From a virus: a stretch of 64,000 nucleotides of DNA. Below are positions 1 to 64,000 of this stretch, one piece after another. The translations under genes were made by a program, and so were the position numbers. Within the stretch, counting starts at the first letter, position 1. Every line of letters begins with the position of its first letter. The stretch is taken from positions 2,723 through 66,722 of IMG/VR virus record IMGVR_UViG_3300036401_000102; one strand, 5' to 3'. The notes below the pieces were generated by a model. That model saw only the letters and a list, made by a program, of their open reading frames with translations. It did no database searches and was not told where the DNA came from.

Positions 1-1
1 T

Positions 2-94
2 TATTTTGATAAGGACGAAATGGCGTTCACGCAGATCACGTACAACCTATTCGACTTGCAAAAAATATCGTTCACGACCCAGATCGGGTTTTAG
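2..94 (+). CDS. 3' end of a distal tail protein (DUF2460-like), truncated by window edge
   Basis: Open frame YFDKDEMAFTQITYNLFDLQKISFTTQIGF* directly before the DUF2163 gene; resembles the DUF2460 C-terminus and fits its usual position. Confidence 0.55.
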   Translation, partial: YFDKDEMAFTQITYNLFDLQKISFTTQIGF

Positions 95-99
95 CCAAC

Positions 100-1035
100 A
101 TGAAGTCCGCGCCCGCCGCACTCGTCGCGCTGATCAATACGGGCGATTACGTTGATTTCGACGTTTACACGATCAATCTCGCTGGCGGCGCGCTCACGCT
201 GCGCTACACGACGGCGAACTTCAACATCACGGACGGGTTTCACACGTGGTACTCGAACGGCGTTCGCATCTCGAAGGACGGCACGACCGGGCAGGCGCAC
301 TGGAAGACCGGTCTTGACGTCGACACGTGGCAGGTGATTTTCGTGCCACGTCCGTTCGATCAGGTCACAGGCGCGGCGTTCCCCGACAAGATAGGCAACG
401 TGCCGTGGCTTGAGGCGGTCGAGAGCGGCGCACTGGACTACGCCGAGGTCGAGATCGGCCGGGCATACTTCGCCACGGTGCCGACCTATCCTCTCCCCGC
501 TGGGGGCGCGGCGCCGATGGTGGGAACGTCGCTGGTGATCTTTGCCGGAGTGGTGGCAGAGGTGGACACGACGCACATGATCGCAGCCGTGACGATCCGG
601 GACTATCGCACGCTGCTCACGGCGCAGTCCCCGCCTCACGTATTCCAAGCCGCGTGCCGGCATACCCTGTTTGATGTCGGATGTACGTTAAACCCGGCTA
701 CGTTCGCGGTGACGTCCCGGTTCATCTCGGCCGGGTCGACCAAAAACCAGATCATTGCTACGAGCCTGTTCCCACCCGGCGGCTCCGGGACATACAAGCT
801 CGGTCGGCTCGTGATGACGTCGGGGAAAAACGACTCATTCGCACGCACCATTTCTGACTGGGACGGCAACTTCCAACTTACGTTGGTCAATCCGCTGCCA
901 TTCGATCCCGGCGTGGGGGATTCGTTCACGATATATCCGGGATGCGATAAGAGCTTCGCCACATGTGGCGCGTTCGGAAACTCACTGAACTTCGGCGGGT
1001 TCGAATTCGTACCTACTCCAGAGACTGCGATCTAG
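100..1035 (+). CDS. Baseplate hub protein (DUF2163 / BR0599 family, GTA-like)
   Basis: C-terminal 'CRHTLFDVGC' and 'PGCDKSFATC..FGNSLNFGGFEFVP' Cys motifs typical of the family. Confidence 0.9.
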   Translation: MKSAPAALVALINTGDYVDFDVYTINLAGGALTLRYTTANFNITDGFHTWYSNGVRISKDGTTGQAHWKTGLDVDTWQVIFVPRPFDQVTGAAFPDKIGNVPWLEAVESGALDYAEVEIGRAYFATVPTYPLPAGGAAPMVGTSLVIFAGVVAEVDTTHMIAAVTIRDYRTLLTAQSPPHVFQAACRHTLFDVGCTLNPATFAVTSRFISAGSTKNQIIATSLFPPGGSGTYKLGRLVMTSGKNDSFARTISDWDGNFQLTLVNPLPFDPGVGDSFTIYPGCDKSFATCGAFGNSLNFGGFEFVPTPETAI

Positions 1036-1154
1036 CCGGCTGCTTGCCCATCACCGTGGCGGCATGCGCCACAAGATGAGCGCACCCCATATCGTAATCG
1101 TGGCCATTAAAACGAAGAACTGAATGTCGGTCATATTGCCCCGGTCATCGCTTA

Positions 1155-1540
1155 TCAACACGGCTCGACTTCGATGCCGCGAATGAACTTATGTTCGTTG
1201 CCGACCTGATCCTCGGCAGTACGAACGGTGACGCGCCCGAGCCGAGGCACGCGCTTTTCTTCATCGCGAATCACCTTGTAACGTGTCCCGCCGGCACCCA
1301 TGCCATAGCCGCCGATCGGCAAATCCATAATATTCATGGCCCGCTTCCTGCCTCTCAACGCGCCGCTGGGCTTCGCTGCCACGGCCACGACTGAATTTTG
1401 AAACCGCCGCTGAAGCCGAAAATTGCCCACCAGAGCGAGTAATTTTCATGACGCCATCCGATCTGGCATCGCCGTAGATTCGCACGGCTGAACCAAATCC
1501 ATCCGCCATTGTAGGGCGAGTGCCAAAGCCTGATGTGCAT
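1155..1540 (-). CDS. Two small hypothetical proteins (1355-1540 and 1155-1337)
   Basis: Short ORFs, each preceded by an SD-like sequence (CAGGAG; GGCAGGAAG); co-oriented with the accessory cassette. Confidence 0.4.
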
Positions 1541-1563
1541 TGTTGACTCCTGTATATTGCGGC

Positions 1564-1842
1564 TCAGTCCGCCGTGATCGCATCGCGCTTGAGGATGCTG
1601 TCGATCATCCATTCATATCCGCAGAAACGGTTGGTGGCCTTCTCGCGCGGTGACGCCTCTCGGACGCGCACGGCAGCAACCCAGCCGTCGCCGAAGCTGT
1701 ATGTGTACCTGGGCTTCAACGCCTCAGCCTTCGCGGCTGGGAGTGTCTTGGCCACCGTGTAGGTGTTGCCTGCTCCGCTCCATTTGCCGTCCCATGAATT
1801 GTTCGACGGCATCGACAACTCGAATATCACTCGCTTTCCCAT
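1564..1842 (-). CDS. Hypothetical phage protein
   Basis: 92-aa ORF with ACAGGAG SD and protein-like composition. Confidence 0.7.
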   Translation of the reverse strand: MGKRVIFELSMPSNNSWDGKWSGAGNTYTVAKTLPAAKAEALKPRYTYSFGDGWVAAVRVREASPREKATNRFCGYEWMIDSILKRDAITAD

Positions 1843-1878
1843 CGTTCTCTCCTGTGGTGGTGACGACGCATCAACGCG

Positions 1879-2259
1879 TCAGTGTCCATCGATGTAGAAG
1901 GCATCCGGTTCATGTCGAGGCTCGTCTTCCTCGCCACGCTGACACTTGGCGGGCTCAAGATCGTCCTTTCCGAAGTGGTCACGCGCCTCTTCGTCGTTCG
2001 TCGCGACAAAGCCGCAGTGATAGCAGCACCAGATTTTGGTCGCCGCCGCCCAACGCCGCGCTAGGATCAGCGGATTGTGGTGGCAAAACTCGGCGGTGTG
2101 GCCGGAGTCCTCGCAGACCGAACAGCAGATATGCCGGCACTCGGCTTGCCGTTTGGCGTTCTGTAGGTCGGCGATAGCTTCATCGTAGTCCGCATCTGTG
2201 ATCGGACCTTCGCGGTAGCAGACACCTGCTTCAATCGTCATGGCGCGTGTATTCCCCAT
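1879..2259 (-). CDS. Hypothetical Cys/His-rich (zinc-binding) protein
   Basis: CSVC..GH...C and CYHC motifs. Confidence 0.65.
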   Translation of the reverse strand: MGNTRAMTIEAGVCYREGPITDADYDEAIADLQNAKRQAECRHICCSVCEDSGHTAEFCHHNPLILARRWAAATKIWCCYHCGFVATNDEEARDHFGKDDLEPAKCQRGEEDEPRHEPDAFYIDGH

Positions 2260-2271
2260 TATTGCGGCAGA

Positions 2272-2532
2272 TCAGGACTCGCGCCGTTTCTTGAGCCACC
2301 GATCATCGTGGCGGCGCATCAAATCCTTGATGCTCCATTCTGCCGCTAAGCGCACACCCTCAGGCGTGAGTGAGGCGTAGCCGTGCTCGTGCCACGCAAG
2401 CCCGGCGCGGCACAGTTCTCCGCGACCATTCTTGCTACAAACGTTGCCGTCCCAGGTTGGTCCGCTGACGTATAGCTGGCCGAGCATTTCAACAGCGGCG
2501 GGAGAAAGCGCATTGGTCGCGAAGGCTGTCAT
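2272..2532 (-). CDS. Hypothetical protein
   Basis: ORF starting MTAFATN; start overlaps the upstream stop (ATGA coupling). Confidence 0.6.
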   Translation of the reverse strand: MTAFATNALSPAAVEMLGQLYVSGPTWDGNVCSKNGRGELCRAGLAWHEHGYASLTPEGVRLAAEWSIKDLMRRHDDRWLKKRRES

Positions 2533-2885
2533 CGTTCCTGTCCTTTCGGTTTTCGCCAAAGCAGACCGCCGGGGTGTTGCGGGTAGATATCGTGCCCGTC
2601 CTGCACCATCGCGTGCCCATCGGGCCACTCGCCAGAATAGGTGCATTTGAAAATACCGGTTGATCCAATCTGGACGACCTCAAATTCACTGCCGTCCTTC
2701 GGGCAATAGATACCGTCGTTGAAGCCCATTTCCCGAAGCCGCTGATAGGCTTCCCAAAGGACGGCAAGCGTTGCGTTTAGAGATGGCATTGCGACGCGGC
2801 GTGCCTGAGCCGACTTCAACGATTTGTCCCAAAGCTCGCTGATCTTCTCGTCTTGGGAGGTGGCTTGCATCGCCATAGCGTTCAT
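2529..2885 (-). CDS. Hypothetical phage protein
   Basis: 118-aa ORF with GGAG SD; 'YCPKDGSEF' motif. Confidence 0.65.
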   Translation of the reverse strand: MNAMAMQATSQDEKISELWDKSLKSAQARRVAMPSLNATLAVLWEAYQRLREMGFNDGIYCPKDGSEFEVVQIGSTGIFKCTYSGEWPDGHAMVQDGHDIYPQHPGGLLWRKPKGQER

Positions 2886-2897
2886 CTCCGGTTATTG

Positions 2898-3389
2898 CTA
2901 CGCCGCCTTGGCGTTCGCCTGTAACTCTGCTCGGACTTCCATCCAGAGCTTGCCGAGCATATTCTGGCCGATGCGGTCTGAGCCCCAACCCCAGAAATCG
3001 TCCCGCCAACTGTTCTCGATCAATGTGCGTTCGCCGGTCGCCAGCAGCTTCCGCCGCACGTATTCGTGCTGATCGGCCTTGGCGCGGAGAATGTTGCGCA
3101 TCACATTGACTTTCACGTCATCCCAATCAGCCCGTCTGGCTGACCGATACTTCTCCGCGATCTTGAATGCCTCATGTGCCGAAGGCGCCTCGCGGATCAA
3201 TGCCGCGACGCCGGGGCTGTCGGGCATGAATTTGCACCAATGGTAGGCCGCCTCTGATGTGTCGAAGCGCAGCGCCTTTTTGTGGTCCACAGGCCACTGC
3301 AGGGTGAATGCCGAGAAGTTCGACAGGACATAGAAGTCCTGCTCGTAGAAGAACACCTGCCGCTCGTTGTCGAGCCCGTGACATTCCAT
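2898..3389 (-). CDS. NADAR family protein (YbiA/DUF1768; ADP-ribosyl/N-glycosidase fold)
   Basis: LSNF, TSEAAYHWCKF, RADWDDVK..VM, KADQH, LLATG...LIENS..D.FWG and GQNMLGKLWMEVR motifs. Confidence 0.9.
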   Translation of the reverse strand: MECHGLDNERQVFFYEQDFYVLSNFSAFTLQWPVDHKKALRFDTSEAAYHWCKFMPDSPGVAALIREAPSAHEAFKIAEKYRSARRADWDDVKVNVMRNILRAKADQHEYVRRKLLATGERTLIENSWRDDFWGWGSDRIGQNMLGKLWMEVRAELQANAKAA

Positions 3390-3419
3390 CGTCTCTCTCC
3401 TGTGCCGCGTTGACGGCCC

Positions 3420-3635
3420 CTATGCGCGCCAATTGACGGCGATCACCATCGCTCCGAATACGATTGCGGCGAATAATATGCCACCTCCCACGACCGCCGT
3501 GAGGGCGCGCAGTTTGATCTCATACGAGAGCGGGCCTCCGAATCCAGGGATGCATACCCATGCTATTCCGCCCGCGCTCGCTGCGATCAGTACGTAGGCG
3601 CTTAGTCCTCTAAGAATGTCGGCGGCAAACTGCAT
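3420..3635 (-). CDS. Small two-TM membrane protein
   Basis: Two hydrophobic stretches; AGGAGAGG SD. Confidence 0.6.
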   Translation of the reverse strand: MQFAADILRGLSAYVLIAASAGGIAWVCIPGFGGPLSYEIKLRALTAVVGGGILFAAIVFGAMVIAVNWRA

Positions 3636-3657
3636 CTGTCCTCTCCTGGCCCGGTGG

Positions 3658-3867
3658 TTAGGCGGCCGGTTCCAGCCGCTGCGCTCCGCACGTCAGGGCG
3701 AAATAGGCTTTCTCGCCGGTCACGTCATGAACGACATCGCAGCGCCCATGATTGTCTGCGGTGCAGGCTTCGACGGTCACCACGTCGCCGAGCTTTGCAA
3801 ACCCAGGTGCACCCATGCCGGTGATCTTAAGCTTGTCGCCGGATTTTACTTTCGCGTAGTCGATCAT
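3658..3867 (-). CDS. Small hypothetical protein (SH3-like beta composition)
   Basis: ORF starting MIDYAKVKSGDK with ACAGGAGG SD. Confidence 0.6.
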   Translation of the reverse strand: MIDYAKVKSGDKLKITGMGAPGFAKLGDVVTVEACTADNHGRCDVVHDVTGEKAYFALTCGAQRLEPAA

Positions 3868-3960
3868 TCTCGCCTCCTGTGGCGGCACCCTGCCGGTCTG
3901 ACGATAGCCAATCGTCGCGCACCGTGCCATAGGAGGGATATCCTAGCGCGGGGGCGGTTG

Positions 3961-4419
3961 ATGGACGCCAAAGAGCAAGCCGAGCGCGCCACCGTGGTCG
4001 CCGAGGCGCGGAGTTGGGTTGGGTGTCCGTATCATCATCAAGCTCGGCTCAAAGGTGTGGGGATAGATTGTGCGACACTGCTCGCGGCCGTTTTTGAAAA
4101 CTGCGGCCTCGTCGCTCCGGTCGACATCCCGAACTACTCGCCGCAATGGTTCATGCATCAGGACGCCGAGCTTTACATGGAGCGCGTGCTCCAGCACGCC
4201 AAGGCGACGGACGACCCCAAGCCGGGCGATGTCGCGCTCTGGAAGATCGGCAAATGCTTCGCGCACGGCGCCATCATCGTGGCCCCGGGCTGGCCCGCCA
4301 TCATTCACGCCTATAAACCGGCCGGACTTGTGCTAGAAGCCAAGGGAACCGATGCGTCCCTGATGACGCACTACAAGTCAGGGAAACCACGCGAGGTCAA
4401 ATTCTTCACGCGGTGGTGA
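3961..4419 (+). CDS. NlpC/P60 family tail-tip peptidase
   Basis: ARSWVGCPYHHQ...GIDC and HGAI...IIHA catalytic motifs; lies directly before the central tail protein. Confidence 0.92.
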   Translation: MDAKEQAERATVVAEARSWVGCPYHHQARLKGVGIDCATLLAAVFENCGLVAPVDIPNYSPQWFMHQDAELYMERVLQHAKATDDPKPGDVALWKIGKCFAHGAIIVAPGWPAIIHAYKPAGLVLEAKGTDASLMTHYKSGKPREVKFFTRW

Positions 4420-4423
4420 CCCG

Positions 4424-7400
4424 ATGTCATGGATTTTCAGTCCCGATTCTCAGGTCAACAATACCGCGCCGGTCCCGTCGCCCGGATTGCGCATCCAGAA
4501 TGCGGTTCAGGGTATTCCTATCCCGTTGCTGCTGGCGGGACAGCAGCGGTTCGCCGGCAACCTGATCTATTACAACGATTTCAAGGCGACATCGCAGGAC
4601 AATAGCCCCAGCGGATCCGGCAAGGGTAGCGTGGGTGGTGGCGGCGGCGGCAAAGGCGCGACGTCGAGTAACGTCACCTATACTTACAGCGCGGCGTTCA
4701 TCATGGCGCTATGCGAGGGACCGGTCTCGGGCATCCTGTCGGTCTGGAACAACAAGACGAACCAGACGCTCGGCGATCTCAATCTCGTGGCGTTCGTGGG
4801 CACGACAACACAGACCGCATGGGGCTACGTCGTGGCGGCACATCCCGCCGACGCGCGCGCGTATCGCGGCATCGCCTACGCGGCGGCGGGGCCATTCGAG
4901 ATGGGCAACACGGACCAGTTGCCCAATCTGAGTTTCGAAGTCATTGCGGTCAACGCCAACGTGATCGCCGGTCTTCCGGATGGCGATGTGTCGCAAGCCG
5001 TGGCCGACCTTTTCATCTCGGCGTATTTCGGTGTTGGCTTTCCGGCTTCCCGCTGGGCCGATCAAACGGACTGGTCAAACTACTCGCGCGCCGCCGGCAT
5101 GGTGGTCTCTCCGATCCTGAACAGCCAGACCGACGCGGCATCGATCGCGCGCGACATGATCGAATACACGAACTGCGATGCGCGATGGTCGTCCGGGCTT
5201 TTGAAGATCGTACCGCGCGCCGCTGGCGTCATTTCCGGAAACGGTTATCGCTATGACCCAAACCTGACGCCGATCTACGATTTTACGGTGAATGATTTCC
5301 TGCCCAATCAAGGGTCGATGGGCACGAAAGGAAGCGGAACGGTCCCGCTTGTGGTGTCGCGTACGCCACAGGTCGACATGATCAACAACGTGAAGGTCGA
5401 ATATCTCGACCGCACGAACTCCTACAATCCGGTCGCGATAGAGCGCAAGGACGAGGCTGCGATCATCGCGTTTCGTGAGCGGCCGTCGTCAAGCAAATCG
5501 TTGCATTTCTTCTGTGATGCGAACGCGGCTGGCATGGCGGCGTCGCTCCGGCTGATTCGCGAGCGCATCGCACGCACGTATCAGTGGACCGCAGGGCGGC
5601 GGTTCATTCTGCTGGACTGCACCGACCTTGTCACGGTGACCGATCCGAGCCGCAACATCGTGCGGCAATTGGTGCGCATCACGGAAATTCAGGAGGCGCC
5701 GGACAGGACGCTAATCTTCACGGCAGAGGAATGGCCGGGGACGGCACAGCCCCCGCTTTACGGGCATCAGGCTTCATCGGGATACGTGCCGAACCTCAAC
5801 GCCGACCCGGGCGGCATCAATGATCCTATCATCTTCGAGCCGACCGACGCGCTCGGCGGCGGACTGCAAATCTGGGGCGGCATCTCGGGCCAGGACAAGA
5901 CGCTATGGGGCGGCGCCGACATATTCGCGTCGTACGACAACATTAACTACCAGCGGGTCGGCCGCGTGCTCGGTCCGGCGCGCGCGGGGGCGCTCACGTC
6001 ATTGCTGCTCAACGTTGCGATCAATCCGACTGGACAGACCATCGACGCGGCGAATGTATTGAAGGTTGATCTGTCCGCATCGGGCGGAACGCTTTCATCC
6101 GGCACGCAGCTTGACGCCACGTCGCTCAATACCATGAGTTATGTCGACGGAGAGGTGATCGCGTATCAGACAGCGACGCTGACCGGCCCTAATGCTTACA
6201 GCCTCACCTATTTGGTGAGGGGGGCATTCGATACGCCGATCGGTGGGCACGCCATCGGGACGCAGTTCCTGCGGCTTGACAATTCCGTGTTCAAGGTGCC
6301 GTTCGATCAGACCCGCATTGGGTCTACGATCTATCTCAAGTTTCAGAGCTTCAACATCTGGGGCGGTGGGGCGCCTCAACTCGCCGACCTCAATCCGTAC
6401 ACCTATGTCATCCAGGGCACGGCGCTGGCATCGCCGCTTCCGAACGTCACCGATCTGCGCACGGTGTTCGTGGACGGCTTCACCAATCTGGATTGGACCG
6501 AGGTCACGGACTTCCGTCAGGTGCGCTATGAGATCAGGCTTGGCGCGGCGTGGGACTCGGCGCTCTCGCTTGGCACCGTGGCGCATCCGCCGTTCGTCGT
6601 GCCGGGCCTCGGCACCTACTGGGTTTCCGCCGTGTCCCAGCCGGCCGCCGGGCTCATCGTTTACAGCGAAGTACCGCAGTCAGTCACGATAGCCGGCGCG
6701 ATGCTGGTGCAGAACGTGGTGGCGATATGGGACGAGAAGGCGACGGGCTGGAGCGGATCGTTCACCGGTGGCTCTGGCATCGACGTTTCGCTGAACGCCA
6801 TACGCACAGGCGGCTCGGGTGACGTGCTGACGCAGACGGATTTCCTGAATATCACCGATATTCTGACGATGGGCGGAAACCAGAACGGCACGTACGAAAT
6901 TCCGTCAACGCATGTGATCGATGCGGGGTTCACGGTCAACGCTGCGGTGTCGGTGAAGTGGCTCCCGACTGGAGTCCCTGTCGGTCAGGATATCTTGGGC
7001 GTTGGTGACTTCCTCGGAATGCCCGACGTGCTCGGCTCTGCATCGACGCGCTTCATCGACGTGTTTCCGGAGATCAGGGTCGGCGACTTCGTCGGCGATC
7101 TCTACGCAGATGGCGATCTCTACGAACAGTTTGATCTCTATCGCGACACGACATGGAGTGCGTGGCAGCGGTTCACGCCCGGCGTCTATCGCGGCCGGTT
7201 TTTCGATTTCCGTATGCAGTTGCAGACCATCGATCCGCAGACCATCGCCTACGCGCTGGAGTTCAGCTTTACGGTGGACGTACCGGACCGAGTCGACACG
7301 TTCACCAACCTGACCGTGCTCGCGGCGGGTAACACCGTGACGTTCCAGCCGAACGGCGCGGCCTCTCCGGCCCCGTTCACGGGCGGCCCGAACGGCGCCA

Positions 7401-7552
7401 CGGTGCCATTGATCCAAATCACGATATTGGATGAGCAGTCCGGCGACCGGGCATCGATCACGGGCGAGACGCTGGCCCAATGCACGGTCCAGATAATCAA
7501 TGCTGGTGTCGGCGTTCAAAGACGGGTAAATCTCACCGCTCAAGGATACTAG
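4424..7552 (+). CDS. Central tail-tip / host-specificity protein (lambda J / GTA megatron-like)
   Basis: 1042 aa; 'G.PIP...G..R.AGNLIY', 'ALCEGP', 'YRGIAY', 'LPNLSFEV', 'L.RG..DT....H..G' motifs. Confidence 0.88.
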   Translation: MSWIFSPDSQVNNTAPVPSPGLRIQNAVQGIPIPLLLAGQQRFAGNLIYYNDFKATSQDNSPSGSGKGSVGGGGGGKGATSSNVTYTYSAAFIMALCEGPVSGILSVWNNKTNQTLGDLNLVAFVGTTTQTAWGYVVAAHPADARAYRGIAYAAAGPFEMGNTDQLPNLSFEVIAVNANVIAGLPDGDVSQAVADLFISAYFGVGFPASRWADQTDWSNYSRAAGMVVSPILNSQTDAASIARDMIEYTNCDARWSSGLLKIVPRAAGVISGNGYRYDPNLTPIYDFTVNDFLPNQGSMGTKGSGTVPLVVSRTPQVDMINNVKVEYLDRTNSYNPVAIERKDEAAIIAFRERPSSSKSLHFFCDANAAGMAASLRLIRERIARTYQWTAGRRFILLDCTDLVTVTDPSRNIVRQLVRITEIQEAPDRTLIFTAEEWPGTAQPPLYGHQASSGYVPNLNADPGGINDPIIFEPTDALGGGLQIWGGISGQDKTLWGGADIFASYDNINYQRVGRVLGPARAGALTSLLLNVAINPTGQTIDAANVLKVDLSASGGTLSSGTQLDATSLNTMSYVDGEVIAYQTATLTGPNAYSLTYLVRGAFDTPIGGHAIGTQFLRLDNSVFKVPFDQTRIGSTIYLKFQSFNIWGGGAPQLADLNPYTYVIQGTALASPLPNVTDLRTVFVDGFTNLDWTEVTDFRQVRYEIRLGAAWDSALSLGTVAHPPFVVPGLGTYWVSAVSQPAAGLIVYSEVPQSVTIAGAMLVQNVVAIWDEKATGWSGSFTGGSGIDVSLNAIRTGGSGDVLTQTDFLNITDILTMGGNQNGTYEIPSTHVIDAGFTVNAAVSVKWLPTGVPVGQDILGVGDFLGMPDVLGSASTRFIDVFPEIRVGDFVGDLYADGDLYEQFDLYRDTTWSAWQRFTPGVYRGRFFDFRMQLQTIDPQTIAYALEFSFTVDVPDRVDTFTNLTVLAAGNTVTFQPNGAASPAPFTGGPNGATVPLIQITILDEQSGDRASITGETLAQCTVQIINAGVGVQRRVNLTAQGY

Positions 7553-7569
7553 TCCCATCGGAGCACGTC

Positions 7570-9216
7570 ATGTCGCAATTTCTGGCCCGAATCCTCGTCG
7601 CTCTTTCGGTCCTTTGCGCCACGACTGCCCAAGCCACCCAGACATCGCTCGTCACGCCCGGCCCGCCGCTCACGATGGCGAACCTCGCGACGTTCCTCAA
7701 CAATGCGTTTCTGACCTTGGGCGGCTGTAGCTCGGGCGCGTCCGCTCCCGCCCCGGTCGCATCCGCTCCGATCGTTTATCAGTGCTGGATCGACACGACG
7801 GCTAACCCACGCATCGTCAAAATCTATGACGGCGCGAACTGGGTCAGCGTCGCGAACCTCGACGTGTCGGCGCATACCTATCAGCCGATCATCGCGACGA
7901 TCAAGAACGGGTCCGGCACGATCACGCTTCCGACCACGACCGACACGTTGATGGGGCGTGCCACGACCGACACGATGACCGGGAAAACGTACGACACGGC
8001 GGGCTCCGGCAACTCGTTCCTGATCAATGGACTTGCCGCGACTGCGAACACTGGAACAGGGGCAGTCGTGCGCGCCGCTGCGCCAATCGTGACAGGAGGA
8101 ACGTTTCAATCTCTTGCGGCTGTCAGCCTTGCCAATAGCGGGTTTAATTTTGATTTTGTCGTAGGCGATACGTTAAGTGCCAATAGGTCGGTTACGTTCA
8201 AGGGAAACAATGTCAATCGGACAATAGACCTCAGCGGAAACGTCACCACTGGCGGCGCGTTCGTTACCGGTGGAGCGTTGACGCTTCCTGCCATTCTTCA
8301 AGGCGATCTGATGTACGGGTCGTCATCTGGCGGCATGTCGGCGCTGAACAAAAATACGACGGCGTCGCGATATCTCGCCAACACCGGCACGACGAACAAC
8401 CCCGCGTGGGATCAGGTCGACCTCACCAACGGTGTCAAGAATGCCCTCCCGGTCGCGAACGGCGGAACGAACGCATCGTCAGCGAGCGGCACTGCCGTCG
8501 ACAATATCAGCGGGTTTGCGTCCACCGGAATCATGTCGCGCACGGGCGCCGGGACATACACGTTCTCGACACTGACCGCGCTGATGGATAGCGGGCTGTG
8601 CTCGACGCAGGGCGATATCATTTTCCGAGGCGCGTCGACTTGGTCGTGCCTCGCTACGGCTGTGGCCGGCAACGTCCTTACGACGCAGGGCGCTGGCAAT
8701 AACCCGACATGGACATCAGTCGGTGGCACCGGCACGGTCACGAGCGTCATTTGTGGCAGCGTCACGATCACAACGACCGGAACATGCTCATCGCCGTACT
8801 TCTCCGCAAATCTATCTGCATCTTCCGGCTCGATCACGAACGGAACCCCGACGAAGATTCAATTCAATACAGAGACGAACGACAGCAACGGATGGTACGA
8901 CAACGCCACCAATTTTCGGTTCACGCCGTTACTGGCTGGCCGCTATCGCGTTGTGGTCAACGTGGAATGTGACGGCACAACGATCTCAGGGTGCTATGCC
9001 TACATTTACAAGAACGGGTCGCAGTTTGCTTACATCCCGACGCAAGCCCCGGGTGCCACTTTTGGGACATCGTCTGTAAGCGCAATCATTCAGATGAACG
9101 GCAGCACTGATTTCGTTGAGGGGTGGGGGCGCATCAATGGAACAGGAACTTTGACATTCAATGGGCAGACCGCTCCCGTTGTAACCACGTTCGCTGCAAA
9201 CTTTATTTCACCGTAG
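7570..9216 (+). CDS. Tail fibre-like protein with N-terminal signal peptide and C-terminal C1q-like domain
   Basis: Gly/Thr/Ser-rich repeats (LPVANGGT, GDIIFRGASTW); C-terminal F.P..AG.Y...GS.D.VE pattern; N-terminus MSQFLARILVALSVLCATTAQA. Confidence 0.75.
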   Translation: MSQFLARILVALSVLCATTAQATQTSLVTPGPPLTMANLATFLNNAFLTLGGCSSGASAPAPVASAPIVYQCWIDTTANPRIVKIYDGANWVSVANLDVSAHTYQPIIATIKNGSGTITLPTTTDTLMGRATTDTMTGKTYDTAGSGNSFLINGLAATANTGTGAVVRAAAPIVTGGTFQSLAAVSLANSGFNFDFVVGDTLSANRSVTFKGNNVNRTIDLSGNVTTGGAFVTGGALTLPAILQGDLMYGSSSGGMSALNKNTTASRYLANTGTTNNPAWDQVDLTNGVKNALPVANGGTNASSASGTAVDNISGFASTGIMSRTGAGTYTFSTLTALMDSGLCSTQGDIIFRGASTWSCLATAVAGNVLTTQGAGNNPTWTSVGGTGTVTSVICGSVTITTTGTCSSPYFSANLSASSGSITNGTPTKIQFNTETNDSNGWYDNATNFRFTPLLAGRYRVVVNVECDGTTISGCYAYIYKNGSQFAYIPTQAPGATFGTSSVSAIIQMNGSTDFVEGWGRINGTGTLTFNGQTAPVVTTFAANFISP

Positions 9217-9226
9217 AGAGGCCGCC

Positions 9227-9493
9227 ATGATCAGGTTTGTAATTGCATTCTCTCTTTGGCTCTGGCCTCTCGGTGCCATCGGTGAGCCTGGGCCGCTGCA
9301 GCAAAAGATTGAGTCATTCCTCGGCAAGAGCGGGAAAAAAGTCGACTTCAATGCGCGGCGACCGCTTGTCGAAATGGAAAACCAGTCCAACGGGAGAGGC
9401 GACTACATCGCAAAATGGGATAACACGCTCGGCGCAGTTCCGACTGCGGCCGATGGTTTCACGGATTACGAACTGCACAGGATTAAAAAATGA
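9227..9493 (+). CDS. XkdW-like tail fibre accessory protein with hydrophobic leader
   Basis: 'NQSNGRGDYIAKWDNTLGAVPT' resembles the XkdW core; follows the fibre gene. Confidence 0.55.
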   Translation: MIRFVIAFSLWLWPLGAIGEPGPLQQKIESFLGKSGKKVDFNARRPLVEMENQSNGRGDYIAKWDNTLGAVPTAADGFTDYELHRIKK

Positions 9494-10605
9494 TTTCCCG
9501 TCGCCAGCTACTTCGCTCATCGCTTGCTTCTGCCACTCTGATCGCCATGCCCGCTATCGCACGCGCATCTATCAATCCTCCATTCTGGTCGCCGAGCAAC
9601 GCCGACACAGCTTCGATCAATGCGGCTATCGCGCTCGCCGCGCCGACCGGCGGCGACGTGCTCTGCCCGGCTGGTGTCTACAGCGTGACCGGCAAGATCA
9701 TCGGCGCGCCTGGCGTGCATCTGCGCGGCTCGCGCAAGGGCACAATCATCCGGCTGACGTCGATGATGCAGGACTACCTGATCGACGGGGGTAGCCCGAA
9801 GTCCACCGCGCCGCCTCCATGCGACGGCTTTCAGGTTTCCAATATGACGCTTGACATGGGCGCATTCGATCCCGTCGACGATGATGGAAACACGGGCGGC
9901 AGCGGCGCAGTTTTCATCGCCGGGAATGCGAGTGCTGCGTTCAATCTGGATATTATCCACTGTGGTCGCTACGGCATCGTGTCGAACAACCTGATCACGC
10001 GCAATCTGCGCATCCAGGGCAACAACATAACGCGCGACGTTCCGACCGGAGCATCCACCAATATCGGCATCATGCTTCATGGTGACAGTCGCGCTCACCC
10101 GGAAAGCGCGAACTATCGGGCCTTCATTTGCGACAATTTCCTGTCCGGGACACCGATTACCCTGATGGTGAGAGACAGTTTCGTATCACGCAATCAGGTG
10201 ATCGGCTCAAAATACGGAGCTGGCATATGCTTTGACGCCAATGTCCAGTGCACCAACAATCTGATCGAGAGCAACATTTGCACTGACGGGGTCGGCACCG
10301 ACTACAACAACACGCGCGTGTCCGGGATCGAGTGCTGGGCCGTGTCCAGCGCGCTCAAGAACAACTATACGGCACGTAATTTCGGCCCCGGACTCGCTCA
10401 GGTTGGGTCGGACTGCGATATCATCGGCCACCGCGCCGACAGCAACCAAAGCGGCGGGATTATACTATTCGATTTTCCCGGTATGCTCGCGGCGGCGCGG
10501 TGCTTTGTTGACGGATGCAGGACGCAAGGAAACTCCCTCTATGGGTTTTTTGCTTCGGCATCAATCGCCCCGACGATCACGATGGGCAGCAATGATTTCA
10601 GATAA
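9490..10605 (+). CDS. Right-handed beta-helix (pectate-lyase-like) depolymerase with Tat signal
   Basis: SRRQLL twin-arginine leader ending ARA; 'DTASINAAI...GGDVLCPAGVY' beta-helix cap; Asn/Ile/Gly ladder repeats. Confidence 0.75.
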   Translation: MISRRQLLRSSLASATLIAMPAIARASINPPFWSPSNADTASINAAIALAAPTGGDVLCPAGVYSVTGKIIGAPGVHLRGSRKGTIIRLTSMMQDYLIDGGSPKSTAPPPCDGFQVSNMTLDMGAFDPVDDDGNTGGSGAVFIAGNASAAFNLDIIHCGRYGIVSNNLITRNLRIQGNNITRDVPTGASTNIGIMLHGDSRAHPESANYRAFICDNFLSGTPITLMVRDSFVSRNQVIGSKYGAGICFDANVQCTNNLIESNICTDGVGTDYNNTRVSGIECWAVSSALKNNYTARNFGPGLAQVGSDCDIIGHRADSNQSGGIILFDFPGMLAAARCFVDGCRTQGNSLYGFFASASIAPTITMGSNDFR

Positions 10606-10617
10606 CGAGGGACGAAC

Positions 10618-12078
10618 ATGATTCGCCGCACACTGGTCTCCGCTGCAGTTCTTCTATCCGTTATGCTTGGTGCGTCTGCCGCGCTTGCGTCGCAGGGCTC
10701 GGGTTGCATGCCGACCACGGGCACGGTGTCGGGCCTCACGCTCGTCACCGACATCAACGCCGGCATCAAGGCGCTGATCTCCAGTAATTCGGGGTCATCG
10801 GCCCCGGCGACGGACTGCAGCGGTCTATCGCTCGCGGGACAGTTCTGGCTCGACACATCGACCACGCCCTACGTGCTCAAAAACTACGACGGCACGTCGT
10901 GGCTCACGCTCGGCACGATGGACAACACGAACCACGTTTGGACCCCGCCGATCGGCGGCGGTACGAACTCGGTGACGGCGGCGGGCACGACGGATCTGTG
11001 CTCCGTGCCGCAGGGCTACGTCACGATATCGGGCAACACGACGATTACGGCGTTCGGTTCGTCCTGTGTCGCGGGCCAGATCAAATATCTGAACTTCACC
11101 GGAACGCCCCAGGTCACTTATAACGGGACGAGCCTGATCATTCCCGGTGCGGCCACGATCACGGTGGCGGCGGGAGATCAAGCCGTTGCGGCATACCTCG
11201 GCTCGGGAAACTGGCGCATCGTGTCTTATACCCCGACGTCGGGACAGGCGCTCGTCAACCCATCATTTCCAGCGGGCTTCGCTGCCTATGGTTTTGCGTT
11301 CACGGCACCGAGCGGATGGGCACTGTCATACGGGCAGAACGTCTCGCGCGCGACCTTTGCAACGCTGCTCTCCGCGACCACATTGGCGCAGAGTGGGGTG
11401 CGAACGTCTGGTAGCCCGATCATAACGAGCTTGAGCGATACGTCACAGTTTCGAGGTAACCAGCCGGTGGAGGGGACGGGCATCCCGGGCGGAACCCTGA
11501 TCCTCACGGTCGACAGCGGAACGCAAATCACGCTGAACGCCAACGCGACATCATCCGGAACGAGTACCGTAACAGTATTTCCGAACGGGAACGGCGACGG
11601 GTCGACCACATTCGGTCTTCCCGACTGCCGCAGCGTCGTGATGGCTGGGCGCGGCAATATGGGAGGGTCGAATCGCAACTTGTTGACTAACACTTACCTC
11701 CAAGCGTCCGGAACTGGCCTAGGCGCGTTCGGTGGAGTTGACCATCAGACAATCGGCACCGCAAATCTCCCTCCCTATACGCCCACTGGAAATGTTCAGT
11801 CTTTCACTCCGGCCGGAACTATAAGCGCCCCAACAATAACGCTCAGTGCGGCGGCGACCAATGTCGTTAATTCGTCTTCCGGTGGCGGTGCCAACCTCAC
11901 TGGCGGCGGCGGTGCGCTTCTTCAAGGCACAATCACAGCGTCAGCATCTACCCCCGTATTCACAGGCAACTTGCTGGCGCCAAACTTTATCGGCATCGCG
12001 CAGGGAGGCACGAGCACTCCTATCGCGACCGTGCAGCCGACCATCATCGCGAACTGCTTCATCAAACTGACGAACTGA
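10618..12078 (+). CDS. Tail fibre protein with tail-collar domain and N-terminal signal peptide
   Basis: APSGW...GQNVSRATFATL and GDGSTTFGLPD.R collar motifs; C-terminal 'VQPTIIANCFIK'; leader MIRRTLVSAAVLLSVMLGASAALA. Confidence 0.8.
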   Translation: MIRRTLVSAAVLLSVMLGASAALASQGSGCMPTTGTVSGLTLVTDINAGIKALISSNSGSSAPATDCSGLSLAGQFWLDTSTTPYVLKNYDGTSWLTLGTMDNTNHVWTPPIGGGTNSVTAAGTTDLCSVPQGYVTISGNTTITAFGSSCVAGQIKYLNFTGTPQVTYNGTSLIIPGAATITVAAGDQAVAAYLGSGNWRIVSYTPTSGQALVNPSFPAGFAAYGFAFTAPSGWALSYGQNVSRATFATLLSATTLAQSGVRTSGSPIITSLSDTSQFRGNQPVEGTGIPGGTLILTVDSGTQITLNANATSSGTSTVTVFPNGNGDGSTTFGLPDCRSVVMAGRGNMGGSNRNLLTNTYLQASGTGLGAFGGVDHQTIGTANLPPYTPTGNVQSFTPAGTISAPTITLSAAATNVVNSSSGGGANLTGGGGALLQGTITASASTPVFTGNLLAPNFIGIAQGGTSTPIATVQPTIIANCFIKLTN

Positions 12079-12081
12079 GCC

Positions 12082-12951
12082 ATGCGCCATCCCTTCGAGA
12101 CGTTGAAAGCCGATTATGCCGCGCTGTGGGCGTCGATGGTGTTCACGCGCACCGTGGAGATCGAGCGCGAGGCCGCGAAGCTGATCGGCTACCGCGACCG
12201 CTATGAGACCGTGTCGAACGCGACGCGCGTCCCGGTGATCTGGATCGCCGTGATCCACAATCGCGAGAGCAACGCGCGGTTCGATACCTACCTCGGCAAC
12301 GGGCAGGCGCTGGACAAGGTCACGACCATCGTGCCGAAGGGACGGGGACCGTGGGAAGGCGCCACGGCATGGCATGACGGCGCGGTTGATGCGATGCACC
12401 TCTTGGGGCTGGAAAAGGTCGCGGACCAGCCCGGCGGATGGTCGATCGAGCGGGCGCTATATCAGGCCGAACTCTGGAACGGGTTCGGGCCGCGCAACCA
12501 CGGCGTCAATACGGGCTACCTCTGGGCCGGAACGAATCAGTACGGGCCGCCGAGCGCCGCACCGGGGAAGTACGTGGCCGATGGGCGATGGGACGACCGC
12601 TACATTGATAGGCAGATCGGCGCGGCCCCGCTGATGCGGGCCATGGCCAAGATCGCGCCCGACCTCGCGCTCACCGGCATGGCTGTTGACGCAGCGCCCC
12701 GGCCCGCCGCCAAGACGCCGACGCCGGTCGGTATCGGCGGCATTCAGCACGATGCGGCGTGGGTGCAGCGCGCGCTGGTGAAGCTGGGCGCCGATATCGT
12801 TGTGGACGGATCCTACGGCAAGTGGACCGAGGCTGCGGTGCGAGAATTCCAAGAGCACGCCGCGCTTGACGTGGACGGCATCGCCGGCCCCAAGACGTTC
12901 GCTGCGCTTGAAAAGGCATTGACAGACAAGTTCCAGACAGCCGAAGTATAG
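12082..12951 (+). CDS. Endolysin (lysozyme-like domain plus C-terminal peptidoglycan-binding domain)
   Basis: IHNRES, E.WNGFG, YLWAGT.QY..GKYVADG; C-terminal VDGSYG..TEAAVREFQ...L.VDGIAGPKT. Confidence 0.9.
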   Translation: MRHPFETLKADYAALWASMVFTRTVEIEREAAKLIGYRDRYETVSNATRVPVIWIAVIHNRESNARFDTYLGNGQALDKVTTIVPKGRGPWEGATAWHDGAVDAMHLLGLEKVADQPGGWSIERALYQAELWNGFGPRNHGVNTGYLWAGTNQYGPPSAAPGKYVADGRWDDRYIDRQIGAAPLMRAMAKIAPDLALTGMAVDAAPRPAAKTPTPVGIGGIQHDAAWVQRALVKLGADIVVDGSYGKWTEAAVREFQEHAALDVDGIAGPKTFAALEKALTDKFQTAEV

Positions 12952-12954
12952 CGC

Positions 12955-13134
12955 ATGACGCTGATCGCTATCCTCAAAGTTGCATGCGGCGCGGCCGGTG
13001 GTCTCGGGTTCGCATGGGTTTGGGGGTCGCTGGACAAGATCGGGCTTGGCCTGATCGGCGCACCTTCCGTCGAATCCTGCTTTCTCGTCGGCGTTCCGTC
13101 GCTTTTGCTCGGGACGGTTGCTCTCGTCTTGTAG
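12955..13134 (+). CDS. Small membrane protein (holin/antiholin candidate)
   Basis: 59-aa hydrophobic ORF read manually (MTLIAILKVACGAAGG...LLLGTVALVL) directly after the endolysin. Confidence 0.5.
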   Translation: MTLIAILKVACGAAGGLGFAWVWGSLDKIGLGLIGAPSVESCFLVGVPSLLLGTVALVL

Positions 13135-13163
13135 GCTCACACGTTCAACAAAGGATTACGCCC

Positions 13164-13901
13164 ATGTTCCGTCGCCTGATCACCGCCGCAGCGATGCTGT
13201 GTATCGTCTCCGCTCCCGCGTTCGCCGGGTCTGATAGCAAACTGCTGGCTTCGTTCCTGCCCATCTCGTCGGCCGAAGCGCAGACCGCCGCGCCACAGGC
13301 CCCGCTCGTCATCTCCAATCCATCGCCGGCAGCCACGACCACATCGACCGGCACGGTCACACCCACGTCAACGGTCACTGTGCCCCCGTCCGCGAACCCG
13401 ACGACTGTCGTGGTGCCGTCGACATCGGCGACCGAGACGCCGGCATGGCTGAACGGCGTTGCGCTGTTCGGCATCGCCATCACCATGGCTCTTGTCGGCT
13501 TTGGCATCGTGACGTTCAACAAGAAGATGGGGCTGGACCAGAATGCGTCCGTCATCGCGATCGAGACCCAGGCCCGCGACGCGCTGCACACCGCGCTGAC
13601 CAGCCTCGCAGGCCGCGTGCTGGTCGAACTTGGCCCGAAGGTCAATCAGGCGATCATGAACATTCAGAACCCGCTGATTCGGCAGGCCGCGCAGGATCTG
13701 CCCAACATGGCAGGTGACGCGCTCGCCATGTTCGGGATCACCAGTTCGGACGTGATGGCGCAGAAGATCATCGACAAGATCGGCGTCTTGACCGCGTCGA
13801 ACCCGACCGTGTTCCCGACGAGCAACCCGGCCGCCGCTCAGGCGCCCGCGCCGGTCTTGGCCAAGCCCGCCGTGGTGCCGGCCGCCGCTCCGGCGGCGTA
13901 A
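13164..13901 (+). CDS. Membrane protein of the lysis cassette (signal peptide, S/T/P-rich linker, TM helix; holin-like)
   Basis: MFRRLITAAAMLCIVSAPAFA leader, TM segment LNGVALFGIAITMALVGFGIV, position in cassette. Confidence 0.6.
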   Translation: MFRRLITAAAMLCIVSAPAFAGSDSKLLASFLPISSAEAQTAAPQAPLVISNPSPAATTTSTGTVTPTSTVTVPPSANPTTVVVPSTSATETPAWLNGVALFGIAITMALVGFGIVTFNKKMGLDQNASVIAIETQARDALHTALTSLAGRVLVELGPKVNQAIMNIQNPLIRQAAQDLPNMAGDALAMFGITSSDVMAQKIIDKIGVLTASNPTVFPTSNPAAAQAPAPVLAKPAVVPAAAPAA

Positions 13902-13905
13902 CGCC

Positions 13906-14163
13906 ATGCTGGCATCGATCGGGGCCAGCGCAGCGGCGTGGATGGCATCGCAGGGCGTCGGGCTCTTGCTCGGCTTCTTGGGCACCCTCATCAAGAACTG
14001 GATGGACGGGCAGCGCGCGGCTGCGGCCCAGGAGCAGCTTGGGGCGACCCGGGCTGCGAACGCGGTCAACGCCGAGACCGCCGCTGCGGAGCGCCGCGCC
14101 GCCGCTGTGGTGCCGCTGGATAGCGCCGCGACGGTGGACGCCCTCAATAAGGGAGCCTTCTGA
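13906..14163 (+). CDS. Inner-membrane spanin-like protein
   Basis: N-terminal TM followed by an Ala-rich helix; stop overlaps the start of a lipoprotein gene. Confidence 0.6.
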   Translation: MLASIGASAAAWMASQGVGLLLGFLGTLIKNWMDGQRAAAAQEQLGATRAANAVNAETAAAERRAAAVVPLDSAATVDALNKGAF

Positions 14164-14426
14164 TGTGGCGTATCGTCGCGCTTGTCTGCGCCGCCGTGGC
14201 CCTACCGGGATGCGCCATGCTCCAGACCCTGACCGAGCCCGGCGCCACGGTGGTGATCGCAAAGGTCCAGTGCCCGCCGCTCAAGACTTACGCAGCCGAT
14301 TTCCAGACCAAGGCAGCGGCGGAACGGAAGGCGCTGCCGGCGGGTTCTGCTGTCGGCACGTTGGTGGACGACTACGGCACGACGCGTGCAAAGTGCCGCG
14401 CCTACGAGGCCAAGCCTGCCCTTTAG
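14163..14426 (+). CDS. Outer-membrane spanin-like lipoprotein
   Basis: Lipobox LPG-C; 'CPPLKTY' and a C-terminal Cys. Confidence 0.7.
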   Translation: MWRIVALVCAAVALPGCAMLQTLTEPGATVVIAKVQCPPLKTYAADFQTKAAAERKALPAGSAVGTLVDDYGTTRAKCRAYEAKPAL

Positions 14427-14507
14427 TTGCGTGAATATATTTTTCACGCCTCGGTCGGTTTCTGCGTAGGATGTTCGGTAATATACTCCAGACCGCCGGA
14501 ACGCCCG

Positions 14508-14831
14508 ATGCTTGATTTGTCTCCCGAGTTTTGGAAGTGGATCGGCGGACAGATCGGCGTTCTGGTCATCGCTTACTTTGGCTTGAAGCAAACCGTCGCG
14601 GTCCTATCGACAAGGCACGATTCTTTGGAACAGAAGTTCGACGCAGAGAACAAGGAAATAAAAGAAAAGCTTGAGACGCTCAGCGACCTTCTTGTGAAAT
14701 CGGCCCGTTATGAGGAACGGCAGGCTCGCGCGGACGAGCATATTCTTTTGATCAGGAAAGACCTCGATGATATCAAGCATTACAAAGGGTTCGTCACAAG
14801 CGGCCCGGTCATCCCTCCGAGCGTTTCATAG
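14508..14831 (+). CDS. Membrane-anchored coiled-coil protein
   Basis: N-terminal TM then a heptad-like charged helix. Confidence 0.6.
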   Translation: MLDLSPEFWKWIGGQIGVLVIAYFGLKQTVAVLSTRHDSLEQKFDAENKEIKEKLETLSDLLVKSARYEERQARADEHILLIRKDLDDIKHYKGFVTSGPVIPPSVS

Positions 14832-15303
14832 GAGCATCGTGGTTCCGGCCACAGCAGCGATCATCGTCACGGCGGGCGTCATCGTCTGGCACACGGTCAT
14901 CGCGGCCCCTGCCCTCTCATTCGGAAACCATGGCGCGGTCCACTTCGAGGACGCCGCGATCTCGGCCGGCAGCGAACCCAAGGTCTGCTTTGATGAAGTC
15001 GAGTGGAAGCGGATATGCCCCGGCCAGACGTTCGCCGACCTCACTCCGCTGAACGTCTCTGATCGCAACGCCAAGATGATCAACCTTGACCCGCACACAA
15101 TCTCCACACCACTCTCGGTCGGGAAACTACCGCCGAAATGTCGCGGCACGAAGGTTCCAGGTGGTCTGGCGCCGGGGGTATGGCGGCTATCCGGACACGC
15201 CACCAACATCTGCTCGATGTGGTTGCCGTTGGTCGGAGAGTTCACCGTGTCGGTGGTTGCGGTAATGCCGGAATCTCTGGTGACGATCAAGGCTGCGCCC
15301 TAG
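14767..15303 (+). CDS. Exported/membrane-anchored hypothetical protein (start uncertain)
   Basis: Hydrophobic N-region and paired cysteines. Confidence 0.5.
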   Translation: MISSITKGSSQAARSSLRAFHRSIVVPATAAIIVTAGVIVWHTVIAAPALSFGNHGAVHFEDAAISAGSEPKVCFDEVEWKRICPGQTFADLTPLNVSDRNAKMINLDPHTISTPLSVGKLPPKCRGTKVPGGLAPGVWRLSGHATNICSMWLPLVGEFTVSVVAVMPESLVTIKAAP

Positions 15304-16118
15304 CAGTCGACGCCACCGCCGATTCTCTCGCACCATAATTTCCACGGCACGACGCGCTCGATCTTGACGACGCGCGGTCCGATGTCGGCCAGCGGGGGCT
15401 CTGGCGCCGGATCTCGCTTGTGCGCCTTGATGATGTAACGCTGTTTGCGCGCGTCGGCTGTGGCCGGGGCCAGCAGCAAAGCAGCGATGAGCGCGGCGCG
15501 AATCACTGCGCCCCATCCATCGCGTCATTGATCAGGCTCCCCATATTAGCGAGGATCGACATGAGCCGGACGCACTCGTCACGCTCGGCGTTGCGCTGCA
15601 TGTTGGCGGTGTTCAGTTCGGACTGCATCTGCGTGACGCGAGCTTCGAGTTGGTCGGCACGAGCGAGCGCATGAGCCAAGTCGTCGCGCGCCCTGCGCTC
15701 ACTGTCTCGCAGATTTCCGATCAACGTTGAGAACCGAAGCGCGCTCTGTTCGATCTCGTCCGATACTGCGGTGACACTGGTCTCGCTCGGAAGCGGTCGG
15801 TGCGGTCGACTTACGAACGAACGAACGCGGACGTGTTCGGCGCGGGGGGCATCTTGCTGCTGCGATTCAAATTCCTGCGCGGTGGCGTCATTCATGCGGT
15901 GTTCCTTTGGTCCGTTGTGATGTGGTTAGCGCGGCACGCCCGGCCACGAACCGACAGTACCGATAGAATGTGCCCTGATAGGATTTCCGCATTGCTGGAT
16001 CAGACATGCGATCAACTGCCCATACATGAAGATCGCAAGCAGAGCGGTGCATCATAAAAGCAGCGAAACACATCCCCGCCGCGCAGAGGATCATGGTAGC
16101 CATTAAAACTTTCATCAT
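15300..16118 (-). CDS. Three small coupled hypothetical genes (15888-16118, 15503-15895 coiled coil, 15300-15506 secreted peptide)
   Basis: Overlapping start/stop chain at the end of the leftward operon. Confidence 0.6.
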
Positions 16119-16630
16119 TCTGTGCCTCGTTGATGGATGTTAAGCGTGGCAGGCTCCAGAATGAAGCAGGCGATGTGTCGCCCGGTACCCTTACCTCGAG
16201 ATCCATCTTCGGTCGCGAGCCACCGCACATCGCCAAGATTGCGCACGCTGGCGTGGTCGCCGAGGATCGCCTTGAGCAGCATCAGCACCCATTTGTCGAT
16301 CGGGTAGACCAGCACGACGCGCTTGCCCTTCTGCCACTCGACAATCGCCTTGCGGACCCAAGCTGTCGGGCCTTTCTTCTTGCCCTCATGCATGATGGAT
16401 CCGAAGGGAGGATTGACGTAGTTCGACGCTCCCCACTCACAGGTGAGTCCGTCAAATCCTTCTGGGAGCGGAAACGGACACAGATCGAAATCGAACGGCC
16501 CAAACTCCGCCTCAAGATCCGCCAGCATCTTCGGCGGCGTTAGCCAATAGTGCTTGCCGTCGTCGCCGTTGCCGACGTGGAATTTGTTCTCGGCCGGCGC
16601 GAGCTGCGATTGGTGGGCGATGTCGGTCAT
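16115..16630 (-). CDS. Phage DNA N6-adenine methyltransferase (Dam-like)
   Basis: W.TP, FDFDLCP, DGL..W and catalytic NPPF motifs. Confidence 0.8.
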   Translation of the reverse strand: MTDIAHQSQLAPAENKFHVGNGDDGKHYWLTPPKMLADLEAEFGPFDFDLCPFPLPEGFDGLTCEWGASNYVNPPFGSIMHEGKKKGPTAWVRKAIVEWQKGKRVVLVYPIDKWVLMLLKAILGDHASVRNLGDVRWLATEDGSRGKGTGRHIACFILEPATLNIHQRGTE

Positions 16631-16935
16631 GTGGCGCGTTTATCCTGCGTGACCGCGCCTTCAACTCCATCGAGCACAAGACGCATGAGGCGCACCCCCA
16701 AATCCCCGATCATTAAAGTTGCCAGTTGCTCGCGGGGCATTTCGAGCATCCGCTCAGTCCCGAACCGCTTGGCAAAGCAGCGCCCATGCCAGAAACCATC
16801 TCCGCTGCTGAGCATGCTGTTTTTGCCGCCGAGTTCCTGGCACTCAGAGCAGGTTCGCCACAAGCGAATCTCATGACACGTCTTCATCGGCAACAGTTTG
16901 TCGAACGGTCGCTGGCCTTTTTCAAATCGTGCCAT
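16627..16935 (-). CDS. Hypothetical zinc-binding protein
   Basis: CSEC and HGRC motifs; translationally coupled. Confidence 0.6.
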   Translation of the reverse strand: MARFEKGQRPFDKLLPMKTCHEIRLWRTCSECQELGGKNSMLSSGDGFWHGRCFAKRFGTERMLEMPREQLATLMIGDLGVRLMRLVLDGVEGAVTQDKRAT

Positions 16936-17680
16936 CGGTGCCCCGCTTCTGGGATGATATTGCGGCTCTCATGATTGCCCGCCCGATCGCTTCCGGGATT
17001 TGCGGGACGACGGCGTTCCCGAGGCCGTGTATACGGGCGCGCTCCATCGTAACGGAAAGCCCATCATCAGCTCGTAAGCTGTGGCAATAAGCTTCCAGTT
17101 CAACCCGCGTTCTAATAGCCTGGTGGCGGCGCTCGGCTGATGGCGTTGCCTCGATGCCAAGTGAACTGAGGTACTGGAAACGTCTTTGCCGTCCCTCGCG
17201 TTGGGGCTCGGCAACAATCCAGACCCGCTCACGGATGAAGGGTAGTCCGACATCGAGGCCGCGAAGCACTCGCCACTCAGCATCATACCCGAGGTCGGCC
17301 AGCGTTCCGAGAACTCTTCCCATCCCTCGATTAAGCAGCTCTGCGACGTTCTCCACGATGACGAACCGCGGTCGTAGTTCGCCAATAATTCTGGCGTACT
17401 CGAACCATAGTCCGCTGCGGGCACCATCGAGGCCGGCGCCTGTAACATTGGAAATTGACACGTCCTGGCAGGGGAAGCCGCCACAGATAAGGTCGACAGG
17501 TCCAACATCGCGACCTCGGAGGGTGGTGATATCTTTATGGATCGGAATGTCCGGCCAGTTTTCGGAAAGGATGGCCTGGCACCAAGGGTCGATTTCGCAG
17601 AACGCGACGGTTCGCATTCCGGCTCGTTCGAGCCCGAGGCTGAAACCGCCAATCCCGCTGAAAAGGTCGAGGACATTCAT
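16922..17680 (-). CDS. dcm: DNA (cytosine-5) methyltransferase, large (alpha) polypeptide
   Basis: Motif I DLFSGIGG, IV GGFPCQD, VI ENV, VIII RERVW, X LGNAVVPQ; no recognisable motif IX. Confidence 0.92.
   Translation of the reverse strand: MNVLDLFSGIGGFSLGLERAGMRTVAFCEIDPWCQAILSENWPDIPIHKDITTLRGRDVGPVDLICGGFPCQDVSISNVTGAGLDGARSGLWFEYARIIGELRPRFVIVENVAELLNRGMGRVLGTLADLGYDAEWRVLRGLDVGLPFIRERVWIVAEPQREGRQRRFQYLSSLGIEATPSAERRHQAIRTRVELEAYCHSLRADDGLSVTMERARIHGLGNAVVPQIPEAIGRAIMRAAISSQKRGTDGTI
16969..17508 (-). CDS. Putative nested beta polypeptide of the C5 methyltransferase (alternative frame)
   Basis: Frame is open across the whole dcm gene; contains LLPSPNARDGK and ends ELMMGFPLRWS (motif IX-like); GAGGT SD before the ATG at 17508. 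Confidence 0.6.
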   Translation of the reverse strand: MLDLSTLSVAASPARTCQFPMLQAPASMVPAADYGSSTPELLANYDRGSSSWRTSQSCLIEGWEEFSERWPTSGMMLSGECFAASMSDYPSSVSGSGLLPSPNARDGKDVSSTSVHLASRQRHQPSAATRLLERGLNWKLIATAYELMMGFPLRWSAPVYTASGTPSSRKSRKRSGGQS

Positions 17681-18060
17681 TTGGTCCGTTCATCGGCGAT
17701 TACTGCTACGGGCGGACGGGCTCTGAGGGCGGCATATGCCGAATCCAGAACCGCCATGCCTTCTCGATACAAATCGGCTTCCGCAGATTTTTCTGAAACA
17801 AGATCAAATTCGTCTCTCGCTTCGGTACAATTTGCGTACATCCGCCACTGCCGCAGCGCAGTATCCAGAGCTGAACACAATCGCTCCGTGCTGATGTCCT
17901 GCCACTCCTGCGCGGCCGGAATGGCCTTCATGCGCCGGTCTAGGTCAACGAGATCTGGCGCGCGGACATATCTGCTGCCCGGCGTATCCCACAAATTCCG
18001 ATCCCACTCGTTGAGAAGCGCAACGGCGTCTTCAGCAATTGCTTTGAACGTGTCGTCCAT
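17677..18060 (-). CDS. Hypothetical protein
   Basis: ORF starting MDDTFK with GGAGGG SD; stop coupled to the dcm start. Confidence 0.6.
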   Translation of the reverse strand: MDDTFKAIAEDAVALLNEWDRNLWDTPGSRYVRAPDLVDLDRRMKAIPAAQEWQDISTERLCSALDTALRQWRMYANCTEARDEFDLVSEKSAEADLYREGMAVLDSAYAALRARPPVAVIADERTK

Positions 18061-18077
18061 CTCACCCTCCGGCGCGT

Positions 18078-18521
18078 TTATTCGGCATGACTGCGCCGCT
18101 CCAAGATGAGCAGACCTCCGCGGGTTGTTCCGCAGCGTCTCCATCCAGCGGCCACAAAGCAGAAGCCCGGATTGCGGCTCCTGACTGCTTGCGAATTGAC
18201 GTATGTGTAGTGCCTCTCACGAGGCCAGCAGAAATCAGCAACGGCGTCAGCCTGTCGGATAAGCTCGGAAGATAGGTGGCGGCTTTCGTTTCGGAAGACG
18301 GCGCAGTTGATGCCTTCTTGCTTCGGGATCGCGTCGTCAATGAACTTTCGCCAGACGAACATGGCGTCGGCATCGCCTGTCCGAAGAACGACGTGTTCTC
18401 CGGGACCGACGAACTGGCTTCGCTTGCGACCGTCAGCGTAACGGTTGCAGCTGTAGTGCCGTTCGTAGAGTTCGAGGCAGGAGACATCGCCATCCTTCGT
18501 CACGTACCAGAGTGGTTCCAT
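18078..18521 (-). CDS. Conserved phage protein, possibly Mom/GNAT-like DNA-modifying acyltransferase
   Basis: RHYS, CAVFRNES..LSSELI, TYV and NPGFCFVAAGW; the last resembles the Mom-family G..y.aagW motif. Confidence 0.45.
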   Translation of the reverse strand: MEPLWYVTKDGDVSCLELYERHYSCNRYADGRKRSQFVGPGEHVVLRTGDADAMFVWRKFIDDAIPKQEGINCAVFRNESRHLSSELIRQADAVADFCWPRERHYTYVNSQAVRSRNPGFCFVAAGWRRCGTTRGGLLILERRSHAE

Positions 18522-18540
18522 TCAGTCCGCTATCTCGACA

Positions 18541-19191
18541 TCACCGCGCTGCGACTGTTTTCCGCTCTTGCGCCGCCATGCGCAACAGGCTCAGTTCAGT
18601 CGCTGCCGACGACGGCGTATAGCCGTAGGCGAGCAGGCGTCCGGTGTAGATGGCGTCCGTCGTTTTGCCGGCCAGCCACTCGCGGTCGCGCTCGGCCTTC
18701 TTGTCTTGGAGGTGGCGCCAGAAGTCGGGGTCGGTGCGCGACATCATGGCGATTTCACATTGCAAGATCGTGGCGGTAACGGGCCGCTAGTAAGTGTGGC
18801 CGCAAACGTCGCGGGCCATACCGCGACGAACAGAACAAGGTCGGATGGTAGCACCGGATCGTTCGGACATGTCCGGATGGAATAACCCGCCACGAGACCT
18901 ACGAGAACGCATCCGATGACCCAGTATGCCAGCAAAATCCTCATCGTCTTCTCCATCGGTTGCAGCCACACTAGCCCGGAATGGTTGAGGAAGGGTTAGC
19001 GCGGCCAGTGGTCCCTTACGCGCTGGCGGCATTCGGTTTCTGTGCCTCCGGCTGCGCGGCATGGCGGGTAGTGCTCGGCGACGAGAATGACGAAGTCTTC
19101 CACCGGGATTCCGGTGGGGTGCACTATCGAATAAATTCCGCCCCCGATCATCGCTGCGAACGCAGTTGCGAGGCCAGCCAGAACCAACCCC
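18541..19191 (-). CDS. Cluster of small hypothetical/membrane proteins (18541-18765, 18744-18944, distal part of 18996-19487)
   Basis: Short co-oriented ORFs, two with TM segments; exact starts uncertain. Confidence 0.5.
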
Positions 19192-19203
19192 CATCGTCGG
19201 TCT

Positions 19204-20448
19204 TCACTCATCGTCGTTTCTCTTTGGCACTTCGGCAATCCGCTTCGCCTTCGCGGCTTCCAGCGGCTCGCGGTCCTCGGCGGTGACGCCGATGCGGTTG
19301 CGCATGTTCCGCTCCGCGCCCCAGCGGTCGTCAATGTCCTCTTTTGACCCCATGTCCGGGAGCCATGCGTAGAACCACGCGGCGTATTGGGACGGGTTCT
19401 TCGGGAGCGGCGTAGCTTGGGCGTTGGCCTCGGCGACGGCTGCGGTAGCCTTGGCGACAGGATCGGCCGGCGGCTCGGCGCGCGCATCGTCCATCCGCTG
19501 TTCCACCGACTCGTCTACGGTCTTCGGCTCGGGCTCTGCCTGGGGCGCATCCGCAGCCTTCGCCCGGGCTCCCTTGCCGCGCGTCCGGGTCTTCTTGGTG
19601 CCATCACCCCCGGTCTCGGCCGCCGCACCAGCGCCCGCCTCTGCCCCGGCGTGGCCATGGTCCAGATCCCCGTTGAGTCCGGCCTCTACCACCCCGTCGC
19701 GGAACCCCTCCGCAGGGGCGCCGTTGCCGGATTGGGCCGCGAGGCGCTCGGCGAGGGTCTGGCCGGCACCGGTCACGTCGCGCGCGTCGGCGCCGACGTC
19801 ATATTGTTCAAGCTCGTCCGGGGTGTAAATCCCGAGCAGCACATCGGGTGCGTAGATGCGAATCCAGTCGCGCGATGTATCGTAGAAAAGCTGGACGAGA
19901 GGTTTTTTCGTCCAAAGTGGGCTGCCCTTGATCTGGCCGCGATCATTCTTCGGCGGGATAACTTCGCGCAACTTCGGCGACCGGTGTTCGCGCGGCTCGG
20001 TCTCGCCTCGGAAGATGCCAGACACGATGCATACCGTGTCGTCGCCTTCACCCTCATAACGGACCTTGAGCCGTTCCTTGAGCGGCGCGCGGGCCTCGAT
20101 CACGGCGTGAACGAGTTGCGACTCGTAGTTCAGCCGATCATTCGTGACGTAGGACTTATTCGCTACTGCAAAACACGACATCTTCCATTCGACGGCCTGC
20201 AAGCAGATTGCGAGGCACATGCCGGGATTGGCGCGGAGATGCGCCGGGACCGCCTGCTGCGAGACGGACATCAATCGCGCCATCTCCATCACTTGCAGCA
20301 TGTTCTCGATTCGCACGCCGCCGAACTCGGCGCCAGCGGTGAGAGACTGCGTCGCGCTGGGGTCGATGCGCCGCTCGATCTCTTGCGTGCGCGCCGCAAT
20401 CTTCTCGTCAACGGTGCGCAGCGGGCCGTCTTGTTCAGTCATGCTCAT
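19204..20448 (-). CDS. recT: RecT-family single-strand annealing protein with long acidic/Ala-rich tail
   Basis: VPAHL..NPG.CLAI..QA..W.M..FAVANKSYV...L.YESQLV.AVI and PDVLLGIYT.DEL; next to a RecE-like exonuclease. Confidence 0.8.
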   Translation of the reverse strand: MSMTEQDGPLRTVDEKIAARTQEIERRIDPSATQSLTAGAEFGGVRIENMLQVMEMARLMSVSQQAVPAHLRANPGMCLAICLQAVEWKMSCFAVANKSYVTNDRLNYESQLVHAVIEARAPLKERLKVRYEGEGDDTVCIVSGIFRGETEPREHRSPKLREVIPPKNDRGQIKGSPLWTKKPLVQLFYDTSRDWIRIYAPDVLLGIYTPDELEQYDVGADARDVTGAGQTLAERLAAQSGNGAPAEGFRDGVVEAGLNGDLDHGHAGAEAGAGAAAETGGDGTKKTRTRGKGARAKAADAPQAEPEPKTVDESVEQRMDDARAEPPADPVAKATAAVAEANAQATPLPKNPSQYAAWFYAWLPDMGSKEDIDDRWGAERNMRNRIGVTAEDREPLEAAKAKRIAEVPKRNDDE

Positions 20449-20501
20449 CGTGTCGTCTCCATTGGGTTGGCGCAGCATGGCACTTCGCCGCGCGGGTGTC
20501 G

Positions 20502-20768
20502 CTAGGAACGTGTTCCGCCGTTAGGACATGCGTTCATCCACGCCCGGCAGAGGCGCCAGCGTTCGAACGGGAGTTTGCGATAGCGGTTCCCGTCCTTGTC
20601 GATCGCAGTGCCGTTCGGGTCCAGAACCGCGACGCTTTCGTGGCAATAGAACGGCTCGCCGGATGCGATGCATTCCGCCAGCGTCTTCACGGTGTCCGTC
20701 GATGCGTTCGCATCCGTGCCCCTGCGGCCGGCGCAAGAACCGCACATCTCGCCGCGTTGCCATACCAT
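20502..20768 (-). CDS. Cys-rich hypothetical protein
   Basis: C..CA.R.G, PFYCH and LCRAW motifs. Confidence 0.6.
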   Translation of the reverse strand: MVWQRGEMCGSCAGRRGTDANASTDTVKTLAECIASGEPFYCHESVAVLDPNGTAIDKDGNRYRKLPFERWRLCRAWMNACPNGGTRS

Positions 20769-20778
20769 GTTGACGGTC

Positions 20779-21750
20779 CTAGTTCGTGGTTGGCTCCGAG
20801 GTCAGCCGCTTGATGCGCGCCTTGGCCCGCTCGCGATACCAGTCGGTGAGATCGATATACGGCACGTCGTCGGTTGCCTCTGGCCCTTCACCGGGGCCGG
20901 GCCATTCCTTCTTGGCGACGCACTCGGCGAAGCGGTTGAGTGCGAGCCGATTTTCCTGTTCGCCGAGGTCGAGATCGTCGGGCTTCAACTGCACGACACG
21001 GCAGCAATACGGCCGTGTCTTCTCGACGAACACCAGCGAGAATGTGAAGAGCTTGCGGTCGATCTTGAGAACCTTCTCAACAGCAGTGCGGATCAGCGCA
21101 CCCTGACAATGGTAGCCGTAATCGCTGATCGTGCGCATCATGTCGATCCACGCCACGGACAGCGTCGTCTTGAGATCGGAATAATCCGCCGAGGAAGTCG
21201 GAATCGAGTCCGGGCGCGTTTTGACCCAAATGCCCGTCTCCTCGTCGCGGTACACGATGGTGCGCTCGATCAGACCGTTGAGGATGCCGGCGCGCACGAA
21301 CGGGTTGGTGCCGAGGCTGAGCGCCATGCCCTTGATGTGGTCGACCGTCTTGCCGGATAGCACGGTCTTTTTGTGCTTCGCCGCAACCGCCATCCAGTCC
21401 TTGCAGACCGTGCGTGAGCCGTGCCACGGTTTCAGTACGCCCTCGTCGTCCGCGATTTCCTTCGGCTGGATCACAAACTCCTTGGCGAAGAACGGTTGCC
21501 CGAGCATGAGGTGATGCACGGCGCGGCCGGTCGTGAAGTGCTCTTTCTCGTCAGGCTCTTCGCGATTCGGATTGTAGGGGGACGTGTCGAAGTAATGCTT
21601 CGGGGACTTGGCGTGTAGCGTGCGCAGGCCGGATGACGAGATCGACACGCCCGCGCACGCCTTCGCGCTGTGATAAAAATCGATGGGCACATTTTCATAG
21701 AGGCCCGGCTTGGCGATCGGCTTACCGTCAAACTTGATTGATTTGATCAT
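20779..21750 (-). CDS. recE: RecE-like PD-(D/E)XK exonuclease (exonuclease VIII / DUF3799)
   Basis: YH.....ISSSGL, G.AVH..ML, E.TI.Y.D..TG...KTRPD, DLKTT, YGYH.Q and F..VEK..PY motifs. Confidence 0.85.
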   Translation of the reverse strand: MIKSIKFDGKPIAKPGLYENVPIDFYHSAKACAGVSISSSGLRTLHAKSPKHYFDTSPYNPNREEPDEKEHFTTGRAVHHLMLGQPFFAKEFVIQPKEIADDEGVLKPWHGSRTVCKDWMAVAAKHKKTVLSGKTVDHIKGMALSLGTNPFVRAGILNGLIERTIVYRDEETGIWVKTRPDSIPTSSADYSDLKTTLSVAWIDMMRTISDYGYHCQGALIRTAVEKVLKIDRKLFTFSLVFVEKTRPYCCRVVQLKPDDLDLGEQENRLALNRFAECVAKKEWPGPGEGPEATDDVPYIDLTDWYRERAKARIKRLTSEPTTN

Positions 21751-21778
21751 CGCTTGCTCCATCGGTTGCGTGGTGAGG

Positions 21779-22351
21779 CTATCGCGCGCGTTTGCATTGC
21801 GCTTCGCACCAGCAGCCTTGCCAGTCCGTGCGTCGGCCGTATTTGCGTTTGAGGCGCGTCATCTGGGCGAGATTATCGCCGCAGATCGAGTCCCAGATGT
21901 CATGCCAGACCATGCCGTAGCGCACGCCCTTTGGCGGCTGATAGTCAAACGCGCTCGCCGTGACAATCTCGACGCGCGGGTCTGTGTAGCTCGGGCTGAT
22001 AAGTGCGACCACGTCGGCGTCGATTTCGACAACGGTTGCCTTCGTCACTTCGGGCTTGCGCAGACACGCGGCGAGCACCATGCCGATGCCAAGGCCGTTG
22101 ATGAGCACGTGGCCCCGCGCGCGGTGAACCGGATACGAATGATCGTAGCGCTCGTCCGGCGTATCCGACATGACGATGCCGCGACCGTCACAGTGGAGTT
22201 GTGTATAGGTGCCGGCTGGCACGTAGCCGCGCCCCTTCATCGCGGCGCGTAACGCCGTGAATTTGGCGCTCTCTTCGGACACGGTGAATCGCTTGACAGT
22301 CCAGCGCCCGCGTTTTCCTTCCGGCACATTCACAGATTCGATCAAACTCAT
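21779..22351 (-). CDS. Class I SAM-dependent transferase (spermidine-synthase-like fold)
   Basis: VMSDTP.E, VLINGLGIG, VVEIDADV and DIWD motifs. Confidence 0.75.
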   Translation of the reverse strand: MSLIESVNVPEGKRGRWTVKRFTVSEESAKFTALRAAMKGRGYVPAGTYTQLHCDGRGIVMSDTPDERYDHSYPVHRARGHVLINGLGIGMVLAACLRKPEVTKATVVEIDADVVALISPSYTDPRVEIVTASAFDYQPPKGVRYGMVWHDIWDSICGDNLAQMTRLKRKYGRRTDWQGCWCEAQCKRAR

Positions 22352-22731
22352 TTTCGGCTCCATTGGTTGCGCGATTGCATTTTACGTTTCGGCCATCTCG
22401 ACTTCGGCCTTGCGGACTTGCCGGGCTCTTTGGCGAGCAGGCGGCGGGATGCTTCCTCGGTGACGCGGGCGAGGCGTTTGACCTTGGCGATTGCGCTGAT
22501 GTCCTTCGGCGTGCGGGCTTTGTGATCGGCGCGCAGCATCGGGTGCAGATTGTGCCAGCGGTCGTCACAGTCGATCGAGTGAAATCGGATGTGATGCATA
22601 TCGAACAGCGCGATCACTTCCGCCGCCGGTACGCGCCGCGCGCGCAGATCGTCGCGTACGTCTTGCGGCAAAATGCATGAGAGCGCCGCCGCAAGACGTT
22701 CAGTAAGACTGATGTGGCCGCGCTTGGCCAT
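22348..22731 (-). CDS. HNH-like protein
   Basis: 'DMHHI.......DRWHNLHPM...DH...T' with a basic tail. Confidence 0.55.
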   Translation of the reverse strand: MAKRGHISLTERLAAALSCILPQDVRDDLRARRVPAAEVIALFDMHHIRFHSIDCDDRWHNLHPMLRADHKARTPKDISAIAKVKRLARVTEEASRRLLAKEPGKSARPKSRWPKRKMQSRNQWSRK

Positions 22732-23624
22732 CAGAGATCGGCCGTGATCTCGTCCCATCCATCGGACAGGCGAGTGAGCTTGCGCATGTTGTAGTTCTCA
22801 TCTCGCTGCGCGCGGTCCCATTTCTTGCGGTCGATCAGGCGCTCTACGTTCGTGCGGATAAGCTGGTCGATCACTGATGGATTGAGCGCGTCGAGTTCGA
22901 ATGACTCGTCGCCGTGCTCGGCTTGATAACCGGCGTGGCGGCTGTCGGTTTCCTTGGCGGGGTTCGGCGGCGGATTGTATTCGTCGATCTGATCGCGGTT
23001 CAATGCGAGCCGGATCAGTTTGACGTCGTGGCCCGCGAACATTGACAGTCGCTCTTGATTGTCGCGCGTCATGTCGATGCCGCTCGGATCGTGATCGCCC
23101 AGATGAAAGACGACCGGCGTCTGTCCGTTCGCACGATATGCGGCGAACCGCTTGCCAGCCTCGTATTGCGCCGATTGCGATGTGTAACCACGACATGCAA
23201 ATTCCTCGACACGCAGTTCGCGGCATGCGCGCTCGATCACGCCGCGCAGCGCGTCTTTCTCGATCCAGACTTCGGGGCGGAATTTCTGCGTCGCCCACAA
23301 GTCCTCTTTGTATTGACGCGACACAGCTTTGATGATTTCGGCCGGACTGTTCCACGTGCTGATGGTGTTCAGTTTGCGCGTCCGGTCTTCCATCATGTCC
23401 CAGTCAACGAGACCGGCGAGCCGTGCATCGTTGATGATTGACCCGAGCCGCTTGTATTCGGTCTGCTTGTTCGGGATGAGCCCGCGCGCGACAAACTGAT
23501 AATAGAGTTGGCGCAACGTAAGCACCAAACCTTGTTCGGAATATTCCGCGAGAATGTCGTTTGCCGTCTCAATCAGCTTCACGCTCGCGGGCGCGAAGTT
23601 GCGAGGCACGAAGACCTCAAGCAT
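22731..23624 (-). CDS. Toprim-domain protein (topoisomerase VI-A / JetD-like fold)
   Basis: TLRQLYY winged helix; EVWIEKDAL, GDHDPSG and ELDAL motifs. Confidence 0.78.
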   Translation of the reverse strand: MLEVFVPRNFAPASVKLIETANDILAEYSEQGLVLTLRQLYYQFVARGLIPNKQTEYKRLGSIINDARLAGLVDWDMMEDRTRKLNTISTWNSPAEIIKAVSRQYKEDLWATQKFRPEVWIEKDALRGVIERACRELRVEEFACRGYTSQSAQYEAGKRFAAYRANGQTPVVFHLGDHDPSGIDMTRDNQERLSMFAGHDVKLIRLALNRDQIDEYNPPPNPAKETDSRHAGYQAEHGDESFELDALNPSVIDQLIRTNVERLIDRKKWDRAQRDENYNMRKLTRLSDGWDEITADL

Positions 23625-23643
23625 TCCGTTTCTCCATCGGTTG

Positions 23644-23765
23644 TCGCCCGACCATAGCGCGTCGTCTCGCGCATTGCAGTAGGGCAGATTTCCTATCGCG
23701 CGTCCGAAATGGGAAAACGTACTTCTTGCGGAGACACGGGAAATAGCTACCGTGGGGATGCAACT
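23644..23765. promoter_or_regulatory. Divergent control region between the leftward and rightward early arms
   Basis: Non-coding gap at the strand switch, bounded on both sides by the CAACCGATGGAG RBS motif. Confidence 0.65.
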
Positions 23766-23786
23766 GCAACCGATGGAGACGACGAC

Positions 23787-24014
23787 ATGACCAGCCAGAC
23801 CACACAGACCGAAGCAGAACCCAGCATCACGGTTTTCGTCGTCCCCGAAAAACTCTCGGACGGCTCCGTCGCATGGAATGTTCATCTAGGCGAGCGCGTG
23901 TTTGCCGCGACCACCGAAGATGATGCCACCGACTTCGCCGACAAATTGGCTGCGGCCATCAACGAACACACGACCGACATCGCCGACGTGATTGTTGAAA
24001 GCTGGCGCATCTGA
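23787..24014 (+). CDS. Small acidic hypothetical protein
   Basis: ATG 8 nt after GCAACCGATGGAG; 'EKLSDGSVAWNV' motif. Confidence 0.65.
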   Translation: MTSQTTQTEAEPSITVFVVPEKLSDGSVAWNVHLGERVFAATTEDDATDFADKLAAAINEHTTDIADVIVESWRI

Positions 24015-24078
24015 CCGTCCCCCTAACCCTCTCACAGAGACAGACACCAATTTTCTGCAACCAATGGAGCCCTACCCG

Positions 24079-24588
24079 ATGCAAACCCAAGCATGGCCCG
24101 ACCCGCGCGTTGAGCGGCTGACCTCAATCTGGTCGTCTACGACGCTCGGCTACAAGGAGGTCGCTGCCGACCTCAACGCGAAGTTTCCCGACTATCGGCC
24201 GGTGAGCGGCGACGCGGTGCTCAAGAAGGCGAAGAACCTCGGGCTACCGGCGCGGCCACAGAAGCACATCGTGGCGCACGTCCAGCGCCGGTCGATCGCC
24301 CATCAGGGCGGCGGGTTCACCGCGCTCCGTGGCGGCAAGCCGCATGCGCCGAAGTGGTTCGACGACACGGCCGACGCGGCGGCGGTGCCGATCGAGCGGC
24401 GGTGCCAGCTTTGGGAGTTGGAAAAGGATCGGTGCCACTGGCCGTTCGGAGAGCCGGGCACCGCCGCGTTCTTCTTCTGCAACGACGTGACCGCCTCGGG
24501 CGCCAAATATTGCCCCCACCATACCCACAAATCCGGGCTCGGCCGCGTCCAACTCACTCCCTACGAGATCGAGCGATTGCAAATGTGA
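24079..24588 (+). CDS. gcrA: GcrA-family cell-cycle transcription regulator
   Basis: N-terminal W....VE.L..IW...A..L...S..AV..K...LGL HTH; C-terminal L.EL....CHWP.GEP.....FFC........YC..H. Confidence 0.85.
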   Translation: MQTQAWPDPRVERLTSIWSSTTLGYKEVAADLNAKFPDYRPVSGDAVLKKAKNLGLPARPQKHIVAHVQRRSIAHQGGGFTALRGGKPHAPKWFDDTADAAAVPIERRCQLWELEKDRCHWPFGEPGTAAFFFCNDVTASGAKYCPHHTHKSGLGRVQLTPYEIERLQM

Positions 24589-24639
24589 CGGCAAAAGCAT
24601 AAGCGGTTTCTGTCCAGAAATTCACACACAGGAGCCGTC

Positions 24640-25266
24640 ATGGCGAAAGCGAAAAAGAAGGCGGCGGCGAAGAAGCCCGCTGCCGCCAAGCCCCGCAAGC
24701 CCGCGAAGATCCATGCAGCCACCGCGTCCACGACGCAGGGCATCAGCAAAGACGCATACGATCGCCTCAAGAAGCGCATCAAGGGTCCGACCAAGGAGAT
24801 GGAAGGTCTGCGCGGCACGGTCGGCGGGATCGTCAACGATTTCGTGGAGAAGGAAAACCTCCACAAGGGCGCCTACCAGATCGACAAGATTTTCGACCGC
24901 TATCTCAAGAAGGGCGGCGTCGCCCTGAGCGAACTGCTGTTCCACGTCGACCTGATGCGCGAACACGGCGAATACGACTCGCTGGCGGCTGCCGACATGC
25001 TGGAAGACCGCAAGGAACGCGAGAAGGAAGCCGCCGACGAAGCCAAGTCCGCGAAGGTCAAGGAAGCCGCTGCTGCGAAAGCCGCCAAGGCCGCGAAGAA
25101 GAACGGCGCCGACGATACCGGCGGCAAGACGGAACAGGACATGAAGTCCGGCGTGGTGTCGCTCAAAGACCGGCGCGAGGTGCGGGCGGAACAGGCCGAG
25201 GCGGAAGCCACGCCGACGCCGCTGGCCGGCGAGATGGACGAGGCCGAAGCCGCTAAGTTCCACTGA
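24640..25266 (+). CDS. Putative nucleoid-associated/DNA-binding protein with histone-like Lys/Ala N-terminus
   Basis: AKKKAAAKKPAAAK N-terminus, helical core, strong SD and biased codon use. Confidence 0.6.
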   Translation: MAKAKKKAAAKKPAAAKPRKPAKIHAATASTTQGISKDAYDRLKKRIKGPTKEMEGLRGTVGGIVNDFVEKENLHKGAYQIDKIFDRYLKKGGVALSELLFHVDLMREHGEYDSLAAADMLEDRKEREKEAADEAKSAKVKEAAAAKAAKAAKKNGADDTGGKTEQDMKSGVVSLKDRREVRAEQAEAEATPTPLAGEMDEAEAAKFH

Positions 25267-25297
25267 TATCGAGCAGGTTTCGCGTGCGATTGGAGCG

Positions 25298-25326
25298 GGG
25301 GCGGTGCGGAAGTGCCGCCCCTTTTT
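25298..25326 (+). terminator. Intrinsic terminator
   Basis: GGGGCGGTGC-GGAA-GTGCCGCCCC stem-loop followed by TTTTT. Confidence 0.85.
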
Positions 25327-25339
25327 CATGGGGTGAGGA

Positions 25340-25615
25340 ATGCGCAAGAAATATCAGCGGCTGCAGGATTGGGAACGGCAGGCCATCGTGGACGGCTACG
25401 CCAACGGTGAAAAACTGGCGGTCCTCGCCACCGAGTTCAATTCCTCAGACAGCACTATTTCCCGCATCGCGGAGCGCGCAGGGCTGGCGCGCCGTCGCCA
25501 CATAAGCCGCGACCCGCCTGTGAAGTTTGAAGGCAAGCGAACGCGAAAGCGTCTCGCATGGCTCGTCCGGCAGGAGCGCGTAAAGAGGCGAGCGGATGCG
25601 AATCGGAGCCTGTGA
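25340..25615 (+). CDS. Small HTH protein
   Basis: Y.NGEKL..LA.EF..S.STISRI pattern. Confidence 0.65.
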   Translation: MRKKYQRLQDWERQAIVDGYANGEKLAVLATEFNSSDSTISRIAERAGLARRRHISRDPPVKFEGKRTRKRLAWLVRQERVKRRADANRSL

Positions 25616-26138
25616 CCCTGGCCTGAGCGGCGGCCTCGCGGTCTACGAGCCCGGCGCAGAGATCGTGCTGGCCGATATCCCGGTGTTCTGGGAGGGCCAG
25701 CGCCGCCGGGTGCATGGGCGGATCCTGATGGAATGGCTCGCGCTCCACCGGCCGGATGTGGTGTTCGTGGAAGAGGTCTGGGCCGGTCCCGCGTTCGCCG
25801 GCCCGGCCGGGTTCCGGTTCGGGCGCGCCACCGGTGCCATTGAGAGCGCGATCCAGTGCGCCGGAATTCGGATGCGGCTGGTGCGCCCCCAAGTCTGGAA
25901 AGCCTACCACGGCTTGATTGTGGCCCGGCGGAAGGGCGATCCTAAACCCCCAAAGCTGACGACCGCCGAGACGAAGGAAAAGAGCCGCATCCTGGCGATT
26001 CGCCGGTTCCAAGAGGCGGCGCCGATGATCGAGCGCAAGCGGGACCACGGGCGGGCGGAAGCCCTCCTGATCGCCGCCTACGGCGCGCACGTCATGTCCG
26101 AGCAACCAATGGAGAACCGAGATGCGGCTGGAGCCTGA
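25596..26138 (+). CDS. RuvC-like Holliday junction resolvase
   Basis: DPGLSGGLA, VEEV, FRFG, V.PQ.WK and DHGRAEALLIA motifs. Confidence 0.85.
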   Translation: MRIGACDPGLSGGLAVYEPGAEIVLADIPVFWEGQRRRVHGRILMEWLALHRPDVVFVEEVWAGPAFAGPAGFRFGRATGAIESAIQCAGIRMRLVRPQVWKAYHGLIVARRKGDPKPPKLTTAETKEKSRILAIRRFQEAAPMIERKRDHGRAEALLIAAYGAHVMSEQPMENRDAAGA

Positions 26139-26949
26139 CACATTCAACAAGGGGCGGGTGCGCCTCTATCGCGGCGACTGCATGGAGATCATTCCGAAGT
26201 TGCGCGGCAAGTTCGGCGCGGTGATCTTCGATCCGCCCTATGAAAAGCACATGCACAATTCCAAGGAGGGCGCGCGCGGTCGGAAGAATTACGGAGCGAT
26301 TCGGCGCATTCGAACAGATGGCCACGCCAATCCGAGGCCGGTCAAATTCAAGTCGATCGACGGCGTGCGCGAGGTGCTGGTGCCGCTGCTCGTGCCGCGC
26401 TGCACTGGCTGGCTCGTGGCGTTCTGTACGCCCGAGGGGATCGCGGCATGGCGGGACGAGATCGAGGCAGCCAAGGCGCGCTATAAGCGGGCGTGCTTCT
26501 GGTACAAGCCCGACGCGGCGCCGCAGTTCAATGGCCAAGGACCAGCGTTCGCGGTGGAGGCGTTCGTCACCGCATGGTGCGGCACCGGCGTATCGCGCTG
26601 GAACGGAGGCGGCCGGCGTAACCTGTTCACGCATCCGACGAACAACGCGGACCGGCACGGGGCGTTCGAGACCGAAAAGCCGGTGGCGCTCATGATGGAG
26701 TTGATCGAACTGTTCACCCAGCCCGACGAATTCATTCTGGACCCGATGATGGGCTCGGCGACCACCATCCTCGCGGCGATGGCCACCGGGCGCCGCGTGA
26801 TCGGCATCGAGAAAGACCCCGAGACCTACAAGCTGGCGCGCGCGCGGGTCGAGGCGTTCCCGATGGGGCGGCAGGAAGGCCGGGCGCACATCGCCAAGGC
26901 GCTGTTTCCCCAGGCCGACGCCGGTCCTCTTTTCGCAACTCCGGCTTGA
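26122..26949 (+). CDS. DNA N6-adenine/N4-cytosine methyltransferase (beta class)
   Basis: GDC, DPPY, TEKPV.LM and ILDPMMGSATT motifs in beta order. Confidence 0.9.
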   Translation: MRLEPDTFNKGRVRLYRGDCMEIIPKLRGKFGAVIFDPPYEKHMHNSKEGARGRKNYGAIRRIRTDGHANPRPVKFKSIDGVREVLVPLLVPRCTGWLVAFCTPEGIAAWRDEIEAAKARYKRACFWYKPDAAPQFNGQGPAFAVEAFVTAWCGTGVSRWNGGGRRNLFTHPTNNADRHGAFETEKPVALMMELIELFTQPDEFILDPMMGSATTILAAMATGRRVIGIEKDPETYKLARARVEAFPMGRQEGRAHIAKALFPQADAGPLFATPA

Positions 26950-27421
26950 CATCAACCCCTAGCGGTGAGTCGATGCGCCAGCCCCAAGCGGCTGCGGGAC
27001 TTGCAAAATCGGCGGATGTGGCGCTAGAAATGCAAATCGCCCGGAGAGCCGAGGCTCCATCCGGGCGATAAGACAAGCTACCGATTGTTCTCTTGGCAGG
27101 GCACAGCGGTAGCTCACTTGGCAACGGAGATATTCTATTTCCGTTCCCCATTCAACCCTCCCTGCCCACAAAGACGGCCGCCAAACAGGCTGCGTCTCCG
27201 CAAGGAACGCGGCTCCCCGCTAGGGGCGGCAGCGCAGGGTGTAGGGGCAAAGCTCCAGACCGGACGCGCAACGGGCCAAGTATCGGTCGTGGTCGACGTT
27301 CCCTGCCCGGCTCCATCGGACAGAAACGGGCCGCGCTCCCCGTACCTTCCGAGGGTCTCGCCCTTGGGGGTAAGGGGGGTGTGGCCTCCGAACCCTACCC
27401 TCACCATCGGACAGAGACAAA

Positions 27422-28018
27422 GTGGAGCTAGTAGAAGTGAAAAAGAACCTGAACAAGAGGCACTTTGAGCAGGTAGAGGCAAACCGAGTGATCACGCAAT
27501 CGCTCAGAAAGCTTGGAATTCCTTACGTCAATATGAATATTTTACAGGCCGGACTCATCGTCGCCGACAATCTCGGCATCAAACTAGATTACAAGCTGAC
27601 AAAATTGACAAAACATCGCCTCGCAAAGAGCATCGTCGATAAAGGATTTGTGCTGGGAGGGTTGCCTACACCAACAAGGAAGTTTGATCCCAAGCCATTC
27701 GACGCCGATCATGTCGGAACGAGCGCCCCATCGCAAAAACACATCAACGCGTTTTATGACTCTTGGGAATGGAAACGTCTGAGCTATGACGTCAAGATAG
27801 CGCGCGGCAGAAAGTGCGAGTGCTGCGGAGCCACGGCGCCGGATTCCAAGATCGTTACTGACCACGTCAAACCGCTGCGCTATTTCTGGCATATGCGGTT
27901 GTTGACCACCAATCTCCAAGTGCTTTGCGACGACTGCAATCGTGGCAAAGGAAGTCGCGACGAGACAGATTGGCGCGCGGAGAATGTCAGCGTTCTCATT
28001 CCAAAAGCGAGGACGTGA
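27422..28018 (+). CDS. HNH endonuclease
   Basis: FY.S.EW..L, CECCG, DHVKP and NLQVLC..CNRGK; lower GC than flanks. Confidence 0.85.
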   Translation: MELVEVKKNLNKRHFEQVEANRVITQSLRKLGIPYVNMNILQAGLIVADNLGIKLDYKLTKLTKHRLAKSIVDKGFVLGGLPTPTRKFDPKPFDADHVGTSAPSQKHINAFYDSWEWKRLSYDVKIARGRKCECCGATAPDSKIVTDHVKPLRYFWHMRLLTTNLQVLCDDCNRGKGSRDETDWRAENVSVLIPKART

Positions 28019-29460
28019 TGCTTGACCGTTCGCAGCAGCCGATCGCCAACATAGCCCTTGAGCAATCGCTCGTGGGTTCTGTCATCGTCAACCCTGACAC
28101 GTTCCGGTTCGCCGAAAACATCATCACAGCGGACGACTTCTACGAGCCGATTCACCGCGAGGTGTGGCGCCTGATCGCTGACGCGCACGCGGCGGGGAAG
28201 AAGATCGATCTGCGGCTGTTGATCGCGGCGCTTGGTGAGACCGCAAATCATGGGCTGCTCGGCAAGGGCCAGAGTGAATTAACCGTGAAAGCGTATCTGG
28301 CGCGGGTCTGCACCGAGGCGGCTCTGCCGATGGGCGTGCCGGACTACGCGCAGGCGGTGCGGGACCTGTCCGATCAGCGCCGCATCGCCGCGCTCGGCGC
28401 CGCGCTGTGGCGGGACAGGCCGGAAGACCCCGACAAACTGGCGATCGATGCCATCGACATGCTCGACCACATCGTCGGCGCGCGGTCGCGGTCGCACTCG
28501 CCGCGCGTGACGGCAAACGATGCGATGATTGCGGCTGTCGACGCGACGGCGGCGGCGTACCAGAACGATGGCGTGCCGACCGGCATACCGTGGATGATCG
28601 ATGAACTGGACCACAAGACACTCGGCATGCAGGGCGGCGAGTTGTTGATTCTCGCCGGCCGTCCAGGGATGGGCAAGAGCGCGGTTGCCATATCGTGCTG
28701 CCGCCAGATCGCAAAGCGCGGCTACAAGACGCTGCTGGTATCGCTGGAGATGAGCGCGGCGCCGATCGGGCATCGCCTGATATCGGACGAGCTTTACGAC
28801 AGCGAGAAGGCCATCCCGTATCACCGGCTGCGGTCGGGCAAGGTCGATCCCGAAGAATTCGAACGCATCACGCGCGCCGCACTGCGGATGAAGGATATCC
28901 CGCTCACGATCGAGCAGCGCGGCGGCCTCACGTTCTCGCAGATCGCGTCCATGGCACGGCGGATGAAGCGGCGCGACGGGCTCGACTTGCTGGTGATCGA
29001 CCACCTCCAGCTTATCCAGGCGAGCCAGCGCTACGCCGGCCAGCGCGTGCGCGAGGTCGGTGAGGCCACGGCGGGCGGTAAGATGCTGGCCAAGGAATTG
29101 GGCATCCCCGTGTTGATGCTGTGCCAGCTATCGCGCGGGATCGAGGGACGGGCCGACAAGCGGCCATTCCTGTCGGACCTCCGTGAATCAGGCGAGATCG
29201 AGCAAGACGCAGACGTGGTCGTGTTCGTGTATCGCGAGTCCTACTACCTGCAGAACACAGAACCGAAGGTGGGGACCGAAGAACATTTCAAGTGGATGGA
29301 CGCGATGGAGAAGGCGCACAATAAGTGCGAACTCATCGTGGCCAAGCAGCGCAACGGGCCGACCGGAGCGGTGCAGATATTCCTTTCCGTGGCCGACAAC
29401 GCGGTGCGCAACGTAGTGGACCCGTGTCGCTTGCCGCTCGACTTCAACAAGATGGAGTGA
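28018..29460 (+). CDS. dnaB: Replicative DNA helicase
   Basis: Walker A AGRPGMGKS, SLEMS, IDHLQL, QLSR..E.R..KRP.LSDLRESGEIEQDAD and KQRNGPTG. Confidence 0.96.
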   Translation: MLDRSQQPIANIALEQSLVGSVIVNPDTFRFAENIITADDFYEPIHREVWRLIADAHAAGKKIDLRLLIAALGETANHGLLGKGQSELTVKAYLARVCTEAALPMGVPDYAQAVRDLSDQRRIAALGAALWRDRPEDPDKLAIDAIDMLDHIVGARSRSHSPRVTANDAMIAAVDATAAAYQNDGVPTGIPWMIDELDHKTLGMQGGELLILAGRPGMGKSAVAISCCRQIAKRGYKTLLVSLEMSAAPIGHRLISDELYDSEKAIPYHRLRSGKVDPEEFERITRAALRMKDIPLTIEQRGGLTFSQIASMARRMKRRDGLDLLVIDHLQLIQASQRYAGQRVREVGEATAGGKMLAKELGIPVLMLCQLSRGIEGRADKRPFLSDLRESGEIEQDADVVVFVYRESYYLQNTEPKVGTEEHFKWMDAMEKAHNKCELIVAKQRNGPTGAVQIFLSVADNAVRNVVDPCRLPLDFNKME

Positions 29461-29463
29461 CTG

Positions 29464-30294
29464 TTGATCAATCCCTATCTTATCGATGGACCTGCACTGA
29501 TATCATTCAGCGGTGGTCGGACGAGCGGATACATGTTGCACGAGATCATTCGTGCGCATGGCGGCACTCTCCCAGACCACATGCAAGTGTGTTTCGCCAA
29601 CACCGGCAAAGAGCGCCCCGAGACGCTTCGGTTCGTTCACGAGTGCGCCACCCGCTGGAGCGTCTGGGTGCATTGGCTTGAATGGCGCGCGGGCAAGCCA
29701 GGTTACGAAGAAGTCGGGTTCAACAGTGCCAGCCGCAAGGGCGAGCCGTTCGAGGCTCTGATAAACCAAAAGCAGCGCCTGCCGAACGGCCATGAACGCT
29801 GGTGTACCCAATATCTCAAGGTGCTCCCGATGTTCGCGCACATGCGCGCCCATCTCGGGCTAGAACCGGGCCAGTATGCCGAGGTCATCGGACTGCGCGA
29901 CGATGAAGGCTTGCGCATCTTCAAAGGGATGGACCGCGCCGAAAAGGAAAGCCGCCGCGTGCATTACCCGCTCGCGAAAGCCAAGATCGTCAAGGCTGGT
30001 GTGCTTGGCTTCTGGCGCGCGCAAGACTTCGATCTTGGGCTGGAGCCTTGGGAGGGAAATTGCGACCTGTGCTTTCAGAAGGGCAAAGGCATCCGCAAAC
30101 GCATCATCCGCGATGATCCAGCAATTGCGCCGTGGTGGATGGCGCGCGAGATCGAACAGGATGGCTGGTTCGACAAACGCGACACGGTTCAAGAGTTGGT
30201 CGAGCAAGTCCGCGCCTCGCCGACGCTGTTCGAAGAACCGGACGACCTCGAATACGACGTGGAGTGCGGGCTTCAATGTGGCGCGGAGGATTGA
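29464..30294 (+). CDS. PAPS-reductase-family (PP-loop) protein
   Basis: SFSGGRTS, FANTGKE, R.CT..LK, IG.R.DE and GNCDLCF motifs. Confidence 0.85.
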   Translation: MINPYLIDGPALISFSGGRTSGYMLHEIIRAHGGTLPDHMQVCFANTGKERPETLRFVHECATRWSVWVHWLEWRAGKPGYEEVGFNSASRKGEPFEALINQKQRLPNGHERWCTQYLKVLPMFAHMRAHLGLEPGQYAEVIGLRDDEGLRIFKGMDRAEKESRRVHYPLAKAKIVKAGVLGFWRAQDFDLGLEPWEGNCDLCFQKGKGIRKRIIRDDPAIAPWWMAREIEQDGWFDKRDTVQELVEQVRASPTLFEEPDDLEYDVECGLQCGAED

Positions 30295-31089
30295 ATGCGC
30301 AAATACACGCACGACATCGTGTCATGGTCCAAGGGCACAGAGAAACTGACGCCCGAAGAGTATCGGGCGTATCACGTCATCGTCGGGCTGATGTACCTCA
30401 CCGAGGGGCCTGTGCCGTATGGCGAGAAGGAAATCGCGGCGCGGTGCAACATGTCGGTGCAGAAACTGCGCGGCGCGGTGGATAGCCTGATTGCGGCGCA
30501 GAAGCTCTGGCGCCGCGACGAGTGCCTGTACAACGCGCGCGTGCTGGACGAGTTGATGAAGACGGTCCCCGGATGCACGCAATGGGACCTGACGCCGTGC
30601 CACGACGCCGTGCCTGAACTGCCTCTCGCTGCGCCAAGGGCGAAGCGAATAGCCCCGCCGGAGACCGTGGCCGCGTTCGAACGGTTCTGGGCGAATCGTG
30701 CATCCCGCGTCGGCGGGGATCCCAAGCAACCAGCGCTCGACCGGTTCGCGGCGCACGTCGCGGCCGGTGTGGCGCTCGAGACAATCGAAGCCGGGATGCG
30801 CCGGCACGTCGCCGCGCTTCGCTCCAGCGGAGACCTGGGGACCAAGTTCACTCCGATGACGATCACGTGGCTCAATCAATCCGGCTTCGCCGACGACGCC
30901 CCGCAGGACCAGAAACAGAACGTGGTTGAACTCGACCCGGCGAAGTTCTCAAATGACGACTGGGCGCGCGTGTTGCGCGCGTATCGCATGACGAATAATT
31001 GGAAGGCGCATTTGAACGGGCCGGAGCCTGGGCGCCCCGGGTGTCTTGTTCCCGCCGCGCTGCTGCAACCGATGGAGAAGCACGCATGA
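30295..31089 (+). CDS. DUF1376/YdaU-like replication initiation protein
   Basis: T..LT.EE..AY.....MY N-terminus; FERFW and TWLNQ C-terminal motifs; adjacent to DnaB. Confidence 0.7.
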   Translation: MRKYTHDIVSWSKGTEKLTPEEYRAYHVIVGLMYLTEGPVPYGEKEIAARCNMSVQKLRGAVDSLIAAQKLWRRDECLYNARVLDELMKTVPGCTQWDLTPCHDAVPELPLAAPRAKRIAPPETVAAFERFWANRASRVGGDPKQPALDRFAAHVAAGVALETIEAGMRRHVAALRSSGDLGTKFTPMTITWLNQSGFADDAPQDQKQNVVELDPAKFSNDDWARVLRAYRMTNNWKAHLNGPEPGRPGCLVPAALLQPMEKHA

Positions 31090-31667
31090 CCGAAGCCTAT
31101 CCGCTGCACTGGCCAGAAGGACGCAGGCGTACAGAATATCATCGGCGCCAGCGGTCTCGGTTCAACACCGGATTTGGGATCGCGGTGCGTGAAGTCATCG
31201 CCGAATTGAAACGGCTCGGCGCGCGCAATGCCGTGGTGTCGACCAACGTACCGCTGCGTCGCGACGGTCTTCCGCTGGCGAGCGCCAAGAGCGTTTCCGA
31301 CCCTGGGGTTGCCGTCTATTTCCGCTACAAAGACAAACCAATGACGTTCGCATGCGACCGGTGGGATAAGCCCGAAGACAATCTTTGGGCCATCGCAAAG
31401 ACGATTGACGCGATGCGCGGTATTTCGCGTTGGGGTTCCGGTGACATGCTTGACACCGCGTTCAGCGGGTTCGTATCGCTGCCGCCGCCGAAATCGCCGT
31501 GGACAATTCTCGGCGTCGACAAGCGGTCGGCGACTCGCGATGTCATCAACGCGCGGTGGCGCGACCTCGCCAAGCAGCATCACGCCGACGCTGGCGGATC
31601 GACTGGCATGATGGCAGAGATCAATGTGGCTCGGGACAACGCGCTGCGCGAGATTGGCGCGGCTTGA
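31086..31667 (+). CDS. Phage J-domain-containing protein
   Basis: AYPL.WP.G..RT, DPGVAVYF, CDRW; C-terminal W.ILGV...LAKQHHAD.GGS...MAEIN.A. Confidence 0.85.
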   Translation: MTEAYPLHWPEGRRRTEYHRRQRSRFNTGFGIAVREVIAELKRLGARNAVVSTNVPLRRDGLPLASAKSVSDPGVAVYFRYKDKPMTFACDRWDKPEDNLWAIAKTIDAMRGISRWGSGDMLDTAFSGFVSLPPPKSPWTILGVDKRSATRDVINARWRDLAKQHHADAGGSTGMMAEINVARDNALREIGAA

Positions 31668-31692
31668 CCTCGCCCGTCCGATTGGCGATATG
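31664..31692 (+). promoter_or_regulatory. Putative sigma70-type promoter
   Basis: TTGACC-17 nt-GATATG; the predicted start (about 31698) coincides with the first base of hairpin 1. Confidence 0.55.
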
Positions 31693-31697
31693 AGTCC

Positions 31698-31787
31698 GGC
31701 GCCGCGAGTTTCTGATCTCCATTGGTTGCGCGTGGCGCCAGGGGGCCGCGTTCCTCCCGGTTCGCGGTCCCCCGCAGTTTCACATTT
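31698..31787 (+). ncRNA. Candidate trans-acting antisense small RNA (two hairpins with anti-SD loops)
   Basis: Hairpin 1 (31698-31739) loop carries CTCCATTGGTTG; hairpin 2 (31741-31772) loop is TTCCTCCCGGTT; complementary to an RBS motif before 12 genes. Confidence 0.65.
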
Positions 31788-31814
31788 CAACCGAACACTT
31801 TGTGAGCAAGCAGC

Positions 31815-32342
31815 ATGGGATCACCGGGAGCGCCACGACGGGCTTCCGGTGATCGCCTCTCCGCTCCGGTCGACCACATTGAGACGTGGCCCATCGGCAA
31901 GCTCAAGTCCCGCGCCGACAATCCGAACCTGCATTCCCCCGAACAAATTGAGCTTATCGCAAAGTCGTGGGACCGTCGCGGGCAGACGCAACTCATTTTG
32001 GTTGATGGCGACAAGGGGCCGACGTTCGGCGAGATCATCGCTGGCGAAGGCCGTCTCGCCGCTGCCAAGTTGCGCGGGCTCAAGAACGTTCGAGTCGGTG
32101 TTGCCATCGGGTGGCCGGAAGAAGAAAAACACGCCTATCGCATCATCGACAACCAACTCACGCGGCTGAGCGAGTGGGACGGCGAACTGCTCGCGGCCGA
32201 AGTGAACGACCTCGACGCGGCGGGCTATGACGTGTCTCTGCTCGCGGTCGACGCGGACCTGTCGTTGCCACCAACGCAACGGGCACCGCGATCGATTACG
32301 CCGCGATGCCCGACATGCAATCGGCCGATGCCGAAGAAGTAG
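31815..32342 (+). CDS. ParB/Srx-like N-terminal domain protein
   Basis: NPNLHS.EQI..IA.S, IIAGEGRL.AA, AYRIIDN.L...SEWD..LL motifs. Confidence 0.85.
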   Translation: MGSPGAPRRASGDRLSAPVDHIETWPIGKLKSRADNPNLHSPEQIELIAKSWDRRGQTQLILVDGDKGPTFGEIIAGEGRLAAAKLRGLKNVRVGVAIGWPEEEKHAYRIIDNQLTRLSEWDGELLAAEVNDLDAAGYDVSLLAVDADLSLPPTQRAPRSITPRCPTCNRPMPKK

Positions 32343-32597
32343 CTAGACGTGTTCGAGCTTGGCGACGACCTCGCCGCGCACCGTGATGAGGTCGCCCGCG
32401 CGCGTCTCGATCAGGCAGATGTCGTCGGGCTCGCAGCCGTACCATCCCGCCACGTCCATCTCGACTGACGGCCAGATGTGGCGATGCTGCTGGAACCACT
32501 GGCGCACGATGCTGCGCCCCGTGGCGATGTCGGTGACTTGGACGGTCGTGCCCTTGCCGAGCATCGTGTCCACGTCGGTGGTGGTGAGCAGACTCAT
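32343..32597 (-). CDS. Hypothetical protein
   Basis: Distal part of ORF 32343-33083, starting MSLLTT after a GGGG SD. Confidence 0.55.
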   Translation of the reverse strand: MSLLTTTDVDTMLGKGTTVQVTDIATGRSIVRQWFQQHRHIWPSVEMDVAGWYGCEPDDICLIETRAGDLITVRGEVVAKLEHV

Positions 32598-32730
32598 GGC
32601 GTCTTCCCCATCATGTTGCACGTCTTGATCCAGTCCAGCGCCTCGCCGCGCGTCGCAAACGTCTCGGCGGCTTCGATCCATTTCCAGATCGGATGCCATG
32701 CGGTCGGGGAGAGCATGATGATCGCGGTCA

Positions 32731-33129
32731 TCACCGTGCCCCCTGCTCTTTCGCCGCATAACGCTTGCGCGCCTGCGTGGCCTTCGCTTCCATCGCTGAC
32801 ATGGCGATGTCGCGGCTACCGTAATATTCGGAGCCGTTACTCGCGCCGAACGACACGCCGTTTTTCGTAACATGGAAGCGGACTTCGACCGGTGCTGATG
32901 CTGCGACCACGTCTGCAGTAACGAGACGCCAGCCCCGATGCTCTGCGCGTCGCGCCGCCTTCTCGTCCTCAGACAATGCGCGGACCATGATCGGTCGGAC
33001 GGTCCAGAGATAGCCGATAGCGCGGCCCTTGCGGTCAAGCAGGCCGAAGTCGCGTTTGGTGGTTTCGATCTTATTGAGATCACCTCTGGTGATTTCGTCG
33101 ACCGCTACGTGGTTGCTATAATCCGTCAT
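32731..33129 (-). CDS. Hypothetical protein
   Basis: Start MTDYSN follows the GCAACCAATGGGG motif. Confidence 0.65.
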   Translation of the reverse strand: MTDYSNHVAVDEITRGDLNKIETTKRDFGLLDRKGRAIGYLWTVRPIMVRALSEDEKAARRAEHRGWRLVTADVVAASAPVEVRFHVTKNGVSFGASNGSEYYGSRDIAMSAMEAKATQARKRYAAKEQGAR

Positions 33130-33302
33130 GTCCGTCCCCCATTGGTTGCCTTCACGTTCAAGATAGTTACTGCGGCACAGGGATAAGTCCACATCAATGC
33201 ATAGGACAGAAAAACTAACTGCATGTCGCAATGGGAAGACGTGCCTAGCGCCGGAATACGTGCTTATAGACGGACCTTCGGCGATTGCTTAGCGTGCCGT
33301 CA

Positions 33303-34268
33303 ATGAGAAAGCGCATCGAATGCAAGTCGTGCGAGGGGACCGGGATCATCGCGTTCCCCGAGGTGCGCAATCTTGGAAACGAGCGGTTGCCTGCGATGCG
33401 GAGTTGGTGCTTGGGCTGCGGCGGTTACGGCTACTACGTGCTGCCGCAAGGTTCAAAGATCGTGACTTACGCAGGCGAGACGAAGACAGAGGAATGCCCG
33501 CAATGAGCGACGCGATACAGCCGACCGGCGCAATCCCCGCAGCGAACGTCAAGGAATGCGTCGCGCGGTCGATCTCGAAAGACGGCGCCACGGCGATGAT
33601 GGTGTTCAAGATCGAGGACGGCACGCAGTTCGCGCTCACCGTGCCGGTCGCATCGCTTGGCAAGTTTCGGTCGATGGTCAACGACGTGTGCGATGACGCG
33701 CAGAAGTCGCAACTCGGCACCGGCATGGTGCAGATGAAGCGCCCGCACTCAATCGAGATCGGCAGCTCGGATCAAATCCGGGGCCACATCGCGATCACGT
33801 TCGACCGCGACATGCCGGAGGAAACGATATTCCTGATGCAGGACGCGATGGGTCTCGACGTGTCCGACGCGATGCAGAAGAACATATTCGGCCGCATGAC
33901 GCCGGAGGACCGGCGCGCGCGCATGGCCCGGTCGGGTCAGATACTCGCGCCGAAGAAGACGCTCATCATTCCGGGGAAGTGACATGAAAACTTTGACGGG
34001 CGACGATATCGCGATGGCGCAGAACGCGGTCGGTCTCGCGTTGTCATGGTGGGCAAAGCGCCGGGGAAGTAGCGGGTTCAAGACGCAACAGGTCGGGCGC
34101 CTGCGCCGCCTCAATGCGCGGCTGAACAAGATCAGCGACTATGCATATCCCTACAAGTCCGCCGACGTGATGCCGATCGATTGTGGGCGCGAGGTCATCA
34201 TGCGCGTGGACGAGAAGAACGTGAAGCGCACGCGCGCGGCTGCGCGCAAGGCGAACAAGAATGTTTGA
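33303..34268 (+). CDS. Three coupled hypothetical genes (Zn-finger 33303-33506, 33503-33982, 33984-34268)
   Basis: CKSCEGTG/CLGCGGYG motifs in the first; adjacent or overlapping start/stop codons. Confidence 0.6.
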
Positions 34269-35304
34269 AGTCCTCACCGCCCACGGCGCCGACGCGCTCA
34301 AATGGCAGCATGTCTGGGACCGCCTGCCGCACGATCTGCGCGATGTCCACTACTGCCCGGCTTACGGCCGCGTCCAGGAAGCGCTCGGCGGTCGCGCGAT
34401 GTGCGCTGTCTACGAGTGGGAGGCATGGATCATCATGCAGCCGTTCATGCTGCGCGATATCGGCGAGACTGGCTATCGCGACATGACGAGCATGTACGGG
34501 CACGGCGGCCCGGTGAGCAACATGCGATCGACTTCGGCGCGCTCGCTCGCGGAGTGGATGGAAGTTGACTTCGCACGCTGGCGCGGTGAACAGAAAGTCG
34601 TCTCCGAGTTCTGCGCGCTGCACCCGATGATGGCCGGCGATCAAATCCGCCTCATCCATCCCGACGCCGTGCTGCGCGACGTGCGCCAGACCGTGGCGAT
34701 GCGGATCGACTGCACCGACGAAGTGATCGCGGCGGGGATGCGCGCCGACCGGCGGCAGAACTTGGTCAAGGCGTCCGCAATGCAGATCGGCCCTGTGATT
34801 GCCGACAAGGTTTGGGACATCTACACTGAGACGATGCAGCGCCACCATGTCGCTCCGCGCTGGCGGTTTCCGCTCTCATACTTCCGCGCCTACAACTCCG
34901 AGCTATGGCCCGATCGCGCCGAGTTCATCGCGGCCTATGGCGACGACAATACGCGCGTCTCGGCATCGCTACTGCTGTTCGGCCATCACCACGCGCATTA
35001 CCAGTTCACGGGTAACGATGCCGACGCGCCGCGCGGGGCGAACGACCGCATCATCATGGAAGCCGCCCGCCTCGCGCGCCGCGCCGGCTGCACGTGGCTG
35101 CTGCTCGGCGGTGGCACGACGTCGGCAGAGAGCGACTCGCTGCTCGCGTTCAAGGCGGGGTTCTCAAAGCACCGGTTCATGGCGCGGAATTATCGCCGCA
35201 TATTCGATCGCGAGGCGTACATTCGCCTCTCCAGCGAGGCGGGGCGCGACCCCACGAACGACGCCGAGTTTTTCCCGGCATACAGGGCGGCAGAGGCAGC
35301 ATGA
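34261..35304 (+). CDS. GNAT/FemAB-like acyltransferase of the type found in surface-glycan loci
   Basis: DVHY.P.Y, D..S.YG.GGP, VSEF..LHP, IY.ETM.R, LGGG.....DSL..FK.GFS and FFPAYR. Confidence 0.8.
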   Translation: MFEVLTAHGADALKWQHVWDRLPHDLRDVHYCPAYGRVQEALGGRAMCAVYEWEAWIIMQPFMLRDIGETGYRDMTSMYGHGGPVSNMRSTSARSLAEWMEVDFARWRGEQKVVSEFCALHPMMAGDQIRLIHPDAVLRDVRQTVAMRIDCTDEVIAAGMRADRRQNLVKASAMQIGPVIADKVWDIYTETMQRHHVAPRWRFPLSYFRAYNSELWPDRAEFIAAYGDDNTRVSASLLLFGHHHAHYQFTGNDADAPRGANDRIIMEAARLARRAGCTWLLLGGGTTSAESDSLLAFKAGFSKHRFMARNYRRIFDREAYIRLSSEAGRDPTNDAEFFPAYRAAEAA

Positions 35305-35780
35305 TTACCAAAGAGAACAGCCTTCGCGGCACCACGACCGACGCCGGCCAGACCGTCGAGATCATCAAGGCCGATGGCTCCGTGATGAAGCCGCTCGGCG
35401 GCGGCCCGTTCGCCTGGGGACCGCAACGCCGCGAGAGCATGGACAAGATGGTGGCCGACAACGTCGGTAGAATCAATCTGGCCAAGGCGCTGCTCGCATG
35501 GACCTACGGCGGCCCGGCCGATCCGCGCGTGACGCAATACTTCACGCGCTACCAGCACCGTGTCGTGCTGTCGCTCGGCAAGGACTGGGCGCTGCGCGCC
35601 GCCGACGTGCGTCAGGTGCTCGACGCGATCATTGCGACGGAACGCGAGACCGCGCAGAGCCGCGCCATGGTGGATATGACGCCGGCCCCGGTTGTCACGG
35701 AACGCGGCGGCCTCCCTGGCGCACCGATCATCTGGGATACGAACGATGCGGGCCAGCGCGTCACAAAGCCGGGGGAGTGA
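35301..35780 (+). CDS. Hypothetical protein
   Basis: Coupled ORF (ATGA overlap with the GNAT gene). Confidence 0.6.
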   Translation: MITKENSLRGTTTDAGQTVEIIKADGSVMKPLGGGPFAWGPQRRESMDKMVADNVGRINLAKALLAWTYGGPADPRVTQYFTRYQHRVVLSLGKDWALRAADVRQVLDAIIATERETAQSRAMVDMTPAPVVTERGGLPGAPIIWDTNDAGQRVTKPGE

Positions 35781-35781
35781 C

Positions 35782-36063
35782 ATGCGCAACGACGCTGAAC
35801 TGATCAAGGCAATCGAGCCGCACGACATCGTGCAGATTATCCCGACCGACGATAACCGAGGCTTTGACGGGCTGCTCGCCGAGGTCGTCCGCAAGGAGAC
35901 GTGGGGCGTGATCGCAGTGATCCGCACGATGGGTGTCGGCTCCAAGCTGGGCGTGCATCGCTTCCCGTGGTCGATGATCGAGCCGACCGGCGGCCGGGCC
36001 GTGTTTGGCACCGATGGTAAGCGCGTCGGGGATCCGGGCGCCGCCGTCAAACATCATCCGTAG
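35782..36063 (+). CDS. Hypothetical protein
   Basis: GGGGAG SD; 'DIVQI.P...V.....WGV' pattern. Confidence 0.6.
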   Translation: MRNDAELIKAIEPHDIVQIIPTDDNRGFDGLLAEVVRKETWGVIAVIRTMGVGSKLGVHRFPWSMIEPTGGRAVFGTDGKRVGDPGAAVKHHP

Positions 36064-36065
36064 AC

Positions 36066-36094
36066 TTGCATTCGCTTCGCCAAAATCCGATAGT
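36066..36094 (+). promoter_or_regulatory. Putative sigma70-type promoter
   Basis: TTGCAT-17 nt-GATAGT in an intergenic gap. Confidence 0.45.
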
Positions 36095-36121
36095 TTTGCT
36101 CACACCAATGGAGAGTCTCAC

Positions 36122-36574
36122 ATGAACTACAGTACAGCCGTTTTCCTGATCAATGACGCGGCTCGCGCCGTCTACGCGACGTATGAGGCCGACGACAAGA
36201 CCGCGCCGAAGACGTTGTTCAAGACCTTCGACAAGACCATCGCGGTCGGCGACTATGTCGTGGTCCCGACGAACACGCGCCACAAGATGACGGTCTGCAA
36301 GATCATTGAGGTCGACGTGGATTTCGATCTTGGCACGACCGACGAACTGGCGTGGGTCATCGGCAAGGTCGACAAGGCGATGTTCCAGAAGACGCTCGAT
36401 CAGGAAGCCGTCGCCATCGCCGCCATCAAGTCGGCTGAACTGCGCAAGAAGCGCGAAGAGTTGCGCACCGCGCTGTTCGCCGATCACGCAGCCAAGCTCG
36501 CCGAACTCGACATCGCGCACGCCGGCAACGGTGGCGTTCTCGAAGCGCCGAAGACCGACGCGGCGACCGGATAA
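36122..36574 (+). CDS. Hypothetical phage protein
   Basis: ACCAATGGAG RBS; 'FKT.D..I.VGD.VVVP' and 'WVIGKVD'. Confidence 0.75.
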   Translation: MNYSTAVFLINDAARAVYATYEADDKTAPKTLFKTFDKTIAVGDYVVVPTNTRHKMTVCKIIEVDVDFDLGTTDELAWVIGKVDKAMFQKTLDQEAVAIAAIKSAELRKKREELRTALFADHAAKLAELDIAHAGNGGVLEAPKTDAATG

Positions 36575-36746
36575 GGTTCGACTTAGCCATGACCTCTTGC
36601 CCCGAGTCTCAGAGGAGTGGCTAATATGCCCGGGGGGCCATGCGGCCCCCCATTATCTCCTGCGGAGATAATCACTGCTGGTAGGGGGCGCCCGTGAGAC
36701 ATAGGGCGAAGGGTGCTCCCTCGATGCAGTTCAGGACCGACATCAT

Positions 36747-37201
36747 ATGCCGAGTTGCCCGAAATGCGGAAAGGTCAAGGTGCGCAAGCGCGCCGATGGC
36801 CGTCGCAAATGCAAGCGCTGCGGCGTGCTCCAGAGCGGCAAGTTTCTGAACCGATCCGGCCGCGTGACGCCGCATCACCTCCCCGAGCACTTCATCGGCC
36901 CATCGCCCGAGGAGTTCCGATGCATCCGGACATGATCAAATCCACTACCGGGCAGGCTGTCTATGGACAACTCGCAAATCTGTTCACGCTCTTGGCGGTA
37001 AGTCCGCGCGATGAGGCTGAACTTATCCTTGCGACATTTGTGCTGACCTACTTTTGCAGCATCAAAGGCGGTGCTGCTGATACGGAGTCGGCCATCGATA
37101 GGTTCTGCGATGATCTGAGAAGACTGTCGGAAACAATGACGATGGACACCGAAGTCCAACGCGCCGCGACAGATACGAAAAGGTTTTTACATCGTGGTTG
37201 A
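36747..37201 (+). CDS. Two small hypothetical genes (Zn-ribbon 36747-36935; 36920-37201)
   Basis: CPKC/CKRC motifs; GAGGAG SD before 36920. Confidence 0.55.
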
Positions 37202-38138
37202 AGTCATCGCCGAGATCGGGCTGAACCATAACGGATCGCTGGACCGCGCCAAGAAGTTGATTGACGCCGCGAAGACTGCCGGCGCCGACACGGCGAAGTT
37301 TCAGGCGAGTCATCCCGAAGCCGAGATCAGCCGCCGCTACGAGCAGGCGCAGTTCGACATGATCAGCGAGTTGATCCTGGCCATGGACGAACTCGCGGTG
37401 TGCAAGGCGCACTGCGAACAGGTCGGAATGCGGTTTCTCTGCACCCCGGCCGACGTGCGCAGCATTGACGCTCTCGTTGCGATGGGCGTCGACCGGCTCA
37501 AGATCGGCAGCGACAACCTGACGAACGCGGAGTTTCTGTACCACGCCGAGGAAACGTTGCTGCCGCTCATCGTCTCCACCGGCATGGCGAACGATGCGGA
37601 GATCGCGGCGGCGTGCGAACTCGTCGGCTATTACCAACTCACGCTGCTCCACTGCACCAGCGCGTACCCGTGTGACGTGAAGGACGCGAACCTCGCGGCG
37701 ATCCCAAGCATGATCGCGCAGTGGCCCGCGCTGATCGGTTGGTCCGACCACACCACGTCGCTCACGCTACCCGCCGTCGCGGTTGGGCTCGGCGCCGTGA
37801 TAATCGAGAAGCACATCACGTTGAGCCGGAGCGACGATGGCCCGGACCATGATGCATCGCTTACGCCGGAGATGTTCGAGGAAATGGTGCGTCGCATCCG
37901 CGAGACCGAGGCCGCGATGGGCGACGGCGAAAAGCGGATGATGGATTGCGAGATCCAGACGGCGTACCGGATGCGCAAGAGCCTGATCGCCGCAGAGCCG
38001 ATCCGCGCGGGCGAGACATTCACCCGCGCGAACCTCACCGCGAAGCGCCCAGGCTGGGGCCACTCCGCAATGGACTATCACGCGCGGCTCGGCACGGTCG
38101 CGATGCGGGACTACGACGCAGACGAGATGGTGGATTGA
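37194..38138 (+). CDS. neuB: Nonulosonic acid synthase (NeuB/LegI family) with SAF domain
   Basis: IAEIGLNHNGS, KFQ, KIGS, IVSTGMA, LLHCTSAYP, GWSDHT, IEKHITL, GPDH.ASL, RKSL and KRPG.G. Confidence 0.95.
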   Translation: MVEVIAEIGLNHNGSLDRAKKLIDAAKTAGADTAKFQASHPEAEISRRYEQAQFDMISELILAMDELAVCKAHCEQVGMRFLCTPADVRSIDALVAMGVDRLKIGSDNLTNAEFLYHAEETLLPLIVSTGMANDAEIAAACELVGYYQLTLLHCTSAYPCDVKDANLAAIPSMIAQWPALIGWSDHTTSLTLPAVAVGLGAVIIEKHITLSRSDDGPDHDASLTPEMFEEMVRRIRETEAAMGDGEKRMMDCEIQTAYRMRKSLIAAEPIRAGETFTRANLTAKRPGWGHSAMDYHARLGTVAMRDYDADEMVD

Positions 38139-38305
38139 TGCCCATTGATCCTCGCGCAGCAAGAATCAAAATAGATGGCGGCCAAGTCTATGTCACCGAG
38201 TCCTATCTGATGCAGACGATGAGAAACTCTCGCCGCGATGGTTTGATTGTCGGTCTTATGCTCGGTCTCGTCGTGGGTTTCTTCGCAAGGTCTTTTTTTC
38301 AATGA
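38138..38305 (+). CDS. Small membrane protein
   Basis: C-terminal TM; coupled to both neighbours. Confidence 0.55.
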   Translation: MPIDPRAARIKIDGGQVYVTESYLMQTMRNSRRDGLIVGLMLGLVVGFFARSFFQ

Positions 38306-38955
38306 AAATCCTTACCATCATCCCCGCTCGCATGGGCTCCAAGCGCATCCCGCAGAAGAACCTAGCGATGCTGGGCGAGTGGCCGCTGTTCGTGTGGGCG
38401 ATCAACGCGGCGCACGCGGCGGGGCAGTATTGCGTGCACGTCTCGACCGACAGCCCGATCACAGCCAACATCGCACAGCAATACGGGTGCCACGCACCAC
38501 ATCGCCCCCCCGCTCTCGCTGGCGATGATGTCCCCATGATCAATGTGGTGCGCGAGCTTGCGAGCCGACACGCGGACAGTGGGTTTGACGCGGTGCTCTT
38601 GCTGCAGCCTACGTCCCCGTTCCGCACCGCCGACGACATTCGCGCAGCGATCAAACTGATGGAAGAGAACGGCGCCGAGTCCGTGATCTCGGTCACCGAC
38701 GCGCCGAGCGATCTCGTGTTCGAGGTCGGCCACGCCGGACGGCTGCGCAACATCCGCGCCATTGACCCGCTCGTGGTTCCGAACGGCGCGATCTTCCTGA
38801 TCAGGACCGAGTTCGTGTTCACCTCGACGTGGTGGGACTGCGTCGCCTATGCGTACCGGATGCCGAAGGAACGATCGATCGACATCGACACGGCGGCCGA
38901 TCTGGAGCAGGCGCGCGACATGGTCGCGAAGATGGAGCGCAGCAATGCCGTTTGA
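38302..38955 (+). CDS. neuA: CMP-nonulosonic acid synthetase (NeuA/LegF cytidylyltransferase)
   Basis: IIPARMGSKRIPQKN, VSTDS, LLQPTSPFR, NGAIF and SIDIDT..D. Confidence 0.95.
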   Translation: MKILTIIPARMGSKRIPQKNLAMLGEWPLFVWAINAAHAAGQYCVHVSTDSPITANIAQQYGCHAPHRPPALAGDDVPMINVVRELASRHADSGFDAVLLLQPTSPFRTADDIRAAIKLMEENGAESVISVTDAPSDLVFEVGHAGRLRNIRAIDPLVVPNGAIFLIRTEFVFTSTWWDCVAYAYRMPKERSIDIDTAADLEQARDMVAKMERSNAV

Positions 38956-40084
38956 CCCTCGCGTGGTCGTGGACGCGGTACGCAGCGTCATAGGGCCGGG
39001 CAAGGTCGGGCTGCACGACCCGGACATAGCGATGATCGACCTCACGAACGTCGCGCACTGCGCGCTCAATGAGCCGGTCGGCTATGGCTACATCAACCAA
39101 CTCGAAATGCTCCTGGCCGCGAAGTGCCAGCGCGAGCACGCCGTTGCGGTGTCCAGCGGGACCGCCGCGCTGCACCTCGCATTGCTGGCGGTGGGCGTCC
39201 GGCCCGGCGACGAGGTCATAGTGCCCGACATGACGTTCATTGCGGCGGCCAATGCGGTGACGTATTGCGGCGCGCATCCGCTGTTGCTCGACGTGAACCA
39301 CGACGGGTTGAGCGGCGTCTACGCAGGCGGATTGCTGGCAGAGTTCCTTGATATGTCAGTGCTACGCAAGAGCGGCCGATATTCTCCCATAACCGGACGT
39401 AGGCTCGCCGCCGTTATCGTAGTGGATCTATTGGGCGTCCCGGCCGATCTCGCTACCACGGCCGCGCTCTGCAATGCCTACGGCGTTCCTATGATCGAGG
39501 ACGCAGCCGAGGCGTTGGGTAGCTCAGCTCACGGCGCGGCATGCGGCTCGTTCGGCGACGTGTCGATACTGAGCTTCAACAACAACAAGATCGTCACCAG
39601 CGGCGGCGGCGGCGCGGTGCTGACCAATGACGAGCGCATAGCGGCGCGCGTCCGCTACCTCGCCACCACGGCCAAGGTCCCGTTCACGGCCCGCTATGAT
39701 CACACTGAGGTCGGCTTCAACTACCGCATGCCGAACCTATGCGCCGCGCTCGCGCTCGGGCAGCTACAGCGCATAGGGGAGTTGGTGAAGCGCAAGCGGG
39801 CTCTCGCTGCGCGTTACGGTAATGCTTTCGCTTCTGAGTTTGACGTAATCGATAGCACCGTGCCCTACGCAAACTGCTGGCTCAATGCGATCAATATTGA
39901 GCCAGAGAACCACGCGCCCACAATGCAGGCGCTGGCCGACGCCGGCATTCCGTGCCGCGCGCTGTTCACCCCGCTCCATAGGCAGGCGCCGTACCGGGAC
40001 GCACCGCGCATCGCAGCGTCGCGGGCCACGGCGGACTTCCTGTTCGAGCGCATCGTCTGCCTGCCATCGGGGCCGAACCTGTGA
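38945..40084 (+). CDS. LegC-like sugar aminotransferase (DegT/DnrJ/EryC1/StrS family)
   Basis: LHDP, SSGTAALHLAL, TFIAAANAV.Y, EDAAEALGS, SFNNNKIVTSGGGG, L.TTAK, H.EVGFNYRMPN and LPS. Confidence 0.92.
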   Translation: MPFDPRVVVDAVRSVIGPGKVGLHDPDIAMIDLTNVAHCALNEPVGYGYINQLEMLLAAKCQREHAVAVSSGTAALHLALLAVGVRPGDEVIVPDMTFIAAANAVTYCGAHPLLLDVNHDGLSGVYAGGLLAEFLDMSVLRKSGRYSPITGRRLAAVIVVDLLGVPADLATTAALCNAYGVPMIEDAAEALGSSAHGAACGSFGDVSILSFNNNKIVTSGGGGAVLTNDERIAARVRYLATTAKVPFTARYDHTEVGFNYRMPNLCAALALGQLQRIGELVKRKRALAARYGNAFASEFDVIDSTVPYANCWLNAINIEPENHAPTMQALADAGIPCRALFTPLHRQAPYRDAPRIAASRATADFLFERIVCLPSGPNL

Positions 40085-40293
40085 CGACATGGCGACATAA
40101 GAAACGCGGCACGGTCTACGAGATCGTTAGCGATAGCGCATCGATCCAGTGTTCTGCTGCGCCAGATTTCGAGGCGCAATTTGAGAACGAGAACTGGACT
40201 GTCTACCGCAACGTCGCAACCGGAGCGGTTTGGGTGCGGCCGACCGAGGAATTCATGGACGGCCGCTTTGAGCGCATTGAGGAACCAGAATGA
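40081..40293 (+). CDS. DUF1653-like small protein
   Basis: WRHKK.G..Y, VYR......WVRP..EF.DGRF. Confidence 0.7.
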   Translation: MTTWRHKKRGTVYEIVSDSASIQCSAAPDFEAQFENENWTVYRNVATGAVWVRPTEEFMDGRFERIEEPE

Positions 40294-41351
40294 AAGTTGC
40301 TGTAATCACCACATCCCGCGCCGATTGGAACGCCCTCGGCATGGTGGCCGACGCGATGCGGGCCGATGGCGGGTTCGATGTCAGTATCGTCATGGTCGAC
40401 AGCGTGCAGGGCAAAGCGGTACGTGATGAAGGATGGTTCCCTTCCATCATTTACTCCGGCGCGGGCTCATCGTATCCGACGCGATCTGGAAACATAGTCG
40501 ATGCTGTGGGCGACCTATTGCTCAGAGAAAATCCCGACCTCGTCATGATCCTCGGCGACCGGTGGGAAACCCTCGCCGTAGCGATGGGCGCCGCAATGGC
40601 GGGCATACCGATCGCGCACCTGTCCGGCGGCGACATCACCTACGGCTCGCTCGACGACCGCTACAGGAACGCGATCAGCCATCTTTCGCAGTGGCACTTC
40701 GCGACGCATAAGGACGCGGTGTTGCGACTGCTCAAGATGGACGTTCCGGGCCGCGTCTGGAACGTCGGATCTCCGGCCGTTGATCGCATCGCGCAGACCG
40801 AATGCTACGGACGCGCCGCAGTGATGGAAATGTGCGGGCTCGCACAATGCGAACATCTCGCTCTGATCAATTGGCAGCCCGAGACGGCGAACAAAGACCC
40901 CAATCTAGGTTTGCGTGAACTGCTCTTCGAAGTCGGCGCCTACGACCCTGACAAATGGGCTTATGTGTTCGTCGGCCAGAACGACGACGTCAGGTCGAAA
41001 GAAGCCGCCGCGATGATCGCGAGACACACGCGACCGAACACCGTCATCATCCCGAACATGGCGCCGCGCCTCTACCTGTCCGCGCTGCGCTGGTGCGACG
41101 TGCTCGTAGGAAATTCATCGAGCGGTATCTATGAGGCGCCGGCATTCGGAACTCCTGTCGTCAACATCGGTGACCGGCAACGCGGTCGGCCCACGCCGCG
41201 CAACGTCGTCCATGCTGAGCGCAACAGCACCGACATATCCGCCGCTATTACGAACGTCGTGATGCGCGGGCGCCTCGATGCAGACCTGCTATTTGGCGAC
41301 GGCACCGCATCACAAAAGATCGTCGAGGTTCTCAAACACTTGCCGTTGTAG
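40290..41351 (+). CDS. neuC: Hydrolysing UDP/GDP-N-acetylhexosamine 2-epimerase (NeuC/LegG family)
   Basis: T.SRAD, LGDRWE, IAHLSGGD.T.GS.DD..RNAIS.LS..HF, VGNSSSGI.EAP and VNIGDRQ.GR. Confidence 0.93.
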   Translation: MKVAVITTSRADWNALGMVADAMRADGGFDVSIVMVDSVQGKAVRDEGWFPSIIYSGAGSSYPTRSGNIVDAVGDLLLRENPDLVMILGDRWETLAVAMGAAMAGIPIAHLSGGDITYGSLDDRYRNAISHLSQWHFATHKDAVLRLLKMDVPGRVWNVGSPAVDRIAQTECYGRAAVMEMCGLAQCEHLALINWQPETANKDPNLGLRELLFEVGAYDPDKWAYVFVGQNDDVRSKEAAAMIARHTRPNTVIIPNMAPRLYLSALRWCDVLVGNSSSGIYEAPAFGTPVVNIGDRQRGRPTPRNVVHAERNSTDISAAITNVVMRGRLDADLLFGDGTASQKIVEVLKHLPL

Positions 41352-41354
41352 GGA

Positions 41355-41885
41355 GTGCTCCGCATGTATGCGACCGCGCAGGAAATGAGAGCGAGCTATC
41401 ACGCGATCAGGACACGTCTCTATGGAGACCGCTGGTCCGAAACTGCGCCGGAAATTGTGATCGAGCCCGAGCCGTTCGTGATGGAGGACGAGCCGGAGAG
41501 GTTCAAATACGAGCGGTCTCCCGTGCTCTACTTCGCACCGCTGCACATGGCCAAGCGCCCCGCGATCGTGATGACGACGTTCTGCCGCGTCTCCGGCATG
41601 ACGCGCGAGCAGGTTTGGCAGCATTGCCGCGCCGCACGGGTCGGAAACCCCCGTGCCATCGCGTGGCGGCTGCTGCGTGAGTTTACGGGCATGTCGTGGC
41701 TTAGCATCGCCAAGCTTGGCGGGTTCGATCACACATCGGTGCTGTACGGCGTCCAGCGATCGGCTGTGCTGGTCAAGAGCAAGCCGGAGATGCGCGTGCT
41801 CTACGAGACGGCTCGCGCGCACATCCTGGCGGTGATCGCGAAACAGAACAACCCGCAATTCGTGATAGACGAGGGCGCGTTATGA
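41355..41885 (+). CDS. Protein with DnaA C-terminal-like HTH
   Basis: R.....PR.IA..L.RE.T.MS...IA...G.DHTSVLYG. Confidence 0.75.
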   Translation: MLRMYATAQEMRASYHAIRTRLYGDRWSETAPEIVIEPEPFVMEDEPERFKYERSPVLYFAPLHMAKRPAIVMTTFCRVSGMTREQVWQHCRAARVGNPRAIAWRLLREFTGMSWLSIAKLGGFDHTSVLYGVQRSAVLVKSKPEMRVLYETARAHILAVIAKQNNPQFVIDEGAL

Positions 41886-42460
41886 CATTCGATCATGCAT
41901 GGGAAGCGGAGCACGCGCGCAGGCAATGGGGCACGCTGGCAAACGAACACCTCGTGCGCTTCATTACGCGCAACTACGCCGAGGGATCGCTATGCCACTT
42001 CCTCGACCTCGGCGCGGGGGCCGGCGCGCAGTCCATGTTCCTGTCCAATCACGGCCGCGTCGTTGCGGTTGATGGATCACAGACCGCTCTCGACCGCATT
42101 CGTCACGCCACGCCGTGCATCGTTACGCAATGCATCGACCTCGTCGAATTGCAGTTCCCGCAATATCAGTTCGACTGCATCGTGGACGTGGCGAGCCTGC
42201 AGTGCCTGCCGATCGACGAGGCATGGGTGATCATCAAGCGCGCGCGCCGCTGGCTCAAGCCGGGCGGGTTCTTCTTCTCGTTCACCGACGCAGGGTCTGA
42301 CCCCGCGCTCCACACCATCGGCGCCGTCTATCCGCGTACCGAACTCGAATTGACCCATATGTTCAGCGGCTACGACGTGAGACGTGGCAGCGAGACAGTT
42401 GAGCGGCCGGATGGCACCCGCACGGCACACTGGATCATCGAGGCCAAGGTCAAGCCGTGA
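41882..42460 (+). CDS. Class I SAM-dependent methyltransferase of the type found in glycosylation loci
   Basis: NEHLVRFI.RNY, LDLGAGAG, VDGS..A and LKPGG.FF. Confidence 0.85.
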   Translation: MTFDHAWEAEHARRQWGTLANEHLVRFITRNYAEGSLCHFLDLGAGAGAQSMFLSNHGRVVAVDGSQTALDRIRHATPCIVTQCIDLVELQFPQYQFDCIVDVASLQCLPIDEAWVIIKRARRWLKPGGFFFSFTDAGSDPALHTIGAVYPRTELELTHMFSGYDVRRGSETVERPDGTRTAHWIIEAKVKP

Positions 42461-42666
42461 ACCTTCAACCACGGTTCGGCCAATCGCTCACTCGACGTGA
42501 GCACCAAGTCGCCGTGGCGCTTCTGTTCGGCCACCCCCGCAAGACCATCGCGCATGAGTTACAGATCGAGATAAAGACCGTGGACCAGCATATCTTCCGG
42601 CTTCACGCCAAGCTCGGCGTGCATCGGAACACGGATCTGGTGCGCATGCTGTTGAGCGGATCATGA
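42457..42666 (+). CDS. LuxR-type HTH regulator
   Basis: LT.RE.QV...L..G...K.IA.EL.I..KTV..H.......LGV. Confidence 0.85.
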   Translation: MNLQPRFGQSLTRREHQVAVALLFGHPRKTIAHELQIEIKTVDQHIFRLHAKLGVHRNTDLVRMLLSGS

Positions 42667-42793
42667 CGACGCCCCCGCGCTGCGAGGTCTGCCTCGGTAC
42701 CCGCATCATGGTGGTGTGCATCGGCTCCGTTTGGGGCCGCATGGTTTGGGTGAAGGCATACGAGATGCGGCCATGCTTTGCGTGCGAGGGCTG

Positions 42794-43219
42794 ATGCCGA
42801 TCAGGCCAGAAAACAAGGTGCGCTATCCGAAAGACTGGGACGCGATCTCTCGCTCAATCCGCGAGCGCGCGGGCAACAAATGCGAAGACTGCGGCGTGCC
42901 GAATTACGAATACGGCGGCCGTGCTCCGGACGGCACGTGGCACAAGTCATTGCCGATCGGCGAGAAACTGCTGCGCATCGAATGGCCACAGCCCGGTGAG
43001 TACGCATGGTGTGCTGGCTGGACGCGCGAGAAACTGCGCATCGTTCGGATCGTGCTCACCGTCGCCCACCTCGACCACAAGCCAGAGAATTGCGACCCCG
43101 CAAACCTCAAAGCATGGTGCCAGCGCTGCCATAACCGCTACGACGCAGCCGAACGGCGCAGGGGCATCAAGGAACGCGCCCGCGCCAAGGCAGCAAGCGG
43201 CGACCTGTTCTGCGATTGA
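42794..43219 (+). CDS. HNH-like protein
   Basis: RYP.DW..IS, CE.CG and VLTVAHLDH.PENC...NL.A.CQRCHN.YD. Confidence 0.8.
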   Translation: MPIRPENKVRYPKDWDAISRSIRERAGNKCEDCGVPNYEYGGRAPDGTWHKSLPIGEKLLRIEWPQPGEYAWCAGWTREKLRIVRIVLTVAHLDHKPENCDPANLKAWCQRCHNRYDAAERRRGIKERARAKAASGDLFCD

Positions 43220-43254
43220 CACAATATGTTAGACTGTAGTCTAACCGTTAGACT
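43216..43254 (+). promoter_or_regulatory. Promoter-like -35 with triple GTTAGACT operator-like repeat
   Basis: TTGACA at 43216; GTTAGACT (43228), AGTCTAAC (43238), GTTAGACT (43247). Confidence 0.6.
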
Positions 43255-43440
43255 ATGCAGGCTAACAGCATCCATCCCGTGATCGACCGCGTGCGCCGGG
43301 CCATGCCTCGCAACATGGACGTGATGGCAATCTGCGACCGATGCGAGGAACTGGAGCGCGTCGCGGTCAAGCCGAAGTTTGACAAACGGGCCTATCAGCG
43401 CGAACTAATGCGCAAGCGCCGTGCAACCAAAATAGTTTGA
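43255..43440 (+). CDS. Small basic protein
   Basis: C-terminal KFDKRAYQRELMRKRRA basic helix. Confidence 0.6.
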   Translation: MQANSIHPVIDRVRRAMPRNMDVMAICDRCEELERVAVKPKFDKRAYQRELMRKRRATKIV

Positions 43441-43442
43441 AG

Positions 43443-43859
43443 ATGGCAGCACCGAAGGGACACAAGCGATACGGCGGCCGGACGAAGGGCCAGACCAACC
43501 TTGCGACGCGCGAGCGTGAGGCGGCCGTCGCCGAGGCGCTGAGTAATCCGTCGTCAGACGATACGCTGAGCAAGCGCACGCTGGTCAAGGTGATCAAGCA
43601 TTTTGAGGGGCTCGCGGCGAAGCACAAGGCGGCTGGGGACGAGAAATCGTTCATGCACTGCCTCAAGCTCGCGGGGGACTTCGCGGCCAAGCTGATGCCG
43701 TTCCAGTATCCGACGCTGCAGTCCGTCGCCGTTCGCCAACTGCCACCGCTCCGACCAGAGGATCTGGATGACGATCAACTTCGAGCGGCTATCGCTCTTG
43801 AGAGCGCGCTTACCGCCGCTGGCGGAGATGCAGGCCGAACTCTTAAGACGGTCAACTAG
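43443..43859 (+). CDS. terS: Terminase small subunit
   Basis: GGR.KG..N N-terminus, 'A..L.PFQYP.L', 'DLDDDQL'; directly before TerL. Confidence 0.75.
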   Translation: MAAPKGHKRYGGRTKGQTNLATREREAAVAEALSNPSSDDTLSKRTLVKVIKHFEGLAAKHKAAGDEKSFMHCLKLAGDFAAKLMPFQYPTLQSVAVRQLPPLRPEDLDDDQLRAAIALESALTAAGGDAGRTLKTVN

Positions 43860-45477
43860 CGCTGCCGTCACGCATGACCGCGACGCGGTGCGCGAGCGCT
43901 GCAAGACGCTGAGCGGGTTCATCCGCGAGGCGTGGCACGTGATCTTTCCCGCTACGCCGTACGTCGAGAACTGGCACATCGAGGCGAAGTGCGCGCACTT
44001 CGAGGCGGTCAGTCGCGGCGCGCTGCTCGCGTTGGGGTACGAGAACCGCATCGTGACGAACGAGCCCCCAGGCACGATGAAGAGCTTGGCGATGTGCGTG
44101 TTCTGGCTGGCCTACGAGTGGGGTCCGCTGAACATGGCCGAGCTGCAGGCCATCGCTGCGTCGTACCGCATCGACTTCTGTCTCCGCGATCAAGCGCGGT
44201 TCTCCAAGCTCGTGAACAGCGGCTGGTATCAATCGTTATGGCCGCACGTCGAGATCACCGGCGACTCGTCGACGAAACTTGAGAACTCGCGCGGCGGCAA
44301 GCGCGAGGCAATTCCGTTCCCGTCGCTGACCGGCGCACGGTCCGATCGGCTCTACATCGACGATCCTCATTCCGTTGACACGGCCGAGTCGGACGCAGAC
44401 CGCGAGAGCGCAGAGCGGAGATTTCGCGAAAGCGCGACAAACCGCATGAACGACCCGATCACATCGTTCATCGGCGTGATCATGCAGCGGCTTCACCAGA
44501 TGGACATCACGGGCGTGATCGCCAAGAGCCGGATGCCGTATCTGCATCTGCTGTTCCCGATGCGGTTCGACCCGCAGCGATGCTGCTACTCGCCCGTGCC
44601 AAACGACACCAAGCCGCAGCGGATGCGCCATCTGTGGTCGCGCCAGATGTGGCTGCCCGATACTTGGAAGCCGGTTGCGGAAGGTGAACAGGCGTGGGCC
44701 GAAGAGTTTGCGTCGGCTCGCGTCGAGACTGTGTACCGATGGGACAAGCGTACCAAGGCTGGAGAGTTGCTGTTCCCCGACCGTTTTCCGCGCGCCGTGG
44801 TCGAGCGCGACGAGGCCGCGATGGGGGCGCACGCCACGGCGTCGCAATACGATCAGCGGCCCAATCCGCGCGGCGGCCTCAAGTTCAAGCGCCACAACTT
44901 CCCGATCGTGAAGGCGGTCCCGAGCGGATGCCGCACCGTGCGTGGCTGGGACTTGGCGGCATCGGAGAACCGCAATTCGGCCTATACGTGCGGGCTCAAG
45001 CTGTCGTTCCATCCCCCGACGCGGCATTTCTACGTCGAGCACGTCGTGCGGGTGCGCACCGAGAACGTCGAGCCGGTCATTCTCAACACTGCGCGCCAGG
45101 ACAATAACAACGGCCATCGCGTCGAGATCAGCCTGCCGCAGGATCCGGGGCAGGCCGGCAAGGTCCAGGTCAAGGCGCTCGTCGGCGCGCTGATCGGCTT
45201 CATCGTGCATCGGTCCCCGGAGAGCGGCGACAAGCTGGCGCGCGCCGAGCCTGTGATCGCGCAGTCCGAGGCGGGAAACATCTCGATCCTTGAGGGCGAT
45301 TGGAACGAGGCGTTCCTCGACGAGATCGAGCTATTCCCGTCTGGCACGTTCAAGGATCAGGTCGACGCCCTCTCGCGTGCGTTCAGCCGATTCGTTATGA
45401 CTCCGATGGAGTACGTCATGCCGCCAATCGTGGTGACGCGGCAGCGGGAGACGGCGTGGGACAATCAAGGGAACTGA
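43768..45477 (+). CDS. terL: Terminase large subunit
   Basis: NWHI, Walker A PPGTMKS, Walker B YIDDPH, IMQRLH..D, WDLA and DQVDA. Confidence 0.95.
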   Translation: MTINFERLSLLRARLPPLAEMQAELLRRSTSAAVTHDRDAVRERCKTLSGFIREAWHVIFPATPYVENWHIEAKCAHFEAVSRGALLALGYENRIVTNEPPGTMKSLAMCVFWLAYEWGPLNMAELQAIAASYRIDFCLRDQARFSKLVNSGWYQSLWPHVEITGDSSTKLENSRGGKREAIPFPSLTGARSDRLYIDDPHSVDTAESDADRESAERRFRESATNRMNDPITSFIGVIMQRLHQMDITGVIAKSRMPYLHLLFPMRFDPQRCCYSPVPNDTKPQRMRHLWSRQMWLPDTWKPVAEGEQAWAEEFASARVETVYRWDKRTKAGELLFPDRFPRAVVERDEAAMGAHATASQYDQRPNPRGGLKFKRHNFPIVKAVPSGCRTVRGWDLAASENRNSAYTCGLKLSFHPPTRHFYVEHVVRVRTENVEPVILNTARQDNNNGHRVEISLPQDPGQAGKVQVKALVGALIGFIVHRSPESGDKLARAEPVIAQSEAGNISILEGDWNEAFLDEIELFPSGTFKDQVDALSRAFSRFVMTPMEYVMPPIVVTRQRETAWDNQGN

Positions 45478-45479
45478 TC

Positions 45480-46247
45480 ATGTTCGGACCATTCAAGTTT
45501 GATTTGGAACCGGGGCGAAATTGGCGCGATCATGCGTCGAACGCTGCGGATTGGGATGTGTGGGATAAGGCGTGGCGTCACAAACTCGGATGGCGTGCTG
45601 GCCTCCGCATCTGGGGCAAGACGAACGTGCCGCGATCACGGGTGTTAATATCCCGACACTGGCCACATCGTCTCTGCTGGACGTGGTCGCTTTGGGTTGG
45701 GTTGTGGCGCAATGGATATGATGGTCCGCGCCGCGTCTCGTTCGTTGTGTCAAGGCAATGGCGCCATGCTGAAATGTGGCTATGGTTCGGATACGCGCGC
45801 TTATCTTGGCAGGATTCAACGTGGATGGTTGCGGTTGGCCCGACGTACAAACCGAATGCGCCAAAAATATACTGGAAGCATCATCTCCAGAACGCAGAAC
45901 CAGCGGGCAGCGCGTGACGACTGATGTCCCTCTCAGAACGCCAACTCATAGCCGACATGACGCAGGCGTTCGACGCACTGGGGCCGCTGGCGCGCGAGGC
46001 TGTGGCTGCCTCGCCGATAGAGATCACGGTCGGGGACATGCTCACTGCATGGGCGCGGGCAAATCCTGGCATGATCTGCGTCAACGGCGCGACGCAGCCT
46101 CGGAACAAGTGGCCGCTCTCGGATCCTGCCGTTGACGCCAGCGTTGCCGCGTTCGTGCGCGACGCCGTCAAACGCAAGATGGGCAAGCCCGCCGAGGCGT
46201 TCGTGCTCCGGCCAATTGTAAAACGGCGCCGTTTGGTGCAAACGTAG
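45480..46247 (+). CDS. Two hypothetical genes between terL and portal (45480-45917 Trp-rich; 45924-46247)
   Basis: Closely spaced ORFs. Confidence 0.55.
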
Positions 46248-46272
46248 CGCTCCCGCCGTGGAGCACCGCCCG

Positions 46273-47931
46273 ATGGCCGACAATACCGCGCCGACCGTGA
46301 ACACCCGAACGGCGCCCGTGACGGTGCCGGTCCGGACCCCCGACGCGCTCAATCAGATGTCCTGGGGCGCCATCCCGGTGATGACGAACGCGGCGACGTT
46401 CGCCGAGATCGGCAATTCCGGCCTCAAGGCGTTCGCCGGCTACGTCCGGGAAGAGTTCCTGCCCCAACTCGTCGGGCGGCAGGCGGCGCGCGTCTACCGC
46501 GAGATGCAGGACAATAGCCCGGTCGTCGGCGGCATCCTGTTCGCGATCAAGGCAGCGATGCGCAAGGTCGAGTGGCGGTCGGTGCCGCCGAACGACAGCG
46601 GCGCGGCGCAGGAAATGGCTGACTTCGCCGACTCGCTCCGCAACGACATGTCCATCACGTGGGAGGACCATGTCGACGAAACGCTGTCGATGTTGACCTA
46701 CGGCTACGCGCCGCACGAGATCAACTACAAGCGCCGCATGGGCCGCACGCCCGGCGCCGATCCGCAGAGCCCAGGCCGCAACCTGCCCAAAAGCGAATAC
46801 GATGACGGCAAGATCGGCTGGCGATCGATGCCGGTGCGCGGGCAGGACACAGTCCTGAAATGGTTCTTCGATCAGAACGGCGAGATCAAGGGGATGACGC
46901 AGCAGCCATGGACCGGGCCGGTGGTCGACATCCCGATCGAGAAGATGCTGCTGTTCCGCACCAACACGTACAAGAACAATCCCGAGTCGCGCTCGCTGCT
47001 GCGCTCGGCCTACCGCTCCTACTGGTTCATCAAGCGCATGGAGGAACAGGAAGCGATCATGCTGGAGCGCATGAACGGCGTACCTGTGATCCGCGTGCCG
47101 GCGCAGCTCCTGGCCGATGCGTCTGCAGGCATCTCCGAAGCGGTCGCAGCGCTGAACGCGTACAAGGCTATCGTGGTCAATATCCGCGTCGATGAACAGA
47201 TGGGGCTGTTGCTGCCGTCCTCGGTCTACGAAGGAGCGAACGGCCCTTCAAACATTCCGCAGTATAGCTTTGAACTCGTCACGCCGAAGCAGGGCCGCGC
47301 CACGGTCAACGCGAACGAGACGATCACGCGGCACCAGACCAACATGATGACGTCGATGTTGGCCGACTTCATCCAGCTTGGGCACTCGGCGCGTGGCACG
47401 CAGGGCACGTCGACGAACAAGATCGACATGTTCTATGGGGCGATCGAGGGGTTCCTGAACGCGAACGCCGCGATTTACAATCGGCATGCGCTGCCGCGTG
47501 TGTGGGATCTGAACGGGCTGGACTTCGATTTGAAGCCCACGTTCGAGCCCGACATGGCGACGCGGCTCGACCTCGACGTGCTGAGCAACTTCATCCTGCG
47601 GCTTTCGCAATCAGGCATGCCGCTATTCCCGAACGACGAACTGCAGTCCTACCTGCTCGACGCGGCCGGCATTCCGGACGTGACCGACCCGATGGCGCTG
47701 GAAGCGGCCGGGCTCACTCCCGAACTGATCGAGCAGCAGTCCGAGCTTGCGCTCAACCCGCCGCCGCCTCCCCCGATACCGGGCCAGCCGCCCAAGCCTG
47801 GGGATAACCCGAACGACCCCCGCGCGACCCTCGAAAAGATCATCCGCTTGTCAATCGCGCGCCGAATGCACAGAATGGCTGGGCCTCGGTTCGGGATCAC
47901 CACGAAGAGGCACAAGCACGGGGCATCCTGA
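46273..47931 (+). CDS. Portal protein (DUF935-like)
   Basis: EIG.SGL....G...EEFL..L, Y.EM......V, ML.YG....E, NP..RS.LR.AY..W..K; position after terL. Confidence 0.9.
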   Translation: MADNTAPTVNTRTAPVTVPVRTPDALNQMSWGAIPVMTNAATFAEIGNSGLKAFAGYVREEFLPQLVGRQAARVYREMQDNSPVVGGILFAIKAAMRKVEWRSVPPNDSGAAQEMADFADSLRNDMSITWEDHVDETLSMLTYGYAPHEINYKRRMGRTPGADPQSPGRNLPKSEYDDGKIGWRSMPVRGQDTVLKWFFDQNGEIKGMTQQPWTGPVVDIPIEKMLLFRTNTYKNNPESRSLLRSAYRSYWFIKRMEEQEAIMLERMNGVPVIRVPAQLLADASAGISEAVAALNAYKAIVVNIRVDEQMGLLLPSSVYEGANGPSNIPQYSFELVTPKQGRATVNANETITRHQTNMMTSMLADFIQLGHSARGTQGTSTNKIDMFYGAIEGFLNANAAIYNRHALPRVWDLNGLDFDLKPTFEPDMATRLDLDVLSNFILRLSQSGMPLFPNDELQSYLLDAAGIPDVTDPMALEAAGLTPELIEQQSELALNPPPPPPIPGQPPKPGDNPNDPRATLEKIIRLSIARRMHRMAGPRFGITTKRHKHGAS

Positions 47932-48067
47932 TGCTCGCATATCTCCGGCAGATGCACGTCCTCGAAGACCGCATGACGTTCGTGCGGAGACTGTTCCGGG
48001 CCTATCGCCGTGAGCGCCGTCCGCTGGACGATCCGTTCCGGCGGCATCGCATGCGGAGGTGCTTCTG

Positions 48068-48822
48068 ATGAAGAACCGGGTAATCACGACGCTGATGAGC
48101 CGGGCCGTGATGTCTTCCGAGATCGCTTTCGCCATGGACTCACACCGCAAGGACGATATCGAGCGCGTGCAGTTCGGCGGCGCCCGCAACCGAGCCGCTC
48201 CCGGTCAAGGCGAGTGCCGCATCAACGAGCACTCCAGCCTCAAGAAGCGGATGCGCGCCGCGCGGCGGGGCATGTGATGTGGTGGTGGCTCATTGTGCTG
48301 CCCGTCGCCGTGCCTCTTGCGATCTATCTCGCGGGCGTCGTGTGCGTGCTGGTCGACAGGTGGACACCTGTATGAACGCCAACAAAGGATCGTGACCCAT
48401 GAAATTCGCCCTTGCGCTGATCGCCATCCTGATACCCACGCTGGCCGGTGCCGATTCGTTCTACCCGGCATGCCTCAAACCGGACGGTGACTGGCTCCAC
48501 GGCGTGACGCGCAAGGAATGTGTCAGCAAGGATCTGCGTGGCCGGTGGTACGGCGCCAAGACGATGCGCGCCGTCAGGCACGTGTGGTGAATATCATCCT
48601 CGCCGACGTCGGCCCGCTGATCCTGCTCGCGGCGATCTGCATATTCGGCGGCATCGCGGTGTTACGGCCGTGAAGGCGGCGGCCCTCGTCACAGCAATCG
48701 GGACTGTCGTGGCCGCCTACCTCACGCGCGGGGAATGGTTCATCGCTGGGACAATATGCGCCGTGGGCGCCATTGCGTGCCGCCTGATGCTGACGCCGCA
48801 CTACGGCAGCGAAGGCGGCTGA
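48068..48822 (+). CDS. Cluster of very small genes, several hydrophobic or secreted (48068-48277, 48278-48375, 48399-48590, 48670-48822)
   Basis: Chain of short ORFs with TM or signal-like segments. Confidence 0.45.
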
Positions 48823-49009
48823 CAAGGGTGCGAAGAATCGATGCAACTCTCCGCAGGGAGAAGACCATCCCAGCAGCAAGCTAACTGCTGAACAGGTTAT
48901 TTGCATCCGCGCCGACAAGAGGCTTCAAAGAGAAATAGCAGCGGACTACGGCGTAGCCCCAAATACGGTTAGCAGGATAAAGAGCAAGAAGCGTTGGGCT
49001 CATATTTGA
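48818..49009 (+). pseudogene. Remnant C-terminal HTH of an HNH homing endonuclease
   Basis: Reads ADKGAKNR...GEDHPSSKLTAEQVICIR...REIAADYGV.PNTVSRIKSKKRWAHI*; no start codon after the in-frame TGA at 48791; lower GC. Confidence 0.65.
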
Positions 49010-49366
49010 GTATCGTCTTTCGCTGACCGTGAATCTCAGATAGAACCGCTGCCACCGTATCCGCCAGCGCCGCCTCCGATATGCAAGGGGTGCTGATTAG
49101 AGGTGGCGCATCCATGTCCGTTAACGGGCATCCCGTTACGCGGTCTGACATTGCCGTCATCGCAGTCGTTGCATTGTGGGCGTGGGGAGTCGGGTTCGGC
49201 ATGGGTATGTATGCCGCCAAAATAGGGTTTCTCGAAACCAAGATTGAACAGAGTCGTCAGTGATAGGACCGAACGGCGTTCCGCATTCCCGTGTTCGGCC
49301 GTCGTGACAATGGAACACTTAAGCCGTATATGAGTTTGGTCAGCAGCATCGCATAGGGGCTCCAGC

Positions 49367-49747
49367 GTGTTCGGCTATCGGAAACCACAGCCGCACCCGC
49401 ATCGTCTGGATCCGAAGACGGCGGCGCTGCACCGCAAGCTCGACCATCTCATCCGCGCCATGGCGCACATGCAGGAGACTTCAATGAGCCAGTACGACGA
49501 CCTCAAGGCCATCCTCGATGCGCTGCATCAGACGATCGCGGACAACATCGCGGAGCAGAACGTGAAGCTGCAGGCCATCGCGGATGCGAATGCGGCCAAC
49601 GACCCGGAGAAGATCGCCTCCCTGATTCGGCAGGCGACGCAGGACAATGCGGACCTGATCGCCGAGAACACGAAGAGCAAGGGCGCGGCTGCTGTCGTGG
49701 CCGCTGCACCGCCCGCCGCGCCGGCTGCGGTCGACCCGGCCGCCTGA
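49367..49747 (+). CDS. Coiled-coil hypothetical protein (possible internal start at 49484)
   Basis: Ala-rich helix; internal CAGGAG SD before MSQYDD. Confidence 0.65.
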   Translation: MFGYRKPQPHPHRLDPKTAALHRKLDHLIRAMAHMQETSMSQYDDLKAILDALHQTIADNIAEQNVKLQAIADANAANDPEKIASLIRQATQDNADLIAENTKSKGAAAVVAAAPPAAPAAVDPAA

Positions 49748-49769
49748 CCGACTCGCGGCTCGATCAACC

Positions 49770-49800
49770 GGCCGGGGCTTCGGCCTCGGCCATTTTCATT
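49770..49800 (+). terminator. Intrinsic terminator
   Basis: GGCCGGGGC-TTCG-GCCTCGGCC followed by ATTTTCATT. Confidence 0.75.
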
Positions 49801-49811
49801 TGGAGGATGCG

Positions 49812-50444
49812 ATGAACTGGCTACCTGACGGCAAGGATGCGGTGAAGGCGGACCTCGGCGGCGGGCGCGTGGCGCGGATCGGGCGCAAGCGCGATAGCTG
49901 GGTGGCGCGAATCACTGGCGGCGACCCGGGCGGCGGCGCGTGCGGCAACTACCCCACGCTGGAGAACGCCAAGAAGCGGTTCGAACCTGGCTGGACGCCG
50001 GCCGACGACGTCGAATTGATGGCCACGCCCGCCTCGGCGCGCAAGCCAGGGCCACCGGTGAATGTGGCGAAGGTGTTCAACGATCAGCTTGCGGTCCGGG
50101 CCAAGGCGGCTTAATCTGGCCTCTGGTGAGCCAGTCGACGGAGACAGGTGAAGGGCGTCCTACGGGGCGCCCTTTGCTTTTGGGGCGCCGAAACGGCATT
50201 GTGCCAGTTCCAGCGAGATAGTGAGCGCATGATGGACAAAGACCGCGAGGTTCTCGCGATAGCCGAACTCCATACAGAGCGGATGGGTTCATGGCGGCCG
50301 TGGCGTGGCGTCTATGGGCGCGCAGCGCGTCTGGCAAAAGAGGGCAAACTCAAAGAGGCTGGCACAGCATCAATGCCGCCTCATGTTGTCTACGTGATTA
50401 CCGGGATGGGTCGCGCTGCAATCTCTCGAAAGACGCAGACATAG
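49812..50444 (+). CDS. Two hypothetical genes (49812-50114; about 50229-50444)
   Basis: GGAGG SD before the first; the second abuts the head morphogenesis gene. Confidence 0.5.
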
Positions 50445-50445
50445 C

Positions 50446-51564
50446 ATGGCCCGCATTCGCCCAGCCCGCGCCTACCAGCGCCGAGACGACCCGGCGATGC
50501 TGATTGCCGCGATGGGGCGCCCGGCGATCAGGAAGGCGGTCCGCGAGGCGCTGCGGCATCTTCCTGAGGTGATGGACGTCAAGCGGGCCAAGACGCTGTA
50601 CACCGCGGGGCGGTGGCGCGAGATCGCGGACACGATCAACTGGGGCCACTTCCGGGAGGTGCTCAAGGCGGCGTTTGAGCGGATCGCGCAGGTCTTCGAA
50701 GCCGGCGCGCGGCACGGGACGCGCAAGATCAACGCGGTCCATGCTCGGCGGGGCCGCAAGGTGCGGTTCCAGAAGATCAGCACGGCCGATCCTGTGCCCG
50801 TCGAGGGCATCATGAAGCTGTTCGGGCCTGTGGACATCTCCAAGGCGATCGGCGACCGGTTCAACTTCGACCGGTTCGACCGGGGCACGCAGGATCTGAT
50901 TCGCCAGTATCAGGACGACATGATCGCGCAGCTTGAGACCGGTGCGCGCGACACGATCGAGGCCGTGGTGCTGGCCGGCGCGCAGTCCGGGTTAGGCGCC
51001 GACGCGATCGTGGACGACATCCGCGCCGTGATCAATCTCACGGACCGCCAGGCGCAGGCGGTGCTGAACTATCGGCGCATGGTGACGGGGCTCGACAGCG
51101 GCGCGCTGCAGCGCCAGTTGCGGGATACGCAGTTCGATTCGGCGTTCGCCGCCGCCCAGGATGACGGAACGACGCTCGACGCGGCCGTAATTGACGAGAT
51201 GGTCAGCGCCTACGAGGAAAATTACCTGAACTATCGCGCCGACAGCATTGCGCAGACCGAATCAGTACGCGCCAGCAACGCGGGGATCCACGAAGCCTAC
51301 CGCCAAGCCATCGACCGGGGCGCGCTGCCGAGCGACGCCATCCGCCGGTTCTGGCAAACGTCGATGCTGGAGAACGTGTGCCCGGTCTGTCTATCAATCC
51401 CCGACATGAACCAAGACGGCGTAGAAGTCGGAGCGGACTTCGATAGTATTGACGGGCCGCAGGGTGACCCGCCTGACCCGCACCCGTTATGCGCGTGCTC
51501 GGTCGACGTGGTGACTGACCTAGACAAAGTGCCCGACGACACAACCGATGAGGAAAGCCAGTGA
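50446..51564 (+). CDS. Head morphogenesis / minor capsid protein (MuF/SPP1 gp7-like)
   Basis: RA..IAQTES.RA.N, W........CPVC and PP.PHP.C.C. Confidence 0.85.
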   Translation: MARIRPARAYQRRDDPAMLIAAMGRPAIRKAVREALRHLPEVMDVKRAKTLYTAGRWREIADTINWGHFREVLKAAFERIAQVFEAGARHGTRKINAVHARRGRKVRFQKISTADPVPVEGIMKLFGPVDISKAIGDRFNFDRFDRGTQDLIRQYQDDMIAQLETGARDTIEAVVLAGAQSGLGADAIVDDIRAVINLTDRQAQAVLNYRRMVTGLDSGALQRQLRDTQFDSAFAAAQDDGTTLDAAVIDEMVSAYEENYLNYRADSIAQTESVRASNAGIHEAYRQAIDRGALPSDAIRRFWQTSMLENVCPVCLSIPDMNQDGVEVGADFDSIDGPQGDPPDPHPLCACSVDVVTDLDKVPDDTTDEESQ

Positions 51565-52118
51565 CCGACTGGAGCCGCATGGAGCGTCACGTTCGGTACA
51601 ACAAGATTGCCGGGCGCGTCCGCATTCTCGCGGTTCTCGTCATGGCGCCGGAGGTCTATGCTGCCGTCAAATATCATTTTCCGATTTGGGACGACCTCGC
51701 AATGCCGCTGACGTTGGCCATCCACCAAGTCGGTGCGTTCATCCAGCGTCACACGGACATGTATAGGACAGACATATGACCCGCGTCATCACCGCCAACG
51801 TGAATAGTTTCATGCCAAATATCATCGTGCATATTCGGCTGACCGGCCTGCGTACGCTTGCGTTTCGCCTCTGGCTCGGGCGCATCGTGCTGCGTCTGGG
51901 ATGCCATATTATCGGATGCGGCGTGGTGTTCGAAAACGGGAGCGACCAATGACCGGACAGAAGAAAGAACAACCAATCCGCTATATTCAGTGGGGCCAAT
52001 TCCGCTACAACAAAATGGCATCACAGGATCTCGCGCCGGCCGACGACCGGATTGCGTCGGCGCTTGAAACGTTCTTTAAGGTGAACGGGAATTCAATCGT
52101 TCCAACGGAGCGCGGGCG

Positions 52119-52775
52119 ATGACCAAGCAGATGACGCCGCAGGAGATGATGGAAGCCTTCGCGCTGATGCAGAGCGCGATGGCCAAGATCGGCGCGCAAC
52201 TGCTCAAAGACGCCACGGTCGGCGACGTGCATGTGGCAACCAGCGGGAAGGGCAAGAAGCCCGCGCCTGTGGTCGGCGGCAAGGAGCCGGGTGACAAAGA
52301 ACCCGATGACGACCCGGACGATAAGGGCGGCGACCACCGCCCCGTTGCCGGCGGCGACCTCGCGAAGTTCGATCTCCACTTCACGATCACCAAGGCCGAG
52401 CCCGATCAACAGCGCGTCTGGGGCTGGGCCAGCGTGTCCCAGATCGGCGACTACGTCGTGATCGACAAGCAGGGCGACATCATCCCGATCGCAGAGCTGG
52501 AAAAGGCGGCATACGACTTCATCCTGCACAGCCGCGCGCAGGGCGACATGCACAGCAAGTTCGACGTTGGCCGATCGATCGAGTCGATGGTGTTCACGCC
52601 GGAGAAGGAAGCGGCTGGCATCATGGCGAAAGACGAGAACGGGAAGTCAATTTTTGGTTGGTGGATTGGCTTTCAGGTCGATGACCCGGCCGTGTGGGCT
52701 GATTACAGGAAGGGCATTCGCCCAGAATTCTCAATCGGCGGGCGAAGCGGGTGGGAGGGCGACGGCTCAGCCTGA
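52119..52775 (+). CDS. XkdF-like prohead serine protease
   Basis: V.GWASV, D.QGD.I...ELEKAAYDF, MH, ESMVFT, WWIGF.V.D..VW and FSIGG. Confidence 0.85.
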   Translation: MTKQMTPQEMMEAFALMQSAMAKIGAQLLKDATVGDVHVATSGKGKKPAPVVGGKEPGDKEPDDDPDDKGGDHRPVAGGDLAKFDLHFTITKAEPDQQRVWGWASVSQIGDYVVIDKQGDIIPIAELEKAAYDFILHSRAQGDMHSKFDVGRSIESMVFTPEKEAAGIMAKDENGKSIFGWWIGFQVDDPAVWADYRKGIRPEFSIGGRSGWEGDGSA

Positions 52776-52913
52776 CCCCAAGGAACACGTTCCTATTGCG
52801 GAACGCGCGGCGGAAGTCCTAGCATTGCGTCACTCAGGCGGCCGTTCGCGGTTGTTTCCTCAGCCCCCCAGCCCGCAGCGGCGGGCGGTCGCCTGGGCCT
52901 CGCGCGGGGCTTC

Positions 52914-53321
52914 ATGAAGATAGGACTGCTTTTTCAGGCGTTCAGCGGTCGATGCATCTATTGCAAATGCATGACGGTAATCGGCGCAGTCCACGAGATG
53001 GCGCGCAATCGTCTCAAGAGCCACGCAGCCACCAAGGACCATGACACGCCATTCGCGCGCGGCGGGGTGAGGAACGCGAACAACGAGGTGTTGTCGTGCC
53101 ATCGCTGCAATGTCGTCAAGGGCGACATGACCGGCCCCGAATTTCTGGAATTCCGCAAGACGGGTCGGCTCGCGGCGAGTTACATTGCGTATCTGGAGCG
53201 GTCGCTCGCGGAGCGAGGCGGCTTTGCAATCAATGGAGCGGCGCATGAGCGAGTTCACGATAGGGCGGGTGGCATTCGGGCCAGCGCCAGCATTGTCGAT
53301 GCCGTTCCGGACCCTAGTTGA
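52914..53321 (+). CDS. HNH endonuclease
   Basis: RCIYC, AT.DH..P.ARGG....N.V.SC.RCN..KG. Confidence 0.8.
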   Translation: MKIGLLFQAFSGRCIYCKCMTVIGAVHEMARNRLKSHAATKDHDTPFARGGVRNANNEVLSCHRCNVVKGDMTGPEFLEFRKTGRLAASYIAYLERSLAERGGFAINGAAHERVHDRAGGIRASASIVDAVPDPS

Positions 53322-53636
53322 ACCGCAACTCGGTCCTGATGAACTCGCCCGCCGCATCCGCGCTCTCACGCCAGCCATGCGGATGAAGGCGATTGAGGCA
53401 CTCGGCAATCTCATGTGCATGCACTGCGGCAGCGACGATCCGAAGTGCCAATGTTGGAACGACGAATGACCCCCACCGCTCCCATGATCGAGGCCGGCGC
53501 CCAAGCCATTCAGCGCGTGGTGGCGAACCGCACCGGTCGCGGGAAGGACTGGAGCGAGTTGCCGGAGACGAAGCGCGAGAGCTATCGTGAGGAATTCAAG
53601 GCGGCGTTCGCGGACGCGATGCGAGTCGCACGATGA
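53245..53636 (+). CDS. Two small hypothetical genes (53245-53469; 53466-53636)
   Basis: First follows a GCAATCAATGGAG RBS and ends C.HCG.....CQCWNDE; ATGA coupling. Confidence 0.6.
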
Positions 53637-53947
53637 TGGTGACCTACGATGCGATGCGGGTAATGCGCGAGTTTCTGATGGCGCGCGATCCGCGATGCGG
53701 TGCCGAGATCATGCGCGCGCTCAAGATGCAATCCGGAACGGTATATCCGATGCTGGCGCGCATGAAGAATGCCGGGTGGCTGGAGTTTGTCGAGACACTT
53801 CCGTCGCCAGATCAGCCACCGTCGCACTTCTATCGGCTATCGCCCGCCGGCCGTGCCGCTTTTCTCGACATGCTTTGTAAGCTTACGATACCGGACCATT
53901 TGTGGCGCGAGCCAGCGTTCGCGGACGCGATGAGAGTGGCGAGATGA
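53633..53947 (+). CDS. PadR-like winged-helix regulator
   Basis: G.EI......SGTVYP.LAR....GWL and FYRLS..GR. Confidence 0.8.
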   Translation: MMVTYDAMRVMREFLMARDPRCGAEIMRALKMQSGTVYPMLARMKNAGWLEFVETLPSPDQPPSHFYRLSPAGRAAFLDMLCKLTIPDHLWREPAFADAMRVAR

Positions 53948-54390
53948 GCAAGCGTAGCAATCGGCGTTTGCCGAGCCTCGTGACTGTCGAGCAGCTAGGC
54001 GACCTGCAAACGCGGTCAAATGGCGAACTGGTCTCCATGCAGTCCGACATCGGCAGCCTAATGCATGTCCATGGCGCCACCGTCACCAAACTGCGTATTC
54101 AGGCCGAGGCGATCAACGCGGTATTAAAAAGCCGCGCACGGCCGCAATTCGAGGTCAGCGACCATGCGGTGGTGCGCTATCTCCAGAAGATCAAGCGGAT
54201 GGACATGGACGCCGTTCGGCAAGAGGTCGCCGAGCGCGCCACAATGGCGGCGGATGCGAGCGCTGGCGTTATCTGCCGCGCCAAGGGCGACGCAGTGCAA
54301 TACGAATCGGATGGCGTTTACTTCATCGTCGCGCGCCACAATGTGATTGTGACGGTTCACCTTGGAGAGAACGGCGATGCCCACGCCTGA
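53944..54390 (+). CDS. Hypothetical protein
   Basis: VSDHAVVRYL...MD.D and ..IVTV motifs typical of a phage family. Confidence 0.65.
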   Translation: MSKRSNRRLPSLVTVEQLGDLQTRSNGELVSMQSDIGSLMHVHGATVTKLRIQAEAINAVLKSRARPQFEVSDHAVVRYLQKIKRMDMDAVRQEVAERATMAADASAGVICRAKGDAVQYESDGVYFIVARHNVIVTVHLGENGDAHA

Positions 54391-54437
54391 TTGGTCCAAG
54401 ATGTCACCGGAGATGCGCGAGATATTCGAACGCGCGT

Positions 54438-54773
54438 TCAGGCAATGGCGTGATGATTGGGAGCGATGGGCCGAGCACGTCTTCCGCTGCGAGCTACTAG
54501 GCCGAGAGCCCTGCATAGGCACTGATACTGATCAACCCCCGCCTCAGTGACACGATACAGTACGCGCGGATGTCGCGATGATAGCGCCGCATCAACGCGC
54601 TCGCGCTCCGATGTGACCCAACCCTCAGATTCGAAGCGATACAGCGCGGCATAGATCGAATTGCGCTTCATCCCGGTGGATTGCCACAGCCCGTATCCAT
54701 GCTGTCGGCTGTTCGGCGATGTCGCGAGCACTGTGAGCAGCGCGATAGATTCCACCGTCCAAGTCGCCCGCAT
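54438..54773 (-). CDS. PadR-like winged-helix regulator
   Basis: HGY.L...TG....SIY.AL.R.E.EGWV.S and PR..YR.T.AG. Confidence 0.75.
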   Translation of the reverse strand: MRATWTVESIALLTVLATSPNSRQHGYGLWQSTGMKRNSIYAALYRFESEGWVTSERERVDAALSSRHPRVLYRVTEAGVDQYQCLCRALGLVARSGRRARPIAPNHHAIA

Positions 54774-54865
54774 TGCTGGCCCGATTTTGGTTTGCCCGAA
54801 TAGGCGCCAAATATACACAGTGCGAGGGCCATTGTAATAGGCATTCATCCTCTTTGGATGCCGCA

Positions 54866-55747
54866 ATGCCCCGCGTTCTGAAAGACATCAAGATCAACGA
54901 AGTCTCGGGTGTCGACCGAGGGGCGGGCGAAGGCGTCCGCGTTGTCTTCATGAAGCGGCGCGACAATCAGCAACAGGAGATCGATATGACCCCCGAGCAG
55001 ATCGCAACGCTGGTTGCCGATGGCATCAAGAAGGCCATGGAGACCGCGCTTCCCGCCGCAGTGACGGCCGCGACCGCCGACATGGCGAAGGCCGCAGCCG
55101 CCGCGCAGGCCGAGATCACGCTGCTCAAGATGAGCGATGCCGAGAAGGCGTTCTGCGACAAGAAGGGCTGGGACGACACACAGCGCAAGGCGTTCGCCGC
55201 CAAGCCCGACGCCGACCGCGCCGCCGACATGGCGAAGGCGGCCAGCGAGGGCAAGCTTCCCGCCGAGATCGCGAAGGCGCTCACCGACGCCAACGCCGAG
55301 ATCGCGAAGCGCGACACCCTGATTGCCGACCTCAAGAAGCGCGCCGACGCGGCCGACGAGAAGGACGCGATTGTGACCTTCGGCAAGCGCGCCGTCGCGG
55401 CCGGTCTCAAAGAGGCCGATGGCGAGATCATGCGCAAGGCATACGCGGGCGACGCGGCGGCGCAGACCGAACTCGACAAGAAGTTCACCGAACTGACCAA
55501 GGCGCTGACGGCGGCCCAGGAGACCGGCAACATCTTCAAGACGTTCGGGTCGGACGGCGGCGAAGGCGGCGGGGCCACGGCACATGAACAGTTCATCGCC
55601 AAGGCGACCGAGCTTCGCAAGTCCGAGCCCAAGCTCTCGCCCGAGCAAGCGTACTCCAAGGTCTACACCGACCCAGCCAACGCCGCTCTCTCGATCCAGC
55701 ACCGCCGCGAAGAGGCTCTCCGCAAGAGCCACATCGTCGCAGCGTAA
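54866..55747 (+). CDS. Capsid scaffolding protein (probable internal start at 54986)
   Basis: N-terminal L....I.EVS.VD..A.....V..MKR; Ala/Lys coiled coil; internal CAGGAG SD; position before capsid genes. Confidence 0.8.
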   Translation: MPRVLKDIKINEVSGVDRGAGEGVRVVFMKRRDNQQQEIDMTPEQIATLVADGIKKAMETALPAAVTAATADMAKAAAAAQAEITLLKMSDAEKAFCDKKGWDDTQRKAFAAKPDADRAADMAKAASEGKLPAEIAKALTDANAEIAKRDTLIADLKKRADAADEKDAIVTFGKRAVAAGLKEADGEIMRKAYAGDAAAQTELDKKFTELTKALTAAQETGNIFKTFGSDGGEGGGATAHEQFIAKATELRKSEPKLSPEQAYSKVYTDPANAALSIQHRREEALRKSHIVAA

Positions 55748-55786
55748 CCGTCCATCCGGCCCACGGGCTAACGCAGGAGACTTGTC

Positions 55787-56227
55787 ATGGCGATCGAAGG
55801 CCCCGGCCTAGACATCGGCTACCTCACGTCGACGGGCGACATGCGCAATTCGTCGATCACGGGGACCACCCTTGGCGGCCCGAACGGGTCCGGCCAGTTC
55901 CTGTTCGTGAAGGTGTCGACCGCGAACGATTTCGTGTTTGCGGGCTGCACCGCGAACACCGATCGCGCCATCGGCGTGTTGCAGAACAAGCCGGCCGTGG
56001 GCGAGGCGGGCGATATCCGCTTCCTCGGCGTGAGCAAGCTCGTCGCCGGCTCGTCCGCCATCGCGCCCGGCATGGACCTGATGCCGGACACCGATGGTCA
56101 GGCGATCCCGTGGACCACGGTCATCTCGAACCAGCGCGTCGCGCGGTCGCTCAATGCAGCGACGGCAGTCGGGCAGGTGTTCTCGGCCATCATCTACGGT
56201 CAAGGCCCGGGCAATCTGCCCGCGTAA
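55787..56227 (+). CDS. Capsid decoration/cement protein (DUF2190-like)
   Basis: QF.FVK, AIGVLQNKP..GE and G..K..AG motifs; directly before the major capsid gene. Confidence 0.75.
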   Translation: MAIEGPGLDIGYLTSTGDMRNSSITGTTLGGPNGSGQFLFVKVSTANDFVFAGCTANTDRAIGVLQNKPAVGEAGDIRFLGVSKLVAGSSAIAPGMDLMPDTDGQAIPWTTVISNQRVARSLNAATAVGQVFSAIIYGQGPGNLPA

Positions 56228-56290
56228 TCGAACAGCGTGAACGTCAATTCGGCGATGCTGGCAAGCAGCTAAGCCAAACAGGAGGCCGCG

Positions 56291-57298
56291 ATGCCGCAAC
56301 CCACCGTAGCAGACGTCCACGTAGCAGCAGCACTCACCAATATCGCCGTTGCGTACCTGCAGGACGAGTCGGCATACGTCGCCGACAAGGTCTTCCCGCT
56401 GGTCCCCGTGCAGCATCAGACCGACGTGTACTTCGTCTGGTCGAAAGCGGACTTCTTCCGCGACGAGGCGCAGTTGCGCGCCGACGCGACGGAGTCGGCC
56501 GGCACGGGCGTCAACCTGACCACGCAGACCTATTCCGCGAAGGTGTGGGCGCTGCACCAGGACATCGGCACGCAGATCCGCGCCAACGCGGACCCGAGCG
56601 TGGACATCGACGTGGCGAGCACGCGCCAGTTGATGCAGAAGCTGCTGATTCGCCGCGACCGCATCTTCATGGCGACCTACCTCACGACCGGTGTGTGGGG
56701 CACCTCGGCGACCGGGACCACGGCTGCGCTCGGCGGCATTCCTGGCACCACGAACACGGTGCAGTGGGACGACGACGCGAACTCCGATCCGTTCACCGAC
56801 ATCTACTTCGCGCAGACCACGATCCTGCAGAACACCGGCTATATGCCGAACACGCTTCTGATCTCGTGGAACGTGTTCCAGGCGCTGCGCAAGCACCCGC
56901 TCGTGGTCGACCGCATCAAGTACACGACCCCGACGTTCACGGGCACGATCAACGAGGCGCTGCTGGCCCAGGCGTTCGGTGTCGACCGCGTCGTGGTGTC
57001 CAAGGCGGTCTATAATTCGGCGGCGGAAGGCGCGACCGCGTCCATGTCGTTCGTCGCGGGCCTCTCCGCGCTGCTCTGCTACTCGGCGCCGAGCGCCGGC
57101 ATCATGAACCCGAGCGCGGGCTACACGTTCGGCTGGTCCAACTTCACCGGCATGAACAGCCTCGGCGTTCGCACGGTGCAGGTCCCGATGAACTGGCTCG
57201 GCGTCGGCACGATCCGCAACGAATGCGAGATGGCATTTGACATGCAGCGGGTTTCGACCGACCTCGGGTTCTTCTGGGGCACGATCACCTCGGCGTAA
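56291..57298 (+). CDS. Major capsid protein
   Basis: HV...LTNI.VAY.Q....YVADKVFP.VPV, PN.L....V..AL.KHP and PSAGYTF.W; strong ACAGGAGG SD. Confidence 0.9.
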   Translation: MPQPTVADVHVAAALTNIAVAYLQDESAYVADKVFPLVPVQHQTDVYFVWSKADFFRDEAQLRADATESAGTGVNLTTQTYSAKVWALHQDIGTQIRANADPSVDIDVASTRQLMQKLLIRRDRIFMATYLTTGVWGTSATGTTAALGGIPGTTNTVQWDDDANSDPFTDIYFAQTTILQNTGYMPNTLLISWNVFQALRKHPLVVDRIKYTTPTFTGTINEALLAQAFGVDRVVVSKAVYNSAAEGATASMSFVAGLSALLCYSAPSAGIMNPSAGYTFGWSNFTGMNSLGVRTVQVPMNWLGVGTIRNECEMAFDMQRVSTDLGFFWGTITSA

Positions 57299-57342
57299 TC
57301 GTAGGGCGTTGCCATAACGGCAATACCCCGAGAGGAAATGAC

Positions 57343-57735
57343 ATGATTGGCTCGTTTCGAGATCAGGACGTCGGCGGCGCGGTCGTCAAGCGCATGTTCA
57401 CGGGCTATCGGGCCGGCGAGGTGTTGGACCGCGCCACGGTGCTCGCGATCCGGGGTGCGAACCGGGCCGCGCTGATCAATCAGGGCAAGATCGTGGTTTT
57501 CCCGCTCGGCAACGCTGTGGTCATGGCCGATGTCACGGTCACGGAGCAGGCGCCCGAGATCGAACACGCGCAGCGCCACGTCGTCTCGCGTGGGTTCGGC
57601 AAGTACGACGTCATCGCCGGGACCATCCTCAATGCCGAGCCGCTCGACAAGGATTCCGCGCTCGCGCTGGCGGGTACGGCGCCCGAGGCAGAACCGGCCC
57701 CGAAGGCGAAAGGCAAGCGCAAAGCCAAGCACTGA
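57343..57735 (+). CDS. Hypothetical virion-associated protein
   Basis: ORF after the major capsid gene with SD. Confidence 0.65.
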   Translation: MIGSFRDQDVGGAVVKRMFTGYRAGEVLDRATVLAIRGANRAALINQGKIVVFPLGNAVVMADVTVTEQAPEIEHAQRHVVSRGFGKYDVIAGTILNAEPLDKDSALALAGTAPEAEPAPKAKGKRKAKH

Positions 57736-57787
57736 CGGGCTTCGGCCCGCTCCTATAATCGAAAAACAAATGACCTAGGAGAAGACC

Positions 57788-58255
57788 ATGGCGTCCGGAT
57801 TTCAGCAGCGCTACCAGGGCAAGATTTCCGCCAACACGATCTATGCAGGCGGTCTCTCCGCGACCAAGGGCGGCATATACGTCCGCTATACCGGTGGACA
57901 AATCTCGCCTCGCGACCTCCAGAGCCTCGTGAACCGCAGCGGCACCAGCACGGACCCGATCGACGGGACCGGCTCGACCATGCCGAACAGCGGCGTCACC
58001 GCGCTCTCATCCTCATCCGGAACGCGCGTCCTCGCTGCACCGATTCCCGGCGCCGAAAAGACGTTCTACATGGACGCGGCTGGGTCTTCGGCGCTGCGTC
58101 GCATCTACACCGGGTCGAGCCTGACCACGTTCGACGGCACCAATACGGTCTTCACGTCGAGCCTTTCAGGTGTGTTCCAAGTGCTCGGGCTGACCACGGC
58201 GCGCTGGCTCATCGAGACGAACACCGGTACCGGCACGCTCGGCACCACGACCTGA
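57788..58255 (+). CDS. Ser/Thr/Gly-rich head fibre/decoration-like protein
   Basis: Very S/T/G-rich; 'LAAP.PG.EK.F....W' pattern. Confidence 0.6.
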   Translation: MASGFQQRYQGKISANTIYAGGLSATKGGIYVRYTGGQISPRDLQSLVNRSGTSTDPIDGTGSTMPNSGVTALSSSSGTRVLAAPIPGAEKTFYMDAAGSSALRRIYTGSSLTTFDGTNTVFTSSLSGVFQVLGLTTARWLIETNTGTGTLGTTT

Positions 58256-58323
58256 TCTGCGCTAGTGCATTTGGAGCGCTGGCGCTATATCTGGCGCCAG
58301 CCTTTCCATTTTGAGGACGCAGC

Positions 58324-59172
58324 ATGAAGATCGCGCTCATCGGCACCGCCCCGCTCTCCCGCGACATCGCGCCGTACAACGATCCGGAGTGGACGATTTG
58401 GGCGTGCTCCGGTGCCAACGCCGGCAACGCACTGCCCAGGATCGATGCGTTCTTTGAACTGCACGCCCTCGTCGACATGACTGCGCACGAGAACCAAGGC
58501 TCTGCGATGCCGTTCTATGGCTGGCTCCGCACCCAGTCGTTTCCGGTCTACATGCAGGAGAAGAACGCGCTCGTTCCGCAGGCCATCGTGTTCCCGCGCG
58601 ATGAGATGTTGGCCAAGTTCGGACGCAACTGGTTCACGTCGACCGTAGCGTGGATGATGGCGTTCGCGATCAACCAGATGAAGACCGGCGACACGATCGG
58701 GATATTCGGCGTCGACATGGCGGCGAACATGGAACACTACACCGCGCAGCGCGCCGGGTGTCAGCGTTTCATCGAGATCGCCGAGGAACGCGGTATCAAG
58801 ATCGTGGTGCCGTACGAGTCCTGTCTCGCCGCACCGACGCCGCTCTACGGCTATAGCGAGGCGACACGGCTCGGGCGCAGGCTCAACGCCACACTCAACC
58901 AGTTGCAGCGGCATCGTGGCGATATGATCGCGCGGCGCGATAAGATGTCTGAGGAAATCGCCTACTTCGCTGGCGCGATCGAACAGGTCCAGTACATGAT
59001 TCGCACATGGACCGATGGCGCGGACGCGAAGTTCGAAGGCCATGTCGAGACCGAACTGGACAGGATTGAAGCCACGCCATTCCGTGGGACGGTTGATCCG
59101 GACGACTTCGAACAGACCGGCGCGTTGCTTGTGCCGAGGGCCAAGCGCAACGGCCACGCCAAGGAGGCGTAG
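58324..59172 (+). CDS. Putative Maf/DUF115/sialyltransferase-like glycosyltransferase
   Basis: KIALIGTAP.S, IWA, FTSTVAWMMAFA and IGIFGVDM...HY follow the Rossmann-like pattern of CMP-sugar-using Maf/GT29/GT42 enzymes. Confidence 0.55.
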   Translation: MKIALIGTAPLSRDIAPYNDPEWTIWACSGANAGNALPRIDAFFELHALVDMTAHENQGSAMPFYGWLRTQSFPVYMQEKNALVPQAIVFPRDEMLAKFGRNWFTSTVAWMMAFAINQMKTGDTIGIFGVDMAANMEHYTAQRAGCQRFIEIAEERGIKIVVPYESCLAAPTPLYGYSEATRLGRRLNATLNQLQRHRGDMIARRDKMSEEIAYFAGAIEQVQYMIRTWTDGADAKFEGHVETELDRIEATPFRGTVDPDDFEQTGALLVPRAKRNGHAKEA

Positions 59173-59457
59173 ATGGCGGCAGGATCACCCATTCCGACGA
59201 CGGCGCAGATCGCCCTGTCGAGCACGCCCGGGCTGATCGCGGCGGCGAACATCAACCGCAAGCGGATATCTGTCGTCGGCATGACGGCGGCCGTGGATTT
59301 CTACATCGGCGCGTCGAGCACGATGACGAGCACGACCGGCTTTCCCGTGCTGGCGCGCACGTCCTACGACATCAACGCCGGAGCGCTCACGACCGGTCCG
59401 ATTTACGGCTGCTGCACGGCCGGCGCCACGGCGACGGTGGGGACGATCGGGTACTGA
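59173..59457 (+). CDS. Small Thr/Ala/Gly-rich structural protein
   Basis: AAN..RK.I......YIG......TGFP pattern. Confidence 0.6.
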   Translation: MAAGSPIPTTAQIALSSTPGLIAAANINRKRISVVGMTAAVDFYIGASSTMTSTTGFPVLARTSYDINAGALTTGPIYGCCTAGATATVGTIGY

Positions 59458-59460
59458 GGC

Positions 59461-59964
59461 ATGGTCGGATCAACCGCATGGACCTATGACAACACGCTGC
59501 TGTCGACCTCGACGGCGAACGCGGATGTCATGGCGGTGCGGCTGATGATCGGAGACCGCGCGCCGGGCGCGCAGAAGCTCTACGATGCGGAAATCCTCTA
59601 CAACGTACAGAGCTTCGCCAACCTGTACCTTGCCGCTGCGGAGTGCTGCCGCAATATCTCTCTGACCTACGCGATACAGGTCGACCAAGTCCAAGGCGAG
59701 CTAAAGACGAATTACAGCAACATCACGAAAGTCTATGCCGATCGCGCCGTGATGCTGGAGTCGCGCGGCATGGCGCGCGGCGGGGCGATGCCCTATGCGG
59801 GCGGCATCTCGCAGCAGGACAAGACGAACTTTGTGCAGAACTTGGACCGCGTCACGCCGCAGTATAACCTTGGCATGATGGACAATTTGAGTGATCCGGT
59901 GCAGCCGGTTGGCCAAGAGACGCCCGGTAATCCTGCGCCAGGCGGCGGCGGGCAGAACGTATGA
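59461..59964 (+). CDS. Head-tail adaptor
   Basis: WTY, AVRL.IGD......L.D.EI, LAAAECC and PYAGGIS..DK. Confidence 0.8.
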   Translation: MVGSTAWTYDNTLLSTSTANADVMAVRLMIGDRAPGAQKLYDAEILYNVQSFANLYLAAAECCRNISLTYAIQVDQVQGELKTNYSNITKVYADRAVMLESRGMARGGAMPYAGGISQQDKTNFVQNLDRVTPQYNLGMMDNLSDPVQPVGQETPGNPAPGGGGQNV

Positions 59965-60734
59965 AAAAGTGCAAGCAGTGCGGCGAAACTAAACCTCTGA
60001 CTGATTTTTCGAAACGGCCGGATAAGCCGGACGGATTTCATTGGCATTGCAAGGGTTGCAACAATGCGTGGCAATCACAGAGACGCCGCATTCGCAAGCC
60101 GCACATTGCTGAGCGCGAAGCACTATTCGCATGCGCTGCGGGGATGAAGCGCTGTACGCAATGTCTTGAGGTCAAGGCAGTAGATAAGTTTTCAAAAAAG
60201 GAAGACGGCCGTAACAATCTGCATGCACACTGCGGTGAATGCGACACGAAAAAGAAACAGGCTTACCACAAGCGAACTTATCACCTCAGAAAAACTGAGG
60301 CGAACAAGGCCACACGTGCGCGGTGGCGCGACCAGGCGCGGTTAACTCCCCGGCACGCCCTTATTCTGGCAATTCGTAGTGGTCTACGACGTCGTCCCAC
60401 GAATAATCCCGTCACCATTGATCAACTGATGCAGATATTCAAGGATCAGGACGGTCGCTGCGCCCTATCTGGCATTCGGATGGAATGGAGCGCTGGCAAA
60501 AGCAACGGGATGCCTCAGCCAAGGAGTATGGCGCTAGATCGCATCGACTCTGACGGGGGCTATGAATTCGGAAACGTTCGTTTGCTCTGTTTCTGCGTCA
60601 ATAATTTCCGGGGCAAGATGAGCGATGATGAGACACGAGAAATGCTTCGACTGTTCTTCGAACATCAGTTCGAACAGGGTCCATCATTTATGCCGACGTG
60701 GGCTGCCGGGCTTCGGGAGCCGATGTATCAATGA
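59961..60734 (+). CDS. Free-standing homing endonuclease (two Zn fingers plus His-Me nuclease)
   Basis: C..C.E.K....F.....C..C twice; Q.GRCALSG and LDRIDS..GY..GNV.L.C..VN; lower GC. Confidence 0.8.
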   Translation: MKKCKQCGETKPLTDFSKRPDKPDGFHWHCKGCNNAWQSQRRRIRKPHIAEREALFACAAGMKRCTQCLEVKAVDKFSKKEDGRNNLHAHCGECDTKKKQAYHKRTYHLRKTEANKATRARWRDQARLTPRHALILAIRSGLRRRPTNNPVTIDQLMQIFKDQDGRCALSGIRMEWSAGKSNGMPQPRSMALDRIDSDGGYEFGNVRLLCFCVNNFRGKMSDDETREMLRLFFEHQFEQGPSFMPTWAAGLREPMYQ

Positions 60735-61213
60735 TCCCGTCAATTACCATAGATAGTCGAGAAGCGCTCGCCCGCTTTGCCCCGACTGGCATCCCCGAGG
60801 CCGTCCGCAATCAGCTTCGCCGCACCCTGCCCGATCTGACCAAGCGGCTCGGCGGTGTGGTCGACGCCAACCTGTCGCGCGGTCTCAAGAGCCGCAACCG
60901 GATCGAGACCAAGAAGGAAATGGTCGAGAACCCGTCCATGATCATCGGGCGGGTGCGCGTGGTGTGGACCGGAGACAAGTCCAAGGCCATGGTGCCGTTC
61001 TGGCTCGACCAAGGGACCAAGCCGCATCCGATCGTGGCGAAGAACAAGTCCAATCTGTATTTCTACTGGGAGAAGATCGGGGCGTTCTTCATCGGGCCGA
61101 AGGTGATGCACCCAGGGTTCGCCGGGCTCCAGTACATGCAGGCTGCGCTATTGCAGATGGAGCCTGAGATCGTCGACACGATTTCCAGCGCGGCCAAGCA
61201 GGCGTCCAAATGA
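60731..61213 (+). CDS. Neck protein (HK97 gp10-like)
   Basis: GTKPH.I..K....L.F......F...V.HPG motif. Confidence 0.75.
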   Translation: MIPSITIDSREALARFAPTGIPEAVRNQLRRTLPDLTKRLGGVVDANLSRGLKSRNRIETKKEMVENPSMIIGRVRVVWTGDKSKAMVPFWLDQGTKPHPIVAKNKSNLYFYWEKIGAFFIGPKVMHPGFAGLQYMQAALLQMEPEIVDTISSAAKQASK

Positions 61214-61740
61214 GCGCCTACCGCGAAAACGTCATGAACGCCTTGCTGGCGCTGCTCCAGAGCCGCTGTGGCGCGACGTTCCAGACCTATAGCCGAAGGT
61301 TCGTGACGTGGGAGCGGCTCATCCAGGCCCTCACAAACGGCACCGTAGTGCCTCCCATGCCAGCCCTATACCTCTACGACGGCATGGGGCTCGGCGGCGG
61401 GCTCGATCACTGGGATCCGCGCGGGCGCGCGAGCCCGGCCGTGGTGACGCTGCATCGCACCGTCGTGATCTATGCCACGCTCCCGAACGGTGACTCGGCC
61501 CAAGGCCAAGACGGAGCGACGCCCGGCGGGTCGGTCTTCCATCCACTGATCGAGAGCGTGGAGTCGGCGCTCGACTACCACGACAGCACGCAGCAGAACA
61601 CGCTCACGCTCGGCGGGCTCGTCTCGCATTGCTGGCTCGAAGGCGACGGAATGATGATGACCGGCGAACTGGACGACATTCGCGGACAGGGCATGCTGAC
61701 GATGCCGATCAAGATCATGCTTTATCCCACCTCGCAATAG
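61210..61740 (+). CDS. Tail terminator/completion protein
   Basis: RE....AL...L, PALY, TLGGLV.HC..EG; directly before the tail tube gene. Confidence 0.8.
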   Translation: MSAYRENVMNALLALLQSRCGATFQTYSRRFVTWERLIQALTNGTVVPPMPALYLYDGMGLGGGLDHWDPRGRASPAVVTLHRTVVIYATLPNGDSAQGQDGATPGGSVFHPLIESVESALDYHDSTQQNTLTLGGLVSHCWLEGDGMMMTGELDDIRGQGMLTMPIKIMLYPTSQ

Positions 61741-61789
61741 GGCTATGTTCCCATCGCTCCGGGGACCGGAGCCAGCTTAGGAGACTTCC

Positions 61790-62569
61790 ATGGCTTTCGC
61801 AGCATTCGGCCCCGGCATCCTGATCGCCACCCGCACCGACCTCACGACACCGGTTGCGATCAACGTCGGTTTCGTTCAGGAATTCAGCCTTGATCTGGCC
61901 GGCAATACCAAAGAGCTTTACGGCCAGAACCAGTATCCGCTCGTCGCGGCCCGCTCCACGATCAAGGCGACCGGCAAGTTCAAGAACGCTGAGATCAGCG
62001 GGCTGGCATGGAACAATGCGTTCTTCGGCCAGCCGACGCCGAGCCCGAACGGGTTCACCTCCGGCGGCCTCACGTGGAACATCGACTCCACGTATTCGAT
62101 CGGGTCGACCACGGCGCTCACGACGACGGTGCTCAACTCATCGCTGTTCGACGCGGACCTTGGCGTTTTCTACTCGACCAAGAATCTCCCGATGCAGCGC
62201 GTCGCGGCCGGCGCCGAGGCGGCGGGAAAATACAGCGTGTCGGCGGTCGGCGTTTACACGTTCAATGCGTCCGACACGCTGCTGCAGATCAAGATCACCT
62301 ACACCACCACGAATTCGGCCGCGACGGCTCAATCGCTGATCATCACGAACCAGCCGATCGGGTTCACGCCGACGTTCCAGCTTGATTACTACACGTCGCT
62401 GAACCAGCCGGCCGCCAAGCCGTTCGCGATCCGCGTCTATTCCTGCATCGCGTCGAAGCTCGGTCTGGCGTTCAAGCTCGAAGACTTCATGATGCCCGAG
62501 TTCGAGTTCTCGTTTTTCGCCAACTCCAGCAACCAGATCATGGACATGATCCTTCCGGATATCTCGTAA
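61790..62569 (+). CDS. Major tail tube protein
   Basis: FG.G, G..QE.S.D.....KELYGQ.QYP..AR, G.YSV...G.YTF..D and K.EDF..PE. Confidence 0.85.
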   Translation: MAFAAFGPGILIATRTDLTTPVAINVGFVQEFSLDLAGNTKELYGQNQYPLVAARSTIKATGKFKNAEISGLAWNNAFFGQPTPSPNGFTSGGLTWNIDSTYSIGSTTALTTTVLNSSLFDADLGVFYSTKNLPMQRVAAGAEAAGKYSVSAVGVYTFNASDTLLQIKITYTTTNSAATAQSLIITNQPIGFTPTFQLDYYTSLNQPAAKPFAIRVYSCIASKLGLAFKLEDFMMPEFEFSFFANSSNQIMDMILPDIS

Positions 62570-62889
62570 TGGCCCGCCACACCGACGTAGTTCTTGACGG
62601 CACGACGTACCGCGTCCCCACGCTGACCAATGACCAGCTTGAGCGCGTCATGGACGCGATGACGGACGAGAAGATGGCGGCGCACAAGCGCGCGTTCGTG
62701 GTTCTTCCGATCATGCTGGAGGACGCAACGCCGACCATTCCCCGCACAGAGGACGGCAAGCTGAAATTCCGCCTCTCGTCCGACGAGATGGGCGCCGCGA
62801 TCAAGGCCATCATGGAAGCGACGGGGGTTCAGACTTCGGCCGCAAACCCTCCCGCGCTGGCGGTAGTGCCCCGGACCGCCGCCGAGTAA
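62569..62889 (+). CDS. Tail assembly chaperone (G-like)
   Basis: Small ORF between the tail tube and tape measure genes. Confidence 0.75.
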   Translation: MARHTDVVLDGTTYRVPTLTNDQLERVMDAMTDEKMAAHKRAFVVLPIMLEDATPTIPRTEDGKLKFRLSSDEMGAAIKAIMEATGVQTSAANPPALAVVPRTAAE

Positions 62890-63158
62890 ACGCGGCATTC
62901 TGGGATAACGTCTACGGCCGGCTCGCCACGGAATGCGGCTACACTCCTGACCAGATCAGGGCCATGGCGTTCATGGACACGATGCGGATATTCCGGCATT
63001 GGGAGAAATACCCGCCGATGCGCGCCTTCGTCGCTGCGTTCTGCGGGTTCAAACCGGAAGACATCGCCACCGACACATCCAAGCATTTGACCCGCGAGGA
63101 ATTCGCGCGCCTGATGGCGCAGACCGGCGGACGACTGGACGGAATGGGCCATGGTTGA
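62844..63158 (+). CDS. Tail assembly chaperone -1 frameshift extension (GT-like)
   Basis: Slippery A-AAC-CCT at 62844-62850; the -1 frame is open through WDNVYGRLATECGYT...WEKYPP to 63158. Confidence 0.65.
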   Translation, partial: KPSRAGGSAPDRRRVNAAFWDNVYGRLATECGYTPDQIRAMAFMDTMRIFRHWEKYPPMRAFVAAFCGFKPEDIATDTSKHLTREEFARLMAQTGGRLDGMGHG

Positions 63159-64000
63159 CGTCACCGTTGAAATTGGCGCGAAGGTCGACAAGCTTCTTGA
63201 AGGCGTCGAAACCGCCAAACACGCCCTTGAAACCATCAAGGAGTCGACCGAAGGCATCACCGAGTCGGCCAAGCATCTCGCCGAAGCGATCGGTATTGCG
63301 TTCTCGGTTGAGAAGCTTGTCGAGTTTATCGACCGCATGGCCGAACTCGGATTGCACACCGAACGCACCATGGCGCTGCTCGGCGCATCCGCCGAACAGG
63401 TCGGCTCGCTGAGCGGTGTGGCGAAACTGACCGGAACTTCGGTCGATGGGCTGGTATCGTCATTCGAGCGAATGACGCTTGGCATTCAGCGGTCGACCCG
63501 TGACGCATTCAGCCCGCAGACCGAGGCATTGCGCGTGCTCGGACTACAGGCGAGAGATTTGATTGGTCTGCCCGCCGATCAATATTTCCTCAAGCTCGCC
63601 GATGCCGTTTCGAAATTCAATCCGAGCATAAACCTGAGCAATGCGCTGATGGAGGTGGGCGGGCGCGGCGTTCTGCAATTGCTCCCGACGCTGCTCAAGG
63701 GTGCCGAAGGGTTCAAGGAGCTTGAGGCGCAAGTGAAGGCGACGGGTGCGGAGATGAGCGGTGCGCAGGCGGTATCGTATGCGCAACTGCATGAGAAGCT
63801 GACGCTGCTCGGCATGTCCGTTCAAGGTCTCGGGCTTCGCCTACTCGACTACTTCACGCCTGCGATCAAATCGGCGGCGGACGCTGTGCGTGGCTTCGTG
63901 CAGTCGATCGATGCGGCGCGGATAAACAATGCGCTCCAAGTCGTAACCGACAAGCTCAGTCTGTTCGCGATCGGGTTTGTTCAGGTCTTCGAGAAAATCT
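63151..64000 (+). CDS. Tape measure protein, N-terminal part (runs off window)
   Basis: Open frame from MVDVTVEIGAKVDKL; Ala/Leu-rich helical sequence; position after chaperones. Confidence 0.85.
   Translation, partial: MVDVTVEIGAKVDKLLEGVETAKHALETIKESTEGITESAKHLAEAIGIAFSVEKLVEFIDRMAELGLHTERTMALLGASAEQVGSLSGVAKLTGTSVDGLVSSFERMTLGIQRSTRDAFSPQTEALRVLGLQARDLIGLPADQYFLKLADAVSKFNPSINLSNALMEVGGRGVLQLLPTLLKGAEGFKELEAQVKATGAEMSGAQAVSYAQLHEKLTLLGMSVQGLGLRLLDYFTPAIKSAADAVRGFVQSIDAARINNALQVVTDKLSLFAIGFVQVFEKI

Follow-up and report, generated by a model that had tools for sequence, protein, structure and literature searches.

Can a part of a tailed-phage virion mature outside the cytoplasm of its host? 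The working assumption is that virions of tailed phages are built wholly in the cytoplasm. The absence of a signal peptide has even been used as an argument for the phage origin of a binding protein (PMC6199706, in the portion available to us). This assumption is challenged by the fibre leaders of the phage genome analysed here, in which each of four tightly packed genes between a J-like tail-tip gene and an endolysin gene has an export-type leader at its start, as a preliminary description of this DNA had claimed and as reading of all four starts bears out. Comparison with relatives suggests virus parts whose folding takes place outside the cytoplasm, and no such route has been described for tailed phages.

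Gene organization and translation starts

The window, i.e. the whole stretch of 64,000 nucleotides analysed, covers nearly all of a 66,722-bp (66.7 kb) record (IMGVR_UViG_3300036401_000102) with direct repeats at its termini and a completeness rating of 100%. Genes for terminase, portal, major head protein and helicase are present, and the record is a complete tailed-phage genome. Five close-set genes on the + strand, namely J-like, fibre 1, an 88-aa open reading frame (ORF), beta-helix and fibre 2, are followed by an endolysin-like gene:

4424-7552, + strand, J-like gene
7570-9216, + strand, fibre 1 gene (GGAG 6 nt before the ATG; J stop 17 nt before the ATG)
7570-7635, + strand, fibre 1 signal peptide, Sec-type (22 aa; R7 in the n-region, hydrophobic core, AQA before the predicted cut)
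7636-9216, + strand, mature fibre 1 (526 aa; N-terminal attachment-type domain at 7636-7905, repeat shaft, C-terminal head)
9227-9493, + strand, 88-aa ORF (GAGAGG precedes the start)
9490-10605, + strand, beta-helix gene (ATG overlaps the stop of the 88-aa ORF, ATGA)
9490-9567, + strand, beta-helix protein leader, twin-arginine (Tat) type (26 aa; SRRQLL, hydrophobic core, ARA)
9568-10605, + strand, mature beta-helix protein (345 aa; right-handed beta-helix, without an N-terminal tail-attachment domain)
10618-12078, + strand, fibre 2 gene (GAGGGA 5 nt before the ATG)
10618-10689, + strand, fibre 2 signal peptide, Sec-type (24 aa; R3 and R4 (RR) in the n-region, hydrophobic core, ALA before SQGSGC)
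10690-12078, + strand, mature fibre 2 (462 aa; N-terminal attachment-type domain at about 10696-10965, shaft, tail-collar domain)
12082-12951, + strand, endolysin-like gene (peptidoglycan-binding domain; Pfam PG_binding_1; PHROG endolysin families)

The endolysin-like gene marks the start of the lysis cassette, which would merge the periplasm with the cytoplasm. Because ribosome-binding sites lie 5-7 nt 5' of the leader ATGs and the intergenic gaps to the preceding genes are at most 17 nt, the leaders are, judged from the sequence, the true gene starts.

Leaders of the fibre proteins

Judged by n/h/c-region rules, both fibre leaders have the charged n-region, the hydrophobic h-region and the small residues at positions -3 and -1 of Sec-type (signal peptidase I) signals, and the best 11-residue Kyte-Doolittle mean in the h-region of the fibre 1 leader is 2.6. 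The earlier claim that both fibre genes carry Sec-like leaders, ending in AQA and ALA, is upheld by these sequences and by the recurrence of the leaders in relatives. All 12 relatives of the fibre 1 N-domain, selected by motif and by eye among the 120 matches listed, have a leader. When homologues of fibre 2 were checked, a leader was found directly before the conserved mature N-terminus in 116 of 119 database relatives of the N-domain; these come from soil bacteria of the Bradyrhizobium group and are related sequences, so that leader and cysteine counts do not represent independent events. The median leader length is 24 aa, and the best 10-residue hydrophobicity mean ranges from 1.8 to 3.6. 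The residue at -1 is small in 116/116 leaders (Ala in 110), that at -3 is small or aliphatic in 116/116 (Ala in 90), and K or R occurs within the first 8 residues in 115/116. Pairwise identity is 0.27-0.32 in the leader versus 0.77 in the first 40 mature residues; the fibre leaders are evidently conserved as a feature, not as a sequence. Such drift with kept architecture is what characterizes a targeting signal rather than a structural element.

The database gene call for fibre 2 begins at Met16 (471 aa) and thereby hides the leader, which illustrates a pitfall of automated gene calling and annotation. This call would favour the view that the leaders merely reflect a wrong choice of start codon, with the true starts farther downstream. 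However, it is the upstream ATGs, not Met16, that have ribosome-binding sites in front of them, the 116 relatives have full leaders of different sequence and the same architecture, and many relatives have no alternative start between the leader and the conserved domain. The fibre leaders are therefore hardly credible as downstream-start artefacts.

In viral contigs, 27 of the 28 fibre genes adjoining J have a leader (16/17 first-copy and 11/11 second-copy genes), a count in which two contigs, L001 and L005, are identical in sequence. In L002, a third, glycine-rich protein encoded between the fibres is likewise leader-bearing. Leaderless homologues also exist: those of RHph_I4, RHph_TM16, CRP-831, L025, L027, L032, L035 and L018 begin at the predicted cut, and the start MSQ of L025 corresponds to the mature SQ of leader-bearing relatives. 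Their N-domain is the same as that of leader-bearing fibres and is found in lytic Rhizobium and Roseobacter phages. This comparison shows the predicted leader to be separable from the mature domain.

Attachment-type domain and the J-like protein

Both products have the hallmarks of tail fibres. Fibre 1 matches a 'tail fiber protein' of phage ppBdUSDA122-1 in tblastn, and its head resembles heads of Pelagibacter-phage proteins, one matching record being annotated as C1q-like (tblastn). Fibre 2 matches Pfam Collar (PF07484) at 29.5 bits (cut-off 24), PHROG 8763 'tail protein' and, in tblastn, annotated phage fibres. An anchor-like domain common to both fibres had been proposed, and alignments A1 and A2 confirm it.

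The J-like tail-tip/host-specificity protein (4424-7552; 1042 aa) is without a leader and matches Pfam Phage-tail_3 and Rcc01698_C and a PHROG tail protein family at 1e-72. As in the window, the fibre genes of L001-L017 come immediately after a J homologue. Wherever the fibre N-domain is found, the C-terminal third of J (about residues 663-1042) is conserved as well; it is homologous to the C-termini of the J proteins of RHph_I4, RHph_TM16 and CRP-831. The attachment-type N-domain is the best-conserved part of the fibres and adjoins the homologous J C-terminus in leader-bearing and leaderless phages, and the C-terminal third of J is its presumed docking partner.

Paired cysteines

Mature fibre 1 has 8 Cys residues that form four neighbouring pairs (53/72, 344/360, 395/406 and 467/475), and mature fibre 2 has 6 in three pairs (30/67, 128/150 and 337/480). 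Among 44 distinct leader-bearing N-domains, 41 contain exactly two Cys, three contain none and none contains one. By contrast, the N-domain pair occurs in just 1 of 8 leaderless homologues, that of Micavibrio (L027), a count that includes CRP-831 as read by eye. This Micavibrio protein and the three leader-bearing N-domains without the pair are exceptions to the rule that cysteines go with the leader. Over whole mature fibres, the Cys count is even in 111/116 relatives of fibre 2 and in 24/26 fibres in a further count, mostly as neighbouring pairs. Distant fibre-like matches have an even count in 45/50 leader-bearing versus 34/70 leaderless proteins under a crude leader rule that also picks up obvious non-signals. 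At 1.3-1.5%, Cys is no denser in the fibres than in cytoplasmic proteins that this phage encodes, such as terminase (1.4%). The cysteine signal, as read from these sequences, comes not from density but from parity, from spacing and from occurrence together with the leader, and the comparison shows predicted leaders that are conserved and that co-occur with paired Cys. Paired Cys had been claimed for all four proteins; this applies to both fibres but not to the other two, as the mature 88-aa protein has 0 Cys and the mature beta-helix protein has 11.

Disulfides alone do not prove export, because virion proteins of Agrobacterium phage Milano are heavily disulfide-bonded and the available text of PMC10811340 mentions no export step. 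The leaders might accordingly go unused in the virion-bound form, either as a retained hydrophobic element or because a cytoplasmic isoform starts internally, at the conserved Met, Leu or Val just past the cut site; assembly would then be cytoplasmic, and disulfides would form only after release, as in Milano. Along with the many disulfides of Milano virion proteins (PMC10811340, in part), a hydrophobic residue, mostly Met, that is conserved 6 residues past the cut in fibre 2 relatives and at which two database gene calls start is in keeping with this, as is the Cys pair of the leaderless Micavibrio homologue. However, the leaders conform to all the rules for cleavable signals even as their sequence drifts, an internal Met start would lose the first Cys of the conserved pair, no GGAG-type ribosome-binding site precedes the internal Met in the window, and 7 of the 8 leaderless relatives are without the pair. 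Unused leaders are thus quite improbable.

The two genes between the fibres

The 88-aa ORF begins with MIR followed by 15 hydrophobic residues, a stretch that would be a signal peptide or a membrane anchor. It had been described as an XkdW-like gene with a hydrophobic leader; the hydrophobic N-terminus is present, but the XkdW label finds no support, as no profile match was obtained in Pfam even at E <= 10, in PHROGs or in NCBIfam. The search for relatives gave no usable Atlas match and no tblastn match in L001-L018; the ORF has no detectable relatives. That the product is an exported fibre chaperone is speculation.

The beta-helix protein starts with the Tat-type motif SRRQLLR, followed by a hydrophobic stretch and ARA. 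The Tat motif named in the preliminary description is thus seen in the sequence, and the leader scores 19.2 bits (E 0.0011) against Pfam TAT_signal (PF10518), below the 22.7 cut-off, with no NCBIfam match. NRRK(L/F)LL leaders occur in 3 of 8 homologues, the upstream DNA of the other 5 not being visible, and four homologues start with MNPPFW, compared with ARA-SINPPFW in the window protein. An AF2 model of the protein has a pLDDT of 82.6 and a pTM of 0.84, with values below 50 in residues 1-27. The best Foldseek matches are AlgE4/AlgE6 epimerase A-modules, GH87 glucanase and alginate epimerase/lyase as well as the tailspikes CBA120 TSP3 and HK620 (probability 1.00; E down to 8e-8 overall), and the match to Pfam PF12708 (24.8 bits) is below the cut-off of 27. 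The modelled structure has the fold of a polysaccharide-active enzyme. The protein has no attachment domain and gives the appearance of a soluble polysaccharide enzyme exported via Tat, not of a virion component. For this gene the result matches the alternative raised at the outset, a secreted depolymerase.

The same alternative may be extended to the fibres: all these proteins would be exported but never become virion parts, acting as free receptor-binding trimers and a free depolymerase in the periplasm, at the cell surface or in the lysate. They could possibly mask or destroy the phage's own receptor and so spare progeny from debris, exclude superinfecting phages, or loosen exopolysaccharide for release. 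The slot after J in lambdoid phages is a known place for exported accessory genes (lom), which counts in favour of free proteins. So do the resemblance of the beta-helix protein, which has no attachment domain, to periplasmic or secreted bacterial polysaccharide enzymes, the possibility that the J-like protein alone suffices for adsorption, and the fact that the fibres are known here from genes alone and not from particles. The closest printed analogue of the beta-helix protein is the Tat-signal-bearing, tailspike-like WceF of Pantoea (PMC7949094, in part). However, the most conserved part of the fibres is the N-domain that is found at the extreme N-terminus of leaderless lytic-phage fibres beside J, which speaks against a decoy because a decoy would not need an attachment domain. 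Furthermore, there is no other fibre gene after J in ppBdUSDA122-1 and most viral loci. Free proteins in place of virion parts are considered unlikely, though they keep an appreciable share of the probability.

Proposed assembly pathway

The conserved leaders before a conserved mature N-terminus, the leaderless homologues that start there and the paired Cys fit export and oxidative folding, which for the fibres are well supported by comparison. The proposal of exported, oxidatively folding appendages had been more general; it is supported for the fibres, with their conserved leaders, leaderless starts at the cut and even Cys counts, but paired Cys do not extend beyond them. We infer that the fibres are actually translocated and their signals cleaved; more weakly, they may dock on the virion at or after lysis, a reading based on the N-terminal attachment-type domain that the fibres keep and on its synteny with the homologous J C-terminus.

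In the proposed pathway, the fibres would be synthesised as precursors with cleavable Sec-type signal peptides, pass unfolded into the periplasm and be cleaved by signal peptidase I at the AxA site. They would fold and trimerise there, with disulfides formed by the host Dsb system, while the beta-helix polysaccharide enzyme would fold in the cytoplasm and cross by the Tat pathway. Heads and tails would be assembled in the usual way, in the cytoplasm. Once the envelope is broken by the adjacent lysis cassette, the contents of periplasm and cytoplasm would mix, and the oxidised, ready-made fibres would dock via their conserved N-terminal domain on the C-terminal part of the J-like tail-tip protein. 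We give about even chances to the reading that these four genes make up the distal fibre module of the complete tailed phage and that this module is built for export, with the mechanism as proposed. That a large clade of Bradyrhizobium-group siphophages completes its virions outside the cytoplasm, storing a Sec/Tat-secreted, Dsb-oxidised module in the periplasm and adding it at lysis, is a tentative generalization to which we assign somewhat less than an even chance. No precedent for a tailed-phage virion part reaching the particle via the periplasm was found.

If true, a conserved and widespread clade of secreted tail fibres would mean that the periplasm can be the place where part of a virion matures, that the assembly of a tailed phage can span two compartments and that phage infectivity is tied to host Sec, Tat and Dsb functions. 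Secreted fibres could also explain disulfide-stabilised fibres in soil phages.

Comparison with known systems

Bdellovibrio fibre proteins (PDB 8ojn, 8oml and 8ond), which presumably carry secretion signals, are phage-fibre-like trimers exported by the cell. However, they are bacterial predation proteins outside any phage genome, and their Z scores of only 3.0-3.2 against the N-domain model are not meaningful. T5 Llp and lambda Lom/Bor are phage proteins that are exported but do not belong to the virion. Signal-arrest-release endolysins are likewise phage proteins that are exported without being virion parts (PMC3556154, in part). Some tailed-phage proteins do take the Sec pathway, and some of these act on receptors, but none of these endolysins, Llp and Lom/Bor is a tail fibre and none has a tail-attachment domain.

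Fibre and tail proteins of Milano carry many disulfides, and its short tail fibre has neighbouring intrachain pairs like those predicted for the window fibres (PMC10811340, in the text available). In contrast, many Milano bonds connect subunits, no signal peptides are mentioned in that text, and the N-domain of the Milano fibre is helical and has no sequence match to the window fibres. WceF of Pantoea stewartii is a Tat-signal-bearing trimeric tailspike-like glycosidase; like the window protein, it combines a twin-arginine leader with a right-handed beta-helix polysaccharide enzyme, and its fold is tailspike-like (available part of PMC7949094). WceF is chromosomal, belongs to an exopolysaccharide gene cluster and has 736 aa (same source), whereas the window protein is encoded by a phage, between two fibre genes, and its mature form has 345 aa; the two are likened by leader and fold only.

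The fibres of the lytic Rhizobium phages RHph_I4 and RHph_TM16 (both annotated 'tail collar domain-containing protein') and of the Roseobacter phage CRP-831 have the same N-terminal domain as the window fibres, and those of RHph_I4 and RHph_TM16 share the collar-type C-terminus of fibre 2. In all three phages, the fibre gene directly follows a J gene whose C-terminus is homologous to that of window J. However, these fibres have no leader, the domain starting from residue 1, and no N-domain Cys pair, and in RHph_I4 and RHph_TM16 a gene for a tail-fibre assembly protein follows the fibre. The cultured Bradyrhizobium phage ppBdUSDA122-1 is spontaneously produced as siphophage particles according to an mBio paper, in whose main text the terms 'tail fiber', 'signal peptide' and 'mass spectrometry' do not occur. 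Its genome has no beta-helix or 88-aa gene between the fibres, and an acyltransferase gene follows them. It encodes two adjacent fibres after a tail protein (WAX24264 and WAX24263), both with signal-like leaders and paired Cys and with 40-46% identity to the window fibres over the matched parts. Because Bradyrhizobium diazoefficiens USDA 122 spontaneously sheds this related phage, the proposed export of its fibres is directly testable.

Organization of the distal tail module

The window runs from base 2723 to base 66722 of a virus record of 66,722 bp, which carries direct terminal repeats and has a completeness rating of 100%. The genome encodes a DnaB-like helicase, a large terminase, a portal, a head-morphogenesis protein and a major head protein. 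Because this is a whole genome with structural genes, the leader-bearing genes lie in the distal tail module of a siphophage-type genome and not a stray island. Four plus-strand genes fill the interval from the stop codon of the gene for the J-like tail-tip protein (J) at 7552 to the endolysin-like gene. Their intergenic gaps are at most 17 nt, and a purine-rich ribosome-binding site lies 5-7 nt upstream of each leader-encoding ATG. Synteny, homology and a Collar domain identify the predicted products of the first and last of these genes as tail fibres.

Features of the window (positions and strand)
100-1035: baseplate-hub protein (Pfam Phage_BR0599 and Gp84_N)
2898-3389, minus: NADAR-domain gene in the minus-strand block (Pfam 4e-31)
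4424-7552, plus: J-like tail-tip protein, 1042 aa (Pfam Phage-tail_3 and Rcc01698_C; PHROG tail protein, 1e-72)
7570-9216, plus: fibre 1
9227-9493, plus: 88-aa ORF
9490-10605, plus: beta-helix protein, 371 aa; its ATG overlaps the stop of the 88-aa ORF
10618-12078, plus: fibre 2
12082-12951: endolysin-like gene (Pfam PG_binding_1)
13167-13901: lysis cassette, ORF with signal peptide, Pro/Thr-rich stretch and transmembrane segment
13906-14163: lysis cassette, 85-aa ORF, weakly holin-like (Phage_holin_6_1, E 0.097)
14163-14426: lysis cassette, 87-aa lipoprotein with LPGC lipobox, likely outer spanin
14427-14831: lysis cassette, 134-aa coiled-coil ORF
16922-17680, minus: C-5 cytosine DNA methylase, early region
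19204-20478, minus: RecT-like protein, early region
20779-21762, minus: PDDEXK-like DUF3799 protein, early region
38849-40084: aminotransferase-like gene

The baseplate-hub gene and the gene preceding J, both in the tail module, are separated by an inserted block of small minus-strand genes (1155-3389) that looks like an accessory-gene island.

Export-type leaders and their conservation

All four proteins have the export-type N-termini that the preliminary description had ascribed to them. The leader of fibre 1 is 22 residues long and ends in AQA, and that of fibre 2 has 24 residues and ends in ALA. The beta-helix protein begins with SRRQLL, followed by a hydrophobic stretch and ARA, and the 88-aa ORF begins with MIR followed by 15 hydrophobic residues. 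The domain said to be common to both fibres is also real and occupies about 90 residues directly after the leader (alignment A1); it is called the N-domain here. The label "XkdW-like" for the 88-aa ORF is unsupported because Pfam (even at E <= 10), PHROGs and NCBIfam give no family match, and an Atlas search returned no usable neighbour. A whole-phage scan for signal-like N-termini was discarded: it mis-called the fibre genes, and its rule was so permissive that 21 of 91 ORFs were flagged, many of them plainly false.

Conservation of the leaders among homologues had been set beforehand as the decisive point. A search with the mature N-domain of fibre 2 (residues 25-130) found 184 proteins at E <= 0.001; the best 120 of these, less the window entry, give the 119 relatives considered here. 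A leader lies directly before the motif G-S/T-G-C-M-P-T-T-G in 116 of these 119, so the leaders are real and conserved. As for the other three, P0254 has a leader ahead of a variant motif, and P0198 and P0231 are database calls from an internal Met beyond the cut site. Some relatives carry the source names Bradyrhizobium, Tardiphaga, Nitrobacter and Bosea. Among the 116 from the best 120 of 184, position -1 is always small (Ala in 110), position -3 is always small or aliphatic (Ala in 90), and K or R occurs among the first eight residues in 115. The leaders have a median length of 24 residues (range 19-64). In this set, the last 18 leader residues have a mean pairwise identity of 0.32, or 0.27 if positions -3 to -1 are excluded, whereas the first 40 mature residues reach 0.77. 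A leader of constant architecture but drifting sequence, which gives way abruptly at AxA to a conserved mature N-terminus, has the signature of an evolving targeting signal. For fibre 1, the same architecture was seen in 12 of 12 N-domain relatives, chosen by a conserved Trp motif and by eye among the 120 matches listed; the remaining listed matches have only the shaft repeat in common.

This conservation argues against the leaders being a start-codon artefact, a reading that is close to excluded. Automated start calls can mask leaders. The public gene call for fibre 2 (P0135) starts at Met16 and gives a 471-aa protein from which most of the signal peptide is cut off.

A long N-terminal form occurs in 16 of the 116 listed fibre 2 relatives, including P0142, P0147, P0148 and P0156, and also in the ORF at 6262-7878 of viral contig locus L008. 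Here a hydrophobic segment comes first, then a stretch of about 25-30 residues that includes a conserved NDRGG...L.VGR, then a second AxA and the mature domain. Such a variant might be anchored in the membrane or processed in two steps.

Co-occurrence of leaders and cysteine pairs

Paired cysteines had been proposed for all four proteins. Mature fibre 1 has eight cysteines and mature fibre 2 six, arranged as neighbouring pairs; the mature 88-aa protein has none and the beta-helix protein has 11, so the term holds for the fibres only. Because the sequences compared are related, the cysteine counts that follow are not independent of each other. Exactly two cysteines occur in 41 of 44 distinct leader-bearing N-domains, none in three and one in no case. 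The eight leaderless N-domains have no cysteine in six (CRP-831, a Roseobacter phage, was judged by eye), one in a single case and a pair in Micavibrio. This last protein (locus L027, 5731-7275), from a predatory alphaproteobacterium, is the sole exception to the leader-pair link among the leaderless homologues. The positions of the pair vary among sub-clades, and both cysteines are gained or lost together. An even count is found in 111 of the 116 whole mature fibre 2 relatives (from the best 120 of 184). Of 26 complete fibres encoded in viral loci, 24 have an even count, and some reach 18 cysteines in nine neighbouring pairs. This parity persists across unrelated C-terminal parts of the fibres. 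A crude leader rule, applied to the more distant fibre-like matches listed, gave 50 leader-bearing proteins (about seven of them wrong by eye) and 70 others; by this rule, 45 of the 50 with a leader have an even count, versus 34 of the 70 without, and cysteine content averages 0.88% versus 0.28%.

Paired cysteines alone are no proof of export: Agrobacterium phage Milano is described as having a virion with many disulfide cross-links, including intrachain pairs in the short fibre (PMC10811340). Oxidation after release, with leaders that are not used and assembly in the cytoplasm, is a rather improbable account of the fibres. It is the co-occurrence of leader and cysteine pairs that points to the periplasm as the probable site of oxidation.

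Two other cysteine features were set aside as arguments. Cysteine density in the fibres (1.3-1.5%, versus 1.4% in the terminase) is ordinary for this phage. The likeness in cysteine numbering between the Milano short tail fibre (29/67) and fibre 2 (30/67) is a coincidence, since PDB sequence searches with fibre 1, fibre 2 and profile A2 of the N-domain gave chance-level matches only. Elsewhere in the structural region, the proteins encoded at 3616-4419 (10 Cys in 267 aa) and 59961-60734 (257 aa with 12 Cys that include several C-x-x-C pairs) are very rich in cysteine, which suggests that they bind metal.

Modularity of the leader

The IMG/VR scan yielded 17 loci, and the matched ORF has a leader in 16; the short contig L018 has the leaderless form. 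L001 and L005 are the same sequence. A J homologue lies directly upstream of the fibre genes in L001-L017. A second adjacent fibre gene with the same N-domain is present in 11 loci (L001 counted), with a leader in all 11. In L002, the relative closest to the window layout, the gene for a 297-aa glycine-rich protein (9905-10798), which opens with a signal-like leader and has two cysteines near its start, sits between the two fibre genes, in the slot held in the window by the 88-aa ORF and the beta-helix gene. The slot between the fibres thus varies, and its occupants again have leaders. More leader-bearing ORFs lie downstream of the fibres in L007 and L011. The best match among cultured phages is Bradyrhizobium phage ppBdUSDA122-1, in which both adjacent fibre genes encode leaders. 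B. diazoefficiens USDA 122 is reported to shed this phage spontaneously in the form of siphophage particles (PMC10127595); the terms "tail fiber", "signal peptide" and "mass spectrometry" have no occurrence in the main text of that paper.

The N-domain was found in 5 of 201 genomes searched in the family of a Bradyrhizobium glycinis genome, and is therefore a prophage-borne trait and not a host core gene. A genome scan with A1 and a narrow search pattern gave three loci. The ORF at 5893-7329 on a B. glycinis contig (L026/L028) has the conserved mature domain without an in-frame upstream start codon or leader; this copy is probably a decayed prophage gene.

In the lytic Rhizobium phages RHph_I4 and RHph_TM16 and in CRP-831, by contrast, the fibres open with the same N-domain without a leader. 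The fibre gene again directly follows J, whose C-terminus is homologous to window J residues about 668-1042. A leaderless N-domain also occurs in an Ancalomicrobiaceae genome (L025), in the Micavibrio genome and in two genes of one other genome (L032 and L035). The L025 protein starts with MSQ..., and without Met the SQ... is that found after AxA in leader-bearing relatives. Because it stands at the N-terminus of leaderless fibres beside J, the N-domain is an ordinary N-terminal fibre domain. The leader is an add-on of one clade, with the junction exactly at the predicted cleavage site.

The beta-helix protein

In the model of the beta-helix protein (pLDDT 82.6, pTM 0.84), residues 1-27 form a disordered leader, directly after which the right-handed beta-helix begins; an N-terminal attachment domain is absent. 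The best Foldseek matches, each at probability 1.00, are the A-modules of AlgE4 and AlgE6, two mannuronan C-5 epimerases (E 8e-8), together with GH87 glucanases, an alginate epimerase/lyase, and the phage tailspikes CBA120 TSP3 and HK620. The match to Pfam TAT_signal (19.2 bits, E 0.0011) is below the 22.7 cut-off. No relatives were found in viral contigs, in JGI metagenome contigs or in 401 genomes searched in the family of the B. glycinis genome. Only eight homologues were found, all from Logan assemblies: three have an NRRK(L/F)LL leader, four have a putatively leaderless MNPPFW start, which equals the predicted mature start, and one is shorter. The protein can be read as a soluble, Tat-exported polysaccharide enzyme.

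Proposed export and assembly mechanism

As judged from the sequences, the leaders are real, conserved, modular and linked to cysteines. In the proposed mechanism, the fibres would leave the cytoplasm via Sec, be cleaved at AxA and become oxidized in the periplasm; we infer this translocation and cleavage with considerable confidence. The beta-helix enzyme would be exported folded via Tat, and the 88-aa protein would be exported or membrane-anchored; that the latter acts as a fibre chaperone is speculative. Assembly of the particles would take place in the cytoplasm. The neighbouring lysis cassette (the endolysin-like gene and the products of 13167-13901, 13906-14163 and 14163-14426) would merge the compartments, and the fibres would then attach to J via the conserved N-domain.

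Docking on virions is a more evenly balanced proposition. It is suggested because the attachment-type domain is retained and paired with a homologous J C-terminus, and because most loci have no other fibre gene after J. That the proteins instead act as free exported receptor binders or decoys is less likely. A complex prediction of the J C-terminus (alignment A4) with three fibre N-domains (A2) scored 0.27 against a mark of 0.32 and speaks neither for nor against docking. The AF2 model of the N-domain has a pLDDT of 77.7, and no PDB structure clearly matches its fold (best Foldseek E 0.38, best VIA-align Z 4.2).

Comparison with known systems

A full-text literature search found no description of signal peptides on tailed-phage fibres in the text it returned, which does not prove their absence. 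A paper on phage diversity-generating retroelements states, in the part consulted, the assumption that phage binding proteins have no signal peptides (PMC6199706). The new element is the export signal on tail fibres, which is well founded as an observation, while the mechanism is still a proposal. For the beta-helix protein, the nearest parallel that we found in print is Pantoea WceF, described as a chromosomal, trimeric, tailspike-like glycosidase with a Tat signal (PMC7949094).

What the first reader, a model, noticed from the sequence alone, without database searches (positions are those of the whole stretch)
31664..31787. Candidate phage sRNA antisense to a shared extended ribosome-binding site of 12 genes
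Seen: the motif GCAACC(A/G)ATGGAG lies 6-9 nt before the start codon of 12 genes, always in sense orientation. Minus strand: 18951-18963, 20457-20469 (recT, one extra C), 21757-21770 (recE), 22358-22373, 23632-23643 (Toprim), 33137-33149. Plus strand: 23766-23778, 24057-24069 (gcrA), 26102-26114 (MTase), 31065-31077 (J-domain), 36104-36113 (partial), 53226-53238. The one copy I found that is not followed by a start codon is CTCCATTGGTTGCGCG at 31717-31732. It sits mostly in the loop of a GC-rich hairpin beginning just after a TTGACC-17-GATATG promoter, so a plus-strand transcript would display the exact antisense (16/16 match to the 22358 site). Internal substitutions among targets are A>G opposite U (CCGAT; GGGG) or C>T opposite G (53226). 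All of these keep pairing through G-U wobble, which fits RNA-RNA recognition better than a DNA operator. A second hairpin has the anti-SD loop TTCCTCCCGGTT, reminiscent of alphaproteobacterial CCUCC-loop (cuckoo/alpha-r14) sRNAs. Inference: one sRNA of about 90 nt translationally silences an early regulon, including the first gene of both divergent arms. It could act as an RNA-based immunity or early-to-late switch in a phage with no recognisable CI repressor.
Basis: partly seen in the sequence, partly recalled or inferred. Interest (0 to 1): 0.92.

Follow-up and report, generated by a model that had tools for sequence, protein, structure and literature searches.

The report
Phage RNA hairpin mirroring shared ribosome-site tag
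An uncultured soil phage puts the same 13-letter tag on the ribosome-binding sites of twelve early genes and keeps one mirror-image copy in the loop of a promoter-driven RNA hairpin, which may switch that gene set off together, though no RNA has been observed.

Summary
Observation confirmed. GCAACCRATGGAG occurs 11 times at up to 1 mismatch in the window (0.14 expected). Ten copies, plus two degenerate ones, lie in sense 6-9 nt before an ATG. The only reverse copy in the complete 66.7-kb genome (31717-31729) sits in the 24-nt loop of a 9-bp GC stem on the + strand.

New here: the hairpin starts 7 nt after CTTGAC-N17-CGATAT, the genome's only match at up to 1 mismatch to the alphaproteobacterial sigma-70 consensus (0.2 expected). 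The second hairpin's loop holds 7 of 8 letters of the alpha-r14 anti-SD motif.

The sense motif is a start-associated sequence (SAS) as in Cluster K mycobacteriophages, whose role is still unknown. Phage Anaya likewise shows its single reverse SAS in a covarying hairpin loop.

Against: no RNA data, no close relative reachable, no canonical terminator, no Rfam hit. Five other phages with SAS-like tags had no reverse copy. Loop and SAS do not covary in Cluster K.

Interpretation partly supported, about 0.45. With no integrase found, an early shut-off fits better than immunity. This scan noted the same design before in at least 30 other genomes; those notes are unchecked.

The parts
18951..18963 (-). 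SAS-like tag (exact), 6 nt before the ATG of a 66-aa gene at 18744-18944
   Evidence: no Pfam or PHROG family
20457..20469 (-). Degenerate tag (CAACCCAATGGAG, one extra C), 8 nt before the ATG of the RecT gene at 19204-20448
   Evidence: RecT PF03837, E 3e-9
21757..21769 (-). Tag (exact), 6 nt before the ATG of the PDDEXK/DUF3799 exonuclease gene at 20779-21750
22358..22370 (-). Tag (exact; 16 of 16 identical to the antisense copy when 22371-22373 are included), 6 nt before the ATG of the gene at 21779-22351
23632..23644 (-). Tag (ACAACCGATGGAG, 1 mismatch), 7 nt before the ATG of the Toprim/topoisomerase-like gene at 22731-23624, the first gene of the leftward arm
   Evidence: PHROG 6247, E 4.7e-105
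23766..23778 (+). Tag (exact), 8 nt before the ATG of a 75-aa gene at 23787-24014, the first gene of the rightward arm
24057..24069 (+). Tag (exact), 9 nt before the ATG of the GcrA gene at 24079-24588
   Evidence: PF07750, E 2.3e-18
26102..26114 (+). Tag (exact), 7 nt before the ATG of the N6/N4 DNA methylase gene at 26122-26949
   Evidence: PF01555, E 1.4e-18
31065..31077 (+). Tag (exact), 8 nt before the ATG of the gene at 31086-31667 (PHROG 9210; homologues carry a DnaJ domain)
33137..33149 (-). Tag (GCAACCAATGGGG, 1 mismatch), 7 nt before the ATG of a 132-aa gene at 32731-33129
36101..36113 (+). Degenerate tag (CACACCAATGGAG), 8 nt before the ATG of a 150-aa gene at 36122-36574
53226..53238 (+). 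Tag (GCAATCAATGGAG, 1 mismatch), 6 nt before the ATG of a 74-aa gene at 53245-53469; the only copy outside 18.9-36.1 kb
31663..31691 (+). Promoter-like CTTGAC (31663-31668) - N17 - CGATAT (31686-31691). It overlaps the stop codon of the upstream gene (31665-31667).
   Evidence: It is the only match at up to 1 mismatch to CTTGAC-N16-18-CTATAT on either strand of the 66.7-kb genome, with 0.2 expected from 60 simulated sequences. The consensus comes from PMC2873474 and PMC3346310. The E. coli-type scan did not call it.
31698..31739 (+). Hairpin 1: a 9-bp GC stem (31698-31706 with 31731-31739, one G-U pair) closing a weakly structured 24-nt loop
31717..31729 (+). Anti-tag CUCCAUUGGUUGC in the loop of hairpin 1. 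This is the only reverse-oriented copy of the motif in the genome.
   Evidence: cost of opening it 6.5 kcal/mol
31741..31772 (+). Hairpin 2: a 10-bp GC stem (one G-U pair) with loop UUCCUCCCGGUU (31751-31762). UUCCUCCC matches 7 of 8 letters of the alpha-r14 anti-SD loop motif CUCCUCCC. The tail is GCAGUUUCACAUUUC, with no U run.
   Evidence: motif from PMC3346310; not called a terminator
31815..32342 (+). Downstream ParB_N-like gene with no tag and a poor SD. The hairpin RNA could be its 5' leader.
   Evidence: PF02195, E 0.0014, below cut-off

Best explanation
The 12 sense copies are a private 'start-associated sequence' (SAS): an extended ribosome-binding tag whose 3' GGAG is the Shine-Dalgarno element of early genes for recombination, replication and regulation. 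The single reverse copy is part of a small structured RNA transcribed rightward from its own host-type sigma-70 promoter, starting near 31698. That RNA is either a discrete RNA of about 80-95 nt or the 5' leader of the ParB-like mRNA. Hairpin 1 shows the exact complement of the tag in a 24-nt loop, and hairpin 2 shows a general anti-SD (CCUCCC).

The inferred mechanism is that the loop pairs with the tag on the mRNAs, covers the SD and blocks 30S binding. One RNA would then damp translation of the whole tagged set. In an apparently lytic phage this would be an early shut-off or dosage control.

Shown here: the motif statistics, geometry, fold, promoter match and pairing energies. Inferred: transcription, pairing in vivo and repression.
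For: 1. Eleven matches at up to 1 mismatch against 0.14 expected. Ten of them are in sense 6-9 nt before an ATG and one is reversed.
2. The genome is complete (direct terminal repeats, 100% by CheckV), so there is exactly one reverse copy.
3. The + strand folds at z -3.83 and the - strand at z -1.11. Each stem has a G-U pair, so the structure is RNA-like and strand-specific.
4. The genome's best match to CTTGAC-N17-CTATAT (11 of 12; 0.2 expected genome-wide) ends 7 nt before the stem (consensus).
5. Net energies (13-nt duplex plus both opening costs) are -4.8 to -12.2 kcal/mol for the 12 sites. With cofold, 9 of the 12 tagged genes rank in the best 20 of 100 start regions, including the top 5. 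This is partly circular.
6. Hairpin 2's loop carries 7 of 8 letters of the alpha-r14 anti-SD.
7. Independent parallel in mycobacteriophage Anaya. It has 16 sense SAS and 1 reverse. The reverse copy lies in a 385-nt gene-free gap and its complement CCUCCUAUCC is the 10-nt apical loop of a GC hairpin (z -3.99). That hairpin is kept in 7 aligned phages, and 6 of 20 pairs show compensatory changes. Pope et al. 2011 state that all four K1 phages have one such reverse site.
8. No CsrA or Hfq gene is in the phage.
Against: - No RNA run holds the locus, so nothing shows a transcript.
- No relative keeps the locus. The best reachable homologues of the upstream gene are at most 62% identical, and their flanks differ.
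- No U-tract terminator follows hairpin 2.
- There is no Rfam family hit.
- SAS-like tags without any reverse copy were seen in: the complete 40-kb record of L005 (6 of 6 sense); L172's record; L151's 74-kb record; the 20.6-kb locus L130, the only part of that chromosome held (5 of 5 sense); and Microbacterium phage AnnaSerena (10 of 10 sense in 88% of the genome).
- Within Cluster K only 4 of 11 aligned phages have the reverse SAS at up to 2 mismatches. Ekdilam and Unicorn each keep 12 exact copies of the SAS, yet their loops changed to 8 of 11 complementarity. So there is no tag-loop covariation.
- The anti-tag is partly paired inside the loop, with an opening cost of 6.5 kcal/mol.
Confidence: 0.45

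Rival explanations
1. The tag is read by a protein or by the ribosome itself, as in a RegA-like translational repressor or activator or a host factor. The 31663-31814 region is then only the promoter and structured 5' leader of the ParB-like gene, or a terminator region of the upstream operon. Its reverse copy has no trans role.
For: Five other phages with SAS-like tags have no reverse copy in what was searched. Authors working on Cluster K still call the role unknown and suggest a protein, gp51. There is no terminator after hairpin 2, so the RNA probably runs into the ParB-like gene.
Against: An exact 13-mer (16 of 16 with one site) in reverse orientation is expected about 0.004 times by chance; this is my own arithmetic, 2 strands x 66,722 x 2 / 4^13. 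It sits in a loop closed by a perfect GC stem, directly behind the genome's best promoter match. No CsrA or Hfq gene is in the phage. The same layout recurs in unrelated Cluster K1 phages.
Confidence: 0.25
2. The anti-tag acts only in cis, as a long-range element of the polycistronic rightward early mRNA. The 3'-UTR of the gene at 31086-31667 would fold back on that gene's own tag, 640 nt upstream, or on other tags of the same transcript, for autoregulation or mRNA stability.
For: The anti-tag lies 50 nt after the stop codon of a tagged gene, on the same strand. In provirus L254/G004, three SAS-like tags (CAACCGATGGAG) are each preceded by a cis complement (CCATCGGGGTTG) that folds over the tag.
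Against: The strong promoter match just upstream argues for a separate transcript. The 16 of 16 identity is to the 22358 site on the other strand and operon, not to 31065.
Confidence: 0.1
3. The 13-mers are DNA sites for a phage repressor, comparable to the 13-bp asymmetric 'stoperators' of Cluster A mycobacteriophages. The reverse site is one more operator, placed at about +20 of the ParB-like promoter.
For: Stoperators are 13 bp, number 20-30, are asymmetric and are oriented with transcription (PMC6550527). In L254 the tag is half of an inverted repeat, which could be a dimer operator.
Against: Every sense copy supplies the only GGAG at 6-9 nt from an ATG, which a DNA operator has no reason to do. 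No integrase was found, and only a sub-threshold HTH_3 hit (E 0.012) elsewhere in the genome. The G-U pairs make the hairpin strand-specific, which points to RNA rather than DNA.
Confidence: 0.1
4. The reverse copy is a relic, such as a former minus-strand gene start or a recombination scar at a module boundary.
For: Phage genomes are mosaic. The tag marks gene boundaries, and relatives carry different private tags.
Against: It is exact at 13 of 13 with no decay. No minus-strand start follows within 20 nt. It is embedded in a stable, strand-specific hairpin behind a promoter.
Confidence: 0.05

Closest known systems
Start-associated sequences (SAS/ESAS) of Cluster K mycobacteriophages (Pope et al. 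2011, PMC3203893) and Cluster EF Microbacterium phages (PMC7302621)
   Same: Both are 13-nt asymmetric motifs in 10-19 copies, 3-9 nt before mostly ATG starts. Both contain the SD core but are conserved beyond it, keep one orientation, and are restricted to non-structural genes. K1 phages also have a single reverse copy not at a gene start. I found that in Anaya this copy is displayed in a hairpin loop.
   Different: The sequence is unrelated (GCAACCRATGGAG against GGGATAGGAGCCC). The likely host is alphaproteobacterial (GcrA gene, promoter type), not an actinobacterium. No ESAS-like upstream inverted repeats were seen. The published SAS function is unknown, and no antisense RNA is proposed in the passages I read.
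alpha-r14 / 'cuckoo'-type anti-SD sRNAs of Alphaproteobacteria (PMC3346310)
   Same: Both have GC hairpins whose loops expose a C/U-rich anti-SD. Hairpin 2 has UUCCUCCC against CUCCUCCC. Both are driven by a CTTGAC-N17-CTATAT promoter.
   Different: There is no covariance-model match at E up to 10. There are two hairpins, not three. Hairpin 1's loop is a private 13-nt anti-tag. It is phage-encoded.
c4 antisense RNA of phage P1 (PMC8546580 passage; 77-nt processed RNA, per the title of its reference 37)
   Same: Both are phage-encoded trans-acting RNAs that repress protein synthesis by pairing with the phage's own mRNA.
   Different: c4 controls one operon (icd-ant) as part of immunity; those details are recalled, not from a call. 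Here about 12 dispersed genes on both strands share the target tag, and the phage looks lytic.
Stoperators of Cluster A mycobacteriophages (PMC6550527)
   Same: Both are many dispersed 13-bp asymmetric sites oriented with transcription.
   Different: Stoperators are DNA sites for the repressor and are not tied to SD or start spacing. Here the motif is the RBS.

Membership tests
Start-associated sequences (SAS type) | A motif of about 13 nt repeated 10 or more times, far above chance | tested here: met
   11 matches at up to 1 mismatch against 0.14 expected
Start-associated sequences (SAS type) | Lies a few nt upstream of start codons (mostly ATG), in one orientation relative to the gene | tested here: met
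   12 of 12 sense sites are 6-9 nt before an ATG
Start-associated sequences (SAS type) | Contains the SD core but is conserved beyond what 16S pairing explains | tested here: inconclusive
   GGAG is at the 3' end, and GCAACCRAU lies upstream of it, beyond where the few bases after CCUCC at the 16S 3' end could pair. This rests on a recalled 16S 3' end; the host 16S is unknown.
Start-associated sequences (SAS type) | Restricted to non-structural or early genes | tested here: met
   11 of 12 sites lie at 18.9-36.1 kb among RecT, exonuclease, GcrA and methylase genes. One lies at 53.2 kb.
Start-associated sequences (SAS type) | Sequence related to GGGATAGGAGCCC, or an accompanying ESAS inverted repeat | tested here: not met
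   The sequence is different, and no shared upstream repeat appears in the 30-nt contexts. The match is in kind, not by homology.
Trans-acting sRNA gene | Own promoter | tested here: met
   CTTGAC-N17-CGATAT, the only hit at up to 1 mismatch in the genome. This is sequence evidence only.
Trans-acting sRNA gene | Intrinsic terminator (GC hairpin plus U run) | tested here: not met
   Hairpin 2 is followed by GCAGUUUCACAUUUC and the scan did not call it
Trans-acting sRNA gene | Transcript observed | not testable with these tools
   No RNA run is listed, and only the source DNA contig holds the locus
Trans-acting sRNA gene | Conservation or covariation in relatives | not testable with these tools
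alpha-r14 / cuckoo RNA (Rfam) | Covariance-model match | tested here: not met
   0 hits at gathering score in the window. Only an unrelated snoRNA hit at E 1.6 in 31500-31950.
alpha-r14 / cuckoo RNA (Rfam) | CUCCUCCC in hairpin loops | tested here: inconclusive
   7 of 8 letters in one of two loops
Stoperator-type repressor sites | Bound by a phage repressor on DNA, with position independent of the RBS | tested here: not met
   Position is tied to the SD and ATG in 12 of 12 sites. Binding is not testable. No clear repressor was found.

The most novel reading that the evidence does not exclude
Start-associated sequences are 'addresses' for phage-encoded anti-SAS RNAs. A single hairpin-loop RNA made by the phage base-pairs with a private tag on a dozen ribosome-binding sites and switches that regulon off. 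This design would have arisen independently in an alphaproteobacterial phage and in Cluster K1 mycobacteriophages, and it would explain the single reverse SAS copy reported in 2011.
Probability: 0.3. Interest if true: 0.85.

Novelty: new variant of a known kind. Interest (0 to 1): 0.7.

Why it matters
SAS motifs have been described since 2011. In the 2024 and 2025 papers I read in passages, their role is still called unknown.

A promoter-driven hairpin that shows the exact complement of the tag gives a concrete and cheap test: reporter fusions with compensatory mutations. Culturable Cluster K1 phages of M. smegmatis offer a second test system.

If the reading is right, it shows how a phage can control a dispersed gene set on both strands with one small RNA. 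It would also extend SAS-type tags to phages of Gram-negative soil bacteria. A private tag paired with its own anti-tag RNA could also serve as an orthogonal translational switch.

Tried and rejected
Expression. The look-up of sequencing runs listed no RNA holder and only one DNA run, probably the source. Read laying on that run at 80% likeness gave only the source contig and no variant letters at 30800-32600.

Relatives.
- Phage-record blastn found only short distant gene matches.
- Scans with the ParB-like and J-domain-like proteins gave at most 62% identity.
- The Toprim-like protein gave at most 72%.
- Pattern scans of viral contigs gave more than 119 contigs with a single SAS+ATG match each, which I read as chance. 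They gave 0 hits for a 20-nt stretch of the loop and 0 for the divergent tag pair.
- In 181 relatives' loci (2.37 Mb) the 11-mer AACCRATGGAG occurs 5 times, 4 of them before a start, against 1 for the reversed control. The tag is therefore mostly private.

Rejected ideas.
- Extended pairing of GCAACC with GGUUGG of 16S helix 45 is not collinear with the SD pairing. This is my reasoning from a recalled 16S 3' end.
- The ATG inside the tag is not the true start. It is in frame with the long ORF in only 5 of 12 sites.
- A minus-strand small gene after the reverse copy is ruled out, because no start codon follows.
- A T7-like promoter reading is ruled out, because the tag is too close to the ATG.
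- The TTGAC-N16-19-ATAT pattern alone is not significant; 49 of 100 shuffles have at least one match.
- GATTGGCG at 31652 and 31680 is unremarkable, with 8 copies in the genome.

Literature limits.
- 'Not in print' rests on searches. It also rests on zero counts of 'antisense' and 'non-coding' in PMC12699233; of 'non-coding', 'ncRNA' and 'small RNA' in PMC11373665; and of 'noncoding RNA', 'non-coding RNA' and 'small RNA' in PMC9262239.
- The library holds only open papers. Dedrick et al. 2019 on ZoeJ was not seen.
- Supplements were closed. Figs S3 and S4 of PMC3203893, which show the reverse sites of Adephagia, Angelica and CrimD, may bear on the Cluster K claim.
- All papers were read as passages in find mode only.
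- T4 RegA and RegB, and the details of P1 c4, are recalled from memory.
Full report
What the DNA is. The window is bases 2723-66722 of a single 66,722-bp virus record. The record has direct terminal repeats and is rated 100% complete. GC content is 61.6%. The only sequencing run that holds it is a rhizosphere metagenome. It encodes GcrA, an N6/N4 DNA methylase, RecT and a PDDEXK exonuclease, and a Toprim/topoisomerase-like protein. No tyrosine integrase was found. It therefore looks like a lytic phage of an alphaproteobacterium; the host assignment is inferred from the GcrA gene and the promoter type.

The observation. GCAACCRATGGAG occurs 8 times exactly in the genome and 11 times at up to 1 mismatch. 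The expected number is 0.14, and 0 of 100 shuffles reached 11. Ten of these sites, plus two degenerate copies (20457, 36101), are in sense orientation with their GGAG 6-9 nt before an ATG. Eleven of the 12 lie at 18.9-36.1 kb, including the first gene of both divergent arms at 23632 and 23766. The remaining copy, 31717-31729 on the minus strand, is exact. It is identical over 16 letters to the 22358 site and is followed by no start codon.

The locus around the reverse copy.
- It lies in the 147-nt gap between the gene at 31086-31667 (itself tagged) and a ParB_N-like gene at 31815-32342.
- The + strand folds into two GC hairpins at -49.8 kcal/mol, z -3.83. The - strand gives only z -1.11. Each stem has a G-U pair that would be an A-C mismatch on the other strand.
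- Hairpin 1 (31698-31739) has a 9-bp stem and a 24-nt weakly paired loop. The 3' half of that loop is the anti-tag CUCCAUUGGUUGC.
- Hairpin 2 (31741-31772) has the loop UUCCUCCCGGUU.
One base to the left it reads CTTGAC-N17-CGATAT. The sigma-70 consensus used for S. meliloti and other alphaproteobacteria is CTTGAC-N17-CTATAT (PMC2873474 and PMC3346310, passages).
- This is the only match at up to 1 mismatch on either strand of the whole genome, with 0.2 expected. It ends 7 nt before hairpin 1. I regard this as the strongest new evidence that the hairpins are transcribed from their own start.
- There is no U-run terminator. The RNA may therefore continue as the leader of the ParB-like gene, which has no tag and a poor SD.
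- Rfam gives nothing: 0 hits at gathering score, and only a chance snoRNA hit at E 1.6 in the local permissive search.

Can the RNA pair with the tags?
- The 13-nt duplexes are -15.0 to -21.8 kcal/mol.
- Opening the anti-tag costs 6.5 kcal/mol and opening the targets costs 2.2-8.0.
- The net is -4.8 to -12.2 kcal/mol.
- In a cofold screen of 100 start regions, tagged genes take the top five places and 9 of 12 are in the best 20. RecT, gcrA and 36122 are not. This is expected by construction and shows feasibility only.
- It does not hold for G1>A at 23632, the extra C at 20457, or the 5' part of 36101. As evidence it is weak.

What kind of thing the sense motif is. [quoted passage not shown] These are 13 nt, in 11-19 copies, 3-7 nt before mostly ATG starts, in one orientation, on non-structural genes, and conserved beyond the SD (PMC3203893, passages). 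Similar motifs occur in Cluster EF Microbacterium phages (PMC7302621). Their role is still called unknown in 2024-2025 papers (PMC11373665 and PMC12699233). I also found private start-linked tags in distant relatives of this phage:
- L151/G003: TAGGAAAGGC, 6 exact copies in divergent arms.
- L130: GGAGGACGGGGCATG, 5 copies.
- L005: AGAGAACTTGAA, 6 copies.
- L172: TGACAGGAAAGA, 6 copies.
- L235: GGAGAACTCAAATG, 6 copies.

A parallel found here. [quoted passage not shown]
- In Anaya (JF704106) I found 16 sense sites and one reverse site. The reverse site lies in the 385-nt gap between gp96 and gp97.
- On the transcribed strand its complement CCUCCUAUCC is the 10-nt apical loop of a GC hairpin (z -3.99).
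- The gap is conserved in 182 phage records.
- In 7 aligned phages the hairpin has 20 predicted pairs, 6 of them with compensatory double changes.

Two unrelated phage groups with unrelated tags thus show the same layout.

Evidence against generality.
- Only 4 of 11 aligned Cluster K phages carry the reverse SAS at up to 2 mismatches.
- Ekdilam and Unicorn each keep 12 exact copies of the SAS, but their loops are only 8 of 11 complementary. Tag and loop therefore do not covary.
- AnnaSerena has 10 sense and 0 reverse copies in the 88% of the genome examined.
- The records of L005, L172 and L151, and the 20.6-kb locus L130, show no reverse copy.
- An anti-tag is therefore not required for SAS function. 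At most it is an added regulator in some lineages.

A cis variant. The provirus G004 (locus L254) shares the tag core CAACCGATGGAG. Three tandem genes there each have, just upstream, the imperfect complement CCATCGGGGTTG, which folds over the tag (z -2.16). This fits RNA-level masking of the tag. It could equally be a palindromic DNA operator.

Verdict.
- Best reading, about 0.45: an SAS-type regulon plus a promoter-driven two-hairpin RNA whose loop is an anti-tag and represses translation of the tagged early genes.
- Timing or dosage control fits better than immunity.
- Rivals: recognition by a protein or the ribosome, with the reverse copy incidental (0.25); cis-only long-range pairing (0.10); DNA operators of the stoperator type (0.10; PMC6550527); and a relic (0.05).
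- No protein candidate was found. The phage has no CsrA or Hfq gene.

Earlier notes of this scan. I had found the Anaya parallel before I looked up earlier findings. That look-up returned 34 notes in at least 30 other genomes describing hairpin loops antisense to a shared RBS tag. Several cite the same Cluster K parallel, and some claim tag-loop covariation. These are unchecked AI notes and I do not count them as support. They do mean this window is one more instance of a pattern the scan has reported repeatedly, and possibly the first with alphaproteobacterial features.

Noticed in passing
window 49484, 55787 and 61790 gene starts (also 1842, 3389 and 24640): Late or structural and some accessory genes share a different SD context, (A)CAGGAGA(CTT). 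The phage therefore has two classes of ribosome-binding site.
   Followed up: no
window 26950-27436: A large structured non-coding region upstream of the HNH and helicase genes. It holds CTCCATCGG (27311-27319, a 9-nt partial anti-tag) and CTCCATC (27055-27061). It also holds a direct repeat CCATCGGACAGA at 27313-27324 and 27404-27415. About one 9-mer match is expected by chance.
   Followed up: partly
window, all 12 tags: The tag contains an invariant ATG. In the 4 sites with an 8-nt gap, the mini-frame ATG GAG NNN NNN NNA TGA stops on the real start (ATGA). In 5 sites the tag's ATG is in frame with the gene. In 3 sites it opens a short out-of-frame ORF.
   Followed up: partly
L254:3424-4945 (provirus G004): Three tandem intergenic elements of about 35 nt, in which CCATCGGGGTTG-CAACA-CAACCGATGGAG forms a hairpin over an SAS-like RBS. 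The tag core is the same as in the window.
   Followed up: partly
L151, L130, L005, L172, L235, L264, L272, L276/L277, L299: Many distant relatives carry their own private start-linked motifs, for example TAGGAAAGGC, GGAGGACGGGGCATG, AGAGAACTTGAA, TGACAGGAAAGA and GGAGAACTCAAATG.
   Followed up: partly
L221:39690-40070 (Anaya) and 181 other Cluster K records: A conserved gene-free element: the upstream terminator, a conserved TTTTAGACT box, then two covarying hairpins. In some records small ORFs are annotated across it.
   Followed up: partly
L214:13789-20529: Twelve copies of an intergenic repeat of about 60 nt (core TCACCTGCACCGC), all on one strand.
   Followed up: no
window 45399-45411: GACTCCGATGGAG followed 6 nt later by an ATG, inside the 3' end of the 569-aa gene at 43768-45477. 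It may be a weak extra tag or chance.
   Followed up: no
window 23700-23760: TTGCGG-N14-GCTACCGT ahead of the rightward tag resembles the Caulobacter-type promoter form. That consensus is recalled, not from a call. Transcripts would start just before the tag.
   Followed up: no
L126:12218-12616, L141:10594-10832, L206:7204-7676, L130:16991-17290: Long tandem arrays of 18-36-nt units, probably repeat proteins, in loci of distant relatives.
   Followed up: no
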